NCBI GenBank assembly: GCA_943328785.2
Contig: CALQBJ020000002.1
Span: 1 to 48,812 of the forward strand
Source: Bifidobacterium breve
GTDB lineage: Bacteria; Acidobacteriota; Vicinamibacteria; Vicinamibacterales; CAVVIG01
DNA length: 48,812 nt
Direction of reading: 5' to 3'
The position numbers were made by a program, and so were the translations under genes. The notes below the pieces were generated by a model that was not told the DNA's origin, made no database searches, and saw nothing but the letters and a program-made list of their open reading frames with translations. How positions within the stretch are numbered: the stretch's first letter is position 1; each line of letters starts with the position of its first letter. This document shows, in pieces, positions 1-48,812 of this stretch.

Positions 1-1
1 A

Positions 2-46
2 GGGCGGCCCGCACTCGCAAGAGTGCGGGCCGCCCTTTTTTTGTTT
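2..46 (+). terminator. Rho-independent terminator for a + strand gene upstream of the window. The hairpin could also act on the convergent leuD transcript.
   Basis: Perfect 15-bp stem GGGCGGCCCGCACTC (2-16) / GAGTGCGGGCCGCCC (21-35), GCAA tetraloop, then T7-G-T3 (36-46). Confidence 0.85.
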
Positions 47-79
47 CAGTGAGTAATCGGAGGGGCTGGCGTCAGGGGC

Positions 80-667
80 TCAGAACCCAGCGACGTACGG
101 CAGCGTCGACGCCGTGGCGTGGACGGTGTCGTAGTCGGCGAGCAGCATCGAGGTGGGGTTCCACTTGTCGGTGACGAAGGCGTCGCGCACGCCGGCCGGC
201 AGGTTGCCCTGCACCTTCAGCGAACCGGCGGTGATGACGCCGGTGTCCACCCTGGCGTCGACGACCGTGTCGGGCGCCTTCTCGAGCAGCGCCTGCAGCG
301 CCTCGATCGATGCCTTGTCGGCCGTGAAGCACGGCATGCCGAGCACCGCCGAGTTGCCGCGGAAGATTTCCGAGAAGCTCTCGCCGACGATCGCCTTGAT
401 GCCCCAGCGCAGCAACCCCTGCGGCGCATGCTCGCGCGACGAGCCACAGCCGAAGTTCTCGTTGACGACGAGAATCGCCGAGCCGTTGTAGGTCGCGTTG
501 TTGAACGGGTGGTTCGGGTTGCCCTTCCGGTCGTCCTCGAACACGTGGTGCTCGAGACCGTCGAAGGTCACCGCCTTGAGGAACCGTGCCGGCATGATGC
601 GGTCGGTGTCGAGTTCATTGCCGCGCAGCGGAAGCGCGCGCCCGCTGATTGCTGTAATCGAAGCCAT
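80..667 (-). CDS. leuD: 3-isopropylmalate dehydratase small subunit
   Basis: Internal ATG of ORF 80..883 (residue 73, [31 protein letters not shown]...). Typical LeuD motifs (NFGCGSSREHAP). The start overlaps the leuC stop by 1 nt (TAATG). Confidence 0.95.
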   Translation of the reverse strand: MASITAISGRALPLRGNELDTDRIMPARFLKAVTFDGLEHHVFEDDRKGNPNHPFNNATYNGSAILVVNENFGCGSSREHAPQGLLRWGIKAIVGESFSEIFRGNSAVLGMPCFTADKASIEALQALLEKAPDTVVDARVDTGVITAGSLKVQGNLPAGVRDAFVTDKWNPTSMLLADYDTVHATASTLPYVAGF

Positions 668-2058
668 TATGCGTGCACCTCTTCGAGCATCTCGCGGACG
701 TCGGTCACTTCGCCGGCAATCGCCGCGGCGGCCACCATGACGGGGCTCATCAGCAGCGTACGACCGGTCGGGCTTCCCTGGCGTCCCTTGAAGTTTCGGT
801 TCGACGACGACGCCGAGATCTGGTTGCCGACGAGCTTGTCGGGGTTCATCGCCAGGCACATCGAGCAGCCGGCGCCGCGCCATTCGAAGCCGGCGGCGGT
901 GAAGATCTTGTCGAGCCCCATCGCTTCGGCCTTGCGGCTGATCTCCTGCGAGCCCGGCACCACCAGCGCCTTGACGTGGGAGGCGACGTGGCGCCCCTGC
1001 ACGAACTTCGCCGCTTCGGCGAGATCCGAGAGCCGGCCGTTGGTGCAGGAGCCGATGAACGCGACGTCGATCCTCGTGCCGGCCACCTTCTGGCCGTCCG
1101 CGAAGCCCATGTAGGTGAGCGCTTCCTCGTCCTTCGTCGCAATCGCCTCGCTGACACCGACCGACTGCGCCGGGTTGATGCCCCAGGTCACGGTCGGTTC
1201 GATCGTCGCGGCGTCGATCACCACGTGGTCGTCGTATGTCGCGTCGGCATCACTGGCCAGCGACGTCCACCAGGCGACGGCGCGGTCCCACGCGTCGCCC
1301 TGCGGCGCGTACTGGCGGCCCTTGAGATACGCAAAGGTCTTCTCGTCGGGGTTGACGTAGCCGGCGCGGGCGCCGCCCTCGACCGACATGTTGCACACGG
1401 TCATGCGCTCGTCGATCGACATGTTGTCGATCGTCGTGCCGCCGTATTCGTAGGCGTAGCCGACGCCGCCGTTCACGCCGAGGCGGCGGATGATGGTGAG
1501 GATGACGTCCTTGGCGTAGACGCCAGGCTTCAGCGTGCCGTTGACGTCGATGCGCCGCACCTTCAGCGGGTCCATGGCGAGCGACTGCGACGCCAGGACG
1601 TCGCGCACCTGCGAGGTGCCGATGCCGAAGGCGATGGCACCCAGTGCGCCGTGCGTGGAGGTGTGACTGTCACCGCACGCGATCGTCATGCCCGGCTGGG
1701 TCAGCCCCATTTCCGGACCGATGACGTGCACGATCCCCTGGTTGCCGGCGAGGTCATCGCCAGGCGCGAACAACTGGATCCCGTACTGTTGGCAGTTTCG
1801 CTCCAGCGCCGTCGTCATCTCCTCGGCGATGACGTCGAGGAAGGGGCGCTTCTGTGAGCTGGTGGGAACGATGTGATCGACCGTGGCGAAGGTGCGCTGC
1901 GGGTACGGCACGCCCCAGCCATGCTGGCGGATCATGTCGAACGCCTGCGGGCTGGTGACTTCGTGAACCAGGTGCAGCCCGACGAAGAGCTGGGTCTGGC
2001 CGCTCGGGAGCGTGCGCACGGCGTGCGCGTTCCACACTTTTTCAAAGAGAGTAGGCAT
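667..2058 (-). CDS. leuC: 3-isopropylmalate dehydratase large subunit
   Basis: ORF 667..2070, aconitase-family sequence ([12 protein letters not shown]..., [18 protein letters not shown]). I prefer the ATG at 2058, which is preceded by GGAAGG. The alternative ATG is at 2070. Confidence 0.95.
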
Positions 2059-2100
2059 TGAGCCTTCCATTCTAGATCGGACGGCAGCCCGCCGGCCTGG

Positions 2101-2868
2101 CTAGAACGCGAACCGCAGCCCGACGCCGACCTGGACGCCGCCGGCGTGCACCTCGGACTCGTTCCCGCTGGCGGCCGACAGGGTGACGGTGCCCCTGGCG
2201 TAGCGGCCAAGCAGGGCGACGCGGGCCGACCGGCTGACCTGACGGGGCAGTTCGACGCCGACGTGGAAGCCCGCGCCGTTCTTCTTCGCCACCGTGCTGG
2301 TGGTGTCGCCCAGCGTCGCCGTGTCGTAGGGATAGCTGTCCGCGTAGGTGAGGTCGGTGACGAGCGCCTGCTCGACGGTGAAGTACGACGGACCGCCGAG
2401 GAGGATGAGCTCGTCGCGGGCCGAGACGCGCAGCGGCACGGCCAGCTCGACGTGGACACCACGTTCCTTGTGGGCCAGCCCGGTCAGGTCGCCGGTGACG
2501 TCCCGCGGCCGGTTGAAATAGAACGGATGCGGCAGCTTCGCGTCGAGCGTGCCGCTGGCGGTGGACGACGCGATGAAGCCGACGACGCCGATACTGAGAC
2601 GGCGGTGGACGCGCAGTCGTACGCCTGCCTCGAAGACGCCGCCGGTCGCCAGCGACAGGTCGGTGGTGACCGGGGCCGCCTCGACGTTGCGCGTCAGGGT
2701 GAACTGCTGCCCGAACGAGCCCGGTGCGACCTGGGCGCCGCCGTTCACGACGAGGCGCACGCGGCCCGACGGTGCGCGCGCGGGCCGACTGGGCGTGCGC
2801 GCCGACTGGGCGTGTGCGCTGCCGGCTGCCAGCAGCAGCGCGCCCGCCATGACGAGGACGCGACGCAT
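2101..2868 (-). CDS. Outer-membrane beta-barrel protein (family not assigned)
   Basis: Signal peptide MRRVLVMAGALLLAAGSAHA, alternating beta-strand pattern, C-terminal LRFAF typical of OMPs. The start overlaps the upstream protease stop by 1 nt (TGATG). Confidence 0.7.
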   Translation of the reverse strand: MRRVLVMAGALLLAAGSAHAQSARTPSRPARAPSGRVRLVVNGGAQVAPGSFGQQFTLTRNVEAAPVTTDLSLATGGVFEAGVRLRVHRRLSIGVVGFIASSTASGTLDAKLPHPFYFNRPRDVTGDLTGLAHKERGVHVELAVPLRVSARDELILLGGPSYFTVEQALVTDLTYADSYPYDTATLGDTTSTVAKKNGAGFHVGVELPRQVSRSARVALLGRYARGTVTLSAASGNESEVHAGGVQVGVGLRFAF

Positions 2869-4499
2869 CAGTTCACCCCCACGGCGGTCCAGGCTTGCGT
2901 GACGGCGCGCGTGGCGGCGCTCGAAGCGCCGTAGAGGTTGGTGGCGGCCTGGATGGTGACGGCGCGCGCCACGGCGAACGTCGCATCGGCCGGCATCATC
3001 TGCGTGAACGCCCGGTACATCGTCTTTTCGATCTGCTCGCGGTTGCTCACGCCCACCCCCTGCACGCTCAGTCCGGAGGTGCGGTTGGTGCCCCCCTCGA
3101 TGGCGAGGTAGTAGACCTGGTTCGGAATGCCGGAGTTGGTGTGCACGCCGCCGTTGTCGCTGCTGAGCGGCAGGATGACGCGTCGCGCGTAGTGATCGGG
3201 CTGTCCGTAGGCCGCCGGATTCTCCATCGAGCGGATGCCGCCCGGCGTGATGACGTCTTCGCCGATGAGGTAGTCGGCCTGCATGCTGCCGCTGCCGGGG
3301 GGCTGGTAGTAGAACTCGACCGCGGTGCCCATCATGTCGGAGAACGACTCGTTCAGCGCACCCGACTCATTGCGGTAGAGCAGGCCCGACGTGAAGTCGG
3401 TGACGCCGTGCGACAGTTCGTGGGCGACGACGTCGAGCGCACCCGACAGGAAGTTCCAGCGCTGGCCGCCTGCCGTGACGGTGGATGGCAACCCCTCGCC
3501 GTAGACCATGACGCCGCCGCCGGCATAGAAGGCGTTCAGGTAGAACGTGCCGATGACCGCGTTGCTCTGCGACAGCACACCGGCGCGCGGCACCGGGTGG
3601 ACGAGGCTCAGCATGCGGAAGTTGTTGTCGTCGATGCCGCGGCGTCCGAAGCGCTTGAAGTAGTAGTCGTAGAAGTAGCCGGCGTAGGCATGCGCATCGA
3701 CGGCGGCGCCGTCGGTCCAGGTGTTGTCGCGGTCCGCCGCCCGGTCGGTGCTGCCGAGGGTGATGCGGCCGTTCAGGAAGTCGAGCGTGCGCTGCAGGTT
3801 CTCGCGCATGTCGTACGTCACCAGCGACGGCGGACGGAGCAGGTCGCTGGTCGTGAAGGTGCCGGTCGCCGAGCTGACGCTGATCTTCTTCTGATCGCCG
3901 AGCACGCCCGTTCCGGTGCCGACGGCCGACTGCCGCTGCGCCGCGTCGAGTTCCTCGAGCACCGCACCGTCGCGGGCATCGATGAAGAGCTCGGTGCCGC
4001 CCTCGGCCGTGAACACCGACGCACGGTACACAAGCCTGAAGCCGTCCTCGACCGGCAGCACCACCAGTGTCGGCGGGCGCTCGGGGCCGAGGTCGACACC
4101 GGTGCGGGCCGCAACCACGGCGGCCGCGTCGGTGACGGTGAGTACGGGGCGCACATCGACGTCGATGCCGCTGTAGGTGGTGCCGAAGATGGAGACGGTG
4201 GCGCCGATGTCGTCGGTCTGCCGCGTGAGGACGGCGCCGTAGACCGGCACACCACGGTGGAACTGCTGCAGGCGCACATGCGTGCGGCCGCTCAGCAGGG
4301 TGTCGGCTTCCGCGTGCCGCACCTCGAGATCGCCGCCGCGCAGCATGGCATCGACCGTGGCGTCCCAGGCGCGGATCGAGGAGGGGTCCGCGGCCAGGGC
4401 AGCGGTCCGGCGCGGTTGGGCCAACGCCGGCGCGGTCGTCGAGGCGACGGCAAGCAGCGTGACGATCGACGAGGTCAGGGCTCGAATCCGGGCTCGCAC
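2868..4499 (-). CDS. Secreted M4 (thermolysin-like) zinc metalloprotease
   Basis: HELSHGVTD (HEXXH) plus GALNESFSD, as in the M4 family. A GTG at 4499 is preceded by AGGAGG and gives the signal peptide VRARIRALTSSIVTLLAVASTTAPALA. The track ORF extends to 4682, but that extension looks non-coding. Confidence 0.9.
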   Translation of the reverse strand: MRARIRALTSSIVTLLAVASTTAPALAQPRRTAALAADPSSIRAWDATVDAMLRGGDLEVRHAEADTLLSGRTHVRLQQFHRGVPVYGAVLTRQTDDIGATVSIFGTTYSGIDVDVRPVLTVTDAAAVVAARTGVDLGPERPPTLVVLPVEDGFRLVYRASVFTAEGGTELFIDARDGAVLEELDAAQRQSAVGTGTGVLGDQKKISVSSATGTFTTSDLLRPPSLVTYDMRENLQRTLDFLNGRITLGSTDRAADRDNTWTDGAAVDAHAYAGYFYDYYFKRFGRRGIDDNNFRMLSLVHPVPRAGVLSQSNAVIGTFYLNAFYAGGGVMVYGEGLPSTVTAGGQRWNFLSGALDVVAHELSHGVTDFTSGLLYRNESGALNESFSDMMGTAVEFYYQPPGSGSMQADYLIGEDVITPGGIRSMENPAAYGQPDHYARRVILPLSSDNGGVHTNSGIPNQVYYLAIEGGTNRTSGLSVQGVGVSNREQIEKTMYRAFTQMMPADATFAVARAVTIQAATNLYGASSAATRAVTQAWTAVGVN

Positions 4500-4595
4500 G
4501 TGGCCTCCTGGCCCCTGAGCGGGACCGCGGCCACTATACCGCACGTCCCCGCGCGCCTCGCGGCGGCGCCCGTGCTGTTGTACGCTGGAACCCGC

Positions 4596-4793
4596 ATGAC
4601 GTGTCGCACCTGCGGAACCGACATCGCCGACAAGGCCCTTATCTGCTACCGCTGTGGCACGGCGACGAGCCAAGCCAAACATCAGCCCTATGTCGCCCCG
4701 AAGGGGCGCGCCGGCTCCACCTTGATCTACGCCGTGATTGCCGTGGCCGTGCTGGCCCTGCTTGCGTGGTTCTTGTTACACTCGACCAACTAG
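4596..4793 (+). CDS. Small zinc-ribbon protein with a C-terminal transmembrane helix
   Basis: MTCRTCGTDIADKALICYRCG (CxxC-N12-CxxC) followed by the hydrophobic helix LIYAVIAVAVLALLAWFLL. This is the in-frame tail of shadow ORF 2895..4793. It lies 7 nt upstream of bioB. Confidence 0.6.
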   Translation: MTCRTCGTDIADKALICYRCGTATSQAKHQPYVAPKGRAGSTLIYAVIAVAVLALLAWFLLHSTN

Positions 4794-4800
4794 GCCCACT

Positions 4801-5784
4801 GTGAATTCTTCAGACCTCCGCCACGACTGGACCCTCGCCGAAATCGAGGCAATCTACACCGCGCCGCTCCCCGATCTCGTGTTCCGCGCGCAGGTGGCCC
4901 ACCGGGCCCACCACAAGACGGACGAGGTGCAGGGGTGCATGCTTCTGAGTATCAAGACCGGCGGCTGTCCGGAAGACTGCTCGTACTGCCCGCAGTCGGC
5001 CCACTACAAGACCGACGTCAGCCGCCAGGATCTGGTGTCGCTCGACGAACTCACCGACGCGGCGACGAGCGCGAAGGAACAGGGTGCGGTCCGCTTTTGC
5101 ATGGGCGCCGCATGGCGCGACGTGCCGAACAACGACAAGTTCGATCGCGTGCTCGACATGGTGCGCGTGGTGCGCGGTCTTGGCATGGAAGCCTGCTGCA
5201 CGCTCGGCATGCTCACGCAGGACCAGGCGGACAAGCTGGCCGATGCCGGCCTCACGGCCTACAACCACAACCTCGATACGTCGCCGGAGTTCTACGGCAA
5301 CATCATCACGACCCGCACCTACGACGAGCGGCTCGAGACGCTGGCGCGTGTGCGGCAGGCTGGCATTACGCTCTGCTGCGGCGGCATCATCGGGCTCGGC
5401 GAGGACCGCAAGGTCCGCTACGGTCTGCTGAAGCAGCTCTCGATGCTCGACCCGCATCCCGAAAGCGTGCCGGTGAACATGCTGGTCGCGGTCGACGGCA
5501 CGCCGCTCGCCAACACCGCGCCCGAAGATCCGCTCGAGCTCGTGCGCACCATCGCCACCGCGCGCATCCTGATGCCAACCTCGTTCGTGCGCCTCAGCGC
5601 CGGCCGCATGCAGCTCAGCGACGAAGCGCAGGCGCTCTGTTTCCTGGCGGGCGCCAACTCGGTGTTCCTCGGCGAGCGGTTGCTCACCACGCCGAACCCC
5701 GGCCAATCTCACGATGAGCAGCTGTTCGACAAGCTCGGGATGCGACTGACTCCCGGCGACGTCGACACACTGCATGCCGGCTGA
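4801..5784 (+). CDS. bioB: Biotin synthase (radical SAM)
   Basis: CPEDCSYCPQS radical-SAM motif and BioB-like sequence throughout. GTG start at 4801 (VNSSDLRHDWTLAEIEAIY...), chosen because the track start at 4738 overlaps the upstream gene. Confidence 0.95.
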   Translation: MNSSDLRHDWTLAEIEAIYTAPLPDLVFRAQVAHRAHHKTDEVQGCMLLSIKTGGCPEDCSYCPQSAHYKTDVSRQDLVSLDELTDAATSAKEQGAVRFCMGAAWRDVPNNDKFDRVLDMVRVVRGLGMEACCTLGMLTQDQADKLADAGLTAYNHNLDTSPEFYGNIITTRTYDERLETLARVRQAGITLCCGGIIGLGEDRKVRYGLLKQLSMLDPHPESVPVNMLVAVDGTPLANTAPEDPLELVRTIATARILMPTSFVRLSAGRMQLSDEAQALCFLAGANSVFLGERLLTTPNPGQSHDEQLFDKLGMRLTPGDVDTLHAG

Positions 5785-6937
5785 CCACTCGCTCGAATCG
5801 CGGGTCCGCGCGCATCTGGCGGGCCTGCGCTCGGACGATCTCCTGCGGACGATGCGGTCGCCCATCGGGGTCGACCTCTCGTCGAACGATTACCTCAAGC
5901 TCGCTGTCCATCCGAAGGTCGTCGCCGCCTTCGCCGCCGGCCTCGCTGGCGGCGGCGCCGGCAGCACCGGTTCGCGCCTGCTCCGCGGCGAACGGAGCGT
6001 CTTCACGGCTGTCGAGCGCCGCTTCGCCGAGTTCAAGGGGACAGAGCGCTCGCTGTTCTTCTCGTCCGGCTACCTGGCGAACCTCGCGGTCCTCACGACG
6101 CTGCCAGACCCGGGCGACGTCATCTTCTCCGATTCGCTGAACCACGCCAGCCTGATCGACGGGGTCCGGCTCGCGCGCGCCACCCGCGTCGTCTTTCCGC
6201 ACAACGACGTCGCCGCGCTTGCGCGCCTGATCGCCGACACGCCGTGCACAGGGCACCGCTTCGTGGTGGTCGAGTCGCTCTTCAGCATGGACGGTGACGA
6301 GGCGCCGCTCGTCGAGTACGCGCGTCTCTGCCGCGAGTCGGGTGCGCTGCTGCTCGTCGACGAGGCGCACGCGGTCGGCATCTACGGCGCGAACGGCACG
6401 GGCCTCATCGAGGCACACGGCGTGTCGGCCGACGTGCTGCTGTCGACGAACCCGGCCGGCAAGGCGCTCGGTGTCGGCGGCGCGTTCGTCGCCGGCCCCG
6501 CCTGGGCCATCGAGTATCTGGTGCAGCGGGCTCGCCCCTTCGTCTTCTCGACCGCCGCACCGCCGGCCATGGCGCACGCGCTGCTCGCCAGCCTCGACGT
6601 CATCACGGACGAACCGGCCAGCCGCCAGCGGTTGCAGGCCAACGCGCGCCGTCTGCGCTCGCGCCTGCGCGCGGCCGGACTCGGGGTGGCCGACAGCGCG
6701 TCGCAGATCATCCCGGTGCACATCGGCGCCAACGATGCCGCCATGGCGCTGGCGTCGACGCTGCAACTGGAAGGGTTCGACGTGCGCGCCATCCGGCCGC
6801 CAACCGTGCCAGTGGGCACGGCGCGCCTGCGCGTCTCGGTGAACGTCGGCATCAACCTGTCGATGGTTGACGAATTTGCGGCGCTGCTCGTCGCCGCGAT
6901 GAAGGAGGCAGGGCTATGCTCCGCGGCCTCTTCGTAA
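5774..6937 (+). CDS. bioF: 8-amino-7-oxononanoate synthase
   Basis: Class-II aminotransferase / AONS-like sequence (SNDYLKL, VESLFSMDGDEAPL, TNPAGKALG). 11-nt overlap with bioB. Confidence 0.9.
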   Translation: MPADHSLESRVRAHLAGLRSDDLLRTMRSPIGVDLSSNDYLKLAVHPKVVAAFAAGLAGGGAGSTGSRLLRGERSVFTAVERRFAEFKGTERSLFFSSGYLANLAVLTTLPDPGDVIFSDSLNHASLIDGVRLARATRVVFPHNDVAALARLIADTPCTGHRFVVVESLFSMDGDEAPLVEYARLCRESGALLLVDEAHAVGIYGANGTGLIEAHGVSADVLLSTNPAGKALGVGGAFVAGPAWAIEYLVQRARPFVFSTAAPPAMAHALLASLDVITDEPASRQRLQANARRLRSRLRAAGLGVADSASQIIPVHIGANDAAMALASTLQLEGFDVRAIRPPTVPVGTARLRVSVNVGINLSMVDEFAALLVAAMKEAGLCSAASS

Positions 6938-7578
6938 CCGGCACCGACACCGGCGTCGGCAAGACCGTTGTCTCGGCGGCGCTGCTGCACCGCTTCGCGC
7001 GTGTCCCCGCCCTGCGGTACTGGAAGCCGGTGCAGACCGGCATCGAGCAGGACGACGACACGGCCGACGTCGTGCGCCTGAGTGGTGTCGGCGACGACCG
7101 CGTCGTGGACGCCGGCGTACGCCTGCCGCGTCCGCTATCGCCCCATCTGTCGGCAGCGCTGGCCCATACGGCCATCTCGCTGGCGCCGTTGATGGACCTG
7201 GCGTGGAGCCGCGACGACACCACCCACTGGATTGTCGAAGGGGCCGGCGGTGTGCTCGTACCGCTGAACGAGCACGACCTGATGGTCGACCTCATCACGG
7301 TGCTCGGCCTGCCAGTGCTGATTGCCGCACGCAGCGGGCTCGGCACCATCAACCACACCCTGCTGACAGTCGAGGCACTGCGCGCGCGCGCCATTCCCAT
7401 TGCCGGCATCGTCATGGTTGGCGAGCCGAATCCCGACAACCGCATCGCGATCGAAACCCGGGCGCACGTCACGGTCGTCGGCGAATTGCCGCGGCTCGAC
7501 CCGCTCACGCCCGAGGCGCTGCAGGCGGCCGCCACGGCGATGACCGGCTTCGCCGAACTGGACTCGTACTTCTCGTGA
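6916..7578 (+). CDS. bioD: Dethiobiotin synthetase
   Basis: MLRGLFVTGTDTGVGKTVVSAALL P-loop typical of BioD. 22-nt overlap with bioF. Confidence 0.9.
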   Translation: MLRGLFVTGTDTGVGKTVVSAALLHRFARVPALRYWKPVQTGIEQDDDTADVVRLSGVGDDRVVDAGVRLPRPLSPHLSAALAHTAISLAPLMDLAWSRDDTTHWIVEGAGGVLVPLNEHDLMVDLITVLGLPVLIAARSGLGTINHTLLTVEALRARAIPIAGIVMVGEPNPDNRIAIETRAHVTVVGELPRLDPLTPEALQAAATAMTGFAELDSYFS

Positions 7579-8996
7579 TGCGCGACGACGACCAGCGCCC
7601 CAGCCAGGCGTCGACTCCGGCATCCAACCTGGCTGCGCGGGATGCTGCGCATCTGTGGCATCCCTACACGCAGATGCTCACCCGTCCGGCGCCCATCCCG
7701 ATCGTGCGAGGCGAGGGGATCTATCTCTACACCGACGATGGGCGTCGCCTGCTCGACGGCACCTCGTCGTGGTGGGTGAACATCCACGGTCACGCCCACC
7801 CGGTGCTGAACGACGCACTGGCCGCGCAGGCGCGTGAGCTCGAGCACGTCATCTTCGCCAACTGCACGCATCGTCCTGGCGTCGAACTGGCGGAGCGCCT
7901 TGTCGCAGTCCTGCCGAGCGGGTTGACCCGCATCTTCTATTCGGACAACGGCTCCACCGCCGTCGAAGTCGCGATGAAGATGGCGAGCCAGTATTGGAGC
8001 AATCAGGGGCAGCGGCGCCGGACTTTCATCACGCTGCACCACGCGTATCACGGCGACACCGTCGGCGCGATGTCGGCCAGCGAGCGGTCGGTGTTCACGC
8101 AGCCGTTCTCGCCGATGCTGTTCGACGTGGTGCGCGCACACGCACCCTACTGCTACCGCTGCCCGATGGGCCTCGATCGCAGCACGTGCCGCATCGAGTG
8201 TCTGGGCGACGACGTCTGCCCGGTGGCGCTGTCGCCGGAGTCGTGGGCCAGCACGCTCGGGGCGCAGCTCGAGCGGCTCGGGAGCGATGTGGCGGCGGTG
8301 CTGGTCGAGCCGATGCTGCAGGGCGCCGGCGGCATGATCGTCTGGCCGGCGGAGTTCCTCGCTGGCGTACGCCGGTTGTGCGACCAGCACGGCGTGCTGA
8401 TGATTGCCGACGAAGTGCTGACTGGCTTCGGCCGGACTGGGCGCTTGTTCGCCTGCGAGCACGCGAACATCACGCCCGACATCATCTGCCTGTCGAAGGC
8501 GGTGACCGGCGGCTACCTGCCGCTTGGTGTGACGGCTGCCACCGCGCGCATCTACGAGGCGTTCCTCAGTGACGACCGCACCCGCACGTTCTTCCACGGC
8601 CACTCGTTCACCGGCAATCCGCTCGCCTGCGCGCTCGCGATTGCCAGTCTCGACCTGGTGCGCGACACGCGCGCGGTGGAGAAGGTGGGGCAGCTCGAAG
8701 GGTGGCTGCGCCGCGGGCTCGAGCCGCTGGCGTCGCATCCGAGCGTCGGCGATGTGCGCGTGCTCGGCGGCGTTGGCATCGTCGAACTGGTGAGCGACAA
8801 GGCGACGAAGGCGGCGGGCGGCTACCTTGATGACGTCGGGCCGCGGCTGACGAAGGCGTTCCTCGACCGCGGCGTGCTCCTGCGGCCGCTCGGCAACATC
8901 GTCTATGCGATGCCGCCCTACGTCATCACCGAGGACGAGACGGCGTGGCTCACCGCGCAGATGTGCAACGTGATCGATGAGGTGCTCGGGGCATGA
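7578..8996 (+). CDS. bioA: Adenosylmethionine-8-amino-7-oxononanoate aminotransferase
   Basis: Internal ATG at 7578 overlapping the bioD stop (TGATG). AHLWHPYTQM, class-III aminotransferase body, and the LSKAVTGGYLPLG PLP-lysine region. Confidence 0.92.
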   Translation: MRDDDQRPSQASTPASNLAARDAAHLWHPYTQMLTRPAPIPIVRGEGIYLYTDDGRRLLDGTSSWWVNIHGHAHPVLNDALAAQARELEHVIFANCTHRPGVELAERLVAVLPSGLTRIFYSDNGSTAVEVAMKMASQYWSNQGQRRRTFITLHHAYHGDTVGAMSASERSVFTQPFSPMLFDVVRAHAPYCYRCPMGLDRSTCRIECLGDDVCPVALSPESWASTLGAQLERLGSDVAAVLVEPMLQGAGGMIVWPAEFLAGVRRLCDQHGVLMIADEVLTGFGRTGRLFACEHANITPDIICLSKAVTGGYLPLGVTAATARIYEAFLSDDRTRTFFHGHSFTGNPLACALAIASLDLVRDTRAVEKVGQLEGWLRRGLEPLASHPSVGDVRVLGGVGIVELVSDKATKAAGGYLDDVGPRLTKAFLDRGVLLRPLGNIVYAMPPYVITEDETAWLTAQMCNVIDEVLGA

Positions 8997-9304
8997 CGCC
9001 GCGCCGCCGTGTCGTCACCGCCGTGCTGCTCTGGGCGGTGTTCGCGTTCCTGGTCTGGAACGTCGTGTTCGACCGCATCATCGTCCTCGCCGGCAGGCGC
9101 TACTCGTACGATGCGACGCTCGCGTTCCGCGCCGGCTACTACCTGCGCATCGACGACGCGATGCGGCCGGCGATTGCGCACGGGGTGCGCGTCGCGTCGA
9201 TCGCGGCAGGTCTCATCGTGCTCGTCGGGGTTGGTCTCATCCGGCTGGCCGCGGAGGCGGACGAGGCGCGCCGACGCGTTGATGAGAAGGCGTCGTCCGG
9301 TTAA
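8993..9304 (+). CDS. Hypothetical small membrane protein co-transcribed with bioA
   Basis: ATGA overlap with the bioA stop. Two hydrophobic helices (VVTAVLLWAVFAFLVWNVVF; VASIAAGLIVLVGVGLIRL). High GC3. Confidence 0.55.
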   Translation: MTPRRRVVTAVLLWAVFAFLVWNVVFDRIIVLAGRRYSYDATLAFRAGYYLRIDDAMRPAIAHGVRVASIAAGLIVLVGVGLIRLAAEADEARRRVDEKASSG

Positions 9305-9352
9305 AGCCGGACACTACACCAGTCCGTACGTAGTGTCCGGCTTTAGCCGGAC
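9303..9352. terminator. Bidirectional terminator-like hairpin between convergent genes
   Basis: Perfect 15-bp inverted repeat AAAGCCGGACACTAC (9303-9317) / GTAGTGTCCGGCTTT (9330-9344). A third copy of AGCCGGAC (9345-9352) allows an alternative 8-bp hairpin. There is no long U-tract. Confidence 0.6.
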
Positions 9353-9358
9353 CTTCTG

Positions 9359-10234
9359 CTACCGCCGCGCGAGGCGCGCTTCGATACCCGGCAGCGCGGC
9401 CAGCAGCACATCGCCCACTGCCTGCAGGCTGCGGGCACTGAGCTGCTCGATGGTGTCCATCGGCGTGTGCCACGCGTCGTACTCGAGGTCGATGATATCG
9501 ACCGACGGGATACCAGCCTCGAGGAACGGCAGGTGGTCGTCCTCGATCTCCGTCACATCGTTGATGAACACCTCGTCGAGCTTCTGGGTGCGGGCGGCGC
9601 TCCAGATGGCGTCGGTGAGCCAGCGCGTCGAGTTCAGGTCGCGGCGGACGCGCAGGTCGCGGTCGCCGATCATGTCGACGAGCAGCATCGCCTTCAGCGA
9701 CGCCAGCGTGCCGGTCTGCTTCGCCACCTCGACGTAGTGGCGGCTGCCGTAGGTATGGTCGGGCGCCTGCCACTCACCGACCGCTTCCTCGCCGTCGAGG
9801 AAGAGCAGCTCGATGGTGAGCGCGTGCTTGCGGTCCTTCAGCACCCGCGCGAGTTCGATCAGGAACGCCGTGCTCGAGCCGCCGTCGTTCGCGCCAACGA
9901 AGCGGAACTCGCGGTAGCGCTTCGTGTCGAAGTGGCCGGCGATGACGATCCGGTCGGTGCTGGCGCCGGGGATGGTGCCGATGAGGTTGACCATGTGGAC
10001 GCGTCCGGCAGGCGTGGTGTCGTCCCACGCCTGTTCGACGACGTTCACCTTCAGCTGCGCGAGCTGGGTCTTGATGTACTGACGGGTCTGGTCGATGGCC
10101 GGGGAGCCGGCGGGGCGGGGGCCGAAGGCGAGGACGGCGCGGAGATGGTCCCAGGCGCGGCTCGCATCGAAGCGCGGCGCTGCCGCAGGGGTCTGCAGCA
10201 GCACCAGCGCCAGGACGAGAGCCGGCCGGAACAC
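9359..10234 (-). CDS. M28-family peptidase / glutaminyl-cyclase-like protein, secreted
   Basis: IVIAGHFDTK, FVGANDGGSSTAFLIELARVL, LLFLDGEE, LLVDMIGD and DDHLPFLEAGIP are typical M28/QC metal-ligand blocks. GTG at 10234 gives a signal peptide and sits 1 nt after the gltA stop (TAA-C-GTG). The track start at 10306 is a TTG overlapping gltA by 70 nt. Confidence 0.8.
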   Translation of the reverse strand: MFRPALVLALVLLQTPAAAPRFDASRAWDHLRAVLAFGPRPAGSPAIDQTRQYIKTQLAQLKVNVVEQAWDDTTPAGRVHMVNLIGTIPGASTDRIVIAGHFDTKRYREFRFVGANDGGSSTAFLIELARVLKDRKHALTIELLFLDGEEAVGEWQAPDHTYGSRHYVEVAKQTGTLASLKAMLLVDMIGDRDLRVRRDLNSTRWLTDAIWSAARTQKLDEVFINDVTEIEDDHLPFLEAGIPSVDIIDLEYDAWHTPMDTIEQLSARSLQAVGDVLLAALPGIEARLARR

Positions 10235-10235
10235 G

Positions 10236-11528
<1,293 letters not shown>

Positions 11529-11593
11529 GGGCCGTTCCAAGTCGTCAGTCGGCTACCGGTCCGCACCGTGCGGCTGCCGCGCCCCCCCCGACT

Positions 11594-11788
11594 TCAGAAG
11601 TTGTCCTCGTTGTCGTCGCCGACCTCGACTGCCGGATTCACCGGCTCCGCGGCCACGCGATAGGTGCCGTCCGCCCAGTGCGCCAGGTCCTGCAGCTTGC
11701 ATCGCTCGCTGCAGAAGGGCCGCCATTTCGCCTCGACCGGATGTTTCCGGCAGAAGACGCAGAGCGGCACCCTGTGCTCTGGGGACAT
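11594..11788 (-). CDS. yacG: DNA gyrase inhibitor YacG-like zinc-binding protein
   Basis: CVFCRKHPVEAKWRPFCSERCKLQDLAHWADGTYRV matches the YacG CxxC...PFCSxRCxxxDLxxW pattern. 64 aa with an acidic tail. Confidence 0.8.
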   Translation of the reverse strand: MSPEHRVPLCVFCRKHPVEAKWRPFCSERCKLQDLAHWADGTYRVAAEPVNPAVEVGDDNEDNF

Positions 11789-11804
11789 CGTCTCATTCTA
11801 TGCG

Positions 11805-11828
11805 AAAAAAATAGGCCGCGCGCGGCCT
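11805..11828 (-). terminator. Rho-independent terminator after phoU
   Basis: On the minus strand, the palindromic hairpin AGGCCGCGCGCGGCCT (11828-11813), then A and T7 (11811-11805), 21 nt after the phoU stop. Confidence 0.8.
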
Positions 11829-11849
11829 AGGTAGGCGAGGGGCCGACGT

Positions 11850-12536
11850 TCAGGGGCGACCCTGCACGCTGTGGTGCCGGACGTCGCGGGCGGAGACGAT
11901 GAAGATGACATCTTCGGCGACATTGGTGGCGTGGTCGCCGATGCGTTCGAGGTGCCGCGACACCAGGATCAGGTCGAGCGCCGGCTCGATGGTGGTCGGG
12001 TCCTGGAGCATGTAGGTGAGCAGCTCGCGGAAAATCTGTGTTTTTAGCGCGTCGAGTCGGTCATCCTCGTCGAGCACGTGCTGCGCCAGGTCGACATCGC
12101 GGCGGACGAACGAGTCGAGCGCGTCGCGCAGCATGTTCTGCGCGATGTCGGCCATCAGCGGGATGTCGATCAGCTTCTTGACTGGCGCATGGCCGGCATA
12201 ACGCCGGGCGGCCTCGGCGATGTTCACGGCCAGATCGCCGACCCGCTCGAGGTCGGCGTTGATCTTTACCGCCGAGACGATCGTCCGGAGGTCGGCCGCC
12301 ATCGGCTGGTAGAGCGCCAGCAGCTTGAAGCAGCGGTTGTCCACCTCGAGGTGCAGCCGGTTCACGGCTTCGTCGGCGACCAGCACCCGGTCGAGCACCG
12401 GACGGTCGCGCGTCATCAGCCCCTGCACCGCCAGGCGCACATGTTCCTCGGCCAGCCCGCCCATTTCGAGGAGCCGTGCCTTCAACTGTTCCAGTTCATC
12501 CTGAAAGTGGCGCGTGACGCGCTCGACCGGCTCCAT
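11850..12536 (-). CDS. phoU: Phosphate signalling complex protein PhoU
   Basis: Two PhoU repeats (ADLERVGDLAVNIAE; RHLERIGDHATNVAEDV). The start overlaps the pstB stop by 1 nt (TAATG). Confidence 0.95.
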   Translation of the reverse strand: MEPVERVTRHFQDELEQLKARLLEMGGLAEEHVRLAVQGLMTRDRPVLDRVLVADEAVNRLHLEVDNRCFKLLALYQPMAADLRTIVSAVKINADLERVGDLAVNIAEAARRYAGHAPVKKLIDIPLMADIAQNMLRDALDSFVRRDVDLAQHVLDEDDRLDALKTQIFRELLTYMLQDPTTIEPALDLILVSRHLERIGDHATNVAEDVIFIVSARDVRHHSVQGRP

Positions 12537-13363
12537 TAACCGAACCTCCCAGTGACGTAGTCTTCCGTCAGTTTTTCAGACGGCGCGGTGAAGATCCTGT
12601 CCGTCCGGTCGCACTCAATGAGGCGGCCGAGCCAGAAGAACGCGGTGGTGTTCGACACGCGCGCCGCCTGCTGCATGTTGTGCGTGACGATGACGATGGT
12701 ATACCGGGCTTTCAGCTGGTAGATCAGTTCTTCGATGCGCTGCGTGGCAATCGGGTCGAGTGCGGATGCCGGTTCGTCCATCAGCAGGATCGCCGGCTCG
12801 ATGGCGAGTGCGCGCGCAATACACAGGCGCTGCTGCTGACCACCGGACAGGGCCAGCGCCGAGCTGTGTAGCCGGTCCTTCACTTCGTCCCAGAGCGCCG
12901 CCGACTTGAGGCTGGCCTCGACGCGTCCACCGAGTTCTTCCTTCGACGAGGTCATGCGGTTGATGCGCAGGCCGTACGCCACGTTCTCGAAGATCGACTT
13001 GGGGAACGGGTTCGACTTCTGGAAGACCATCCCGACCTTGCGGCGGAGCGCCACGATGTCGACAGAGGGCGCGTAGATGTCCATCCCGTCGACGAGCACC
13101 GTGCCCTCGAGCCGCGCGCCAGGGATGATGTCGTTCATCCGGTTGAGCGAGCGGAGGAAGGTGGACTTACCGCAGCCGGACGGACCAATGAACGCAGTGA
13201 CCTGGTTCGGTTGGATCGTGAGGGCGATATCCTGCAGGACGCGATTCGTGCCGTAGTAGAAGTTCACGCCCGAGACGTCGATCTTCGGCGGCTGCGCGGT
13301 GGTCGTCTGTGCGTCGCCGGGGACCACGGAGACCGTCGGCGCCAAGGCGGCTGTCAGCAGCAT
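12536..13363 (-). CDS. pstB: Phosphate ABC transporter ATP-binding protein
   Basis: GPSGCGKST Walker [15 protein letters not shown] signature, LLMDEP Walker B. The PstB-typical FYYG and the C-terminal YVTGRFG are present. Confidence 0.95.
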
Positions 13364-13482
13364 GTAGTCAGAGTAGCCTCAGGCGCCGGCAAAGGAGTTT
13401 CGGCTGTGTAAAATCTCGCATGGGCCAGCTCGCCGGAGCCAGCGGGCAGTTGCTCCGGACGGCTGAGTTGCCCAGGCAGCAC

Positions 13483-13710
13483 TTAGCGCTTCTTCGCCTT
13501 CGCCTTCGTCTTCGCCGGCTTGGCAGCCTTCTTCGCTTTCTTCCCCTTCGCTGCCTTCCCCTTCGGAGCGGGCGCCTCGTCGTTCGCCTCAGCAGGCGGC
13601 GGATTGAGGAGCGCGACGACCTCGCTCAGCTTCTTCTCGAGCTTGCTCCGCTTCTTTTCGAGTTTCGCCCGCTTGCCCTCGGTCAGGCCCTTGCTCTTCG
13701 TTGCTGCCAC
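13483..13710 (-). CDS. Small basic Lys/Ala-rich (histone-H1-tail-like) protein
   Basis: Coiled-coil-like N-terminal part (KRAKLEKKRSKLEKKLSE) and tail KGKAAKGKKAKKAAKPAKTKAKAKKR. GTG at 13710 is preceded by AAGGAG with a 6-nt spacer. The track ORF extends to 13848 without an obvious RBS. Confidence 0.6.
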   Translation of the reverse strand: MAATKSKGLTEGKRAKLEKKRSKLEKKLSEVVALLNPPPAEANDEAPAPKGKAAKGKKAKKAAKPAKTKAKAKKR

Positions 13711-13906
13711 GATGCGCTCCTTGGTTGTCTTGTGAACAGTGCCGGCTGAGACCCGAGCCGACCGTCCCGAGAGCGTACTGCCCGACCGTTTGAACGGCGT
13801 GTAAATTCTTTTTGTCGTTGATGTAACTGAATCGCTCCCTGCGCCCATTGCGCGTGCCGACAGTCCGCGGATGACGGGGACAGCCGACCCGTGCTGGTTG
13901 CGGCGA

Positions 13907-13928
13907 CGTTACAGGGCGGACGTATCGT
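13907..13928 (+). promoter_or_regulatory. CGTTACAGGGCGG 13-mer plus a -10-like TATCGT upstream of the response-regulator gene
   Basis: The 13-mer is identical to 44776-44788. Geometry is TTACAG-N8-TATCGT, with the ATG 10 nt downstream. Confidence 0.35.
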
Positions 13929-13938
13929 CAGGGGCCTT

Positions 13939-14613
13939 ATGAGTACGGGGATCCTGCTGGTTGAAGATGATCTGCACATGGCCGACATCCTGCGGCACGG
14001 CTTCGAGCAGTGCGGCCACTCGGTGGCCGTCGCACACGACGGCGCCGACGGCCTGAGCCTTGCGGTTCGCCAGGAGTTCGGCGCGATTGTCCTCGACGTG
14101 ATGCTGCCGGTGCTGGACGGCTTCCAGGTGGCCACTGAACTCCGTCGTCGCGGCAACCAGACGCCGATCCTGATGTTGACGGCGCGCGACTTCGAGAGCG
14201 ACGTGATCCGCGGCCTCGACGCCGGCGCCGAAGACTACATGACCAAGCCGTTCTCGTTCCTGGAATTGGCGGCCAGGATCCGGGCCTTGATGCGACGGCG
14301 CCAACCCGCCGCCGAGCACTTTCAGGTTAGTGACCTCGTCCTCGACACCAGCGCGCACTCGGTGACGCGCGCGGGCCAGCCGCTGTGCCTGAGCCGTACG
14401 CAGTTCCGATTGCTCGAGGTGCTGATGCGCGCCGCTGGCCAGGTGGTGCGTCGACGCGACCTGATCGACGACGTCTGGGGGCGGGACGTCTGGGTCGAAG
14501 ACAACACGCTCGACGTCGCCATCGCTGCGCTCCGCGCCGCGGTTGACAAGGGACAGGCGAGGCCCCTCATCAAGACCGTGCGCGGTTTCGGCTATCGGCT
14601 CGACCAGGGATGA
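13939..14613 (+). CDS. OmpR-family response regulator
   Basis: Receiver domain (ILLVEDD, VLDVMLPVLDG, LMLTAR, DDYMTKPF) plus a winged-helix output domain (VRGFGYRL). ATG at 13939. Confidence 0.9.
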   Translation: MSTGILLVEDDLHMADILRHGFEQCGHSVAVAHDGADGLSLAVRQEFGAIVLDVMLPVLDGFQVATELRRRGNQTPILMLTARDFESDVIRGLDAGAEDYMTKPFSFLELAARIRALMRRRQPAAEHFQVSDLVLDTSAHSVTRAGQPLCLSRTQFRLLEVLMRAAGQVVRRRDLIDDVWGRDVWVEDNTLDVAIAALRAAVDKGQARPLIKTVRGFGYRLDQG

Positions 14614-16004
14614 CGCTCCCGATTCGGCTCCGGCTGACCATCGTCTACTCCGGTGCGTTTCTCGTGGTCATCGCCCTGCTAGCGCTCGGCACCTACGCCA
14701 GCGCTCGAGCCGCGCTGAACACGGTGGCCGACCAGCAACTGGACGTCCGGCTCGAGGGCCTCGAGGATCACCTCTCGCGACACGTGGGCCGCGTCGCCTG
14801 GCCGGAACTGGCCGACTCGCTCCAGCAGCATCCCGCCTTCGAGCCGGCGCACCTGCGCATCGCAGGACCCGATGGTGCCGTGCTGTTCGAGTCCGCCGCC
14901 ATGCGCGATCTGCGGGTGACGTACCGGCCGGCCGTGGACCGGGCCACGCTGGTGGCCGATGGGCACCGGCTTCGCATCCTCATGACGCGCCGGCACATCG
15001 CAGGCGTGACCTACGACATCGCCCTCGGTGCCGACCTGCTCATTGCCACCGCCATCCTCGACCGTCTGTGGCTCGTGCTGCTGATCGCCACTCCGGCCGT
15101 GCTGTTGGCCACCTCCGGCGCCGGCTACTGGCTGAGTGGCCGCGCGCTCGCGCCGCTCTCCGCCATTGCCGACGCGGCGCGCCGCATCGACTCCACGAGG
15201 CTCAGCGAGCGACTGGTCATTTCACACACCGGCGATGAAGTGCAGCAACTGGCCTGCACATTCAACAGCATGCTCGATCGGCTCGAGGAAGGATTCCGGC
15301 ATACCTGCCAATTCAGTGAGGACGCGTCGCACGAACTGCGGACGCCGCTCGCCATCGTGCGCGCGGCTGCGGAGGTGGCGCTGCTGAGCGACGCGACCAA
15401 CCCGCAGGTCTATCGCGACAGCCTGCGTCGCATCCTGCACGAAGCTGAGGACTCGTCGCGCCTCCTTGAAGACCTGCTCTTCCTGGCCCGCACCGACTCC
15501 GGCGCCGACCCCGGCCGCAGAGAGCCCGTGGAGCTGATGGGCAGCGTCGATGCCACCTGCACCCAGATCACACCGTTAGCCGACGCGCGCGGCGTCAGCA
15601 TCGCTCGCCTGCACGCCGGTGACGCGGACGTCGTCGAGGCGGACCCGCGTCAACTGCGCCGGCTCTGGCTGATCCTGCTCGACAACGCCGTGAAATACAC
15701 CGCGCCTGGCGGACGTGTCGTCGTGTCCAGCGGTCACACCGACGACGGGCGGCCGTTCTGTGCGATGGCCGACACCGGGGTGGGGATTGCATCCGAGCAC
15801 CTCCCCCGGTTGTTCGAGCGCTTCTACCGCGTGGACAAGGCTCGCTTGCGCGGCGATGGATCCGGATTGGGGCTGGCCATCGCCCAGACGATCGCGCGGA
15901 GCCACGGTGCGACGATCGAAGTGGTCAGCCGTCCAGGCGCAGGCACGACCGTCCGCGTGACCTTCGCCCGTGCGCTGCGCCAGCGTCTCGACAAGGCGAG
16001 CTGA
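14610..16004 (+). CDS. Sensor histidine kinase (two TM helices, periplasmic loop, HAMP-HisKA-HATPase)
   Basis: ATGA overlap with the regulator gene. H-box SHELRTPLA, N-box LLDNAVKYT, G-boxes DTGVGI and GSGLGLAI. Confidence 0.9.
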   Translation: MTLPIRLRLTIVYSGAFLVVIALLALGTYASARAALNTVADQQLDVRLEGLEDHLSRHVGRVAWPELADSLQQHPAFEPAHLRIAGPDGAVLFESAAMRDLRVTYRPAVDRATLVADGHRLRILMTRRHIAGVTYDIALGADLLIATAILDRLWLVLLIATPAVLLATSGAGYWLSGRALAPLSAIADAARRIDSTRLSERLVISHTGDEVQQLACTFNSMLDRLEEGFRHTCQFSEDASHELRTPLAIVRAAAEVALLSDATNPQVYRDSLRRILHEAEDSSRLLEDLLFLARTDSGADPGRREPVELMGSVDATCTQITPLADARGVSIARLHAGDADVVEADPRQLRRLWLILLDNAVKYTAPGGRVVVSSGHTDDGRPFCAMADTGVGIASEHLPRLFERFYRVDKARLRGDGSGLGLAIAQTIARSHGATIEVVSRPGAGTTVRVTFARALRQRLDKAS

Positions 16005-16027
16005 CGGATTCGGCGGGCGCGCGCCAC

Positions 16028-16047
16028 TCCTCAGGCGATTCTCAGGT
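16028..16047 (+). promoter_or_regulatory. Direct repeat TCCTCAGGC / TTCTCAGGT with 11-bp periodicity; candidate OmpR-family binding site
   Basis: CTCAGG at 16030-16035 and 16041-16046, between the kinase stop (16004) and the PepSY gene start (16114). Confidence 0.3.
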
Positions 16048-16113
16048 TGCCGCGACGCCTCCGCAACATCGCATCACTAGCATGGCTCTGCGTTGGTTGT
16101 TCCGGAGCAGACC

Positions 16114-17247
16114 ATGTCCCCACACACGATACGAAGAGTTCTCGCCGTCACGCACCTCTGGCTTGGCCTGATCGGCGGCCTGGTGTTCAGCCTGCTCGCC
16201 GTGAGCGGAGCCATCGTCACGTTCAGGCCGCAGATCGCCACCCTGTTGTCTCCGCCGGCAATTGCTCGCGCCACCTGCGTGCCGCTCGACTGGAACCAGG
16301 CGCAGCGCGACATCGAGGCTGCGGCGTTGGCACCGATCAATCGCATCTATGCGCCGAGCGGCAACGACCCGCGCTACCACCTCCGCATGCGGACCGACGT
16401 GGATGCGATCTACGCCCACGTGATCTACGACGCGTGTGCTGGCGCAGTACTCGGCACCGTGCCGATGGCCTGGATGGACTGGCTGGTCGACTTCCATCAC
16501 AACTTCCTCGCGGGTCGTACCGGACGGCAGTTCGTCGGGCTGGCCGGACTGGGCCTCTTCCTCAGCGGTCTCGGTGGCCTGCTGTTGATTCTGTTGTCGC
16601 GCCCGAAGGTCAGGCGACTGCTGCAGATTCAACTGTCCGGCAGTGCGCGGCGCGCCATGTTCGACCTGCACCGCACTGTTGGAACGGCCAGCGTCGTCCT
16701 CCTCTTGCTGCAGGCATTCACCGGTCTGTGGCTCTGCTTCCCGCAGCCGCTGCGCGCGGTGCTCGCCCTTGTCGCGCCTCTCGAGGCCGAGACGCGCGCT
16801 GCACGAGGCGAGCCGTCACCAGGACCGGCAGCAGGGCTCGGCGACCTGTTCGCCGCCGCGCAGCGCGCCATTCCGGACGGCGTGATTCGCGAAGTGCGGA
16901 TGCCGGACGGCACCGGCAACGTCCAGGTGCGGATGTGGCGGCGGGGCGACTTCCGGTCGCTTGGCAACAACGTCGCGTCGCTCGACCGCGTCACGACGGC
17001 CGTGCGCGGCCTCGACGTCTACGACACCAAGCCTGGCGGCAACCGCATCGTGCAGGCCATGTCCGGGCTGCACTACGCCGAGTGGGGCGGCCTGCCGTAC
17101 CGCACGCTGTACGGATTCTCCGGTGCTGCCAGCCTCCCGCTGTTCCTGAGCGGCGCCGGGTACTGGTGGCTCCGCACACGCCGCCGCTCGGGTGTCATCA
17201 GGACCGCTGTCGGAGCTGCCGACGCCACCGCCGCTGAACCCGCCTGA
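16114..17247 (+). CDS. PepSY-associated TM-helix membrane protein (PiuB-like)
   Basis: Repeated H-x-W/H-x-x-G helices (VTHLWLGLIGGLVF; FHHNFLAG; FDLHRTVG; GLHYAEWGG). GGAG lies 6 nt upstream of the ATG at 16114. Confidence 0.85.
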   Translation: MSPHTIRRVLAVTHLWLGLIGGLVFSLLAVSGAIVTFRPQIATLLSPPAIARATCVPLDWNQAQRDIEAAALAPINRIYAPSGNDPRYHLRMRTDVDAIYAHVIYDACAGAVLGTVPMAWMDWLVDFHHNFLAGRTGRQFVGLAGLGLFLSGLGGLLLILLSRPKVRRLLQIQLSGSARRAMFDLHRTVGTASVVLLLLQAFTGLWLCFPQPLRAVLALVAPLEAETRAARGEPSPGPAAGLGDLFAAAQRAIPDGVIREVRMPDGTGNVQVRMWRRGDFRSLGNNVASLDRVTTAVRGLDVYDTKPGGNRIVQAMSGLHYAEWGGLPYRTLYGFSGAASLPLFLSGAGYWWLRTRRRSGVIRTAVGAADATAAEPA

Positions 17248-17289
17248 TTCGCCTCGTTCCCTTTCGAGCGTCACTTTCGGGACACACAC

Positions 17290-20220
17290 ATGAAACTCAG
17301 GACTCTGCTCGCGTTCATCCTTCTTCTCGCTGGAGCCGCACCCGCTCGCGCGCAGGTCGATCGCGCGACCGTGACTGGTACCATCCACGACCCGTCCGGC
17401 GCCGCCATCGAAGGAGCCCTCATCGTGGTCCGCTACGCGGCAACCGGACTCACCCGTCCGGCGCTCTCGAATGACCGGGGCGCGTTCTTCATCACCGGCC
17501 TGCCTGTCGGATCCGTGGAGGTGGAGGTGGGACGCGACGGGTTCCGGCCGATTCGGATCGACACCGACCTCAAGGTTGGCGAGACACGCACCGTCAACGT
17601 CTCGCTCGAGATCGCGGGTGTCGAGTCCACCGTCGACGTTGTGGCGCCGGCTGCTCTGGTCCGGAATTCGGCAAGCCTCGGCTCCGTGCTGGAGAACAAG
17701 GATGTGAGCAAGTTGCCCATCAACGGCCGCAACTGGGGCAACCTGATGGCGCTCATTCCAGGCGCCGTCGACACGGGCGGCGGCAACGGCTCGAGCGTGC
17801 GCTTCGTCGGGCACGGCGGCGATGACAACAACCTGCGCGTCGACGGCGTGGACGCGACGTCGGTGCGAGGCCAGAGCCAGGGCAAGAGCCGCCTGATGCT
17901 CTCGACCGACGCTATCGCGGAGTTCCGGGTGACGTCGGCGCTCTACAGCGCCGAGTCCGGCGGTTCGAGCGGCGGCCAGATCGAGATCGTGACCAAGGGA
18001 GGCACCAACGCCTTCCACGGCGGCCTGTTCGAGTACTTCCGGAACGGCGCACTGGACGCGCGGAGCCCATTCGATGGAGCGACGAAACCCGAGTTCCGCC
18101 TGAACCAGTACGGCGGCACGCTCGGCGGCCCGCTGCGCTCGGGGCGCACGTTCTTCTTCGGGTCGTACGAGGGGCTGCGCCAGCGGCAGGGACGGACCCA
18201 GATCGGGTTCGTGCCGTCGGCGGCGTTCCGCGCGGCCGCCGCGCCCGCGCTCAAGGCCATCCTCGACGCCTACCCGGAAGGACAGACGGTCGTCAACGCC
18301 AACGTCATGCAGTGGACGGGTGTTGCCTATGCGACCCAGAACGAAGATGTCGGCACCCTGCGCGTCGATCACCGCCTCTCGGACAGGCTGAGCGGCTACG
18401 TCCGGGTGAGCAAGAACGCGACGGACATTTTTACTCCCAGTTCCACACTGCCTACCGGCACGAAGAACCCGGATGCTCCGACGAGCGGGGTGCTCGATCT
18501 GCTCTTCCTCGTGAGTCCGCGCACGACCAACGAACTCCGAGTCGGCACCAACTACGCCGAGCCGCTGAACTCGCAGACCATCGGCGGCACGACCGACATC
18601 GGCGTGTCGGTTCCATCCTTTTCCACACTCCCGGCCCAGACCTTCCGGGTCGCCATCGGGCACTCCCAGTCGCTCGTCGACCAGTGGGCGACCTTTCGTG
18701 GCAAGCACACCATCAAGGCCGGTCTCGACCTGCGGCACATTCAGCTCGACATCCACGACGGTCCGAACGCCCAGGCCGGAACGCTCACCTACGCAAGCCT
18801 CGCGGATTTCCAGGTGAACAAGCTGAATACCGCGGAGTACTCGGCCGAACTGCCGAACAAGACGATGCGCAAGCTGTCGTACTTCATGTATGCGCAGGAC
18901 GAGTGGAAGCTCGGGCCGACGCTCTCGAGCAACATCGGGATGCGCTACGAGTACTACGGCGTGTTCAAGGAGATCAACGGCCTCGCCATTCCGTTCGACA
19001 TCATCAACTGTGGCGGCTACTGCGCACCGGGCTCGACCTTCTCCTATCCGGATCGGAACAACGTCGCGCCGCGCGTCAGCCTCGCCTGGGCGCCCGGCTC
19101 CGGGCGGACGGTGATCAGCCTTGGCACCGGGCTCTACTACGGAGACGCGCAACTGGGCGACCAGTACACGCCCGCCAACAACGACACCGAGCGATTCACG
19201 CTGTCGCAGGCGACGACGCCGGGGTTGGGCTTTCCGATCGACAAGTACCTCGCCCCTGGCACAGCGCTCGCGACCGCTCCGCGCTCGATGCCGCTCGACA
19301 AGCAGAACGAGCAGTCGCTCCAGTGGGGCGTGAATGTGCAGCGGGCGCTCGGCGCGCACCTCAGCGCGACCATCGGATACACCGGCCAGCGTAACAGTCA
19401 TGTCTTCAGCCGCACCTATGTCAACCTGCTCGATCCGGTGACGAAGCAGCGGCCGTTCCCAGCGCTCGACCAGATCGATGTCCGCGGGGCCGACGGCAAC
19501 TCGCGATTCCAGGGGCTGACGACCACGTTCAAAGTCAGTGCGTGGCACGGCCTGTCGGCGACGGCGAACTACATGCTGTCGCACGCGACCGACGACGGGT
19601 CGTCTGGCGGCGGCGGTGCGAACCCGGCCCAGAACGTGTCCTGCTTCTCGTGTGAATGGGCGGACAGCTCGATCGATGCACGTCACGTGTTCACCTCCTA
19701 CTTCTCGTACGAGCTGCCGTTCGCGAAGCAGCACCGCTTCCTGGGCGGGTGGCAGTGGACGGGAATCGCGACCGCGCGCACAGGCATGCCGCTCAACATC
19801 ACCGTGACACGCAGAGCGGCAGACATGCCGGACGGCAACACGTTGTCCGCGCAGCGCCCGGATCTGGTGCCCGGTGTACCGCTCTACCTGGACTACGCCA
19901 CGACCGGGAAGTGGCTGAACAGCGCAGCGTTCGCGGTGCCGGCGCCGGGGACGTGGGGCAACCTGCCGCGCAACGCCGTCCGCGCCCCTGGGCTCTTCCA
20001 GGTCGATACCGCCTTCACGAAACGGACGGCCATCAAGGGCGGTACCGGCGTCGAGGTGGGGATCGAGTTCTTCAACCTGTTCAACCGTCCGCAGCTCGGC
20101 ACACCGACCGCAAACACCAGCTCCGCGAACTTTGGTCGTATCACGACGCTGGCCAACAGCTCGCCCGTCGGCGTCGGCACGCCGCGACAGGTGCAACTGA
20201 TGATGCGTCTTTCGTTCTAG
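17290..20220 (+). CDS. TonB-dependent receptor with N-terminal carboxypeptidase-regulatory-like domain (TBDR1)
   Basis: Signal peptide, then TVTGTIHDPSGAAIEGALIVV...DRGAFFITGLPVG (CarboxypepD_reg-like). Plug-like region (LPINGRNW), a long barrel, and C-terminal MMRLSF. Confidence 0.9.
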   Translation: MKLRTLLAFILLLAGAAPARAQVDRATVTGTIHDPSGAAIEGALIVVRYAATGLTRPALSNDRGAFFITGLPVGSVEVEVGRDGFRPIRIDTDLKVGETRTVNVSLEIAGVESTVDVVAPAALVRNSASLGSVLENKDVSKLPINGRNWGNLMALIPGAVDTGGGNGSSVRFVGHGGDDNNLRVDGVDATSVRGQSQGKSRLMLSTDAIAEFRVTSALYSAESGGSSGGQIEIVTKGGTNAFHGGLFEYFRNGALDARSPFDGATKPEFRLNQYGGTLGGPLRSGRTFFFGSYEGLRQRQGRTQIGFVPSAAFRAAAAPALKAILDAYPEGQTVVNANVMQWTGVAYATQNEDVGTLRVDHRLSDRLSGYVRVSKNATDIFTPSSTLPTGTKNPDAPTSGVLDLLFLVSPRTTNELRVGTNYAEPLNSQTIGGTTDIGVSVPSFSTLPAQTFRVAIGHSQSLVDQWATFRGKHTIKAGLDLRHIQLDIHDGPNAQAGTLTYASLADFQVNKLNTAEYSAELPNKTMRKLSYFMYAQDEWKLGPTLSSNIGMRYEYYGVFKEINGLAIPFDIINCGGYCAPGSTFSYPDRNNVAPRVSLAWAPGSGRTVISLGTGLYYGDAQLGDQYTPANNDTERFTLSQATTPGLGFPIDKYLAPGTALATAPRSMPLDKQNEQSLQWGVNVQRALGAHLSATIGYTGQRNSHVFSRTYVNLLDPVTKQRPFPALDQIDVRGADGNSRFQGLTTTFKVSAWHGLSATANYMLSHATDDGSSGGGGANPAQNVSCFSCEWADSSIDARHVFTSYFSYELPFAKQHRFLGGWQWTGIATARTGMPLNITVTRRAADMPDGNTLSAQRPDLVPGVPLYLDYATTGKWLNSAAFAVPAPGTWGNLPRNAVRAPGLFQVDTAFTKRTAIKGGTGVEVGIEFFNLFNRPQLGTPTANTSSANFGRITTLANSSPVGVGTPRQVQLMMRLSF

Positions 20221-20239
20221 GGCGCAGGAGATCCGAGCC

Positions 20240-21760
20240 ATGACACCGTTCTCACGTCGAGACTTCCTCCGCAGCGCCGGGGGCGTCACGTTCCTGGCGC
20301 TGCTCCCGCAGGGGCCAGGCGCGTTCGCGGCGCCCGAACCCGCCGCTGGCCCGAGGCTGCCGCTCTTCACGGTGTTGCCGTACATCCAGCCCGGCTCGCA
20401 GAGCCGGCTGGCCCCCGGTGCGGACTCCATGGTGGTGGCGTGGCAGACCCAGGAGGCGCCGGCCGAGTTCCACGTCGAGTTCGGCGACGCTGGGGCCTTC
20501 GAGCGGCGAGCGACCGTCGTCTCGGCGGTGCGCTTCTCGGGGCGCGGAGGCGACGTCGAGCGCCGTCTGAACTGGCACGCCGAACTGACCGGGCTCGAGT
20601 TGGGCCGACGGTACGTCTACCGCGTCAGCGGCAACGGACAGGTGCTGGCCGAGGGGTTCTTCACCACCAGGCAGCCGCGCGGGCAACGCGTGCGCTTCGT
20701 GGCCTTCGGGGACAACTCCTACGGCGATCCATCCGACCGGGCCATCGCGTTCCATGCGCACGCGCAGCATCCGGACTTCGTGATGAACTGCGGCGACAAC
20801 GTGTACGACAGTGGGTTGGACAACGAATACCAGCGCTTCTTCTTCCCGGTCTACAACAGCGATGTCGCGCATCATCGTGTCGGCGCACCGCTGCTGCGCT
20901 CGGTGCCGTTCTACACCGTAATCGCCAACCACGACGTGCAGGACAAGGACGCGAACAATCACGAGACCGCCGACTTCGGGAAGAATCCGGACGCGCTGGC
21001 GTTCTATACGGCGATGCACCTGCCGCTCAACGGACCGGAGGTGCCGACCTATCCCACGCCAATCCAGGGTCCGCCTGACCGCATCGACGTGTTCCGTGCC
21101 GCCGCAGCGTCGCGGTTTCCCCGGATGGCAAACTACTCGTTCGACTACGGGGATGCCCACTTCCTGTGCCTCGACTCGAACCTGTACACCGACCCCAACG
21201 ATCCGACGTTGAGGCGCTGGATCGAGGCCGACCTCTCATCAACCGACGCCGTGTGGAAGTTCGTCGTCTGCCACCATCCGCCGTTCAACGTCGGTGGTGA
21301 ACACTTCCAGGTGCAGCACATGCGCGTGCTGGCTCCCATCTTCGAGGCGCACGGCGTGGACATCGTGTTGTCCGGCCACGAACACAACTACCAGCGCCCG
21401 CGCCCGCTCCGCTTCATGCCGTCTGGGCCGGGGCTGTCGGCCCTGGTCGCCGGCCGCGACCGGAAGGTGCCCGGCCGATTTACTGTCGATCGCCACTTCG
21501 ATGGCGTCACCCATACCCTGCCAGACGGCGTGCTCTACGTCGTCAGCGGTGCCGGCGGAAAGCACCTGTACGACCCGGGTTACACGGACGCTCCGTCCCG
21601 CTGGACGCACGCCGAGGACAGCCATGAGGACTATGTCGTGCGCATGGTCACCGACCGGCATTCGCTGACAGTCTTCGATCTCGACGGCGATCGTCTGACC
21701 ATGCGCCAGGTCGACGAGGATGGGGTGGAGTTCGATCGGCTCGTCATCACGAAGGCGTGA
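20240..21760 (+). CDS. Tat-exported purple-acid-phosphatase-like metallophosphoesterase
   Basis: Twin-arginine signal SRRDFLRSAGG and an N-terminal PAP-type beta domain. Metallophosphoesterase blocks GDNSYG, GDNVYDSG, ANHD, VCHHPPF and GHEHNYQR. Confidence 0.88.
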   Translation: MTPFSRRDFLRSAGGVTFLALLPQGPGAFAAPEPAAGPRLPLFTVLPYIQPGSQSRLAPGADSMVVAWQTQEAPAEFHVEFGDAGAFERRATVVSAVRFSGRGGDVERRLNWHAELTGLELGRRYVYRVSGNGQVLAEGFFTTRQPRGQRVRFVAFGDNSYGDPSDRAIAFHAHAQHPDFVMNCGDNVYDSGLDNEYQRFFFPVYNSDVAHHRVGAPLLRSVPFYTVIANHDVQDKDANNHETADFGKNPDALAFYTAMHLPLNGPEVPTYPTPIQGPPDRIDVFRAAAASRFPRMANYSFDYGDAHFLCLDSNLYTDPNDPTLRRWIEADLSSTDAVWKFVVCHHPPFNVGGEHFQVQHMRVLAPIFEAHGVDIVLSGHEHNYQRPRPLRFMPSGPGLSALVAGRDRKVPGRFTVDRHFDGVTHTLPDGVLYVVSGAGGKHLYDPGYTDAPSRWTHAEDSHEDYVVRMVTDRHSLTVFDLDGDRLTMRQVDEDGVEFDRLVITKA

Positions 21761-21849
21761 GCGGCGGCTCGTTGCGTTGATCGTTACCTGCGTGTACTAG
21801 AATCCGGGGCACGGCACGACGGGCGTGCCGCCCATACGCAGGAGCCCCG

Positions 21850-23283
21850 ATGGCACAGCCGGACGGTGGCAAGGTCTACGTGGTCGACACGAGTGTTCTC
21901 GTCTCTGCTCCCGACGCCCTTCAGAACCTGACAGACGGCAATACCGTCATCATCCCGTTTCCTGTCCTCCAGGAACTCGACAAGCGCCGCACCGACTCGA
22001 GCGGCGTCGGCTACACCGCCAGACAGACCATCCGCTTTCTCGACCAGCTCCAGTCCGGCGCCACGCCCGAGATGCTTCGCGACGGCATCCCGATGCATGG
22101 GGGGCGCGTCTGCTTCCACGGCGGTGAGCTCGACGTGTCACGCGCCTGGCCCGGCTTCTCGCCCGGCTACGCCGACGATGTGATCATCATGCTGGCCAGT
22201 TCGCGGCAGGAGTCACACCCCGACATCCCGGTCTCCATCGTCACGCGCGATGCGGCGATGCGCTGCAAGGCGCGGGCGCGCGGTGTTGCCGCCGAGGACT
22301 ACTACAGCGATCGTCCGGTCACCTCGCCCGACAAGTTCTACTCGGGGCGCATCCGTATCGACGTGCCCGAAGAGCGGGCCGGACTGTTGTCGGCGCTCCA
22401 CGTCGACCAGCGGCTGGCGGTGTCGGAACTGGCCGACTACACCGACGTGTCCGAGTTGCTGGTGAACCAGTGCTGCGAACTGCGCGTGAACGGCAACGGC
22501 AAGGCGGCGTGGGGCATCTACAAGCAGCACGACGGCGTTGGCTACCTCAGGCGCGTCAACCTCAAGCACGGTGAACGTTTCGGTCCCTGCAATCCGGAAC
22601 AGTCGTGCGCCCGTGAGTTGATGCTCGACGAGCAGACGCTCATCGTGTCGCTGGTCGGGATGGCCGGCACCGGCAAGACGCTCATGGCGTTGCTGTCGGC
22701 ATTCGAACTGTACCGCGCAGGGCGGGTCTCGAAGATCGAGGTCTACCGGCTGAATGCGGAAGCCGGTCGCGGGCTCGGGTTCCTGCCGGGCAACCTGGGC
22801 GACAAGATGGCGCCGTGGGCCAAGCCGATCATCGACAACCTGGATTTCATCATCAGGCGAATGGGGAACGGGTCGCGCTTCAGCAACGCGGTGGCCGACC
22901 CGCAGGGCGAGCGTAGCCCCGGGAACGGGAACGGCGGCGGGCCGTCGGCAACGGTCGAGGAGCTGCTGGCGCGCAACATCCTCGAGATCGCCCCGATCAA
23001 CTACCTGCGCGGACGCTCCATCCACGACGCCGTGGTCATCGTGGACGATGGGCAGAACCTGACGCAAGAGGATATGAAGCTCGTGCTGACCCGCGCGGGC
23101 GAGGGGACGCGCGTCATCCTGACGGGCGACCCCGATCAGATCGACCGCACCGAGGTCGACGCCCTGTCGAACGGCCTCGTCCAGGTGGTGGAGCGCTTCA
23201 AGGGGCAGCCGACGTTCGCGCACCTGACGATGAAGGCCGTCGTCCGGTCACGCATCGCGGAGCTTGCCGCGACGCTGCTGTAG
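21850..23283 (+). CDS. phoH2: PIN-domain / PhoH-like ATPase fusion (PhoH2 / YlaK type)
   Basis: N-terminal PIN (VYVVDTSVLV...PFPVLQELD), Walker A GMAGTGKT, and the PhoH-like C-terminal part (LTGDPDQIDR). AGGAG RBS upstream. Confidence 0.9.
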   Translation: MAQPDGGKVYVVDTSVLVSAPDALQNLTDGNTVIIPFPVLQELDKRRTDSSGVGYTARQTIRFLDQLQSGATPEMLRDGIPMHGGRVCFHGGELDVSRAWPGFSPGYADDVIIMLASSRQESHPDIPVSIVTRDAAMRCKARARGVAAEDYYSDRPVTSPDKFYSGRIRIDVPEERAGLLSALHVDQRLAVSELADYTDVSELLVNQCCELRVNGNGKAAWGIYKQHDGVGYLRRVNLKHGERFGPCNPEQSCARELMLDEQTLIVSLVGMAGTGKTLMALLSAFELYRAGRVSKIEVYRLNAEAGRGLGFLPGNLGDKMAPWAKPIIDNLDFIIRRMGNGSRFSNAVADPQGERSPGNGNGGGPSATVEELLARNILEIAPINYLRGRSIHDAVVIVDDGQNLTQEDMKLVLTRAGEGTRVILTGDPDQIDRTEVDALSNGLVQVVERFKGQPTFAHLTMKAVVRSRIAELAATLL

Positions 23284-23334
23284 CGAGCGACCCGGCAGGT
23301 GCAGCGGGAGCGGGCCGTGCGCCCGACCCGCGAC

Positions 23335-23565
23335 CTAGGGGGTGGCGCCGAGTCGCAAGGTCCTGGTGACGCCAGCCACCTGCACCACGACCGACCGCGG
23401 CGCCGGCAGCAGTTCCCAGAGGAAGACCTTCGTGCCACGCACGTGGCTGCGCACGCGGCAGGCCGCATGGCGACACTCGATGACCCGCGTGTGGGCAACG
23501 CCGGTGTCCGGCGAGCAGGAGACGTAGGCGGTGCAGCCGCAGGGCAGGGGAAGCGTGTAGGACAT
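23335..23565 (-). CDS. Hypothetical small Cys/His-rich protein
   Basis: 76 aa, high GC3. MSYTLPLPCGCTAYVSCSPDTGVAHTRVIECRHAACRVRSHVRG has 5 Cys and 3 His in the first 42 residues. No SD; a -10-like TAGAAC lies 7 nt upstream of the ATG, so the mRNA may be leaderless. Confidence 0.5.
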   Translation of the reverse strand: MSYTLPLPCGCTAYVSCSPDTGVAHTRVIECRHAACRVRSHVRGTKVFLWELLPAPRSVVVQVAGVTRTLRLGATP

Positions 23566-23861
23566 GCTGTCTGTTCTACGCCGGCGCTGTGACGAACGGG
23601 CGACAGCGGTTCGTGGTCGCGGTAAAAGGTCGGCCCGCGGAGGTCACGACCTGTTCCAGTTGAACCGCGAGCGCCGATTCGCGTGCGGTCCCGCCAGCAT
23701 CACCGTGGTCTCGGTGCTCTCGAGCGCGACGTCGACGTGCTGGTCGACATCGTGCGCGAGACGACGAGGCCGGTCGATCAGGCGGAGGGTCGGATTCGTC
23801 GAACGCCCGTCGCTGAATATTTACGCGCCGTTCGCCACCGTTTCGCGCGCGCGTTACCAGC

Positions 23862-23926
23862 GGTCTCCATACTCAGGTGGACGATAGCGCCGGGCCCACG
23901 GGCGGGCCGGCCCTCCACTGGAGACC
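23862..23926 (+). promoter_or_regulatory. GC-rich nested hairpin in the PHP gene leader that pairs with the ribosome-binding site
   Basis: Outer perfect 8-bp stem GGTCTCCA (23862-23869) / TGGAGACC (23919-23926), which contains the GGAGA SD 2-6 nt before the ATG at 23929. Inner stems are GTGGA/TCCAC and GCCGG(G)CCC/GGGCCGGC. Confidence 0.35.
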
Positions 23927-23928
23927 CG

Positions 23929-24846
23929 ATGAAACTCGACGCGCACGTCCACACCAACTACTCGGGCATGACCACGATCTGGCCGCTCTCGCTCATCATG
24001 CGGGAGTCCTACAACACGCCGGAACGGGTTTACGCGCTGGCCAAGGCGCGTGGCATGGATCTGGTGGCCATCACCGACCACGACACGATCGCCGGTGCCC
24101 TCTCGCTGGCACACTATCCTGACGTCTTCGTCGGGTGCGAGGTGTCGGCGTCCTTTCCAGGGCAACCGGTGGACGTGCACCTCGGCGTCCTCGACATCAC
24201 CGAGCGTCAGTTTCGCCAGATCGACCTGCTGCGCGGCGACGTGCTCGAACTCGTGCAGTACCTGCGCGATGAAGCCATCTTCACGACGATCAACCATGTG
24301 GCCTCGCAGGTGAACGGACGCCTCACGCCGACGCACATTGCGGCGCTGCTGCCGTGGGTCGATGCCTTCGAGGTGATCAACGGATCGCGCCTCGGCCGCC
24401 AGAACCGGACCGCGCAGGCGCTGGCCGCCTCCGCGTCGAAGCGCACGATCGGCGGCAGTGACGCCCATACCGGCCGCGGCATTGGCCGCACGTGGACAGA
24501 AGTGCCGGGTGCCTCGGATCGCACCGAGTTCATGGCCGGACTCCGCGCCGGGCGCGCGGTTGCCGGTGGCCGGCAAGGCAGCTACTTCACGATGGCGTCC
24601 GACATGCTGCGCTTCGCCGGGCGCTTCTATGAGGAGCGCACCCTCGATGCCGTGCGCAGTCCGCTCGAGTGGCAGCGGCACCTCTTTCTCGCCTGCAGCG
24701 TGATCGGCCTGCCACTGCTGACGCTGCCGCTGCTCGGGGCGATGGTGCACTTCGTCGAGGAGGCGCGCTTCAACCAGTCGCTCCTCATCGACCTCGTCGA
24801 GCGGCCGGCGATCGCCCTTACCACGCCACTACCAGAGGTGGCGTAG
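23929..24846 (+). CDS. PHP-domain metal-dependent phosphoesterase with a C-terminal hydrophobic anchor (PHP1)
   Basis: MKLDAHVHTNYS, VAITDHDT, GCEV, INH and GGSDAH are PHP-family metal-ligand motifs. C-terminal helix HLFLACSVIGLPLLTLPLLGAMV. Internal ATG of track ORF 23683..24846. Confidence 0.85.
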   Translation: MKLDAHVHTNYSGMTTIWPLSLIMRESYNTPERVYALAKARGMDLVAITDHDTIAGALSLAHYPDVFVGCEVSASFPGQPVDVHLGVLDITERQFRQIDLLRGDVLELVQYLRDEAIFTTINHVASQVNGRLTPTHIAALLPWVDAFEVINGSRLGRQNRTAQALAASASKRTIGGSDAHTGRGIGRTWTEVPGASDRTEFMAGLRAGRAVAGGRQGSYFTMASDMLRFAGRFYEERTLDAVRSPLEWQRHLFLACSVIGLPLLTLPLLGAMVHFVEEARFNQSLLIDLVERPAIALTTPLPEVA

Positions 24847-26009
24847 TGCTCAGGGTCGGCATCTTCACGGACAACGACTTCGAGAAGGTCAACGGCGTCA
24901 CCACGTCGCTCCGCGCCGCCGTCGAGCATGCACCGGCCGACCTGCACCTGCGCGTCTACACCTGCGACGCGAGGGGTGCCGACGAGCCGACCTACCTGGC
25001 CATTCGTGCGCATGGCATCGGCATCCCCTTCTACAGCGAGATGAAGATGTACGTCCCGCCGGTCCGGGCGCTGCTGCGGCACGCGGCGGCCGATCGCCTC
25101 GACGTCATTCATCTGACCACGCCGGGCCCCGTGGGGTTGGCAGCCATGTACGTGGCGTCGAAACTGCAACTGCCGATGGTCGGCAGTTTCCATACCCACC
25201 TGGCGGAGTACACGACGCGGCTGAGCGGCTCGCGCCGGCTCGGACAGTTGATGCAGGAGTACATGCGGTGGCCCTACGGGAAGTGTCGCCAGATCCTGAC
25301 GCCGTCGGAATCGACGCGGCAGTTGCTGATCGACGCAAAGATCGACCCGGCGAAGCTGCGCCTCTGGGAGAGGGGGGTGTCGACGGTCAGGTTCGATCCG
25401 GCGCGGCGCTCCGAGCGGCTACGCGCCGAATGGGGTGTGTCGGAGAGGCGACCGGCCGTGCTCTACGTCGGGCGCCTGTCGGTCGAGAAGGGGCTGCGCG
25501 AAATGGGGGCGGTTCGGCGGTCCCTCGAGGCCCGGAGCATCGCGCACCGGTTCGTCTTCGTCGGCGACGGCCCGATGCGCGGTGAACTGGAACGACTGGC
25601 GCCGGACGCGGTCTTCACGGGCAACAGAACGCCAGACGAGGTGGCCGTGGCCATGGCGTCGGCGGACCTGTTCGTGTTCCCGAGCCGCACCGACACTGCG
25701 GGCAACGTCGTGCTCGAAGCGCAGGCGAGCGGGCTGCCGGTGCTGGTGACCGATGAGGGGGGGCCGCTCGAGAACATGCTCGACGGCCGCACCGGCGTCG
25801 TCTGCGCCTCCACCCGCGAGCTGTGCCGTCAGGTGCTGGAGTTGTGCGGGCGTACGGCGCGCCGGCAGCAGATGGGTGTGCAGGCGCGCGACTACGCGCG
25901 CGGCCGCCAGTGGCAGACGGCGCTCGCCCCGCTCTATCAGTCCTACCGCGAGGTGGCCGTCTCGCCAGCCAGCGTGTGGGCGATGAAGTCGGGCGTCGTC
26001 GCCGCCTGA
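24846..26009 (+). CDS. GT4-family glycosyltransferase (SqdX/SQD2/Agt-like N-terminus)
   Basis: GTG at 24846 overlaps the PHP stop by 1 nt (TAGTG). LRVGIFTDNDFEKVNGVTTS, VLYVGRLSVEKG and FVFPSRTDTAGNVVLEAQASGLPVLVTDEGG (E-x7-E region). Confidence 0.9.
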   Translation: MLRVGIFTDNDFEKVNGVTTSLRAAVEHAPADLHLRVYTCDARGADEPTYLAIRAHGIGIPFYSEMKMYVPPVRALLRHAAADRLDVIHLTTPGPVGLAAMYVASKLQLPMVGSFHTHLAEYTTRLSGSRRLGQLMQEYMRWPYGKCRQILTPSESTRQLLIDAKIDPAKLRLWERGVSTVRFDPARRSERLRAEWGVSERRPAVLYVGRLSVEKGLREMGAVRRSLEARSIAHRFVFVGDGPMRGELERLAPDAVFTGNRTPDEVAVAMASADLFVFPSRTDTAGNVVLEAQASGLPVLVTDEGGPLENMLDGRTGVVCASTRELCRQVLELCGRTARRQQMGVQARDYARGRQWQTALAPLYQSYREVAVSPASVWAMKSGVVAA

Positions 26010-26558
26010 TCCTGCAGTCGCTGTGCATGCAGCGAGTCGAGCAGTGAGAAGAATCGCGGCACCACCAGCTCTTCGTGAAAGGTGGCCGCACGATCAAGCG
26101 CCACGCCGGCCCGCATGGCGGCCCGCACCGGCTGTTCAATCACCTGACGCACCGCGGCGGCGAAGGCTGCCTCGTTCGTCATGAGCGTGTCCGTCATGTC
26201 CAGCAGGAGACCGAGATTCTTCTCGCGCGACAACCGGCCCACGTACACCAGCAGGCGCGTGCGTGTGTCCCCATCCGTCAGTTCGATCAGCGACTGACGC
26301 GTCTCACCGCCAGGCAGCCGCCTGAACGCCTCGGCAGACAACCCGGGCGGGCAGACGTGCACCACGTGCTGACGGTTCTCAGGCAGCACCGCCCGCAGTT
26401 CGTCCGCGGTGTCGTGCGAGTTCGCCACGTGGTAGTCGAAGAGCGGCGCGTAGACCGGTCGCCTGAACCAGCGTGCGGTAGACCGAACGCACGTCGCCAG
26501 ACGTCGGATGCCAGGCGTTGGTGAGGTGCAGCGTCTTGAGTGGACGTTGTGGTGTCAT
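25943..26558 (-). pseudogene. Decayed GT4 glycosyltransferase remnant (frameshifted, internally deleted)
   Basis: The N-terminus MTPQRPLKTLHLTNAWHPTSG is in one frame (26558 down to about 26480). It continues in another frame as RPVYAPLFDYHVANSHDTADE...LLVYVGRLSREKNLGLL. The E-x7-E catalytic block is missing, total length is roughly half of a GT4, and the 3' end overlaps the intact GT4 gene by 67 nt. Confidence 0.55.
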
Positions 26559-26620
26559 GACAGTCCCGTCGCCGCCGCGTCGCCACGGCACGGCCGTGAG
26601 GACGCGGCGGGCACGGGTGC

Positions 26621-29464
26621 CTAGAAGCCGATGCGGGCGCCGAGCTGGAGCTGGCGCGGACCCCCGAAGCGGGCGGTCGACGGGGCGAACAGCGGGGTGC
26701 CGGCGGTGGCCACCGGCGCGGCCGCAGTCCCGTAAACGCTGATGGCGTCGTTGCCGAAGGTCCGGTTGGCCGCGCGGGTGGCGTTGAAGAGTTCGGCCAT
26801 CACATCGACCCTGGCACGACCGACGCGAAGCGTCTTCATCAGGCGGAGGTCGAGGTTGAAGAACGACGGCTGCCTGAAGGCATTGCGGTCCGAGACGCGC
26901 CCGTTGATGATCGCGCGGTCGTTGTCGTCGTTGGCGTCACCCTGCTGGTCGCTGCCAATCACCGCGGTGTAGGGCATACCCGAACGCGCGATCATGACCG
27001 CGCCGATCGTCCAGCCGCCCTTCACGTCGAGCACGGTGGAGACGTTGACGTTGTGCCGCACATCCTGCTTCGACCAGGTGTACTCGGAGCCAGGGTCGAA
27101 GACGTTGAGCGTCGTCTCGCGGCTGAAGTTGCGCTCGTTCGAGTCGTCGTCCTTGTTCGACGCCAGCGTGTAGTTGACCTGCGTGAAGAGCCGGCCGGCG
27201 CGCTCGGAGAGCGTCAGGACGAGCGCATGGTAGTCGGAGCGAGCTGTCGACTCGTTCACTTCGATCTGTGCGAACCGGGTGTCGGGCCGTACCCGGGAAT
27301 AGATCGGCGTGCCGGCCGCGTCATAAGTCGGTGGGAAGAGGTTCCGGTCGAGCCGGCGCTGCAGGTTGGTCGTCTTGGCCAGGATGTAGCTGGCCGAGAC
27401 CGTAGTCGAGGCGCCGAGTTGCTGTTCGAGCGCCGCCGACCCCTGGAACGTGCGCGGGTTCGTGAACGCCGGATCGAACCCGAACACGCGCTGCGCCGGA
27501 ATGGTGATCGCGCCGGGCAGCAGCGTCAGCGCCTGCCCGCTCTGCACCAGCGTGAGGATGCTGGCATCGGTGCGGCTGTCGACCGAGACGGCCGTGAAGC
27601 CGTTGTCGGTGAAGACGCGCTGGAACAGGTTGGCCGGCGTGCGGGCGTCGTACAGGCCGCCCGACAACCGGACGACCGAGCGATTGCCACCGTTGACGTT
27701 CCAGGCCAGACCGGCGCGCGGCTGCCACATCGCCAGGTCGTTGGGGATGCGCTGCGTGTAGGACAACGCTGGATTGGGCCGCGTCGGCTGCGGGTTCCAC
27801 TGGCCATCCCAGCGGAGCCCGAGATTCAGGGTGACGTCGCCGAGCGCGATCCGGTCCTGCACGTAGAGGCCCGCTTCCTTCTGCGTCGCCGAGTAGACGA
27901 GGTCGGCCGGATCGAAGCCGGCCACCGTCTGGCGGTAGCGGCTGATGCGTCCCGCCAGGTAGTTGGCGAGCGACGTGTAGTCGAAGCGGCCGAGGGTGTT
28001 CGACTCACGCTGCTGCTCCGAGGGCGTGATGTTCAGGTCGATACCGGCGCGGAGTTGGTGCGCACCGCGCGCCATCGTGAGGTTGTCCGACAGCTGGTAG
28101 CGGGTGTTGTTGAAGACGCGCGGCCGGCCGGTGTCGCCGCCGAGCGTGCCGAATCCGGTGATGGCAATCTGCGGCACATCGGCGTTCGGCGCCTCGTCGC
28201 GGTTGTCCGTGGCCCACTGACCGCGGAGTTCGTTCACCGCCGTGGCGCCGAGGACCGACTGCCAGCTCGCCTTCACGCTGTGGCTCCGGTTCCTGCGCGT
28301 ATAGTTCGCGCTCTCGGCAACATCCTGCTGCGGCGAGTCGAAGTTGAAGTTGGTCCCGCTCAGCCGGCTGGCGGTGACCTGCACGTTCAGGGTCTGACCT
28401 GGCGCAACGTTCACGTCCGAACGGCCGAAGAACGCCGTCGGGTTGTTGGTGCCGCGCTTCTCGCCCTCGAGCGCCTTCAGCGAGTCGGGCACCACGACAC
28501 CCGCGGCCTGCGGCTGGAACTTCACGACGAAGGGCACACGCAGGTAGTTCTGCTCGATGGCCGCGAAGTAGAACGCCTTGCTCGGGACCAGGGCGCCGCC
28601 GAGTGATCCGCCGAACTGGTTCTGCTGGTTGTTCAGCTTCTGGTCGAACGCGTCTGCCGACGTCAGTGTCCGGTTGCGGTTGAAGTAGAAGAGGTCGCCG
28701 CGCGTCGTGTTGGTGCCGGACTTCGTCACCACGTTCACAAAGCCGGCCGACGTCCGGCCCACTTCGGCGCCGAGGCCGGAGCGCACCACCTGGAATTCAT
28801 TGACCGCCGACTGCGGGAAGAAGAACACGGCCTCGTTCCCGCCGCGCTGGTTGCCCTGCAGCGGGTCGTTGAAGTCGGTGCCGTCGATCGAGACGTTCGA
28901 GTTGATCGACCGCTGACCGGAGATGATCATCCCCGAGCGGTCGGACTCCTGGATGATGGCCGGCGTCAACTGCGCGAACTCGGGGAAGCTCCGTCCTCGA
29001 ATCGGCAGGTCGTCGATCGCCGCCAGCGGGATGTTCGTGCCCGAGGCCTGGCCAGAGAGGTCGAGCACCGGCGCGGCTGCCGATACGGCGACCGACTCGG
29101 CCACTCCGGCCACCGACAACGTCAACGTCAGGCCGGCGGTCTCGCCGACCCGGAGCAGCACCCGCTGCTGATGGGTGGCGAAGCCCGACGCGTCCACCGC
29201 GATCTCGTACTGGCCGACCGGGAGTCCGGACAGCTGGAATCGACCCGAGCCGTCGCTGACGGCGGCACGCTGGAAGCCCGTATCGACGCTGCGAAGTCGC
29301 ACCGGCGCACCGGCGATCGTCCCGCCGTTCGGGTCGAGCACCGTGCCGGCGACGGCGGCGGCGCCGGTCTCGGCCTGCGCGAAGAGCGGAGTGGCGATGG
29401 TGCCTGCCGTGGCGCACGCCAGGAAGACTCCGAGGAAGAGTGGTCGAACAGTCGATCGCGTCAT
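26621..29464 (-). CDS. TonB-dependent receptor with carboxypeptidase-regulatory-like domain (TBDR2)
   Basis: Signal peptide, VAGTVLDPNGGTIAGAPVRL...GSGRFQLSGLPVGQYEI, plug-like LPIRGRSF, and C-terminal LGARIGF. GAGGTG RBS. Confidence 0.9.
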   Translation of the reverse strand: MTRSTVRPLFLGVFLACATAGTIATPLFAQAETGAAAVAGTVLDPNGGTIAGAPVRLRSVDTGFQRAAVSDGSGRFQLSGLPVGQYEIAVDASGFATHQQRVLLRVGETAGLTLTLSVAGVAESVAVSAAAPVLDLSGQASGTNIPLAAIDDLPIRGRSFPEFAQLTPAIIQESDRSGMIISGQRSINSNVSIDGTDFNDPLQGNQRGGNEAVFFFPQSAVNEFQVVRSGLGAEVGRTSAGFVNVVTKSGTNTTRGDLFYFNRNRTLTSADAFDQKLNNQQNQFGGSLGGALVPSKAFYFAAIEQNYLRVPFVVKFQPQAAGVVVPDSLKALEGEKRGTNNPTAFFGRSDVNVAPGQTLNVQVTASRLSGTNFNFDSPQQDVAESANYTRRNRSHSVKASWQSVLGATAVNELRGQWATDNRDEAPNADVPQIAITGFGTLGGDTGRPRVFNNTRYQLSDNLTMARGAHQLRAGIDLNITPSEQQRESNTLGRFDYTSLANYLAGRISRYRQTVAGFDPADLVYSATQKEAGLYVQDRIALGDVTLNLGLRWDGQWNPQPTRPNPALSYTQRIPNDLAMWQPRAGLAWNVNGGNRSVVRLSGGLYDARTPANLFQRVFTDNGFTAVSVDSRTDASILTLVQSGQALTLLPGAITIPAQRVFGFDPAFTNPRTFQGSAALEQQLGASTTVSASYILAKTTNLQRRLDRNLFPPTYDAAGTPIYSRVRPDTRFAQIEVNESTARSDYHALVLTLSERAGRLFTQVNYTLASNKDDDSNERNFSRETTLNVFDPGSEYTWSKQDVRHNVNVSTVLDVKGGWTIGAVMIARSGMPYTAVIGSDQQGDANDDNDRAIINGRVSDRNAFRQPSFFNLDLRLMKTLRVGRARVDVMAELFNATRAANRTFGNDAISVYGTAAAPVATAGTPLFAPSTARFGGPRQLQLGARIGF

Positions 29465-29512
29465 GTCACCTCATTTGCATCGTGTTTGATGCTGACCTGA
29501 CGTTATCTGGCG

Positions 29513-29541
29513 GTTGTAGCGCCGCCGTGTCGACGCTGTAA
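29513..29541 (-). promoter_or_regulatory. Candidate sigma70-like promoter for TBDR2
   Basis: On the minus strand, (CG)TTACAG-N17-TACAAC, about 50 nt upstream of the ATG at 29464. Confidence 0.3.
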
Positions 29542-29913
29542 CGATGGCGTGACGGCCTTCCCCCGTGGTCAGTGCTCCGCGCCGCATCGCGAACACGTTG
29601 AACGACGTCGAGAGGACCGTGAGCGACGCGGACGCCAGGATACTCACCAGCAGTTCCGGTGTGCCGCGCGCGAGGTGCACGACGATCTCGAGTCCGTGCG
29701 ACACCAGCGGCAGGATGACGGTGGCGCTCACACACGCCGACGTCCAGTTCCAGTGCTGCAGCAACTGCAGCGGGTGGGCCCAGCACCGATGCCCACGTCG
29801 TGTCGAGCGAGGGTGGCCGGGACGGCGATTCGCGCAGCCCTCACATGGCCCGTCTTCGTTGCGACCGCGTCGCATCTGCGCAACGGTCCTGCAACTTCGC
29901 GCCAGGCCGGCCA

Positions 29914-29943
29914 CTGTTTACGGCGCTGTGCCGCGGCTGTCGT
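29914..29943 (+). promoter_or_regulatory. Three CTGT-initiated heptamers at 12- and 11-bp spacing; Pho-box-like direct repeats
   Basis: CTGTTTA (29914), CTGTGCC (29926) and CTGTCGT (29937), 47-76 nt upstream of the TBDR3 ATG. Confidence 0.3.
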
Positions 29944-29989
29944 CCTTCCTTCACCAGGTGCCTCTAACGTCTCAGCAGGAGTGAAACTG

Positions 29990-32836
29990 ATGCGTCTGAC
30001 CTTCATGATGTGGTGTGTCTGGCTGTCGCTGCTGGCCGTTCTGGCTCCGGCGAGTGCGCAGACGATTGGTGTGACGACCGGAGCGATCAACGGCCGTGTC
30101 GTCGATGACAGCGGTGCGGTGGTGCCGGGTGTCACCGTGTCGGTGACCGGCGCGGCGCAGATGGGCGCGCGCGCCGGGCTGACCGACGAGCAAGGCGTCT
30201 ACCGCGTGCCTGGGCTGGCGCCTGGCACCTACCGCGTCGCTTACGAACTTGCCGGTTTCGGCAGCACGGCCCGCGAGGGGATCGAGGTGGCCGTTGGCTT
30301 CACCGCGACGGTGAACGTCACCATGGGCGTCGCCTCGATCGAGGAGTCGCTCACGGTGCAGGGCGCCTCGCCCGTTGTGGATGCGATGGCGACCCGCATC
30401 CAGACCAACTACACCGCCGAGCGGCTGGCGTCGCTGCCGAGTTCACGCGATATCTGGTCGATCATGGCCGCGTCCCCGGGGGTCCGACAGGCCGTGGTCG
30501 ATGTCGGCGGCGCCTCGGCGGGCAGCCAGTCGCAGTTCGTCACCTACGGCACCCGTGCCCAGAACCAGCCGATGATCGAAGGCATGCTGATGTCGCAGAT
30601 CGGCTCGGCCGGCGGGTCGGTCACCTTCTACTACGACTACGGTTCGTTCCAGGAAGTCTCGGTGAACGCGGCTGGCAACTCCGCCGACATGGCCATGCCT
30701 GGCGTGCAGTTCCAGTTCATCAGCAAGTCGGGCGGCAACGAGTTCCACGGCACCGCACTGGCGAACTACGAGAACCAGAAGATCCAGTCGACCAACATCG
30801 ACGCGGCCCAGCTCGCGGCTGGCATCAACAGCCGCGAGGACAACCGCCTCTTCCGCTTCTACGATCGCAACGCCGACATCGGCGGCCCGCTGAAGCGCGA
30901 CAAGGTGTGGTGGTATACATCGTTCCGAGACGAGAAGTCGCAGGCCCGCTACGCCAACTTCCCGGTGCAGCCGTTCGAGACCCAGTTGACGAACTACACC
31001 GGCAAACTCACCTACCAGCTGTCGAGCCGGGACAAGCTGATGGCTTACGGGCAGGCCGGCAAGAAGCTGCAGCCGTTCCGCCAGGACACCGGCACGATCG
31101 GCGGCCCGGGCGGCTCGCGCACCTTCGCCTTCTTCGATAGCGCCAATTCGACGGCGAACCAGGACTACATTGGCTGGGTCTGGAAGGGCGAGTACAACCG
31201 CGCCCTCAGCGACTCGGCGTTCGCCGAGATTCGCGCCGGCCGTGTCGGCTACACCTGGAAGACCTCCAACTACACCGACGAAACGCGGCGCGAGGACGCT
31301 GGCAACCTTCGCGTCAGCGGCGGCAACACCCAGTGGCGCGAGGATGTCGCGCGCAACCAGGTGCTCGGCTCGGTGAGCCTGTTCAGGACCGGCTGGCTCG
31401 GCTCGCACAACCTGAAGGCGGGGTTCGAGCTCTACCGCGATACGCAGGAGCGCGACCAGATCGGCTACCAGGGCAACGTGCTCCAGGCCTTCAACAACGG
31501 CGCCCCGACCGAGGTGCGCCTCTACCAGCCGTCGTTCTCCATCAATCGCCTCCTCGCGGGCGGCCTCTATGTCACTGATGGTTGGAATCCCACGGACCGG
31601 CTGAACCTCAACCTCGGCGTCCGCATCGACCACTACCGTTCGTACCTGCCGGCGCAGTCGCGTCCCGCGAGCCAGTTCGCGACGGCGGCCGACTTCGCCG
31701 CGGTCGACGACGTCATGACCTGGAACTTGCCGGCGCCTCGCTTCGGCATCACCTACAAGGTGGACACGGTCGGCAAGACGGTCCTCAAGGCGAACGCGGG
31801 CCGCTACTGGTGGAATCCGGACGTCAACGTCGCCGGGAGCGTGAACCCGAACATCGCCACGGCCTACGAGCGGTATGCCTGGACCGACAGCAACGCCGAC
31901 CGCACCTGGCAGCCTGGGGAGCAGGGGCGACTGATTGCACGAGTCGGCGGTTCCGGCCTGGCGCTCGACCCGAACCTGAAGAACAGCTACACCGACGAAC
32001 TGGCGACGTGGCTCGATCACGAACTGTTCCCGAACACGCAACTGCGCACCGGCCTCGTCTGGCGCGGACAGCGGCAGCTCCGCCAGACGCTGAACATCGC
32101 CCAGCCGTTCGCGGCGTTCAACGTGCCGGTGTCGGTGACTGACCCCGGCCCGGACGGCCGCGCAAACACGGCCGACGACGGATCGGCGCTGACGCTGTTC
32201 AATCTCGATCCGGCGTACCTCGGCAAGGTGAACAATCTCGTGCAGAACGTCGACTCGAAGAACGACTACTACACGTGGGAGATCACGGCGAACCGGCGCA
32301 TGGCCCAGGGCTGGTCGCTCATGGCGACCTACGCGATCACCTGGAACCGCGAGAACCTGGCGTCGCCAGGCGCCGCCGCCAACCCCGTGCGTTCGGCCGA
32401 CGCCGCTGTGAATCCGAACGATCTGGTCAACGCCAGCGACGACGGGCGCTATTCCTACGCGCTGTGGAACGCCAAGGTGCACGCCGTTGTGCCGCTGCCG
32501 TGGCAGTTCCGCCTGTCGCCGATGCTGCGGGCGCAGGCCGGGCAGCCGTTCGGCCGGACCTTCGTGACCGCGCTGAACTACGGCAGCCAGCGTGTGCTGG
32601 CCGAACCCATTGGTTCGCGGCAGCAGGCTCACGTGGTGATTGCGGACGCGCGGATCGAGCGGCTGTTCAAGATTCCCGGTCGCAGCAACCGCCTGAGCGC
32701 GCAGGTCGATGTCTTCAACCTGCTGAACGCCAACCCGGTCGACTTCACGACCTGGAGCTCTGGCTCCAGCTTCCTGCGGCCGACCAGCGTGGTGCCGCCG
32801 CGCATCGTCCGCGTCGCGCTGAAGTTCGACTGGTAA
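29990..32836 (+). CDS. TonB-dependent receptor with carboxypeptidase-regulatory-like domain (TBDR3)
   Basis: Internal ATG at 29990 preceded by AGGAG with an 8-nt spacer. Signal peptide MRLTFMMWCVWLSLLAVLAPASA, INGRVVDDSGAVVPGVTVSV...GVYRVPGLAPGTYRV, and C-terminal ALKFDW. Confidence 0.9.
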   Translation: MRLTFMMWCVWLSLLAVLAPASAQTIGVTTGAINGRVVDDSGAVVPGVTVSVTGAAQMGARAGLTDEQGVYRVPGLAPGTYRVAYELAGFGSTAREGIEVAVGFTATVNVTMGVASIEESLTVQGASPVVDAMATRIQTNYTAERLASLPSSRDIWSIMAASPGVRQAVVDVGGASAGSQSQFVTYGTRAQNQPMIEGMLMSQIGSAGGSVTFYYDYGSFQEVSVNAAGNSADMAMPGVQFQFISKSGGNEFHGTALANYENQKIQSTNIDAAQLAAGINSREDNRLFRFYDRNADIGGPLKRDKVWWYTSFRDEKSQARYANFPVQPFETQLTNYTGKLTYQLSSRDKLMAYGQAGKKLQPFRQDTGTIGGPGGSRTFAFFDSANSTANQDYIGWVWKGEYNRALSDSAFAEIRAGRVGYTWKTSNYTDETRREDAGNLRVSGGNTQWREDVARNQVLGSVSLFRTGWLGSHNLKAGFELYRDTQERDQIGYQGNVLQAFNNGAPTEVRLYQPSFSINRLLAGGLYVTDGWNPTDRLNLNLGVRIDHYRSYLPAQSRPASQFATAADFAAVDDVMTWNLPAPRFGITYKVDTVGKTVLKANAGRYWWNPDVNVAGSVNPNIATAYERYAWTDSNADRTWQPGEQGRLIARVGGSGLALDPNLKNSYTDELATWLDHELFPNTQLRTGLVWRGQRQLRQTLNIAQPFAAFNVPVSVTDPGPDGRANTADDGSALTLFNLDPAYLGKVNNLVQNVDSKNDYYTWEITANRRMAQGWSLMATYAITWNRENLASPGAAANPVRSADAAVNPNDLVNASDDGRYSYALWNAKVHAVVPLPWQFRLSPMLRAQAGQPFGRTFVTALNYGSQRVLAEPIGSRQQAHVVIADARIERLFKIPGRSNRLSAQVDVFNLLNANPVDFTTWSSGSSFLRPTSVVPPRIVRVALKFDW

Positions 32837-32840
32837 GCCC

Positions 32841-34403
32841 ATGCGTCATACGGCACACTGCATCATGCGAACGAGTCGTTTGTGGTCGGTCATTACGGCC
32901 AGTCTGTGCACGGTGGCGCTCCTCGGTGTCGGGTCCCTGCGCGGCGGCGCGCAGGGGCCCAACGCCCAGTTGCTGCTGGTGGTCGACGGACTCCGGCCTG
33001 ACTACGTCACCGCGGACGTCATGCCGCGGTTGCTGGCTCTCGGCCGCCGCGGCGTCATCTTCGAGGAGAACCACTCGGTCTTCCCGACCGTCACGCGCGT
33101 GAACGCCTCGTCCATCTCCACCGGCGCCTACCCCGAAACGCACGGGTTGCTCGGCAACACCGTCTACTCGGAACGTGCCTTTCCGAACCGCGGCATCAAC
33201 ACCGCCGACTGGAAGGACCTGGCCGCCATGGAGAAGGCCGAGGGCGTGCTGTTGACCGCGCCGACCCTGGGCGAGGCGCTCGAGACTGCCGGAAAACGTT
33301 TCGACGTGTTCAGCGCCGGCTCGAGCGGCTCGGCCATGCTGCTGAATCCTCCGCTGCACGGCGGCACGGTCGTCAACGCCGACTACATCAGGCCCGAGTC
33401 GATTGCCGCACGGGTGACCGAGCGCATCGGCCCGGGGCCCGCGGAGGCCGTGCCCAATGGGGCACGTAACACGTGGGCGGTTGATGGCTATCTGCAGTTC
33501 GGCCTGGGAGAGTTCAAGTCGGACGTCGCGGCGATCTGGTTCGGCGACCCGGATGCCACCGCGCACCAGACCGGCGTTGGCTCGGCTACGACGCGCCGCG
33601 CGCTGCAATTGGTGGACGAGCAGATCGGACGCATCGAGGACGCGCTGCGCGCGCAGGGCCGACTCGATCGCACCAACATCATCGTCACGTCGGACCACGG
33701 GTTCTCGACGCACACCGGCGAACTGAAGCTGGCGCAGTTGGTGGCGCCGTTTGCCGAGACCATGCCCGACGGCACACCTGACATCGTGGTGACGGAAGGG
33801 GCCATCAACCTGCGCGGCCGCAAGGACGCCGCACGGATCGGCGCCATCGTGGCGGCGCTGCAACGGCGGCCGGAAGTGGGCGCCATCTTCACGCGGCCAC
33901 GCGCGCTGGGCTCCAATGACGGCATAGTGCCGGGTACGCTCGCGTTGACGCTGGCGCGCGGGGCGCACGCACGAGCGGGGGAGATCCTGGTGTCGGCCAA
34001 CTGGAGCGACGACAAGAACGACGCCGGTTTCCCCGGGAAGACCGCGCAGGGCGGTGTCGCCGGTCACGGCACGTCGAGCCGCTGGGATGTGCACAACACC
34101 CTGCTGGCGGCCGGTCCCGACTTCCGCGAGCGGACCACCACCGCGGTGCCGGCATCGAACGTCGACCTGGCGCCGACCATCCTGCGACTGCTCGGCGTCG
34201 GCGTGCCAGCGACGATGACCGGCCGTGTGCTCGACGAAGCGTTCCGGAGCGGGCCGTCACCCGCGTCGGTGGCGGTGACGACGCGCGACGTGCGGTCGGG
34301 GGTGGCGAATGGATATGAAGTGACGGCGCGGATCTCGACCGTGGCCGGGCGCGACTATCTCGACTACACCCGCGTCACCCGAACCACCGACGCTCAGCGC
34401 TGA
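32841..34403 (+). CDS. Nucleotide pyrophosphatase/phosphodiesterase (NPP, alkaline-phosphatase superfamily), secreted
   Basis: LLLVVDGLRPDYV, FPTVTRVNASSISTGAYPETHG, DPDATAH, VTSDHG and GHGTSS are typical of type I phosphodiesterase/NPP. It starts 4 nt after the TBDR3 stop; an alternative ATG is at 32865. Confidence 0.88.
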   Translation: MRHTAHCIMRTSRLWSVITASLCTVALLGVGSLRGGAQGPNAQLLLVVDGLRPDYVTADVMPRLLALGRRGVIFEENHSVFPTVTRVNASSISTGAYPETHGLLGNTVYSERAFPNRGINTADWKDLAAMEKAEGVLLTAPTLGEALETAGKRFDVFSAGSSGSAMLLNPPLHGGTVVNADYIRPESIAARVTERIGPGPAEAVPNGARNTWAVDGYLQFGLGEFKSDVAAIWFGDPDATAHQTGVGSATTRRALQLVDEQIGRIEDALRAQGRLDRTNIIVTSDHGFSTHTGELKLAQLVAPFAETMPDGTPDIVVTEGAINLRGRKDAARIGAIVAALQRRPEVGAIFTRPRALGSNDGIVPGTLALTLARGAHARAGEILVSANWSDDKNDAGFPGKTAQGGVAGHGTSSRWDVHNTLLAAGPDFRERTTTAVPASNVDLAPTILRLLGVGVPATMTGRVLDEAFRSGPSPASVAVTTRDVRSGVANGYEVTARISTVAGRDYLDYTRVTRTTDAQR

Positions 34404-36430
34404 GCCCGGCGCGCGCGCGCCTCGCGAATCATCGCGTCGAGATTGGGGTAGTGCGGGTCGAGCCGCTTCGCGTCGGTCCATCGGTTGATGGCATCGTCGA
34501 AGCGGCTCGCGCGCGCCTCCAGAACTCCGAGATAGACGAGCGGCCTGGGGTCGGCCGGGTCGAGCGCCATTGCCACCCGCAGTTCCCGCTCCGCCTCCAC
34601 ATCCTCCCCCCGAGCCATCTGCAGCCAGCCGAGCGAGGCGTGCTGCGCCGCGCTATCGCCGAGGCTGCGCAGGCTCTCAGCGTACTCGGCCTGTGCACGC
34701 GCGAGGAGCGCTCCGGCTGGAGCCGGCAGCGACGTGACACCGAGCTGCAACAGCGACTCGGCGGCCCTGGTGCGCACTACTCGCGACGGATCCGACAAAC
34801 GGGCCGTCAGGGCACGCTCGCTGACGGCGCCTTCGACCTGACCGAGCGTGGTGACTGCCGCGGCGCGCACCATCGATTCTGGCGCGGACGCCGCCGCCAC
34901 GAGCGGGTTCACGATTGTCGCCGGAGTGGCCGCGCCGTGGGCAGCCGTGCGGGCGATGAGCCGTCCGGCGAATCCTGCGGCGGACGCGCGGATGAGCGGC
35001 GGCTGCGCCGGTGTGGCCGAGAGGGCGGCAATCTGCGGGAGGACCGTGCCGTCGTTGGCGGTGGCGCGGTACAGGACCTCGGTGACCTCCAGCGCCCTCG
35101 TGCGCCGAACCCGATCGCGACGCCCGTACCAGCGGTCCATCACGCCGGCGGCCCATTCGGGCGAGCGGTCGTCGTGACACGTCGTGCACGCATTGGGCAC
35201 GCCAAATCGTCCTGTGACCTCAGGCACGGGCGGCGCGAACGAGTGATCGCGCCGTCGCATCAGCAGGCGCCAGTTGACGTCCGCCATGTGACAGTCGACG
35301 CAGCGGCTGCCGGCTGAGGCTGGCGCGTGATGGGAATGTGTGTCGTCGATTGACGCGTGACACTGCGTGCACAGTTCGTCTGCGCGGGCGAGCGGGACCT
35401 TCAGCGAGTGTTCGTTCGTCGACCCGTGGGCGGCATGACAACTGGCACAGGTAGCCCCGCCGGTCTGGAAGCAGCCGCTCGACGAGAGCGCCTGCGGCCG
35501 GTTGAAGCGGCTCGGCCGTCCGTCCGGCCAGAAGTCGCCCTGCGGGTCGGTCGCCGGCACGGCGTCACTCATCAGCGAGAGCTGGGCGAAGTCGTCGAGC
35601 CGGCTGCCGGGTACGAAGCCCACGAAGTGGTTCGTCTTGTTCCCGTGGCAGTAGGCGCAACTGTCGAACACCGCGGTCTGCGACGAGGTGCGAGGGACGA
35701 AGATAGCGAGCTGCCGGCTGAAGGCCGGGCCGGCGCGATCGGGATCGATGTCAGGGTAGCTCGCGGCGTCACGTCCCCACGCTGTCAGTCGGGTCACGTG
35801 CTCGCGGCCGGGTCCATGGCACGCCTCACAGCCGACTCCGAGTTCGCTCCACGTCGTCGAGTACTGCCGGCTGCGCGGATCAAACTGCCGCCGGATGTTG
35901 GTGGCGTGGCAATTGAAGCAGTTGATGTTCCAGATCTGCCGCTGGTCTCCACCCGTCCGCGGTGCCGGCGTGAGGTCGCGCCAGCCGACCCAACGCTGCC
36001 ACTCACGCTGCCAGAACAGCGGGAGCACGTACATCCGGCCATCGGGCAGTGTCGAGATGTAGCCCTCCAGTCGCTTTTCGCCCAGCGTCAGTTCGGGACG
36101 GAAGTCGGCTGTCGAACCTGCCGAGGTGACGCGCACCGACGGATGCCCAGCTTTCACGGAGGGCGCGTAGCTGTCCGGTCCGTCGCGTACGACGGTCTCA
36201 TCGGTGAAGTTGCCCAGGAGCGGCGCGGTCGATGCCGACTGCGTCATGCGGACGTGCACCGAACGTTGCCAGTTGTCCCAGGCCGCGCGGTGACAGGAAC
36301 GGCACGACTCCGACCCGGCATAGTCCGAGTCGGTGGAGGGCGAGGTCGTCGCCTGGCCGGACAGCGACAGGACGGTGAGGTGTCCGGCGACGAGCACCGC
36401 GGCCATGCGGAGCAGACCCCGCCCGCTCAT
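34394..36430 (-). CDS. Secreted octaheme c-type cytochrome fused to HEAT-like and TPR repeats
   Basis: Signal peptide, then eight CXXCH motifs (CRSCH, CFNCH, CEACH, CAYCH, CASCH, CTQCH, CVDCH, CTTCH) in the first ~430 aa. The C-terminal ~240 aa is Ala/Leu-rich helical repeats ending in TPR-like sequence. ATGA overlap with the upstream gene. Confidence 0.88.
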   Translation of the reverse strand: MSGRGLLRMAAVLVAGHLTVLSLSGQATTSPSTDSDYAGSESCRSCHRAAWDNWQRSVHVRMTQSASTAPLLGNFTDETVVRDGPDSYAPSVKAGHPSVRVTSAGSTADFRPELTLGEKRLEGYISTLPDGRMYVLPLFWQREWQRWVGWRDLTPAPRTGGDQRQIWNINCFNCHATNIRRQFDPRSRQYSTTWSELGVGCEACHGPGREHVTRLTAWGRDAASYPDIDPDRAGPAFSRQLAIFVPRTSSQTAVFDSCAYCHGNKTNHFVGFVPGSRLDDFAQLSLMSDAVPATDPQGDFWPDGRPSRFNRPQALSSSGCFQTGGATCASCHAAHGSTNEHSLKVPLARADELCTQCHASIDDTHSHHAPASAGSRCVDCHMADVNWRLLMRRRDHSFAPPVPEVTGRFGVPNACTTCHDDRSPEWAAGVMDRWYGRRDRVRRTRALEVTEVLYRATANDGTVLPQIAALSATPAQPPLIRASAAGFAGRLIARTAAHGAATPATIVNPLVAAASAPESMVRAAAVTTLGQVEGAVSERALTARLSDPSRVVRTRAAESLLQLGVTSLPAPAGALLARAQAEYAESLRSLGDSAAQHASLGWLQMARGEDVEAERELRVAMALDPADPRPLVYLGVLEARASRFDDAINRWTDAKRLDPHYPNLDAMIREARARRAQR

Positions 36431-37176
36431 CGTCTGGCCGTTGCGAGACGGATGTCGCCGTTGACCGCGTCGATGTTGATCACGGGGGAGGCCTCGCCGA
36501 ACGTCGCCTCGCTGAAGCGGGGACCGGTCGTAGTGCGGACGGTGAGAGGCAAGGCGCTGTCGATCGAGCCGTTCATGGTGAGGGCTAGCACCCGTGCACT
36601 GCGCGGCATATCTGGCAAGGTCAGCTCGATGTCGCCATTGAAGGTACGGAGCCGGACTGCTCCCGTGAGAGCCCCCGCTGCGAGCGAGACCCGCAACGCG
36701 CCCATGGTGGTGTCGAAGCGCAGGGCACCGCTGACGTCCGACGCTTCGATGGTGCCGCGCGTGACCCGTGCCGAGACGCCGCCGGACAGGCCGCGCAGTT
36801 GAAGCGTTCCCTCGAACAGCGCGATCATCGCGACCGGCTGGGTCCGCGGGACGTCGATGACCACGGTGCTCGTGAGCCGTGCGTCGTGTGCACCGTCGGC
36901 CTGGAGCACCGACACCTGAAGCCCCGCTGGCGCGACGTCGATGCGCTCCTCGACGCGCGACAGCGAGGCGCCGCCGGCCGCGCGGTGGTCGATGCGGACG
37001 CGCACGTCCGCGCGGTCCGAACCGAGTACCTGCACGTCGCCGACTGCCACGTCGATGCGGACTGGCGCCGCCGGTTCGAGCCGGAGCGTACGTTCTCGCT
37101 TTCGTCCCTCACCGGCCGCATGGCCGATGAGGACGGTGCCGAGGAGCAGGGCAATGCACACGAGGGCGTTGCGCAC
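36427..37176 (-). CDS. Secreted beta-strand-repeat protein, DUF4097-like
   Basis: Signal peptide VRNALVCIALLLGTVLIGHAAG (GTG start). Repeated G-x-I/L strands (GDVQVLG, GTLQLRG, GTIEASD, NGDIELTL, NGSIDS, NGDIRL). It begins 7 nt after the phoD stop. Confidence 0.65.
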   Translation of the reverse strand: MRNALVCIALLLGTVLIGHAAGEGRKRERTLRLEPAAPVRIDVAVGDVQVLGSDRADVRVRIDHRAAGGASLSRVEERIDVAPAGLQVSVLQADGAHDARLTSTVVIDVPRTQPVAMIALFEGTLQLRGLSGGVSARVTRGTIEASDVSGALRFDTTMGALRVSLAAGALTGAVRLRTFNGDIELTLPDMPRSARVLALTMNGSIDSALPLTVRTTTGPRFSEATFGEASPVINIDAVNGDIRLATARR

Positions 37177-37183
37177 CAGTGGC

Positions 37184-38797
37184 TCAGACGAGGTGGGAGC
37201 CCGGCCGTCCGGCTTCGACGACCAGCGAACCGGTTGTCCGAATCGGTGCGTCCGGCACCGTCACGCGGTCGACGGAGCGAAACTCGGCGCGCATGCTCTT
37301 CGGCGTGGCGGTGCAGGCCACGTACCCACGGCGAGCCCCGTGATACGTGATGTGCGGGTTGTCCACCTTCAGCCGGTCCCAGCCGAGTTGGGTGTCGGAG
37401 CCATCGCCGTTGGACGTAATGGAGGAGTTCGTGAACTCGACGCCGACCGTCCGCGACGCCGGGTTGCGGAAGTCGGCTTTCAGGTCGGACCCGTAGTGCA
37501 TGTGCACGTCGCCGGACAGGACGATCGGATTCGGGGCGGCGGTCTCGGTCAGGCGCGAGTAGAGCCGCTGCCTCGACGCTGTGTAGCCGTCCCACTTGTC
37601 CATGGAGAACCGCGCCTCCGGTGCGAGCCCTGCCGCGTCGCGTGCGAAGGTGGGCACCTGCTGGCCGAGCAGTGTCCACGTCGCGCGTGTGTCGGCGAGG
37701 TTCTGGAACAGCCATCGCTCCTGCGCGTCGCCGAGGATGGTGCGCGACGGCTGGTCGGCTTCGGCGCACCCGGTATGGCTGCCGTCGCCGCAGGCCTGCG
37801 GTGACCGGAACTGTCGCGTGTCGAGGACGCTCAGGTCGATCAGGCTGCCGAACTGCATGCGCCGGTACAACTGCATGTTCGGGCCGGATGGAATCGACGA
37901 TGCGCGCAAAGGCATCGACTCGTAGTAGGCCTGATAGGCGGCCGCGCGCCGCAGCAGGAAGAGCTCGGCCGGCGTGCCGTGCTCGTCGTGGGTGCCCGCG
38001 TAGTTGTTGTCCACCTCGTGGTCGTCCCAGGTCACGATGAACGGCGCCGAGCGGTGGGCCTCCGCCAGGTGGCGGTCCATCTTGTACTGCGCATACCGGT
38101 TGCGATAGTCGACGACGGTATAGATCTCGTCACCATGGTGCTGACGCACACGCGTTTCGTCGCGGCCACCGTCGGCGCGGTACTCGTAGATGTAGTCGCC
38201 GGTGTGGAAGATGAAGTCGAAGTCTTCGTCGGCAAGATGTCCCAGTGCCGTGAAGTGACCTACTTCGTAGTGACTGCAGCCACAGACCGCGAAGCGCAGC
38301 CGGTCGATGGCGGCGCCCGGCGCCGGCGCGGTCTTCGTGCGGCCGGTCTGGCTCACTTCCGAACCGGCCATGAAGCGGTAGAAGTAGCCGCGCGCCGGCT
38401 CGAGTCCGTCTACTTCGACGTGCACGCTGTGCCCGAGTTCCGGGCGCGCCAGGGTGGTGCCGCGCTGCACGATCGTCGTGAACCGGTCGTCCCGCGCAAT
38501 CTCCCATCGCACCTCGACATCGCGCATCGGCATGCCGCCGCCGTCGAGCGGCCGAGGCGCGAGCCGTGTCCACAGCACGATGCCGGTCGGCAGGGGATCG
38601 CCAGAGGCGACGCCCAGCGTGAAAGGGTAGTCGCCAAAGACCGGCTGCGCCAGCAGACCGCTCGACACGAGTGGATCGGCAATGGCCGCCGCGCCGGCCA
38701 TGCCGACGATCTTCAGCAATTGGCGGCGGGAGAGGGTAGCGAGTGTCCGCGGGTACGCGGCAAGGACACGATCGGCGGCAAAACGTTGGCGGGACAT
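37184..38797 (-). CDS. phoD: Tat-exported alkaline phosphatase D
   Basis: Twin-arginine signal SRRQLLKIVGMAGAAA. PhoD N-domain FTLGVASGDPLPTGIVLWTRL, plus FIFHTGDYIYE, WDDHEVDNNY and VLSGDVH. AGGAGG RBS. Confidence 0.92.
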   Translation of the reverse strand: MSRQRFAADRVLAAYPRTLATLSRRQLLKIVGMAGAAAIADPLVSSGLLAQPVFGDYPFTLGVASGDPLPTGIVLWTRLAPRPLDGGGMPMRDVEVRWEIARDDRFTTIVQRGTTLARPELGHSVHVEVDGLEPARGYFYRFMAGSEVSQTGRTKTAPAPGAAIDRLRFAVCGCSHYEVGHFTALGHLADEDFDFIFHTGDYIYEYRADGGRDETRVRQHHGDEIYTVVDYRNRYAQYKMDRHLAEAHRSAPFIVTWDDHEVDNNYAGTHDEHGTPAELFLLRRAAAYQAYYESMPLRASSIPSGPNMQLYRRMQFGSLIDLSVLDTRQFRSPQACGDGSHTGCAEADQPSRTILGDAQERWLFQNLADTRATWTLLGQQVPTFARDAAGLAPEARFSMDKWDGYTASRQRLYSRLTETAAPNPIVLSGDVHMHYGSDLKADFRNPASRTVGVEFTNSSITSNGDGSDTQLGWDRLKVDNPHITYHGARRGYVACTATPKSMRAEFRSVDRVTVPDAPIRTTGSLVVEAGRPGSHLV

Positions 38798-38829
38798 GTG
38801 TACGCCTCCTTTAGTGAGTGCAGGAGGGC

Positions 38830-38852
38830 AGGATATCGATCGCCTGTGACAG
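38830..38852 (-). promoter_or_regulatory. Pho-box-like half-site CTGTCAC 10 nt upstream of a -10-like TATCCT, upstream of phoD
   Basis: Minus strand TCGTCGCGAAG-CTGTCAC-AGGCGATCGA-TATCCT, 33-55 nt upstream of the phoD ATG. Confidence 0.25.
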
Positions 38853-38899
38853 CTTCGCGACGATGGCGTGACGTGTGGGCGACGACTGTCGCCGTGGGG

Positions 38900-40579
38900 C
38901 TAGCGGCGGACCCGGTCCAGCGCCAGCGCACGCGACGTGCCTGCGTGCCGCGGCTCAGCCGTACGGTGGCGGTCGACGGCACCACGCACCGGGGTCTTCG
39001 TGCCGGCGGGGGCCAGCCCCTCGTCATAGTGGGATCCGTTGCCAGGTCGCGGTGTTTCGAGGCGAAGCGGCTTGCCCAGCACCCGTTCGAACGGCGCCGC
39101 GTGTCGCGACGCTGCCCAGAGCTCGAGTTCCGCGTCACCGGACGTCTGCAACTCGATCAGCACGTCGTCGTCGCGCTCCTGCAGCGTCACGCCGGTGATG
39201 ACCTGCGAGTGGCTGCGCTCGAGTGCTTCAGCCAGACGGAGCATCGCCGCCAGCGCGCGGACGGCACGACGGCGCTTCTTCGGCAGTTCGCCGAACTCCG
39301 CGTGCCCGAGACTCGGCACGGCGCGGCGGTGATAGCGGGCGATGAGCGCGATGGTCTCCACATCGAGCGGCTCGAAGCCGCGCAGGTCGCCGTTGCGAAT
39401 CAGGTAGTACGAGTGCTTGTGGTGCTTCTCGTAGCTGATGTGCACGCCGACGTCGTGCAGCAGCGCGGCATACTCGAGCCACTCACGCTCGCGGTCGGTC
39501 ATGCCGTGGATGCTGCGCGTCGTGTCGAACAGCCGCAGGCTGAGCGTCGCGATGTGCTGCGAGTGCTCGGGCGAGTAGTTGCAGCGTTCCGCGAGCTCGA
39601 TGACACTGCGGCGCCGCAGGTCGGGATACTGCTCGGCGTGGACGATCTCCTCGCGATGCCGCGCGACATAGTCGAGCACGATCCCCTCGCGCAGCGACAT
39701 GTCGCAGAGCGTGATCTCGGTGGCCTTCAACCGCTGCAGGATCACGTCGATGAGAATCGAGCCGGCGACCGCGATGTCGCCACGGCGCGGCTCGAGGCCA
39801 GGGATGGTGAGTCGCTTCTGGAGCGGCGCACTGCAGATGGCCTTGCGGGCGCGGCGCATCTGCTTGGCGGAGACGCGGCGGTTGCGCACGCTGGCTGGAA
39901 TCGCGCCATCCTCTTCAGTAGCCGCGATGATGCCGACGCTGAGGATGGAGCCCGACGTCCCAACGACGCGGTCGAATCCGGCCTCGGTGATCTCCTTCAG
40001 GTAGTCCTTCAGCGCCGACTCGATATAGCGGACCATCCGACGTTCGTCACGCTCGCTGATCGGGTCGGACTGGACGAACCGTTCGGTCAGGCGAATGACG
40101 CCCAGCTTGAAGCTCTTGCCGGTGGCCAGCGTCGACCCGGTGCCCTGCGTGATCTCGACGCTGCCGCCGCCAATGTCGACCACCACCGTCACATCGTCCG
40201 ACAGGCCGAGTCCGTAGGCCGCCGCCAGGTGGATGAGTCGCGCTTCCTCCGGGCCGGAGATGATGCGGGCGCGGATTCCGGTCTGCGTGATGATGGCTTT
40301 GAGGAACTCGCCGCCGTTCTCGGCTTCGCGCACGGCGCTGGTGGCGACGGCCAGGGTGCGCTCCACCTGGTGCGACTCCGCGAGCCGGCGGAACTTCGAC
40401 AGCACCTGCAGCGCCGCCTGCATCGCCTTCGGCGTGAGTGCGCGGCCATCGAGGCCGCCAGCGCCGAGGCGCACCATCTCCTTCTCGCGGTCGATGATCT
40501 CGAACGACAGATCCGGGCGAACCCGGACGACGATCATGTGGATGGAGTTCGTCCCGATGTCGATGGCTGCCAGCCGCAT
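38900..40579 (-). CDS. ppx: Exopolyphosphatase / guanosine pentaphosphate phosphohydrolase with C-terminal HD domain
   Basis: MRLAAIDIGTNSIHMIVV, DIGGGSVE (Ppx/GppA ASKHA fold), and the HD region LLHDVGVHISYEKHHKHSYYLI. Confidence 0.92.
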   Translation of the reverse strand: MRLAAIDIGTNSIHMIVVRVRPDLSFEIIDREKEMVRLGAGGLDGRALTPKAMQAALQVLSKFRRLAESHQVERTLAVATSAVREAENGGEFLKAIITQTGIRARIISGPEEARLIHLAAAYGLGLSDDVTVVVDIGGGSVEITQGTGSTLATGKSFKLGVIRLTERFVQSDPISERDERRMVRYIESALKDYLKEITEAGFDRVVGTSGSILSVGIIAATEEDGAIPASVRNRRVSAKQMRRARKAICSAPLQKRLTIPGLEPRRGDIAVAGSILIDVILQRLKATEITLCDMSLREGIVLDYVARHREEIVHAEQYPDLRRRSVIELAERCNYSPEHSQHIATLSLRLFDTTRSIHGMTDREREWLEYAALLHDVGVHISYEKHHKHSYYLIRNGDLRGFEPLDVETIALIARYHRRAVPSLGHAEFGELPKKRRRAVRALAAMLRLAEALERSHSQVITGVTLQERDDDVLIELQTSGDAELELWAASRHAAPFERVLGKPLRLETPRPGNGSHYDEGLAPAGTKTPVRGAVDRHRTAEPRHAGTSRALALDRVRR

Positions 40580-40600
40580 GGTGTCCCTACACTACTCCGG

Positions 40601-40629
40601 TTTACAAAGCAGATCCGCAGCGCGAAGAT
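40601..40629 (+). promoter_or_regulatory. Candidate promoter giving a leaderless sixA mRNA
   Basis: TTTACA-N17-GAAGAT ends 6 nt before the ATG at 40636. No SD is visible. Confidence 0.3.
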
Positions 40630-40635
40630 AGCGGT

Positions 40636-41130
40636 ATGTTCGAGCTCTACCTCATTCGGCACGGCGTGGCGGCAGAACGCGGTCCTGCATGGCCTGACGA
40701 TGCGAAGCGGCCGCTGACCGAGGAGGGCATCGGCCGCATGAAGAAAGCCGCGAAAGGGCTGAAGCGGCTCGATGTCCGCCTGGACGTGGTGGTGTCGAGT
40801 CCGCTGGTGCGCGCGCGGCAGACGGCCGAGGTGGTGGCCGGCGTGTTCGACGAGATGCCGCCGCTGGTGTTCACCGCCGCGCTGGCGCCTGGCGGGCGCT
40901 ACTCCGACCTGCTGGCCGACCTGCAGACGCAGGTGCGTCGCACCAGGATCGCGCTCGTCGGCCACGAGCCCGACCTCGGGCGGCTGGCCGCGCGGCTGGC
41001 CGGGTCGCGCCGCGCCTTCGAGTTCAAGAAGGGGGCGGTCTGCCGCATCGACGTGGACGCGCTGCCGCCCGAACGCTCTAGTACGTTGCGCTGGTTCCTG
41101 CCGCCGTCGATCCTGCGGCGCATCTCGTAG
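40636..41130 (+). CDS. sixA: Phosphohistidine phosphatase SixA
   Basis: LYLIRHGVA (RHG catalytic motif), ARQTAE and VGHEPDL; ~160-aa histidine-phosphatase fold typical of SixA. Confidence 0.85.
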   Translation: MFELYLIRHGVAAERGPAWPDDAKRPLTEEGIGRMKKAAKGLKRLDVRLDVVVSSPLVRARQTAEVVAGVFDEMPPLVFTAALAPGGRYSDLLADLQTQVRRTRIALVGHEPDLGRLAARLAGSRRAFEFKKGAVCRIDVDALPPERSSTLRWFLPPSILRRIS

Positions 41131-41143
41131 GTGGGAGCCGGGA

Positions 41144-41578
41144 CTAGGCGCGCAGGTGGTCGGCCTGCCACTCCTTCACGCGCTGTTTGATCGCCTTCGC
41201 GTCGGTCAGTTGGCCCGCGAGCACCTCGTTCACCAGTTCCGGTAGTTCCGTGTCGCTGGCGAAGCGGAGAGAGACGATCTGCGGAACCGGCAGGGCGCAG
41301 GCACGCGCCGCCACATCGGCTGGCAGCAGGGCGTGGAAGCGGTGACGCATCTCGAGGCGCACGACGCGGTTCTGCACCGTCAGCGTCTGCGTGCGGGCCG
41401 AGAGCGCCATGATGAACAGCGCGATGGCCACGAGGAACGCCATGACGTGGTCGACGCTCAGTCCGCCGAGTAGGCGGTAGGCCGACCACAGGATGTTGGC
41501 GACGACGATCAGGGCCATCACCATGTACGGCATCGGGAGCTTGCGGACGTGGTTCTGGTAACTCTGCGCTTCAGGCAT
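41144..41578 (-). CDS. Hypothetical two-TM membrane protein with a soluble C-terminal domain
   Basis: Internal ATG at 41578 preceded by GGAGGA. MPEAQSYQNHVRKLP, two hydrophobic helices, and a charged C-terminal domain. Family not recognised with certainty. Confidence 0.65.
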   Translation of the reverse strand: MPEAQSYQNHVRKLPMPYMVMALIVVANILWSAYRLLGGLSVDHVMAFLVAIALFIMALSARTQTLTVQNRVVRLEMRHRFHALLPADVAARACALPVPQIVSLRFASDTELPELVNEVLAGQLTDAKAIKQRVKEWQADHLRA

Positions 41579-41693
41579 GCACTTCCTCCGAGACGATCTT
41601 ACGGCAGAGCCGGGGCTACGCACCGGCGGGGGAAAATTTACAGCGGCGTTACGGACCGTACGGGCAAGATGAACTCGTTCAAGAGAGGCCATC

Positions 41694-41915
41694 ATGTTCG
41701 ACCTGAATCTTGCGTCTGGGGGCCACGTTCGTCACTACACCGTTGTGCTGGCTGGTGAGGCCGGCTGGGAAGTGCGGGTGGAAGAAGATCGGGCGGTCCG
41801 GTGGAGTGAAACCTACGAGGACTGGCACCGGGTTGAGCGCAGCCTGGCGCGGGTGAAGCGAGAGATCTCCGAACTGCTCGCGCGCGGGTGGACGATCGAA
41901 TCCGCTAGTCGATGA
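41694..41915 (+). CDS. Hypothetical small protein (73 aa)
   Basis: ATG preceded by AGAGAGG. Globular-looking sequence (GWEVRVEEDRAVRWSETYEDWHRVERSLARVKREI). Its 3' end overlaps the convergent phoB-like gene by 11 nt. Confidence 0.45.
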   Translation: MFDLNLASGGHVRHYTVVLAGEAGWEVRVEEDRAVRWSETYEDWHRVERSLARVKREISELLARGWTIESASR

Positions 41916-42594
41916 AGCGATAGCCGAGACCGATTGAGGTTTCGATCTGGGTGCCGGCGGTGCCGAGCTTCTGGCGCAACCGGCCGACGTGCACGTCGAC
42001 CGACCGGGTCTCGACGAGGCGGTCGTAACCCCACACCCGTTCGAGCAACCGGTCGCGCGACACGACGCGGTTCTTGTTCTGCACGAGGTAGCGCAGCAGC
42101 TCGAACTCGCGCCTGGTGAGCTTGATCGGCTCGCCGTCCACCGCGACCGCCACGGCATCGAAGTCGGCGACCAGGTGCGTGCCTGTGTAGGCGGCTGCCT
42201 GTCGTTCCTCTGGTGCGGCCGCCCGCCGCAGCACCGCCTTCACACGCGCCGTCAACTCGCGCAGGCTGAACGGTTTCGTCACGTAGTCGTCGGCCCCCAT
42301 CTCGAGCCCGGTCACCCGATCGGACTCGCTACTCTTCGCCGTCAGCATGATGATCGGCAGGTGGCGCGCATCGGAGCGCTGCCGCAGCAGGCGGCACACT
42401 TCGAGGCCTCCGAGCACCGGCAGGTTGAGGTCGAGGATGATGAGGTCTGGCGGGCGGGCGGTGACCGCCTTCAAGGCCGCGTCGCCGCTGCCGACGATTT
42501 CGGCTTCGGCATTCCCGCTGCGCTCGAGTGTGTGCTTGATGAGCCCGGCAATGTCCTGTTCATCCTCGACGATGAGCACGCGGTGCTTCTGCAT
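41905..42594 (-). CDS. phoB: PhoB-like OmpR-family response regulator, with no adjacent kinase
   Basis: Close resemblance to E. coli PhoB blocks: DRVTGLEMGADDYVTKPFSLRELTARVKAVLRR; TRREFELLRYL; VWGYDRLVETRSVDVHVGRLRQKL; GLGYRF. ATG at 42594. Confidence 0.85.
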   Translation of the reverse strand: MQKHRVLIVEDEQDIAGLIKHTLERSGNAEAEIVGSGDAALKAVTARPPDLIILDLNLPVLGGLEVCRLLRQRSDARHLPIIMLTAKSSESDRVTGLEMGADDYVTKPFSLRELTARVKAVLRRAAAPEERQAAAYTGTHLVADFDAVAVAVDGEPIKLTRREFELLRYLVQNKNRVVSRDRLLERVWGYDRLVETRSVDVHVGRLRQKLGTAGTQIETSIGLGYRFID

Positions 42595-42711
42595 GTATGA
42601 CGTCCACACTACAGAGCCGACGTTTCGCCGTCGTGTCGGAGCTGTTAATTCTGCGTTACGGCGCCGTCGCGCTGCGTGCTATTCTGCGCCGGAGTGACGG
42701 GTCGCTGGCGG

Positions 42712-43176
42712 ATGGACGTGAGTCGTGGGCTGGGCAAGCTGTCGCTGGCGGGCGCACTGATGGCGCTGGCCCTCGTGTGGGCGCGGCCGGCCGCCGCCCA
42801 GGAGTGGATCTCCTACAACAGCGACCCGAAGAACATCCTCGAAGGCAACTGGCAGTCGTGCGTGCAGGCCGACGGCCGCTACGCCGAGAAGATCTACGAC
42901 CACTACGTCAACAGCGTGCCGCAGTTCGAAGTGCACCTCGGGCCGCGCCGCGAGTTCGCCATCTTCAAGGGCGTGCAGGAGGAGCACCGCGAGCATGAGT
43001 ACCGCGACAACCTGCTCCAGCCCTACCGCGTGATGATGGAGGGGAGCCGCGCCCGCCAGCACTGGGACGTGCCGTCGCTGAACCTGAGCTTCACCGTCAC
43101 ACTTGGTGGCGGCTCGACGATGGACTGCGAGAGTTGGTACATCGTCCTCGCCCCGCTCGACAAGCACTCGCAGTAG
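42712..43176 (+). CDS. Hypothetical secreted protein
   Basis: Signal peptide MDVSRGLGKLSLAGALMALALVWARPAAA. High-GC3 globular body with a Cys pair. No family recognised. Confidence 0.65.
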   Translation: MDVSRGLGKLSLAGALMALALVWARPAAAQEWISYNSDPKNILEGNWQSCVQADGRYAEKIYDHYVNSVPQFEVHLGPRREFAIFKGVQEEHREHEYRDNLLQPYRVMMEGSRARQHWDVPSLNLSFTVTLGGGSTMDCESWYIVLAPLDKHSQ

Positions 43177-43257
43177 TCCCGTGACGGCCACGGAAACAGA
43201 GCGACGTTTCAGCGCCGCGATCGCAGTCGGTCCAGACGCGATGCTGTAATCGTCACG

Positions 43258-44721
43258 ATGATTGCCTCGTATGTCCCGGTCTGGGGTCTGGCAGCGCCAC
43301 TCGCCAGGGCGCCAAATCCCTCTGCCAGTGCACGTCGCTGGCGCCGCCTCTCGCGCACGGTCGTCATGCTGCTTGCCTGCGCGGGCACGCCGGCATTCGC
43401 GCAGGAGCGGGTGTCGGACGAACTGCTGCTCCTGCGCATGCTGCTCGCATCCGAACGCGCACGCGTCTAGGCGCTCGAGGAGGAACTTCGTGATCGGCGC
43501 GATGCCATCGAGACGTTGGCCGCGCGGGTCGAGGCCGCGGCCCGCGTGGCTGGTGTCGCTCCGGGGGCCGGGTTGGCATCCGCGCCGCCGGCCCAGCCGG
43601 CGAGTGCCGCATCCGCGGAGTGGCCGCGCTTCGACTTCTATGGCGAGACGCTCGTCCGCCTGGCAACGCTGCATCAGGGGAGCTGCGGTGGGTGTCCCGA
43701 TCGGACCATTGGGCGATTCTGGGTCCGTTTCGGCGCAGACGGACGCCTCGCTCCTGGGCTGCGCGCGGTCTTCGGTGTCAGCACGGGCGAGCGCAACGAC
43801 CCGAACTCCGTCTACCAGACCTTTGGCGGGAGCCTCGGTCGCAAGGCGACCACCTTCGACCGGGCCTACCTGGTCTACGCCCCGACGCGTGCGCCATGGG
43901 TGGAACTGTCCGCGGGCAAGTTCCCCTATCCGTGGGTGCGGTCGTCGATGACCTTCGACGTCGACTTCTTCCCGGAAGGTGCAAGCGAGCGGGTGAGTGT
44001 CAACCTGTCGCGCGCGGGCGTTCTCCGGCAACTGTCGGCCCAGGCGCTGCAGGTCGTCGTCAACGAACAGGCGGCAGGGGCTGACATGCTGCTGCTCGGC
44101 GGGCAGTCGACCGCCACCGTGCGCTTCGGGCCGCGACTGACAACCCGCGCGGTCGGCACCTTCTTCAACGTGACGCAGCCGGATCTGATCCTCCGCACGC
44201 AGCTCGATGGCACCAACGTCGGTGTTCGCAACACCAATGCGCTGCTGGGCACTGCCGGCGGTGGCTCGCGTTACCTGTCAGCCTTCCGCTACGTGAACGT
44301 CATCGCCGAAAACACCGTGAGCACACCCTGGGTCTCGATGCCGGTCACCGCCACGATCGAACTGCACCGCAACGTGAAGGCGGCGACGGACCGCGACACG
44401 GCCGTGTCGCTGCGCATCGATGGCGGGCGCCTGCAACGTCCGCGGGATTGGGGGTTCGGCTGGCACGTCTTCCACGTGGAGCAGGACGCCATCGTGTCGG
44501 CGCTCGGCGAGAGCGACTGGCGCGCGCCGAGCAACGTGCTCCAGCACCGGTTCGCGTTCAGCTTCGTGGCGCAGGCGCACCTGCGAACGCACGTCACCTG
44601 GTATCGCGGGCGGACCCTCGATACGGCGCTGCCAGGCGCGCTCCGCGTTCCTTCGGCCGACCCGGGCTCGCGCGATCCCTGGGCCAACCGGCTGTACGTC
44701 GACGTCCAGTACCTGTTCTGA
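43258..44721 (+). pseudogene. Porin-like outer-membrane protein interrupted by a single in-frame TAG (43468-43470)
   Basis: Track ORFs 43258..43470 and 43516..44721 are in the same frame. The signal peptide (RTVVMLLACAGTPAFA) and the coiled coil run straight across the stop (LLASERARV*ALEEELRDRRDAIETLAARVEAAAR). The barrel part contains FDVDFFPEGASE and ends YVDVQYLF. Confidence 0.7.
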
Positions 44722-44775
44722 CCGAGGTCGCCGCCCGACAAGTTTGCACAAACGTCAGCGCGGCATGGGGGCCAC

Positions 44776-44797
44776 CGTTACAGGGCGGGCCTAGTCT
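44776..44797 (+). promoter_or_regulatory. CGTTACAGGGCGG 13-mer plus a -10-like TAGTCT upstream of the GT2-PHP operon
   Basis: The 13-mer is identical to 13907-13919. Geometry is TTACAG-N8-TAGTCT, with the ATG 8 nt downstream and no SD, suggesting a leaderless mRNA. Confidence 0.35.
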
Positions 44798-44805
44798 GGC
44801 TTCAG

Positions 44806-45555
44806 ATGCAGTCAGGAATCCGTCCGACGATCAGCGTGATTGTCTGCGCCTACAACGAAGCCGGATACGTGGCGGCGTGCCTCCACGCGGTCCTTGCCCA
44901 GACGCGACCGCCTGACGAGGTGATCGTCGTCGACAATGCCAGCTCGGACGGCACTGGCGACATCGCCCGCGCCATCCCCGGTGTACGGGTGGTGGTCGAG
45001 CCGTTGAAGGGGCTGGTGAACGCTCGCGAGACCGGCCGGATGGCAGCCCGCGGTGAGATCCTGGCCTACGTTGACGCCGACTGCCGGCCGCCGCTCTCGT
45101 GGCTCGAGCGAGTCGAACGCCGATTCGTGCGCAGACCGGCGCTGGTCGCCGTCACCGGCCCCTACCGCTTCTATGACTGGGACCGCGTCGGCCGCCTGTT
45201 GGTCAGGGCCTACGACGTGCTCGTTGCACCGCCGACCCACTGGGCCGTGCACCACGGGCTTGGCATCGGCGCCATTCTCTATGGCGGCAACTTCGCCGTC
45301 TCCCGCGACGCGCTCGCGCGCATCGGCGGCTTCGATCGCTCCATCGAGTTCCACGGCGAGGACACGAATCTTGGCCGGCGCCTGACGCCGATCGGGCAGG
45401 TGGACGTCGCGCGTGAGTGCTGGCTGTGGACATCGGCGCGGCGCTACCGCGCGTTGGGCAAGGCGACGGTCTTCTGGCTCTACGTTCGCAACTTCTGGTC
45501 GGAGACCCTGCGACACCGGCCCGCGGATCGCACGCACATCGACGTGAGGGCCTGA
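44806..45555 (+). CDS. GT2-family glycosyltransferase
   Basis: ISVIVCAYNEAGYV, VIVVDNASSDGT, YVDADC (DxD) and YGGNFAV are typical of the GT-A fold / GT2. Confidence 0.88.
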   Translation: MQSGIRPTISVIVCAYNEAGYVAACLHAVLAQTRPPDEVIVVDNASSDGTGDIARAIPGVRVVVEPLKGLVNARETGRMAARGEILAYVDADCRPPLSWLERVERRFVRRPALVAVTGPYRFYDWDRVGRLLVRAYDVLVAPPTHWAVHHGLGIGAILYGGNFAVSRDALARIGGFDRSIEFHGEDTNLGRRLTPIGQVDVARECWLWTSARRYRALGKATVFWLYVRNFWSETLRHRPADRTHIDVRA

Positions 45556-45557
45556 CC

Positions 45558-46304
45558 ATGCCGGGGTACGAGCCGTTCCTGCTCTGCGACTTCCATGTCC
45601 ACACCACGTGGAGCGACGGGCGCCTGTCGGTGCGCGAGGTCGTCGATCTCTACGGTCAGACCGGGCGTTTTGACGTCATTGCGATCACGGACCACATCCT
45701 GATGGAACGTGACCTGCTCGGGCGCGCCGGACGCCTGATGTCGCTCGGGCGGCGCCACTTCTCGGTGACGCAGGAGCGATTCGACGACTACCTGGCCGAC
45801 ATCGCGGCCGAGGCGGCGCGCGCCAGGAAGCTCTACGGGATGCTCGTGGTGCCAGGCGCCGAGATCACGCAGAACCGGCTGCGCAGCCGGAAGAACGCCC
45901 ACATCATCGCGCTGAACATCAAGCAGTGGATCAGTGCCGACCAATCGGCGCGCGAGATCCTCGAGGAAATCCGGCGGCAGGGCGCGTTCAGCATTGCGTG
46001 CCACCCGCATCATCGCACCACGCGTCGCATCGAGATCAGCACCTGCTTCCTCTGGGAGAACCGCAAGGACCTGGTGAGCCTGGTGGACGTCTGGGAGGCG
46101 GCGAACCGCGACGACCTGTTCTCGGTGACCAGCCTGAAGCACTATCCGTATGTCGCCAGCAGCGACTTCCACAAGGCCAAGCACCTCTATTCGTGGAAGA
46201 CGCTGCTGCGCTGTGAGAAGAACTGGGACGCGATCGCGGCGACCATGCGCGCGAACGTAGATATTGCGCTGACGCTGTATCGCAACGGCTCGTGGGCAGC
46301 GTGA
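45558..46304 (+). CDS. PHP-domain metal-dependent phosphoesterase (PHP2)
   Basis: CDFHVHTTWSDG, IAITDH, GAEIT, CHPHH and SSDFH. It starts 2 nt after the GT2 stop. Confidence 0.85.
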   Translation: MPGYEPFLLCDFHVHTTWSDGRLSVREVVDLYGQTGRFDVIAITDHILMERDLLGRAGRLMSLGRRHFSVTQERFDDYLADIAAEAARARKLYGMLVVPGAEITQNRLRSRKNAHIIALNIKQWISADQSAREILEEIRRQGAFSIACHPHHRTTRRIEISTCFLWENRKDLVSLVDVWEAANRDDLFSVTSLKHYPYVASSDFHKAKHLYSWKTLLRCEKNWDAIAATMRANVDIALTLYRNGSWAA

Positions 46305-46341
46305 CCGTAGCTGCCAGCGGCCAGGGACAAGGGACACGATC

Positions 46342-46587
46342 ATGAACACGCAGATACCAACCATCGACCACGACGCGGCCATCGTCCGCATTGCGGTGGA
46401 CTACATCGAAATGCCCGACCTGATAGTGACCGCCCGCCAAGCCGGACGACTGTGGAACATCCCGGCCGACGTGTGCGAGCGGGCACTGGCGGCGCTGGTC
46501 GAACGCGGGTTCCTGGTGCAGACGCGCGCCGGCGCGTTCCTGCGACGCACGTCCGGCGACGCCATGCCGCTGCCACAGGCGTCGTAG
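46342..46587 (+). CDS. Hypothetical small protein, possibly winged-helix-like
   Basis: 81 aa. LIVTARQAGRLWNIPADVCERALAALVERGFLVQTRAGAFLR resembles a wHTH recognition unit. High GC3. Confidence 0.5.
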   Translation: MNTQIPTIDHDAAIVRIAVDYIEMPDLIVTARQAGRLWNIPADVCERALAALVERGFLVQTRAGAFLRRTSGDAMPLPQAS

Positions 46588-46780
46588 TCGCCCTCATCGC
46601 CATTCCCCGCGGCGCCCTGGCGCAGTGGGTGAGCCGTGGGCGTCCCGCAGGGTCCGCATTGTGTTTTCATAAGCGCCGTTGATGTTTCGCAAACGTCGTC
46701 CGCGCGTTGCATCGCTGAAACTGTCGGCGGATATCGTCATCCTCGAGCGCCTGATGCGGGCGCTAAAGGAGATCGATTAC

Positions 46781-48812
46781 GTGTTCATCGACTGTGTGCC
46801 TCGCGCGTTCCGTGGGCTGGCAATGGCGGCCCTTGTTCTTCTCCTGATTCCGGCCTCTGCCCGCGCGGTCTTCGCGCAAAGCGGCACCGCCATGTCCGGC
46901 TCGGTCCTCGATCCTGACGGCAGAGCCGTGGTGGACGCGATCGTGCTCGTCCGCAACGAGGCCACTCAGGTCGTGAAGGCCACGACCACCGACGGTGACG
47001 GCCGGTTCACCTCGTCTGATCTGCAGGCGGGCACCTATGCCGTTGAACTCGCCATCCCGGGGTTCGACATCGTGCGCCGCAACGGCGTGGTGGTGGCCGC
47101 GGGCCAGCGCACGAACCTCCCGATCCAACTGACGGTCGCCAACGTCGCAGAGACCGTGACCGTGTCCGCCGCGCTGCCGCAGGCTGCCGTGGCTGCGCCG
47201 TCGCAGGGCTCGCTCACCGCGCGTTCCGCCCAGTCGCTCATCAGCAATGAGTACATCCGGAACTACACGTCGCCGTTCTCCGACTACAGCCAGGTGCTGC
47301 AGATGGCGCCAGGCACGTTCAGCACCAGTGCCAATGGCCCGGGTCTGGGTGACACCAAGACGTTCTTCCGTGGGTTCAAGGACGGCTACTACAGCATGTC
47401 GTTCGATGGGATTCCGTTCAACGACACCAACGACCCGACCCACCACTCGTGGGTGTTCTTCCCGGCGCAGACCATCGGCTCCACGGTGTTCGACCGCAGC
47501 CCCGGGTCGGCCGCGTCCATCGGGCCGTCGACCTTCGGCGGCTCGGTGAGCCTGCTCTCGCCCTCGCTCCCCTCACAGCAGACGGTGAGCGGAACGGTGT
47601 CGTTCGGGTCGTTCAACACGAAGCTGTACGACGCGCAGTTCGACTCCGGACGGATGGGGCCGAGCGGGAAGCTGCGGCTGCTGGTCGAAGGCCACCAGAT
47701 GACGTCCGATGGGTATCAGACGTTCAACTTCCAGGACCGCAAGGCGTTCCAGGCGAAGTTGCAGTACGCGGTCAGTGCCAACGTCGCGGTGACGGCGTTC
47801 ACCTCGGTGATGGACCTGCACAGCAACACGCCGAACCAGAAGGGCGCCACGCGGGCGCAGATCGCCCAGTACGGCGACAACTTCCTGATGAAGGACGACC
47901 CGACGTCGCCGCTCTACTACAAGTTCAACTTCTACCATATCCCCACGAACTTCGAGTACGTCGGTGTGCACGCGAACCTTGGCCACGGCTGGTCGCTCGA
48001 CAACAAGACCTACGGGATGCGGTACTACAACAAGCAGAACTACAACGGCACGACCACGATCTCGGCGACCAGCGCCACCGACAAGCTGAACTCGTACTGG
48101 AAGATGGGCAACTTCATCCCGGTGACGCATGCGTCCAACCTGGGCATCTTCAAGGCCGGACTCTGGTCCGAGTACGCGTCGAGCGACCGCTACCAGACGC
48201 CGTCAGACCCGCGTAGCTGGGTGAACGCCGCGCTGCCGAACTTCCACGAAAGCTACATCACGACGACCTACCAGCCCTACGCGGAGTTCCAATTCCGGCT
48301 GCGCGACAACCTGTCGGTCACGCCCGGCGTGAAATACGCACGCTACAAGCAGGACTTCACGCAGTTTGCCGACAACGGCAAGGTGGTCGGGAACCTGGGC
48401 GGTGCGCAGTCGATCCGGCACGACGTCACCTACGACTCGTGGCTGCCGTCGTTCGACGTGCACTACCTGGCGCAGCCCTACTGGTCGATGTACGCGCAGT
48501 ACGGCAAGGGGCAGAACATCCCGCCGACCAGCATCTTCGACGTGAAGGGTGCGCTCGTCGGCACGCTGCCGAAGCCGACGCTCACCGACACCGTGCAGTT
48601 TGGATCGGTGTGGAAGTCGCGCCGGGCGACCTTCGATGTCGACGTCTACCGTGTCGCATTCCAGAACGACTACTCGTCCAATCTCGACCCGGTCACCGGC
48701 ATGACGCAGTACGTCCTCAACGGCAAAGCGAAGACGCAGGGCGTTGAAGCCGAGAGCACCGTGCTGCTTGGCGGTGGACTCGCGGTCTACCTGAATGCCA
48801 CGAAGGGCAGCG
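46781..48812 (+). CDS. TonB-dependent receptor with carboxypeptidase-regulatory-like domain, 3'-truncated by the window end (TBDR4)
   Basis: Not in the ORF track because it has no stop. My own translation in this frame is open to the last base. GTG at 46781 is preceded by AAGGAG with a 9-nt spacer. Signal peptide ...AMAALVLLLIPASARA, then MSGSVLDPDGRAVVDAIVLV...GDGRFTSSDLQAGTYAV. Plug region (KTFFRGFKDGYYSMSFDGIPFND) and barrel (…TQGVEAESTVLLGGGLAVYLNATKGS). Alternative starts at 46682 and 46823. Confidence 0.88.
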   Translation, partial: MFIDCVPRAFRGLAMAALVLLLIPASARAVFAQSGTAMSGSVLDPDGRAVVDAIVLVRNEATQVVKATTTDGDGRFTSSDLQAGTYAVELAIPGFDIVRRNGVVVAAGQRTNLPIQLTVANVAETVTVSAALPQAAVAAPSQGSLTARSAQSLISNEYIRNYTSPFSDYSQVLQMAPGTFSTSANGPGLGDTKTFFRGFKDGYYSMSFDGIPFNDTNDPTHHSWVFFPAQTIGSTVFDRSPGSAASIGPSTFGGSVSLLSPSLPSQQTVSGTVSFGSFNTKLYDAQFDSGRMGPSGKLRLLVEGHQMTSDGYQTFNFQDRKAFQAKLQYAVSANVAVTAFTSVMDLHSNTPNQKGATRAQIAQYGDNFLMKDDPTSPLYYKFNFYHIPTNFEYVGVHANLGHGWSLDNKTYGMRYYNKQNYNGTTTISATSATDKLNSYWKMGNFIPVTHASNLGIFKAGLWSEYASSDRYQTPSDPRSWVNAALPNFHESYITTTYQPYAEFQFRLRDNLSVTPGVKYARYKQDFTQFADNGKVVGNLGGAQSIRHDVTYDSWLPSFDVHYLAQPYWSMYAQYGKGQNIPPTSIFDVKGALVGTLPKPTLTDTVQFGSVWKSRRATFDVDVYRVAFQNDYSSNLDPVTGMTQYVLNGKAKTQGVEAESTVLLGGGLAVYLNATKGS

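Follow-up and report, generated by a model that had tools for sequence, protein, structure and literature searches.

INTRODUCTION

The replacement of phospholipids by phosphorus-free glycolipids is a major microbial answer to phosphate scarcity, and most enzymes known for this remodelling come from Proteobacteria, cyanobacteria and marine groups. To our knowledge a lipid role in the making of glycolipids has not yet been assigned to PHP enzymes, and a literature search found nothing on the pairing of PHP and GT4 proteins.

The closest described system is the PlcP-Agt pair of Sinorhizobium, Agrobacterium, SAR11 and Phaeobacter (PMC4796936, PMC8231724). There the gene for the esterase PlcP lies directly upstream of that for a GT4 glycosyltransferase in one operon, in Pho-type surroundings, and the transferase carries a His/Asp dyad with the motifs FPSxTDTFG and GRxxxEK. 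PlcP is paired with varying diacylglycerol (DAG)-consuming enzymes in different genomes (PMC4796936). All of these features are shared by the locus that we describe here. The esterase, however, has the PHP (amidohydrolase-like TIM barrel) fold where PlcP is a calcineurin-like metallophosphoesterase, and it has a conserved hydrophobic segment and is often fused to its transferase. PlcP-Agt is induced through PhoB and the Pho box when phosphate runs short, and yields MGlc-DAG and GlcA-DAG from DAG of phospholipid origin. We propose that this PHP-GT4 pair is a non-orthologous analogue of PlcP-Agt, making a lipid of the glycosyl-diacylglycerol type. We give this reading a probability of about 0.5, with both the substrate of the PHP enzyme and the regulation by phosphate putative.

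RESULTS AND DISCUSSION

Structure of the gene pair

The window is the whole stretch of DNA analysed, 48,812 nucleotides in length. On its forward strand an open reading frame at 23929..24846 encodes a predicted PHP-fold metal-dependent phosphoesterase of 305 amino acids, starting at the ATG at 23929 with GGAG just 5′ of it. This is followed on the same strand at 24846..26009 by the gene for a retaining GT-B glycosyltransferase of 387 amino acids, assigned to family GT4 by Pfam. The PHP stop codon TAG (24844-24846) and the GT4 start codon GTG (24846-24848) overlap by 1 nt, and the resulting TAGTG at 24844..24848 (forward strand) couples translation of the two proteins; the letters across the junction at 24840-24849 are GGCGTAGTGC. 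The likely ribosome-binding site of the GT4 gene is GAGGTG at 24834-24839, 6-12 nt upstream and thus inside the 3′ end of the PHP gene, and the GTG start is backed by 387-residue orthologues of 98 and 88% identity at 100% coverage. The sequence-only reading of this DNA had described the stop/start overlap and taken the genes to be coupled. The sequence bears out its coordinates and gene structure, and the coupling is confirmed by the same tight junction in other loci and the fusion of the modules elsewhere.

A decayed second GT4 gene (GT4b) is present on the reverse strand at 25943..26591, convergent with the pair and overlapping the 3′ end of the GT4 gene. Its two open reading frame fragments correspond to residues 1-35, 175-262 and 362-436 of an intact 436-residue orthologue in locus L089, at 63-80% identity, so that the catalytic core is deleted.

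The PHP protein

The PHP protein matches the Pfam PHP_C model above the cutoff (9.8e-12; 44.7 bits against 21.3), and falls below the cutoffs for the Pfam PHP core model (21.0 bits against 26.4) and the NCBIfam CehA/McbA metallohydrolase domain (53.5 bits against 80). The ligand pattern of the PHP superfamily (an N-terminal HxH, a His, a Glu/Asp and a DxH) is present, with the catalytic HxH at residues 6-8. The metal ligands H6, H8, D50, H51, E71, H84, H123, D178 and H180 are invariant in alignments of 13 and 45 sequences that include standalone and fused proteins. No signal peptide was found in the protein. A homology search returned 2172 PHP homologues, the closest of which are from Vicinamibacterales.

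An AlphaFold (AF2) model with a pLDDT of 86 and pTM of 0.82 predicts the phosphoesterase to be a distorted TIM barrel of the PHP fold. In Foldseek the best match is RNase AM (7ug9, E = 7e-10), followed by BAD_1165, PsfC, TM0559 and Cv1693; the probability is 1.00 for the PHP domains of RNase AM and Pol III as well as for BAD_1165, TM0559, Cv1693 and EndoQ. The best structural matches are thus proteins of the TrpH/RNase AM type (COG0613; 7ug9, 9etk, 2yb1, 3o0f), with which the protein studied here shares its fold and every metal-binding His, Asp and Glu. They are soluble, act on pAp or 5′-phosphorylated RNA and are just 15-19% identical in sequence. The present subfamily differs from them in a C-terminal extension of 85 residues, helical and hydrophobic, and in a genomic tie to lipid glycosyltransferases. 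JGI labels the family 'predicted metal-dependent phosphoesterase TrpH'.

The nearest solved structures have nucleotide or RNA substrates, and no lipid enzyme is among them. Could the PHP protein therefore act on a nucleotide? It might hydrolyse the UDP that the transferase sets free, which would relieve product inhibition and recover Pi, or it might convert CDP-diacylglycerol (CDP-DAG) to phosphatidic acid (PA), from which a separate phosphatase such as PAP2 would then give DAG. The closest solved relatives, RNase AM, BAD_1165 and Cv1693 (in which AMP is bound), do work on nucleotides or the 5′ ends of RNA, there are weak NCBIfam matches to 3′,5′-nucleoside bisphosphate phosphatase and RNase RNM, and the PAP2 encoded directly downstream in ~38 loci could perform the second step. 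Yet the low identity to those enzymes weakens the comparison, no PAP2 gene is adjacent in the Vicinamibacterales pairs or the fusions, and the CDP-DAG variant is a sub-case of our main explanation. We know of little bacterial precedent for a dedicated UDPase, because cytoplasmic UDP is normally recycled by kinases. A nucleotide-directed role is in our view very unlikely.

The hydrophobic segment

Residues 251-273 of the PHP protein (24679..24747, forward strand) form a Pro/Gly-rich hydrophobic segment, HLFLACSVIGLPLLTLPLLGAMV, that is entirely free of charge. Relatives of both the standalone and the fused kind retain it, with Pro267 invariant, and a conserved HF.EE.RF motif follows it. In the AF2 model the helix is broken at Gly260-Pro262, creating helices of residues 248-259 and 261-298. 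In the fusions the homologous segment lies behind the PHP domain and ~30 residues ahead of the GT4 domain. A single-pass transmembrane helix is unlikely because the segment is there placed between a PHP domain lacking a signal peptide and a GT4 domain, both cytoplasmic. It had been suggested from the sequence that the protein ends in a hydrophobic helix acting as a membrane anchor. The uncharged, conserved segment agrees with this, but its position between two cytoplasmic domains speaks against a transmembrane form, and a monotopic or re-entrant anchor is the more likely topology.

The GT4 protein and its probable acceptor

Four Pfam GT4/GT1 models match the second protein at 1e-12 to 1e-25, and for Glyco_transf_4 / Glycos_transf_1 it reaches 83.8, 79.0 and 89.4 bits where the cutoffs are 26-29. 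The AF2 model (pLDDT 91) is of the GT-B type with two Rossmann-like domains, giving TM-scores of 0.7-0.8 to MshA, BshA and PimB′, and the Foldseek matches are MshA, GlgM, PimB′, BshA, PimA and sucrose-phosphate synthase (SPS). The JGI label is 'glycosyltransferase involved in cell wall biosynthesis'. The top three NCBIfam families are lipid glycosyltransferases, i.e. GlcNAc-phosphatidylglycerol (GlcNAc-PG) synthase (124 bits), IagA/BgsA (79) and MGlcDAG synthase (76), and each of these scores is far below the cutoff. PADLOC gave 0 matches for either protein of the pair, a Pfam GT4-conflict match to the GT4 is partial (29 bits), and no RNA-family or defence-system match competes with the lipid reading.

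The Agt/GTcp clade of DAG-dependent GT4 enzymes is characterized by a His/Asp dyad, in which Asp takes the place of the MshA Glu, and by the motifs FPSxTDTFG and GRVAxEKN (PMC8231724). The protein of the window has H116, GRLSVEKG (209-216) and FPSRTDTAG (278-286, including D283), where H116 and D283 are invariant. It thus conforms to the pattern FPSxTDT(F/A)G and GR(L/V)xxEK plus His, with Ala for the Phe of the motif, while the fusions carry an exact FPSTTDTFG; these motifs are however common in GT4 enzymes generally (PMC8231724). The clade shares >25% identity, GTcp being 46-58% identical to its listed homologues, and GTcp contacts DAG through Arg163 and Trp320 (PMC8231724). Matched by spacing only, the counterparts of these residues would be R176 of an RGV sequence (at least 90% conserved), 60 residues past the His compared with 59 in GTcp, and W356 near the C-terminus (Phe in the fusions). 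A resemblance to Agt/GTcp is supported by the sequence at the level of motifs only, and at 387 amino acids the protein is longer than GTcp (334). The alternative label of SqdX, a sulfolipid synthase, is unsupported because the window has no gene like sqdB, which encodes UDP-sulfoquinovose synthase: Pfam scans of 24 products from the 11.8-48.8 kb region show no SqdB-type NAD-dependent epimerase/dehydratase, and from an N-terminal reading the open reading frames at 0.6-11.5 kb look leuC-, bioB/F/D- and citrate-synthase-like.

The best curated match, at 124 bits over residues 82-370 with the next at 79, is to GpgS (NF053787), the GlcNAc-PG synthase of Pseudomonas aeruginosa, a characterized family (PMC12713373) in which a GT4 enzyme glycosylates a glycerolipid. 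By analogy the PHP protein could be a lipid phosphomonoesterase (converting PGP to PG, or PIP to PI), and the GT4 could glycosylate the head group in the manner of GpgS (GlcNAc-PG) or PimA (PIM1) to make a glycophospholipid. The solved structures nearest to the GT4 include PimB′ and PimA, a PI-PLC-like gene is found near the pair in L084, and a membrane anchor and lipid-gene neighbourhood would fit equally well. Against this, the NF053787 score reaches a quarter of the 480 bits set as equivalog cutoff, and neither the gpgD deacetylase nor the gpgF flippase gene lies next to the pair, which has a phosphoesterase partner instead. The Asp of the dyad and the TDT motif match those described for DAG-dependent Agt/GTcp, and the alternative partner of the PHP protein is a GT28 like MGDG synthase and UgtP, which are of the DAG-using type. 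A glycophospholipid product also fits poorly with a Pho-type context, because it saves no phosphorus. We therefore regard head-group glycosylation as unlikely.

A different architecture must also be weighed. The fusion of a synthase and a phosphatase is classic in the pathways of compatible solutes (TPS-TPP, SPS with its SPP-like domain, and MpgS-MpgP), where a glycosyltransferase and a phosphatase, adjacent or fused, catalyse consecutive steps. The GT4 might glycosylate a phosphorylated small molecule in the style of MshA, SPS or GlgM, with the PHP enzyme removing the phosphate, as bifunctional enzymes do on the way to compatible solutes or thiol cofactors. Such an arrangement is well known, and the top structural matches of the GT4 model (MshA, GlgM, BshA and SPS) include three, MshA, GlgM and SPS, that use phosphorylated soluble acceptors; moreover some PHP enzymes are phosphomonoesterases, such as histidinol phosphatase (2yxo and 4gyf among the Foldseek matches). 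But structural likeness does not distinguish the acceptors, because PimA, PimB′ and WaaG score almost equally, and where MshA has its catalytic Glu the GT4 has Asp, as does DAG-dependent GTcp. The phosphatases of the solute pathways are soluble and of the HAD type, whereas the one here is of the PHP type, N-terminal, with a conserved uncharged segment of 23 residues before the transferase domain. In other loci the PHP subfamily has a GT28 lipid transferase and the integral-membrane PAP2 phosphatase for partners, and it recurs beside genes of lipid metabolism. A soluble pathway thus appears quite unlikely.

How general is the PHP-GT4 association?

A survey of co-occurrence, proposed in the sequence-only reading, finds tight pairs in other Vicinamibacterales and fusions in other lineages. 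In a genome scan a tight junction is present in 8 of 10 close orthologue loci (L001-L008), and in L082-L085 and L089 besides, where the pair is kept while the flanking genes differ. The junction is a 1-nt overlap in L082 and L089, and a gap of 0-7 nt in L001, L004, L083 and L084. Two Vicinamibacterales orthologues (L009 and L010) have no adjacent GT4 gene. In Desulfobacterota, relatives of Geobacter, Solirubrobacterales and some Acidobacteriota there is a single PHP-linker-GT4 protein of about 800-830 amino acids. Many of the 150 closest representatives have ~600-840 amino acids, with a GT4 domain C-terminal to the PHP match in 7 of 10 examined; full-length fusions of 813-845 amino acids number >100, and in 21 of 80 scanned loci PHP and GT4 are in one frame. 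The two proteins of the window, when concatenated, align colinearly with the fusions. The pairing is not due to chance, because it recurs with differing flanks and the modules are fused elsewhere, and this supports a functional coupling of the predicted proteins.

In ~40 of 80 genome loci, of acidobacterial type, the genes flanking a PHP orthologue (~40% identity, hydrophobic tail retained) are a divergent one for a GT28 and a co-directional one for PAP2. The GT28 matches Pfam MGDG_synth and Glyco_tran_28_C, with diglucosyl-DAG synthase as the best NCBIfam family, so that a GT28 resembling UgtP/YpfP and MGDG synthase replaces the GT4 as neighbour. This substitution points to the same class of acceptor, DAG. 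The GT28 enzymes do however belong to another, inverting family, and are transcribed divergently instead of being translationally coupled; none is encoded in the window. The PAP2 (Pfam match 4e-25) is directly downstream in most of these loci, and in L054 its gene and that for PHP overlap by 4 nt, with a GT4 gene nearby. Other lipid enzymes recur as neighbours across the loci, including PS decarboxylase, PEMT, an LGT-like protein, DAGK_cat and PI-PLC. Taken with the conserved adjacency, the fusions and the Agt/GTcp motifs, these partners and neighbours support a GT4 of the glycerolipid type.

The same neighbourhoods bear on whether the pair modifies an envelope polysaccharide or LPS, the GT4 acting on a polyprenyl-linked or lipid A/core acceptor from which PHP trims a phosphate. 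The JGI label would agree with this, as would weak NCBIfam matches to EPS, teichuronic acid and WaaG-type enzymes, GT2 and second GT4 genes near some loci, and the resemblance of the PAP2 partner to undecaprenyl-diphosphatases. But neither in the window nor in most loci is the pair accompanied by genes for polysaccharide export, a flippase or a polymerase, or by a cluster for sugar nucleotides. Glycerolipid enzymes are its neighbours, and in the window the second GT4 has decayed while PHP-GT4 is intact. Such a role is highly improbable.

A possible route from phospholipid to glycolipid

As an analogue of PlcP-Agt, PHP-GT4 would be a two-enzyme module, or one bifunctional protein in many lineages, working on the cytoplasmic side of the inner membrane. 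In the first step the PHP enzyme, held at the membrane by its Pro-rich segment, would use a di- or trinuclear metal site to remove a phosphate or phosphorylated head group from a glycerophospholipid or precursor (putatively PA, PE/PG or CDP-DAG) to leave DAG; both the substrate and the type of reaction are conjectural. As a PA phosphatase it would be redundant in the GT28 clade, because PAP2 is also present there. In the second step the Agt/GTcp-like retaining GT4 would use its His116/Asp283 dyad to attach a sugar, presumably hexose or hexuronic acid, to the DAG, with a UDP-sugar as the donor. In this freshwater Vicinamibacterales genome the operon would probably exchange phospholipids for phosphorus-free glycolipids under putative control by phosphate scarcity.

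We would extend this, with slightly less than an even chance, to the PHP subfamily as a whole. It may be an unrecognized class of membrane-interfacial glycerolipid phosphoesterases (phospholipase C, phosphatidate phosphatase or CDP-DAG hydrolase) with thousands of sequences in Acidobacteriota, Desulfobacterota, Actinomycetota and other phyla. Often fused to a glycolipid synthase, it could take a phospholipid or precursor to glycosyl-diacylglycerol on one polypeptide, as the counterpart of PlcP-Agt in phyla with no known remodelling enzyme. If so, this would provide the first lipid substrate for the PHP fold, explain a large family of ~800-residue 'glycosyltransferase' fusions that is now unannotated, and offer a genetic marker of lipid remodelling in sulfate reducers and in the Acidobacteriota that are abundant in soils and lakes. 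The natural fusions would be attractive for converting phospholipid to glycolipid with one enzyme.

Phosphate context and upstream region

The pair was described from sequence as lying inside a phosphorus-scavenging island, and the contents of the window uphold this. Upstream of the PHP gene, with an opposite-strand gene in between, is a gene for PhoH2 (PIN + PhoH ATPase; 21850..23283, forward strand; Pfam PhoH 7e-48, PIN_4 3e-23). PhoU and a PstB-like ABC ATPase are encoded at 11850..13363 on the reverse strand (Pfam PhoU 3.8e-49, ABC_tran 1.5e-30). From Pfam matches, 32841-34403 (forward) encodes an NPP/phosphodiesterase, 37184-38797 (reverse) PhoD and 38900-40579 (reverse) Ppx, with multihaem cytochrome and DUF4097 genes between them, and the same order is found in L089. 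Also encoded in the window are TonB-type receptors and a SixA-like protein. Near the pair there is a single Metallophos protein, a TAT-exported purple-acid-phosphatase-like metallophosphoesterase (20240..21760, forward strand; Pfam Metallophos, Pur_ac_phosph_N, TAT_signal), which belongs to the island and is not a PlcP.

PhoH2 is also encoded near the pair in L089 and beside the fusion in L087, and Pho-type genes lie beside orthologous pairs in L001 (ppk and ppx), L082 (PstS-like, PhoX and Ppx), L083 (Ppx, CHAD and SixA) and L084 (phytase-like). Beyond Vicinamibacterales the PHP neighbourhoods are mostly not Pho-type: the GT28 clade has ftsA/ftsZ, CutC and a copper ATPase nearby, and Desulfobacterales have radical SAM. 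Thus the earlier idea of a PHP-type esterase feeding the GT4 as PlcP feeds Agt stands as regards the coupling, the glycerolipid-type GT4 and an esterase unrelated to PlcP, but its phosphate context is mostly confined to Vicinamibacterales. The glycolipid module may be a general one, with remodelling in phosphorus starvation as its lineage-specific application.

Metatranscriptome matches to the PHP gene are tiny fragments only. Alignment of orthologous upstream regions reveals a probable promoter or regulatory region of the operon at 23820..23873 (forward strand), TTTACGCGC, whose function is putative. It contains three CGTTnnC repeats at a spacing of 10-13 bp, then CATACT as a −10-like hexamer; no sigma-70-like −35 element or sigma-70 consensus was found within it. 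The candidate motif CGTYAY-N11-ATAST has no statistical support in the window and shows no enrichment there. A single copy stands upstream of the PHP gene in the window and in each of L001, L002, L005 and L082, with no further occurrence across 88 loci.

Association of PHP with GT4 across genomes

The PHP gene runs from an ATG at 23929 to a TAG at 24844-24846 (+ strand) as read from the sequence, and encodes 305 amino acids. The GTG at 24846 that begins the GT4 gene shares the G of this stop codon, giving a 1-nt overlap, and the 387-aa frame ends at 26009. GAGGTG lies 6-12 nt 5′ of the GTG, and GGAG 5′ of the PHP ATG. A mechanical ORF list puts the start of the GT4 frame back at 24669; we place it at 24846 because orthologues that are 98 and 88% identical to it also have 387 aa and cover the query in full. 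These orthologue lengths, with the reading of the ORFs, bear out the coordinates and the TAGTG overlap of the sequence-only reading.

The pairing of PHP with GT4 is ancient and robust. A survey of its co-occurrence had been proposed on the basis of the sequence; a PHP profile scan of one genome per species gave 80 loci, in which pairs and fusions recur. The loci were sorted by tblastn and ORF clustering, and the architectures counted from these with manual reading. In the first of three architectures, that of the Vicinamibacterales orthologues, GT4 is located directly 3′ of PHP (L001-L008, and from protein look-ups also L082-L085 and L089, the last from a close relative). PHP and GT4 overlap by 1 nt or stand 0-7 nt apart in these loci, with different genes on either side. 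Two Vicinamibacterales orthologues of PHP (L009 and L010) have no adjacent GT4.

In the second architecture PHP and GT4 are fused in one reading frame. This is found in 21 of the 80 loci, in Desulfobacterota, relatives of Geobacter, Solirubrobacterales and some Acidobacteriota. A search of representative proteins returned many matches of ∼600-840 aa among the closest 150, and 7 of 10 long matches examined have GT4 domains on the C-terminal side of the PHP match. With a Desulfobacter fusion as query we obtained well over 100 full-length proteins of 813-845 aa, for which the source name is only ‘glycosyltransferase’. An example of a natural fusion is WP_084691729.1 of Desulfobacter vibrioformis. 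When the PHP and GT4 of the window are joined end to end they align colinearly with the fusions, which differ in an extra insertion of ∼100 residues before the hydrophobic segment.

The third architecture comprises ∼40 loci in Terriglobia ‘Acidoferrum’, Solibacteraceae, Bryobacteraceae, Dormiibacterota and Methylomirabilota. Here a standalone PHP of ∼295 aa, ∼40% identical to that of the window and with the same hydrophobic tail, has a divergent 401-aa GT28 upstream and a PAP2 lipid phosphatase directly downstream. The GT28 matches Pfam MGDG_synth and Glyco_tran_28_C, and its best NCBIfam matches are UgtP-type diglucosyl-DAG synthases. One locus (L054) bridges the architectures, with a 4-nt overlap between PHP and PAP2 and a GT4 0.7 kb further on. 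Because PHP is fused in some genomes to one family of lipid glycosyltransferase and lies in others next to a second, unrelated family, it most likely acts on a lipid substrate common to both; a substrate peculiar to one of the transferases is unlikely. Modification of an envelope polysaccharide or LPS by PHP-GT4 seems very improbable; the GT28/PAP2 partnership, together with the membrane segment, the lipid neighbours and the Asp dyad discussed below, favours diacylglycerol (DAG) instead.

The glycosyltransferase

GT4 is a standard GT-B enzyme of its family by Pfam and by fold (AlphaFold model pLDDT 91), and the structural neighbours of the model are MshA, GlgM, PimB′, BshA, PglA, SPS and PimA. 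The best three curated NCBIfam models are all lipid glycosyltransferases, namely GpgS (GlcNAc-phosphatidylglycerol synthase, 124 bits), IagA/BgsA (79 bits) and alpha-monoglucosyl-DAG synthase (76 bits), at scores all far under the equivalog cutoffs and with non-lipid enzymes close behind. PHP might complete a phospholipid head group that is then glycosylated by a GpgS- or PimA-like GT4, and we consider this rather unlikely. A soluble glycoside-phosphate pathway of the MshA or SPS kind draws support from the nearest solved GT4 enzymes, which use phosphorylated soluble acceptors; it too is unlikely, since for both alternatives the features that point to DAG weigh on the other side.

The DAG-dependent clade that includes Agt and its SAR11 relative GTcp has a His/Asp dyad, with Asp in place of the catalytic Glu of MshA, and a D256E mutant loses >90% of activity (PMC8231724). 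The same study of the two enzymes describes the motifs FPSxTDTFG and GRVAxEKN, and DAG contacts by Arg163 and Trp320 (PMC8231724). In the GT4 of the window H116 is invariant, as is D283 within FPSRTDTAG, and the second motif appears as GRLSVEKG. A conserved Arg in an RGV motif lies 60 residues past the His, compared with 59 in GTcp, and there is an aromatic residue near the C-terminus. Thus the likeness to Agt suggested earlier has support at the level of motifs, and GT4 may well be an Agt-like enzyme.

The phosphoesterase and its hydrophobic segment

The PHP protein matches Pfam PHP_C (9.8e-12), and gives a weak match of 21 bits to the Pfam PHP core model, under its cutoff. In alignments that include distant relatives the metal ligands H6, H8, D50, H51, E71, H84, H123, D178 and H180 are invariant, and all are canonical. 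The AlphaFold model (pLDDT 86) is matched by Foldseek with a probability of 1.0 to the solved PHP enzymes RNase AM, BAD_1165, PsfC, TM0559, Cv1693, EndoQ and the Pol III PHP domain, with sequence identities of just 15-19%; a sequence search of the PDB gave nothing significant, and the matches came from fold comparison alone. The esterase is indeed of a fold unrelated to that of PlcP. As the nearest solved PHP enzymes handle nucleotides, the substrate might be UDP or CDP-DAG in a nucleotide-directed reaction, a reading that we regard as quite unlikely when set against the four features that favour DAG.

The catalytic HxH sits at the very N-terminus, and the protein therefore has no signal peptide. 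Residues 219-298 are helical in the model; residues 251-273 (HLFLACSVIGLPLLTLPLLGAMV) are without charge, and here the helix is broken at Gly260-Pro262. In the fusions a homologous hydrophobic segment with an invariant Pro sits between the two domains, the GT4 domain beginning ∼30 residues after it, and the N-terminal PHP domain lacks a signal peptide. One membrane crossing would place the PHP and GT4 domains on opposite sides, yet GT4 must reach cytoplasmic UDP-sugars. A simple transmembrane helix is thus judged unlikely from the place of the segment inside the fusions, and because it lies between the two domains a re-entrant or interfacial anchor appears the better reading, with which the Gly-Pro break is consistent. 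Hence the membrane helix of the sequence-only reading survives as an uncharged segment that is kept in the fusions, and probably not as a single crossing.

A proposed function for the pair

We propose that PHP would yield DAG at the cytoplasmic face of the membrane by hydrolysing PA, a phospholipid head group or CDP-DAG, and that GT4 would glycosylate the DAG so released. This reading is favoured by the membrane segment of PHP, its alternative partnership with GT28 and PAP2, the lipid enzymes encoded nearby and the Asp dyad of GT4. We put its probability at about 0.5, a value held down by the substrates of the nearest solved PHP and GT4 enzymes. A role in conflict or defence was dropped, as neither PHP nor GT4 has a PADLOC match.

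The pair parallels PlcP-Agt in that DAG would be made and then glycosylated, and in that the esterase is found next to varying partners; PlcP too occurs beside varying DAG-consuming enzymes (PMC4796936). By this analogy PHP-GT4 probably works like the PlcP-Agt system, while lying outside it because the esterase fold differs. Our literature search found no paper joining a PHP domain, a glycosyltransferase and a glycolipid, nor one tying the PHP fold to lipid phosphatase, PLC or other lipid phosphoesterase activity, in agreement with the earlier claim that such a role has not been assigned to PHP proteins. A search on Vicinamibacter polar lipids gave nothing that seemed relevant, judged by title and abstract. 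The pair rests on a large uncharacterised protein family, whose database names are generic.

Neighbouring genes

Lipid enzymes recur beside the PHP module in several loci. They include PS decarboxylase (L001, L084/85 and L065), a membrane-bound class III aminotransferase with PEMT or another methyltransferase (L001, L084 and L009), and LGT-like (L065), DAG-kinase-like (L083) and PI-PLC-like (L084) proteins. The recurrent cluster of PS-decarboxylase-like protein, aminotransferase with membrane domain and methyltransferase/PEMT (L001 3888-7881; L084 11124-15191; L009 7950-10771; L065 9907-11993) is a candidate head-group or aminolipid pathway. In Geoanaerobacter PS decarboxylase and the LGT-like protein are next to PHP.

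The window is a phosphate-scavenging island, as had been recognized from its sequence. It encodes PhoU, a PstB-like ATPase, PhoH2, an NPP phosphodiesterase, PhoD, Ppx, a SixA-like phosphatase, a TAT-exported purple-acid-phosphatase-like enzyme, a porin, two OmpR-type regulators with a kinase, and four TonB-type outer-membrane proteins. Phosphate genes also accompany orthologous pairs: ppk and ppx (L001), PstS-like, PhoX and Ppx (L082), Ppx, CHAD and SixA (L083), a phytase-like gene (L084), and PhoH2, NPP and PhoD (L089). The GT28 clade loci lie near ftsA/ftsZ, CutC and a copper ATPase, and in most Desulfobacterales fusions a radical SAM gene comes next, so the phosphate link looks lineage-specific.

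PhoH2 (PIN + PhoH) is found near PHP-GT4 in two Vicinamibacterales genomes (window 21850-23283; L089 1599-3044) and directly after a Desulfobacterales fusion (L087 11072-12373), which could reflect shared regulation or chance. The radical SAM protein (412-441 aa; Radical_SAM + Fer4_12), encoded directly after or close to the fusion in three Desulfobacterales genomes (L086 10493-11773; L088 10516-11754; L087 12636-13961), might be its lipid-modifying partner. The four TonB-type receptors of the window (CarboxypepD_reg/OMP beta-barrel; 17290-20220, 26621-29464, ∼30020-32836 and 46679-48812) fall in one 30-kb stretch. Two directly precede secreted phosphoesterases (the purple acid phosphatase and NPP), which suggests receptor-enzyme pairs for uptake of organic phosphate. 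Between NPP and PhoD are a multihaem c-type cytochrome with HEAT repeats and a DUF4097 protein (34394-37176, − strand), odd company for phosphatase genes, and the order is the same in L089.

Expression of the pair

A 76-aa Cys-rich ORF (MSYTLPLPCGCTAYVSCSPDTG...; 23335-23565, − strand) lies between phoH2 and PHP. L089 has a called 76-aa gene in the corresponding place, with 86% identity, and the ORF has no Pfam or PADLOC match. Judging from this arrangement PHP-GT4 and phoH2 are not co-transcribed, because a conserved gene on the opposite strand intervenes. An Rfam scan of the whole window gave no RNA family, and thus no riboswitch in the 645-bp gap 5′ of PHP. Within 23200-26700 a sigma-70 scan gave no promoter consensus, and a terminator scan one terminator-like hairpin only, the chance expectation.

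The likely −10 hexamer of PHP-GT4 is predicted to be CATACT (23868-23873). The 60 nt 5′ of it contain TTTACGCGC and three CGTTnnC repeats at 10-13 bp spacing, without a −35 consensus. Orthologous PHP promoters have in common TTTACGCGC ... CGTYAY-N11-ATAST, where, among 88 loci, CGTYAY-N11-ATAST is confined to L001, L002, L005 and L082, in each of which it occurs exactly once, 5′ of PHP. The repeats of L002 and L082 read CGTACAT-N4-CCGTCAT, which we take to resemble the E. coli Pho-box consensus. With one mismatch allowed there are four sites in the window, and as many in 6 of 100 shuffles, so that the pattern is not enriched over shuffles. The region would fit an activator-dependent promoter, and Pho control is not proven thereby. 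One of the four sites (CGTCAC-N11-ATAGC; 42678-42699, − strand) is 70-90 nt upstream of an OmpR-type response regulator gene (41905-42609, − strand), and could, without statistical support, mark autoregulation by a PhoB-like factor.

The sequence originates from lake-water metagenomes. Only three metatranscriptomes contain ∼5% of the words, in contigs that are 150-nt fragments matching the PHP gene.

Local differences around the pair

A GT4 pseudogene (25943-26591, − strand) is convergent with GT4 and overlaps its 3′ end by 67 nt. Of the intact 436-aa orthologue in L089 this relic retains only residues 1-35, 175-262 and 362-436; it carries a frameshift and has lost the catalytic core. In L089 and L083 the intact second GT4 has as its partner a 184-188-aa protein that belongs to no known family; this partner is absent from the window. 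Compared with L089 (3328-6300), the window (23566-23790) is missing ∼2.7 kb with a 414-aa gene, an 85-aa gene and CorA, and has an extra TonB-type outer-membrane gene (26621-29464, − strand). In L089 CorA is just 5′ of PHP; in L084/L085 it is one gene away.

Follow-up and report, generated by a model that had tools for sequence, protein, structure and literature searches.

PhoD of Bacillus subtilis carries an Fe3+/Ca2+ site, and its gene, which heads a Pho-regulated operon, precedes its dedicated Tat genes; the Tat pathway typically exports folded, often cofactor-loaded proteins. Pho control in Escherichia coli (PhoB) and Streptomyces (PhoP) is marked by boxes of 11-bp direct repeats of the CTGTCAT or GTTCACC type. 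The literature searched contains no description of a Pho regulon that includes a multihaem cytochrome. Among multihaem cytochromes, OcwA of Thermincola potens JR is a nonahaem cell-surface terminal reductase (PDB 6I5B) that acts on Fe(III) oxides, nitrite and hydroxylamine; it has a beta-sheet domain at residues 75-156, on superposition its haems 1-4 and 6-9 match the octahaem core of MccA, and c554, OcwA and MccA share haem 2 as their open active-site haem (PMC6703420). In the Oar subclass of TonB-dependent transporters, Oar of Myxococcus xanthus shows that proteins of this kind are able to carry a protein outward over the outer membrane (PMC6434023).

The window analysed here is a stretch of 48,812 nucleotides from a soil-type Acidobacteriota genome. 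On its minus strand lie phoD (38797-37184, 537 aa), a DUF4097/toastrack gene with a GTG start (37176-36427, 249 aa) and the gene for an octahaem cytochrome c with a HEAT/TPR tail (36430-34394, 678 aa, predicted to be secreted), in that order. The TGA stop of phoD is separated by 7 nt (gccactg) from the GTG start of the toastrack gene, whose stop forms an ATGA overlap with the start of the cytochrome gene, so that these two genes are translationally coupled. AGGAGG (38810-38805) precedes the ATG of phoD by 7 nt, and neither the toastrack nor the cytochrome start has a comparable Shine-Dalgarno sequence; no terminator-like hairpin was found on the minus strand between 34394 and 38797, and no further Pho-type site was found inside the unit. 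The tight packing, the single strong ribosome-binding site and the lack of a terminator between the genes, all reported in the preliminary description, thus hold, and its statement that this is not a described arrangement of the Pho regulon agrees with the literature searched. Its operon reading is supported by the tight coupling with no terminator, by the one Pho-box-type promoter 5′ of phoD and by the same layout in four to five close relatives. Because the genes share one strand with minimal gaps, with no minus-strand terminator and no further Pho-type site inside the unit, phoD and the toastrack and cytochrome genes are predicted from sequence to form one transcription unit driven by a PhoB-type promoter, and we consider it likely that this operon is Pho-controlled.

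The product of the first gene is a PhoD-type alkaline phosphatase/phosphodiesterase (Pfam PhoD PF09423, 5.9e-107; PhoD_N PF16655, 1.9e-33) and a close homologue of B. subtilis PhoD, which it matches across residues 52-533 (2YEQ, E = 3e-163). It does not reach the NCBIfam PhoD equivalog NF058638 (641 bits; cut-off 1000) and is therefore placed by its sequence in the PhoD family, below the equivalog level of the Bacillus-type model. Export by Tat is predicted from the twin-arginine motif SRRQLLK within SRRQLLKIVGMAGAAA (residues 23-38), the Pfam TAT_signal score of 17.2 bits lying below the cut-off of 22.7. As in B. subtilis, phoD leads a multigene operon behind a direct-repeat operator of the PhoP/PhoB type, but the genes that come after it encode a toastrack protein and an octahaem cytochrome rather than Tat components.

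The putative operator of the phoD operon (38830-38883, minus strand) consists of four pentamers in 11-bp phase (GTCGC at 38883, GTCAC at 38872, GTCGC at 38861 and GTCAC at 38850, spanning 38883-38846), followed after 10 nt by the -10-like TATCCT (38835-38830). It defines an operator type in which three GTCAC-like repeats in 11-bp phase, replacing the -35 element, stand 10 nt before TAnnnT. The 11-bp period, the GTCAC core, the 10 nt before a -10 element that lacks a -35, and the position 5′ of phosphatase and transporter genes are shared with the boxes of E. coli and Streptomyces, whereas the repeats in the window are more degenerate and GC-rich, and the acidobacterial operator is putative. 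The name Pho box is given by analogy, for a motif that was defined on the window and then validated elsewhere in silico. Only two sites in the window reach 13/15 or more over three repeats, with 0.1 expected: the phoD operator and one at 29500-29555 on the minus strand (13/15 at 29553), 5′ of a divergent gene for an Oar-type outer-membrane protein (29464-26621). A weaker promoter of the same type (29925-29970, plus strand; GTGCC/GTCGT/TTCAC in 11-bp phase, 10 nt, TAACGT) lies 63 nt upstream of the ATG of a second Oar-type gene. A candidate reader of these operators is the OmpR-family response regulator encoded at 41905-42609 on the minus strand (Pfam Response_reg, Trans_reg_C), for which PhoB is the best NCBIfam match (TIGR02154, 229 bits, below the cut-off of 296) and which is syntenic in contigs L081 and L082. 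No PhoR gene is adjacent to it, and the other response regulator/histidine kinase pair in the window has a heavy-metal-type look.

The second Oar-type gene (29990-32836, plus strand) is the first gene of an operon with an NPP-family phosphodiesterase gene (32841-34403, plus strand; Pfam Phosphodiest, 3.9e-36), which runs towards the cytochrome gene and overlaps it by 10 nt at the stop regions. Its start is placed at ATG 29990 and not at 29549, on the basis of the start itself, the signal peptide and the 948 aa called in relatives. The encoded TonB-dependent protein resembles M. xanthus Oar in its N-terminal extension (CarboxypepD_reg, 5.3e-17) and beta-barrel (OMP_b-brl_4, 3.8e-26); it differs in being paired with a phosphodiesterase behind a Pho-type promoter, and neither direction nor cargo of transport is implied by its genes. 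Ppx is encoded upstream of phoD (38900-40579), and the window further contains PstB, PhoU, a PhoH-like protein, a PAP-like phosphoesterase, a SixA-like protein, the PhoB-like regulator and a porin, so that the location of the three genes in a phosphorus island, inferred earlier from the convergent NPP gene and the upstream ppx, is confirmed.

The eight CXXCH motifs counted earlier in the cytochrome are present (C43, C171, C201, C258, C328, C354, C377 and C415), and every Cys and His in them is invariant across 82 homologues. The haem domain extends over about residues 36-423, with a beta-sheet insert at 81-149, and is followed by a HEAT/TPR solenoid from about 424 to 678, an architecture common to more than 1270 homologues. 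In the AlphaFold2 model (pLDDT 82.8, pTM 0.85), strands occupy residues 81-149 between haems 1 and 2 (pLDDT 83-94), and the tail is all-helical from about residue 424 (pLDDT >90). The repeat nature of the tail, also part of the preliminary description, is upheld by this model, by its best Foldseek matches, which are TPR/HEAT proteins, and by matches of the family profile to alphaRep/CTPR repeat proteins (E = 1e-52 to 1e-38), with Pfam HEAT_2 falling just short of its cut-off (27.6 against 27.7 bits).

By sequence, the cytochrome belongs to the NrfA/c554/MccA/OcwA lineage, and the closest solved homologue of its haem domain is OcwA, at modest similarity (E = 2.1e-23 with the family profile; 5e-18 and 3.7e-12 in other searches); c554 is matched at E = 2e-05 (1BVB), together with a weak match to Pfam Cytochrom_C552. 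Haems 1-3 and the last four CXXCH align with OcwA, and the beta-sheet domain between haems 1 and 2, the C-terminal helices and the NrfA/c554/MccA design are held in common. No CXXCH of the window protein aligns with haem 5 of OcwA (CLKCH, NrfA-like), so that OcwA has nine haems and the window cytochrome eight, and the positions retained are exactly those matching OcwA haems 1-4 and 6-9, as in MccA. OcwA ends in a short three-helix bundle, in place of which the window protein has a solenoid of 250 residues; the window protein is from a diderm and is predicted to carry a Sec signal only. OcwA is respiratory and unlinked to phosphorus genes. MccA, NrfA and c554 differ from it in that it has neither a CX15CH nor a CXXCK special haem motif, no detectable full-length similarity to them, an extra repeat tail and a toastrack partner instead of one of the NrfH/MccC type. 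The likeness to MtrCAB and other porin-cytochrome conduits lies in the proposal that multihaem cytochromes reach Fe(III) minerals; MtrC-domain similarity is faint (Pfam, E = 0.0076), no MtrB-type porin, lipoprotein decahaem or periplasmic decahaem partner is adjacent (the neighbours being Oar-type transporters, NPP, PhoD and Ppx), no inner-membrane quinol dehydrogenase gene adjoins the cytochrome gene, and its N-terminus has no lipobox.

The most conserved non-haem block of the cytochrome family, DGRPSRFNRPQAL, can be aligned, though weakly, with the stretch of OcwA over haem 2. Given that haem 2 is the open active-site haem of c554, OcwA and MccA, and given the predicted Pho control, the cytochrome might act enzymatically on a compound of phosphorus or on an analogue, at an open haem with an Arg/Asn/Gln pocket, for example in periplasmic phosphite oxidation or arsenate handling. 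This we hold to be extremely improbable, because the alignment is of low confidence, no haem enzyme of such a kind is known, and the cytochromes of group I (described below) lack a phosphorus context.

The toastrack protein matches DUF4097 over residues 138-244 (PF13349, 28.9 bits against a cut-off of 22.9, 8.9e-07) and is LiaG-like at 4e-12 (NCBIfam), without reaching the LiaG equivalog (45.8 against 285); sequence search returned no solved relative. Its N-terminus has a hydrophobic, signal-like segment, and secretion of this protein and of the cytochrome is predicted by reading their N-termini. A cytochrome is the conserved neighbour in about 15 of the 35 loci of the DUF4097 subfamily, in three cytochrome subclades, and in 18 loci subfamily members without a cytochrome lie near a response regulator. 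Toastrack domains are found alongside envelope-stress systems, for example LiaG and PspC partners, and protein-interaction repeats make up half of the cytochrome protein; the pair might therefore form a periplasmic scaffold or signalling complex in which the haems serve as a redox sensor and not as a catalytic wire. However, eight invariant haem sites and homology to terminal and catalytic reductases fit electron transfer better, and neither a kinase nor an anti-sigma domain is fused to the pair or encoded beside it; a role as scaffold or sensor is quite improbable.

All instances compared are MAG or metagenome contigs. The order phoD-DUF4097-cytochrome, with 1-4-nt overlaps, recurs in L081, L082, the P0005 contig and L206/207, and only relatives of 65% identity or more have PhoD linked to the cytochrome. 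The neighbourhood search suggested earlier, for conservation of the triad across Acidobacteriota, gave a negative result beyond the close relatives: none of 80 cytochrome, 80 PhoD and 35 DUF4097 loci of other species contains the triad, with PhoD within 10 kb of none of the 80 cytochromes and a cytochrome or DUF4097 gene within 6 kb of none of the 80 PhoD genes. PhoD orthologues at 47-70% identity never occur with the DUF4097-cytochrome pair, and in SMAG_U9489 the PhoD orthologue (L119) and the pair (L008) are on different contigs. PhoD thus appears, from these comparisons, to be a recent addition and not the conserved partner of the cytochrome, and in the window lineage phoD stands between the promoter and the pair. 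The stable core is, by the same comparisons, the translationally coupled toastrack-cytochrome pair, which is kept without PhoD in at least six related contigs and in two further subclades.

These observations bear on the earlier proposal of a cofactor service, in which the cytochrome would provide or poise iron for PhoD, to which a PAP-like phosphoesterase can be added, such an enzyme being present in the island. The Fe3+/Ca2+ site of B. subtilis PhoD, the homology to 2YEQ and the predicted co-transcription in the window lineage would fit such a service. That PhoD is a recent addition argues against it, as do the retention of the pair without PhoD, its absence beside the PhoD orthologues and the predicted Tat export of a protein that would typically be folded and often cofactor-loaded beforehand. 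The conserved neighbour of the pair is moreover NPP and not an iron enzyme; because NPP enzymes typically use Zn, this neighbour provides no link to iron. Cofactor service is thus disfavoured, and we regard it as very improbable.

The association with NPP is found throughout a subclade of at least 12 contigs (53-78% identity), in which the toastrack-cytochrome pair is always tail-to-tail with the OMP-NPP operon; NPP stands in this position in L001, L003, L081, L082, L198, L199, L200, L202/203 and L204/205. The loci with this arrangement (DUF4097>CYT> <NPP <OMP) form one clade in a neighbour-joining tree, and the arrangement is kept across about five types of upstream flank (Ppx-PhoD, PBP1-PhoD, haem peroxidase, beta-lactamase, aldolase, DUF4177/Usp). 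The composite operator motif occurs in 12 of the 13 promoter regions of the subclade, against about 0.01 expected by chance. These include the promoters of the DUF4097 genes of PhoD-less relatives (L003, L198 and L200, and also L001 and L202/203), as well as OMP-NPP promoters, the element being found 5′ of the orthologous OMP in L081, L003, L198 and L199; the phoD operator itself is conserved 5′ of phoD in L081 and L082. Other loci, totalling 5.15 Mb, yielded 19 matches, 6 of which, in six unrelated MAGs, directly precede PhoD or OMP-PhoD genes. Because the same operator type precedes phoD, the DUF4097 gene of PhoD-less relatives, the OMP-NPP operon and unrelated PhoD genes, Pho control of the cytochrome is a well-supported prediction.

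The motif is absent 5′ of the cytochrome in clades outside the subclade, and the group I cytochromes (about 50 of the 80 loci) lie in conserved, housekeeping-like synteny with neither phosphorus genes nor a Pho box; therefore, the basic chemistry of the family is not specific to phosphorus. The pair might have a redox task of its own, such as periplasmic electron transfer or the reduction of a soluble oxyanion or oxidant, and might have landed by chance beside phosphorus genes, with read-through from phoD having no adaptive meaning. The group I synteny, the lack of PhoD near the cytochrome and of the pair near PhoD in other species, the separate contigs in SMAG_U9489 and the reduction of nitrite and hydroxylamine by OcwA-type enzymes all speak for this account. 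The Pho-box-type promoter of the pair in PhoD-less relatives, the NPP-OMP partner kept across changing flanks and the excess of promoter motifs speak against it, and we consider it somewhat unlikely. The earlier suggestion that the adjacency is fortuitous holds in part: the adjacency to PhoD is lineage-specific, but the wider association with phosphorus genes is not fortuitous, because the PhoD-less pair has its own Pho-box-type promoter and always faces a Pho-box-bearing OMP-NPP operon.

The best explanation as a whole, namely that the cytochrome has some role in phosphorus acquisition, is possible, its chances falling a little short of even. When phosphate is scarce, a PhoB-like regulator would induce the cytochrome jointly with the phosphoesterases and the outer-membrane transporter. 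PhoD would leave the cytoplasm via Tat, and the toastrack protein and cytochrome via Sec, the toastrack protein and the HEAT/TPR tail keeping the cytochrome in a complex. The cytochrome would then take electrons from the respiratory chain and reduce Fe(III) that holds phosphate or organophosphate, either in minerals or in chelates moved via the TonB-dependent protein, releasing substrate for NPP and PhoD. Such reduction of Fe(III), already proposed in the preliminary description, is made somewhat more plausible by OcwA, the nearest solved homologue, being an Fe(III)-oxide reductase; OcwA reduces soluble N-oxyanions too, and homology therefore does not single out iron. Counting against the best explanation are the missing quinol dehydrogenase, MtrB-like porin and lipoprotein cytochrome neighbours, the missing lipobox, the modest similarity to OcwA with haem 5 lacking, the group I loci with neither phosphorus genes nor a Pho box, and the typical use of Zn by NPP enzymes. 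A mechanism acting on Fe(III)-bound phosphate is plausible, and Fe(III) reduction as the specific chemistry is, in our judgement, rather unlikely. In this soil-type Acidobacteriota genome, an eight-haem cytochrome, predicted to be secreted, and its partner thus stand behind a phosphatase gene and an apparent phosphate-starvation switch, an arrangement that may point to a genetic coupling of phosphorus scavenging with the chemistry of redox reactions, possibly of iron.

The phoD-DUF4097-cytochrome triad probably constitutes a single operon driven by a Pho box, and the toastrack-cytochrome pair of its subclade is, with the same good probability, itself a predicted member of the Pho regulon, co-regulated with an operon encoding an Oar-type outer membrane protein (OMP) and the phosphodiesterase NPP. 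The evidence is genomic throughout and comes from MAGs or metagenome contigs. In the window, the triad consists of three minus-strand ORFs with high third-position GC. The product of phoD (38797-37184, minus strand; 537 aa) matches Pfam PhoD (5.9e-107) and PhoD_N (1.9e-33) as well as B. subtilis PhoD (2YEQ; E = 3e-163), and carries the twin-arginine motif SRRQLLK. The second gene (37176-36427, minus strand; 249 aa) encodes a DUF4097/toastrack protein whose Pfam score exceeds the gathering score, and the DUF4097 profile finds no solved relative by sequence. The cytochrome gene (36430-34394, minus strand) encodes 678 aa in which, as the preliminary description held, eight CXXCH motifs are joined to a repeat tail, the C-terminal 250 residues being HEAT/TPR-like. 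The tight packing, the single strong ribosome-binding site and the lack of an internal terminator, which that description also reported, are upheld: the GTG of the DUF4097 gene lies 7 nt past the end of phoD, the DUF4097/cytochrome overlap is ATGA, AGGAGG precedes only phoD among the three genes, and no terminator-like hairpin is present on the minus strand within the triad. Matches in the terminator scan were at chance level, and a sigma-70 consensus scan of 33800-41200 found no promoter.

The triad does lie inside a phosphorus island, as had been proposed from the convergent NPP gene and Ppx, and further phosphorus genes surround it. The island encodes PstB, PhoU, a PhoH-like protein, Ppx, a SixA-like phosphatase, a PhoB-like regulator, a porin, one Oar-type OMP with a PAP-like phosphoesterase, and two further Oar-type OMPs, one of which is followed by the NPP gene (32841-34403, plus strand), which converges on the cytochrome gene. 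The tail-to-tail overlap of these two genes at 34394-34403 measures 10 nt, an arrangement too tight for a terminator and identical in L081, L082, L201 and L204-207; convergent transcripts would collide there. Elsewhere in the window, a biotin cluster (bioB, bioF, bioD, bioA) occupies 4738-8996, in which bioA (about 7578-8996) was missed by the GC3 filter because its longest ORF begins far upstream, within bioD. The Rfam scan of the window gave no matches, and the sole ARAGORN call, a 93-nt tRNA-Ala(GGC) at 21416-21508, lies inside the PAP-like ORF and is probably a false positive.

Linkage to PhoD was examined in three sets of loci from other species, comprising 80 with a cytochrome homologue, 80 with PhoD and 35 of the DUF4097 subfamily. 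PhoD occurs within 10 kb in none of the 80 cytochrome loci and is absent from all 35 DUF4097 loci, and neither DUF4097 nor the cytochrome is found within 6 kb in any of the 80 loci of the closest PhoD relatives (47-70% identity). In the MAG SMAG_U9489, the PhoD orthologue (L119) and the DUF4097-cytochrome pair (L008) are on separate contigs. The triad recurs in close relatives, namely L081 (77% cytochrome identity), L082 (65%) and the ENA contig with the homologue P0005 (65%), with 1-4-nt overlaps between genes, and on further metagenome contigs of the window's species. Because the triad recurs in these relatives, and in the P0005 contig with PBP1 rather than ppx upstream of phoD, the three genes are judged from gene order to travel together within that narrow lineage. 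Recurrence of the triad thus holds for close relatives and fails in the loci of other species. When aligned, the DUF4097 orthologue from the closest relative (L081:9243-10004) shows a sudden break in similarity partway along its sequence, which would fit a frameshift or an assembly error in that MAG.

The cytochrome belongs to a family of more than 1270 proteins (E <= 1e-10), mostly from MAGs of Vicinamibacterales and other Acidobacteriota under generic database names, and the haem-HEAT/TPR architecture is shared by the top matches listed. All ORFs of the 80 cytochrome loci were clustered, and two groups were defined from an NJ tree. Group I (about 50 of the 80 loci; for example L006, L009 and L064) has a housekeeping-like synteny that lacks phosphorus genes: an OMP, tryptophan 2,3-dioxygenase, a kynureninase-like protein and the cytochrome are followed by a convergent CarboxypepD_reg-TPR protein, a NamZ/beta-lactamase fusion, and DUF420 and haem O synthase (CtaB) genes in reverse orientation. 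The CarboxypepD_reg-TPR protein is the commonest neighbour of the family (60 loci), and the fusion occurs in 44 loci. Group-I members probably perform redox chemistry unrelated to phosphorus. The main rival to a phosphorus-related function is that the pair, too, performs such chemistry and just happens to be expressed under phosphate stress.

Group II, the remaining clade, includes three subclades whose toastrack gene adjoins the cytochrome gene, directly preceding it in the same orientation in two and lying convergent downstream of it in one. Within the DUF4097 subfamily, the cytochrome adjoins DUF4097 in about 15 of the 35 loci; a second conserved context without the cytochrome (L085-L113, e.g., L087:6001-6744) has a response-regulator gene about 4 kb upstream on the opposite strand in about 18 loci, and several genomes with it also encode a group-II cytochrome at another location. 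Subclade a includes the window together with L081, L082, L001 and L003, and context look-ups of further 54-56%-identical proteins added L198, L199, L200 and L202/203. In every subclade-a locus, DUF4097 precedes the cytochrome, mostly with a 4-nt overlap, and the pair lies tail to tail with an NPP gene preceded by an Oar-type OMP gene, while the gene upstream of DUF4097 varies (PhoD, an animal-type haem peroxidase, a beta-lactamase-fold protein, a class-II aldolase, or DUF4177/Usp). Since the upstream genes change and the NPP-OMP partner is constant, the stable unit is, on comparative gene order, the toastrack-cytochrome pair facing the OMP-NPP operon, which PhoD joined in the innermost branch of subclade a only. 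The suggestion that the cytochrome supplies or poises the iron cofactor of PhoD is therefore disfavoured, because the pair is kept without PhoD. In L003, from the Terriglobia MAG SRVP_36, the peroxidase homologue (5951-8908; 985 aa; Pfam An_peroxidase 2.6e-60) lies directly upstream of the Pho-box/DUF4097-cytochrome unit and is preceded by a patatin-like protein.

When the sequences preceding phoD in the window, L081 and L082 are aligned, they reveal a conserved block of GTCGC/GTCAC/GTCGC/GTCAC pentamers at exact 11-bp spacing, followed after 10 nt by TATCCT. Known operators of this kind are the CTGTCAT repeats of E. coli and the PHO boxes of Streptomyces, and by analogy of layout the block is a predicted PhoB/PhoP operator. 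In the window, only two sites (0.1 expected) have three phased repeats with a score of 13/15 or more, one preceding phoD and the other preceding the Oar-type OMP gene at 29464. A composite motif (a repeat score of 10/15 or more, a 10-nt spacer and TAnnnT), initially derived from the window locus itself, has 19 matches on both strands of 5.15 Mb of unrelated loci; six of these immediately precede PhoD or OMP-PhoD genes of other MAGs (L123, L125, L127, L128, L129 and L132), which validates the motif independently of the window. One of the six (L132:5933), about 70 nt upstream of PhoD, is from an alphaproteobacterial (Geminicoccaceae) MAG, so the predicted operator definition may be applicable beyond Acidobacteriota.

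In subclade a, the composite is present in 12 of 13 promoter regions, 50-161 nt before the start codon (chance expectation about 0.01), including DUF4097 promoters of PhoD-less loci (L003, L198 and L200; also L001 and L202/203) and those of the OMP-NPP operons in the window, L081, L003, L198 and L199. The DUF4097 promoter of L199 falls short solely by a 1-nt phase shift, and composite scores of the cytochrome/DUF4097 promoters of the other subclades and group I are at background. Fortuitous adjacency, the third option raised earlier, fits the placement of PhoD itself but not the phosphorus link as a whole. In PhoD-less L003 (9079-9128), L198, L200, L001 and L202, the called DUF4097 start is 7-18 nt past the -10-like hexamer, which suggests that these mRNAs are leaderless or have very short leaders, or that the starts are mis-called.

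The signal peptide of the NPP-linked OMP starts at ATG 29990, giving 948 aa and matching gene callers in relatives; the mechanical ORF call, with GTG 29549 as its start (1095 aa), begins too early. This placement leaves a divergent regulatory region of about 520 bp between 29990 and the OMP gene at 29464. A second Oar-type OMP gene (17290-20220) directly precedes that of the PAP-like metallophosphoesterase (20240-21760), and similar OMP-PhoD pairs are found in L123, L140, L152 and L178; from gene order, an Oar-type OMP with a secreted phosphoesterase seems to be a two-gene unit that recurs in these phyla. A functional Oar-type OMP adjacency across the whole cytochrome family was rejected, given the conserved group-I synteny and the sheer number of OMPs of this type, and the functional link is supported by shared promoters only in the NPP-linked subclade. 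The OMPs near the pair are TonB-dependent transporters of the Oar subclass, and in Myxococcus one such transporter exports a protein across the outer membrane (PMC6434023).

The best haem-domain match in the PDB is OcwA (6I5B; E = 2e-23, 5e-18 and 3.7e-12 in sequence/profile searches), followed by 'multiheme cytochrome cf' (6QVM) and cytochrome c554. A nonahaem terminal reductase of the Thermincola potens cell surface, OcwA follows the NrfA/c554/MccA plan, has a beta-sheet domain in common with MccA and open-coordination haems 2 and 5, and reduces Fe(III) oxides, nitrite and hydroxylamine (PMC6703420). Haems 1-3 of the window cytochrome pair with OcwA haems 1-3 and the last four with OcwA haems 6-9, whereas OcwA haem 5 has no counterpart; the retained set corresponds to the MccA-like octahaem core described for OcwA (PMC6703420). 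The most conserved non-haem block of the family, DGRPSRFNRPQAL, shows only a weak alignment to the stretch of OcwA that covers haem 2. The full-length AF2 model (pLDDT 82.8, pTM 0.85) comprises a haem domain with a beta-sheet insert (81-149) and a long helical solenoid, which swamps the haem domain, so that Foldseek against the PDB returned TPR/HEAT repeat proteins only. Since a haem-domain-only run on 14 sequences was poor (pLDDT 43.6) and was left out of the fold search, the OcwA relationship is based on sequence/profile searches, not structure. The N-terminus is Sec-type without a lipobox, and no MtrB-like porin or quinol dehydrogenase is encoded near the cytochrome gene; an MtrCAB-like conduit was rejected, porin, lipoprotein and decahaem partner all being absent there.

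The earlier proposal that the cytochrome reduces Fe(III) binding phosphate or organophosphate is possible, yet on balance rather unlikely, and a dedicated PhoB-controlled system of reductive phosphorus mobilisation with an OcwA-like octahaem reductase is slightly more doubtful still. Under such a mechanism, Acidobacteriota of this kind, when starved of phosphate, would deploy the reductase, which its HEAT/TPR tail and the toastrack protein would hold in place. The Oar-type TonB-dependent protein would either export the reductase or import the chelates on which it acts, and the enzyme would reduce Fe(III) sequestering phosphate and organophosphate, freeing substrates for NPP and PhoD. By analogy, the access problem could in principle be solved by export of the cytochrome or NPP, or by import of Fe(III)-organophosphate chelates.

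Nothing specific was found in the literature searched on Pho-regulated multihaem cytochromes or on this cytochrome family, also in Vicinamibacteria. Against that literature, the combination of a predicted Pho-regulon phosphatase/transporter cluster with an NrfA/OcwA-type cytochrome is new, and the cytochrome has an undescribed domain fusion and an undescribed partner. Even if the iron idea fails, the predicted acidobacterial Pho box and a large uncharacterised cytochrome-HEAT/TPR family stand. The four-to-five-gene unit, the predicted operator and the subclade carriers with and without PhoD offer handles for tests. Much soil and sediment phosphorus is bound on Fe(III) oxyhydroxides, and its release on iron reduction is normally seen as incidental to anaerobic respiration. 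If true, the proposed mechanism would for the first time couple a Pho regulon to Fe(III) reduction in a genetically defined way, and, if a multihaem reductase is induced specifically on phosphate exhaustion, iron reduction would serve, in addition, to acquire a nutrient under a regulon of its own, in putative carriers that are abundant soil and wastewater bacteria.
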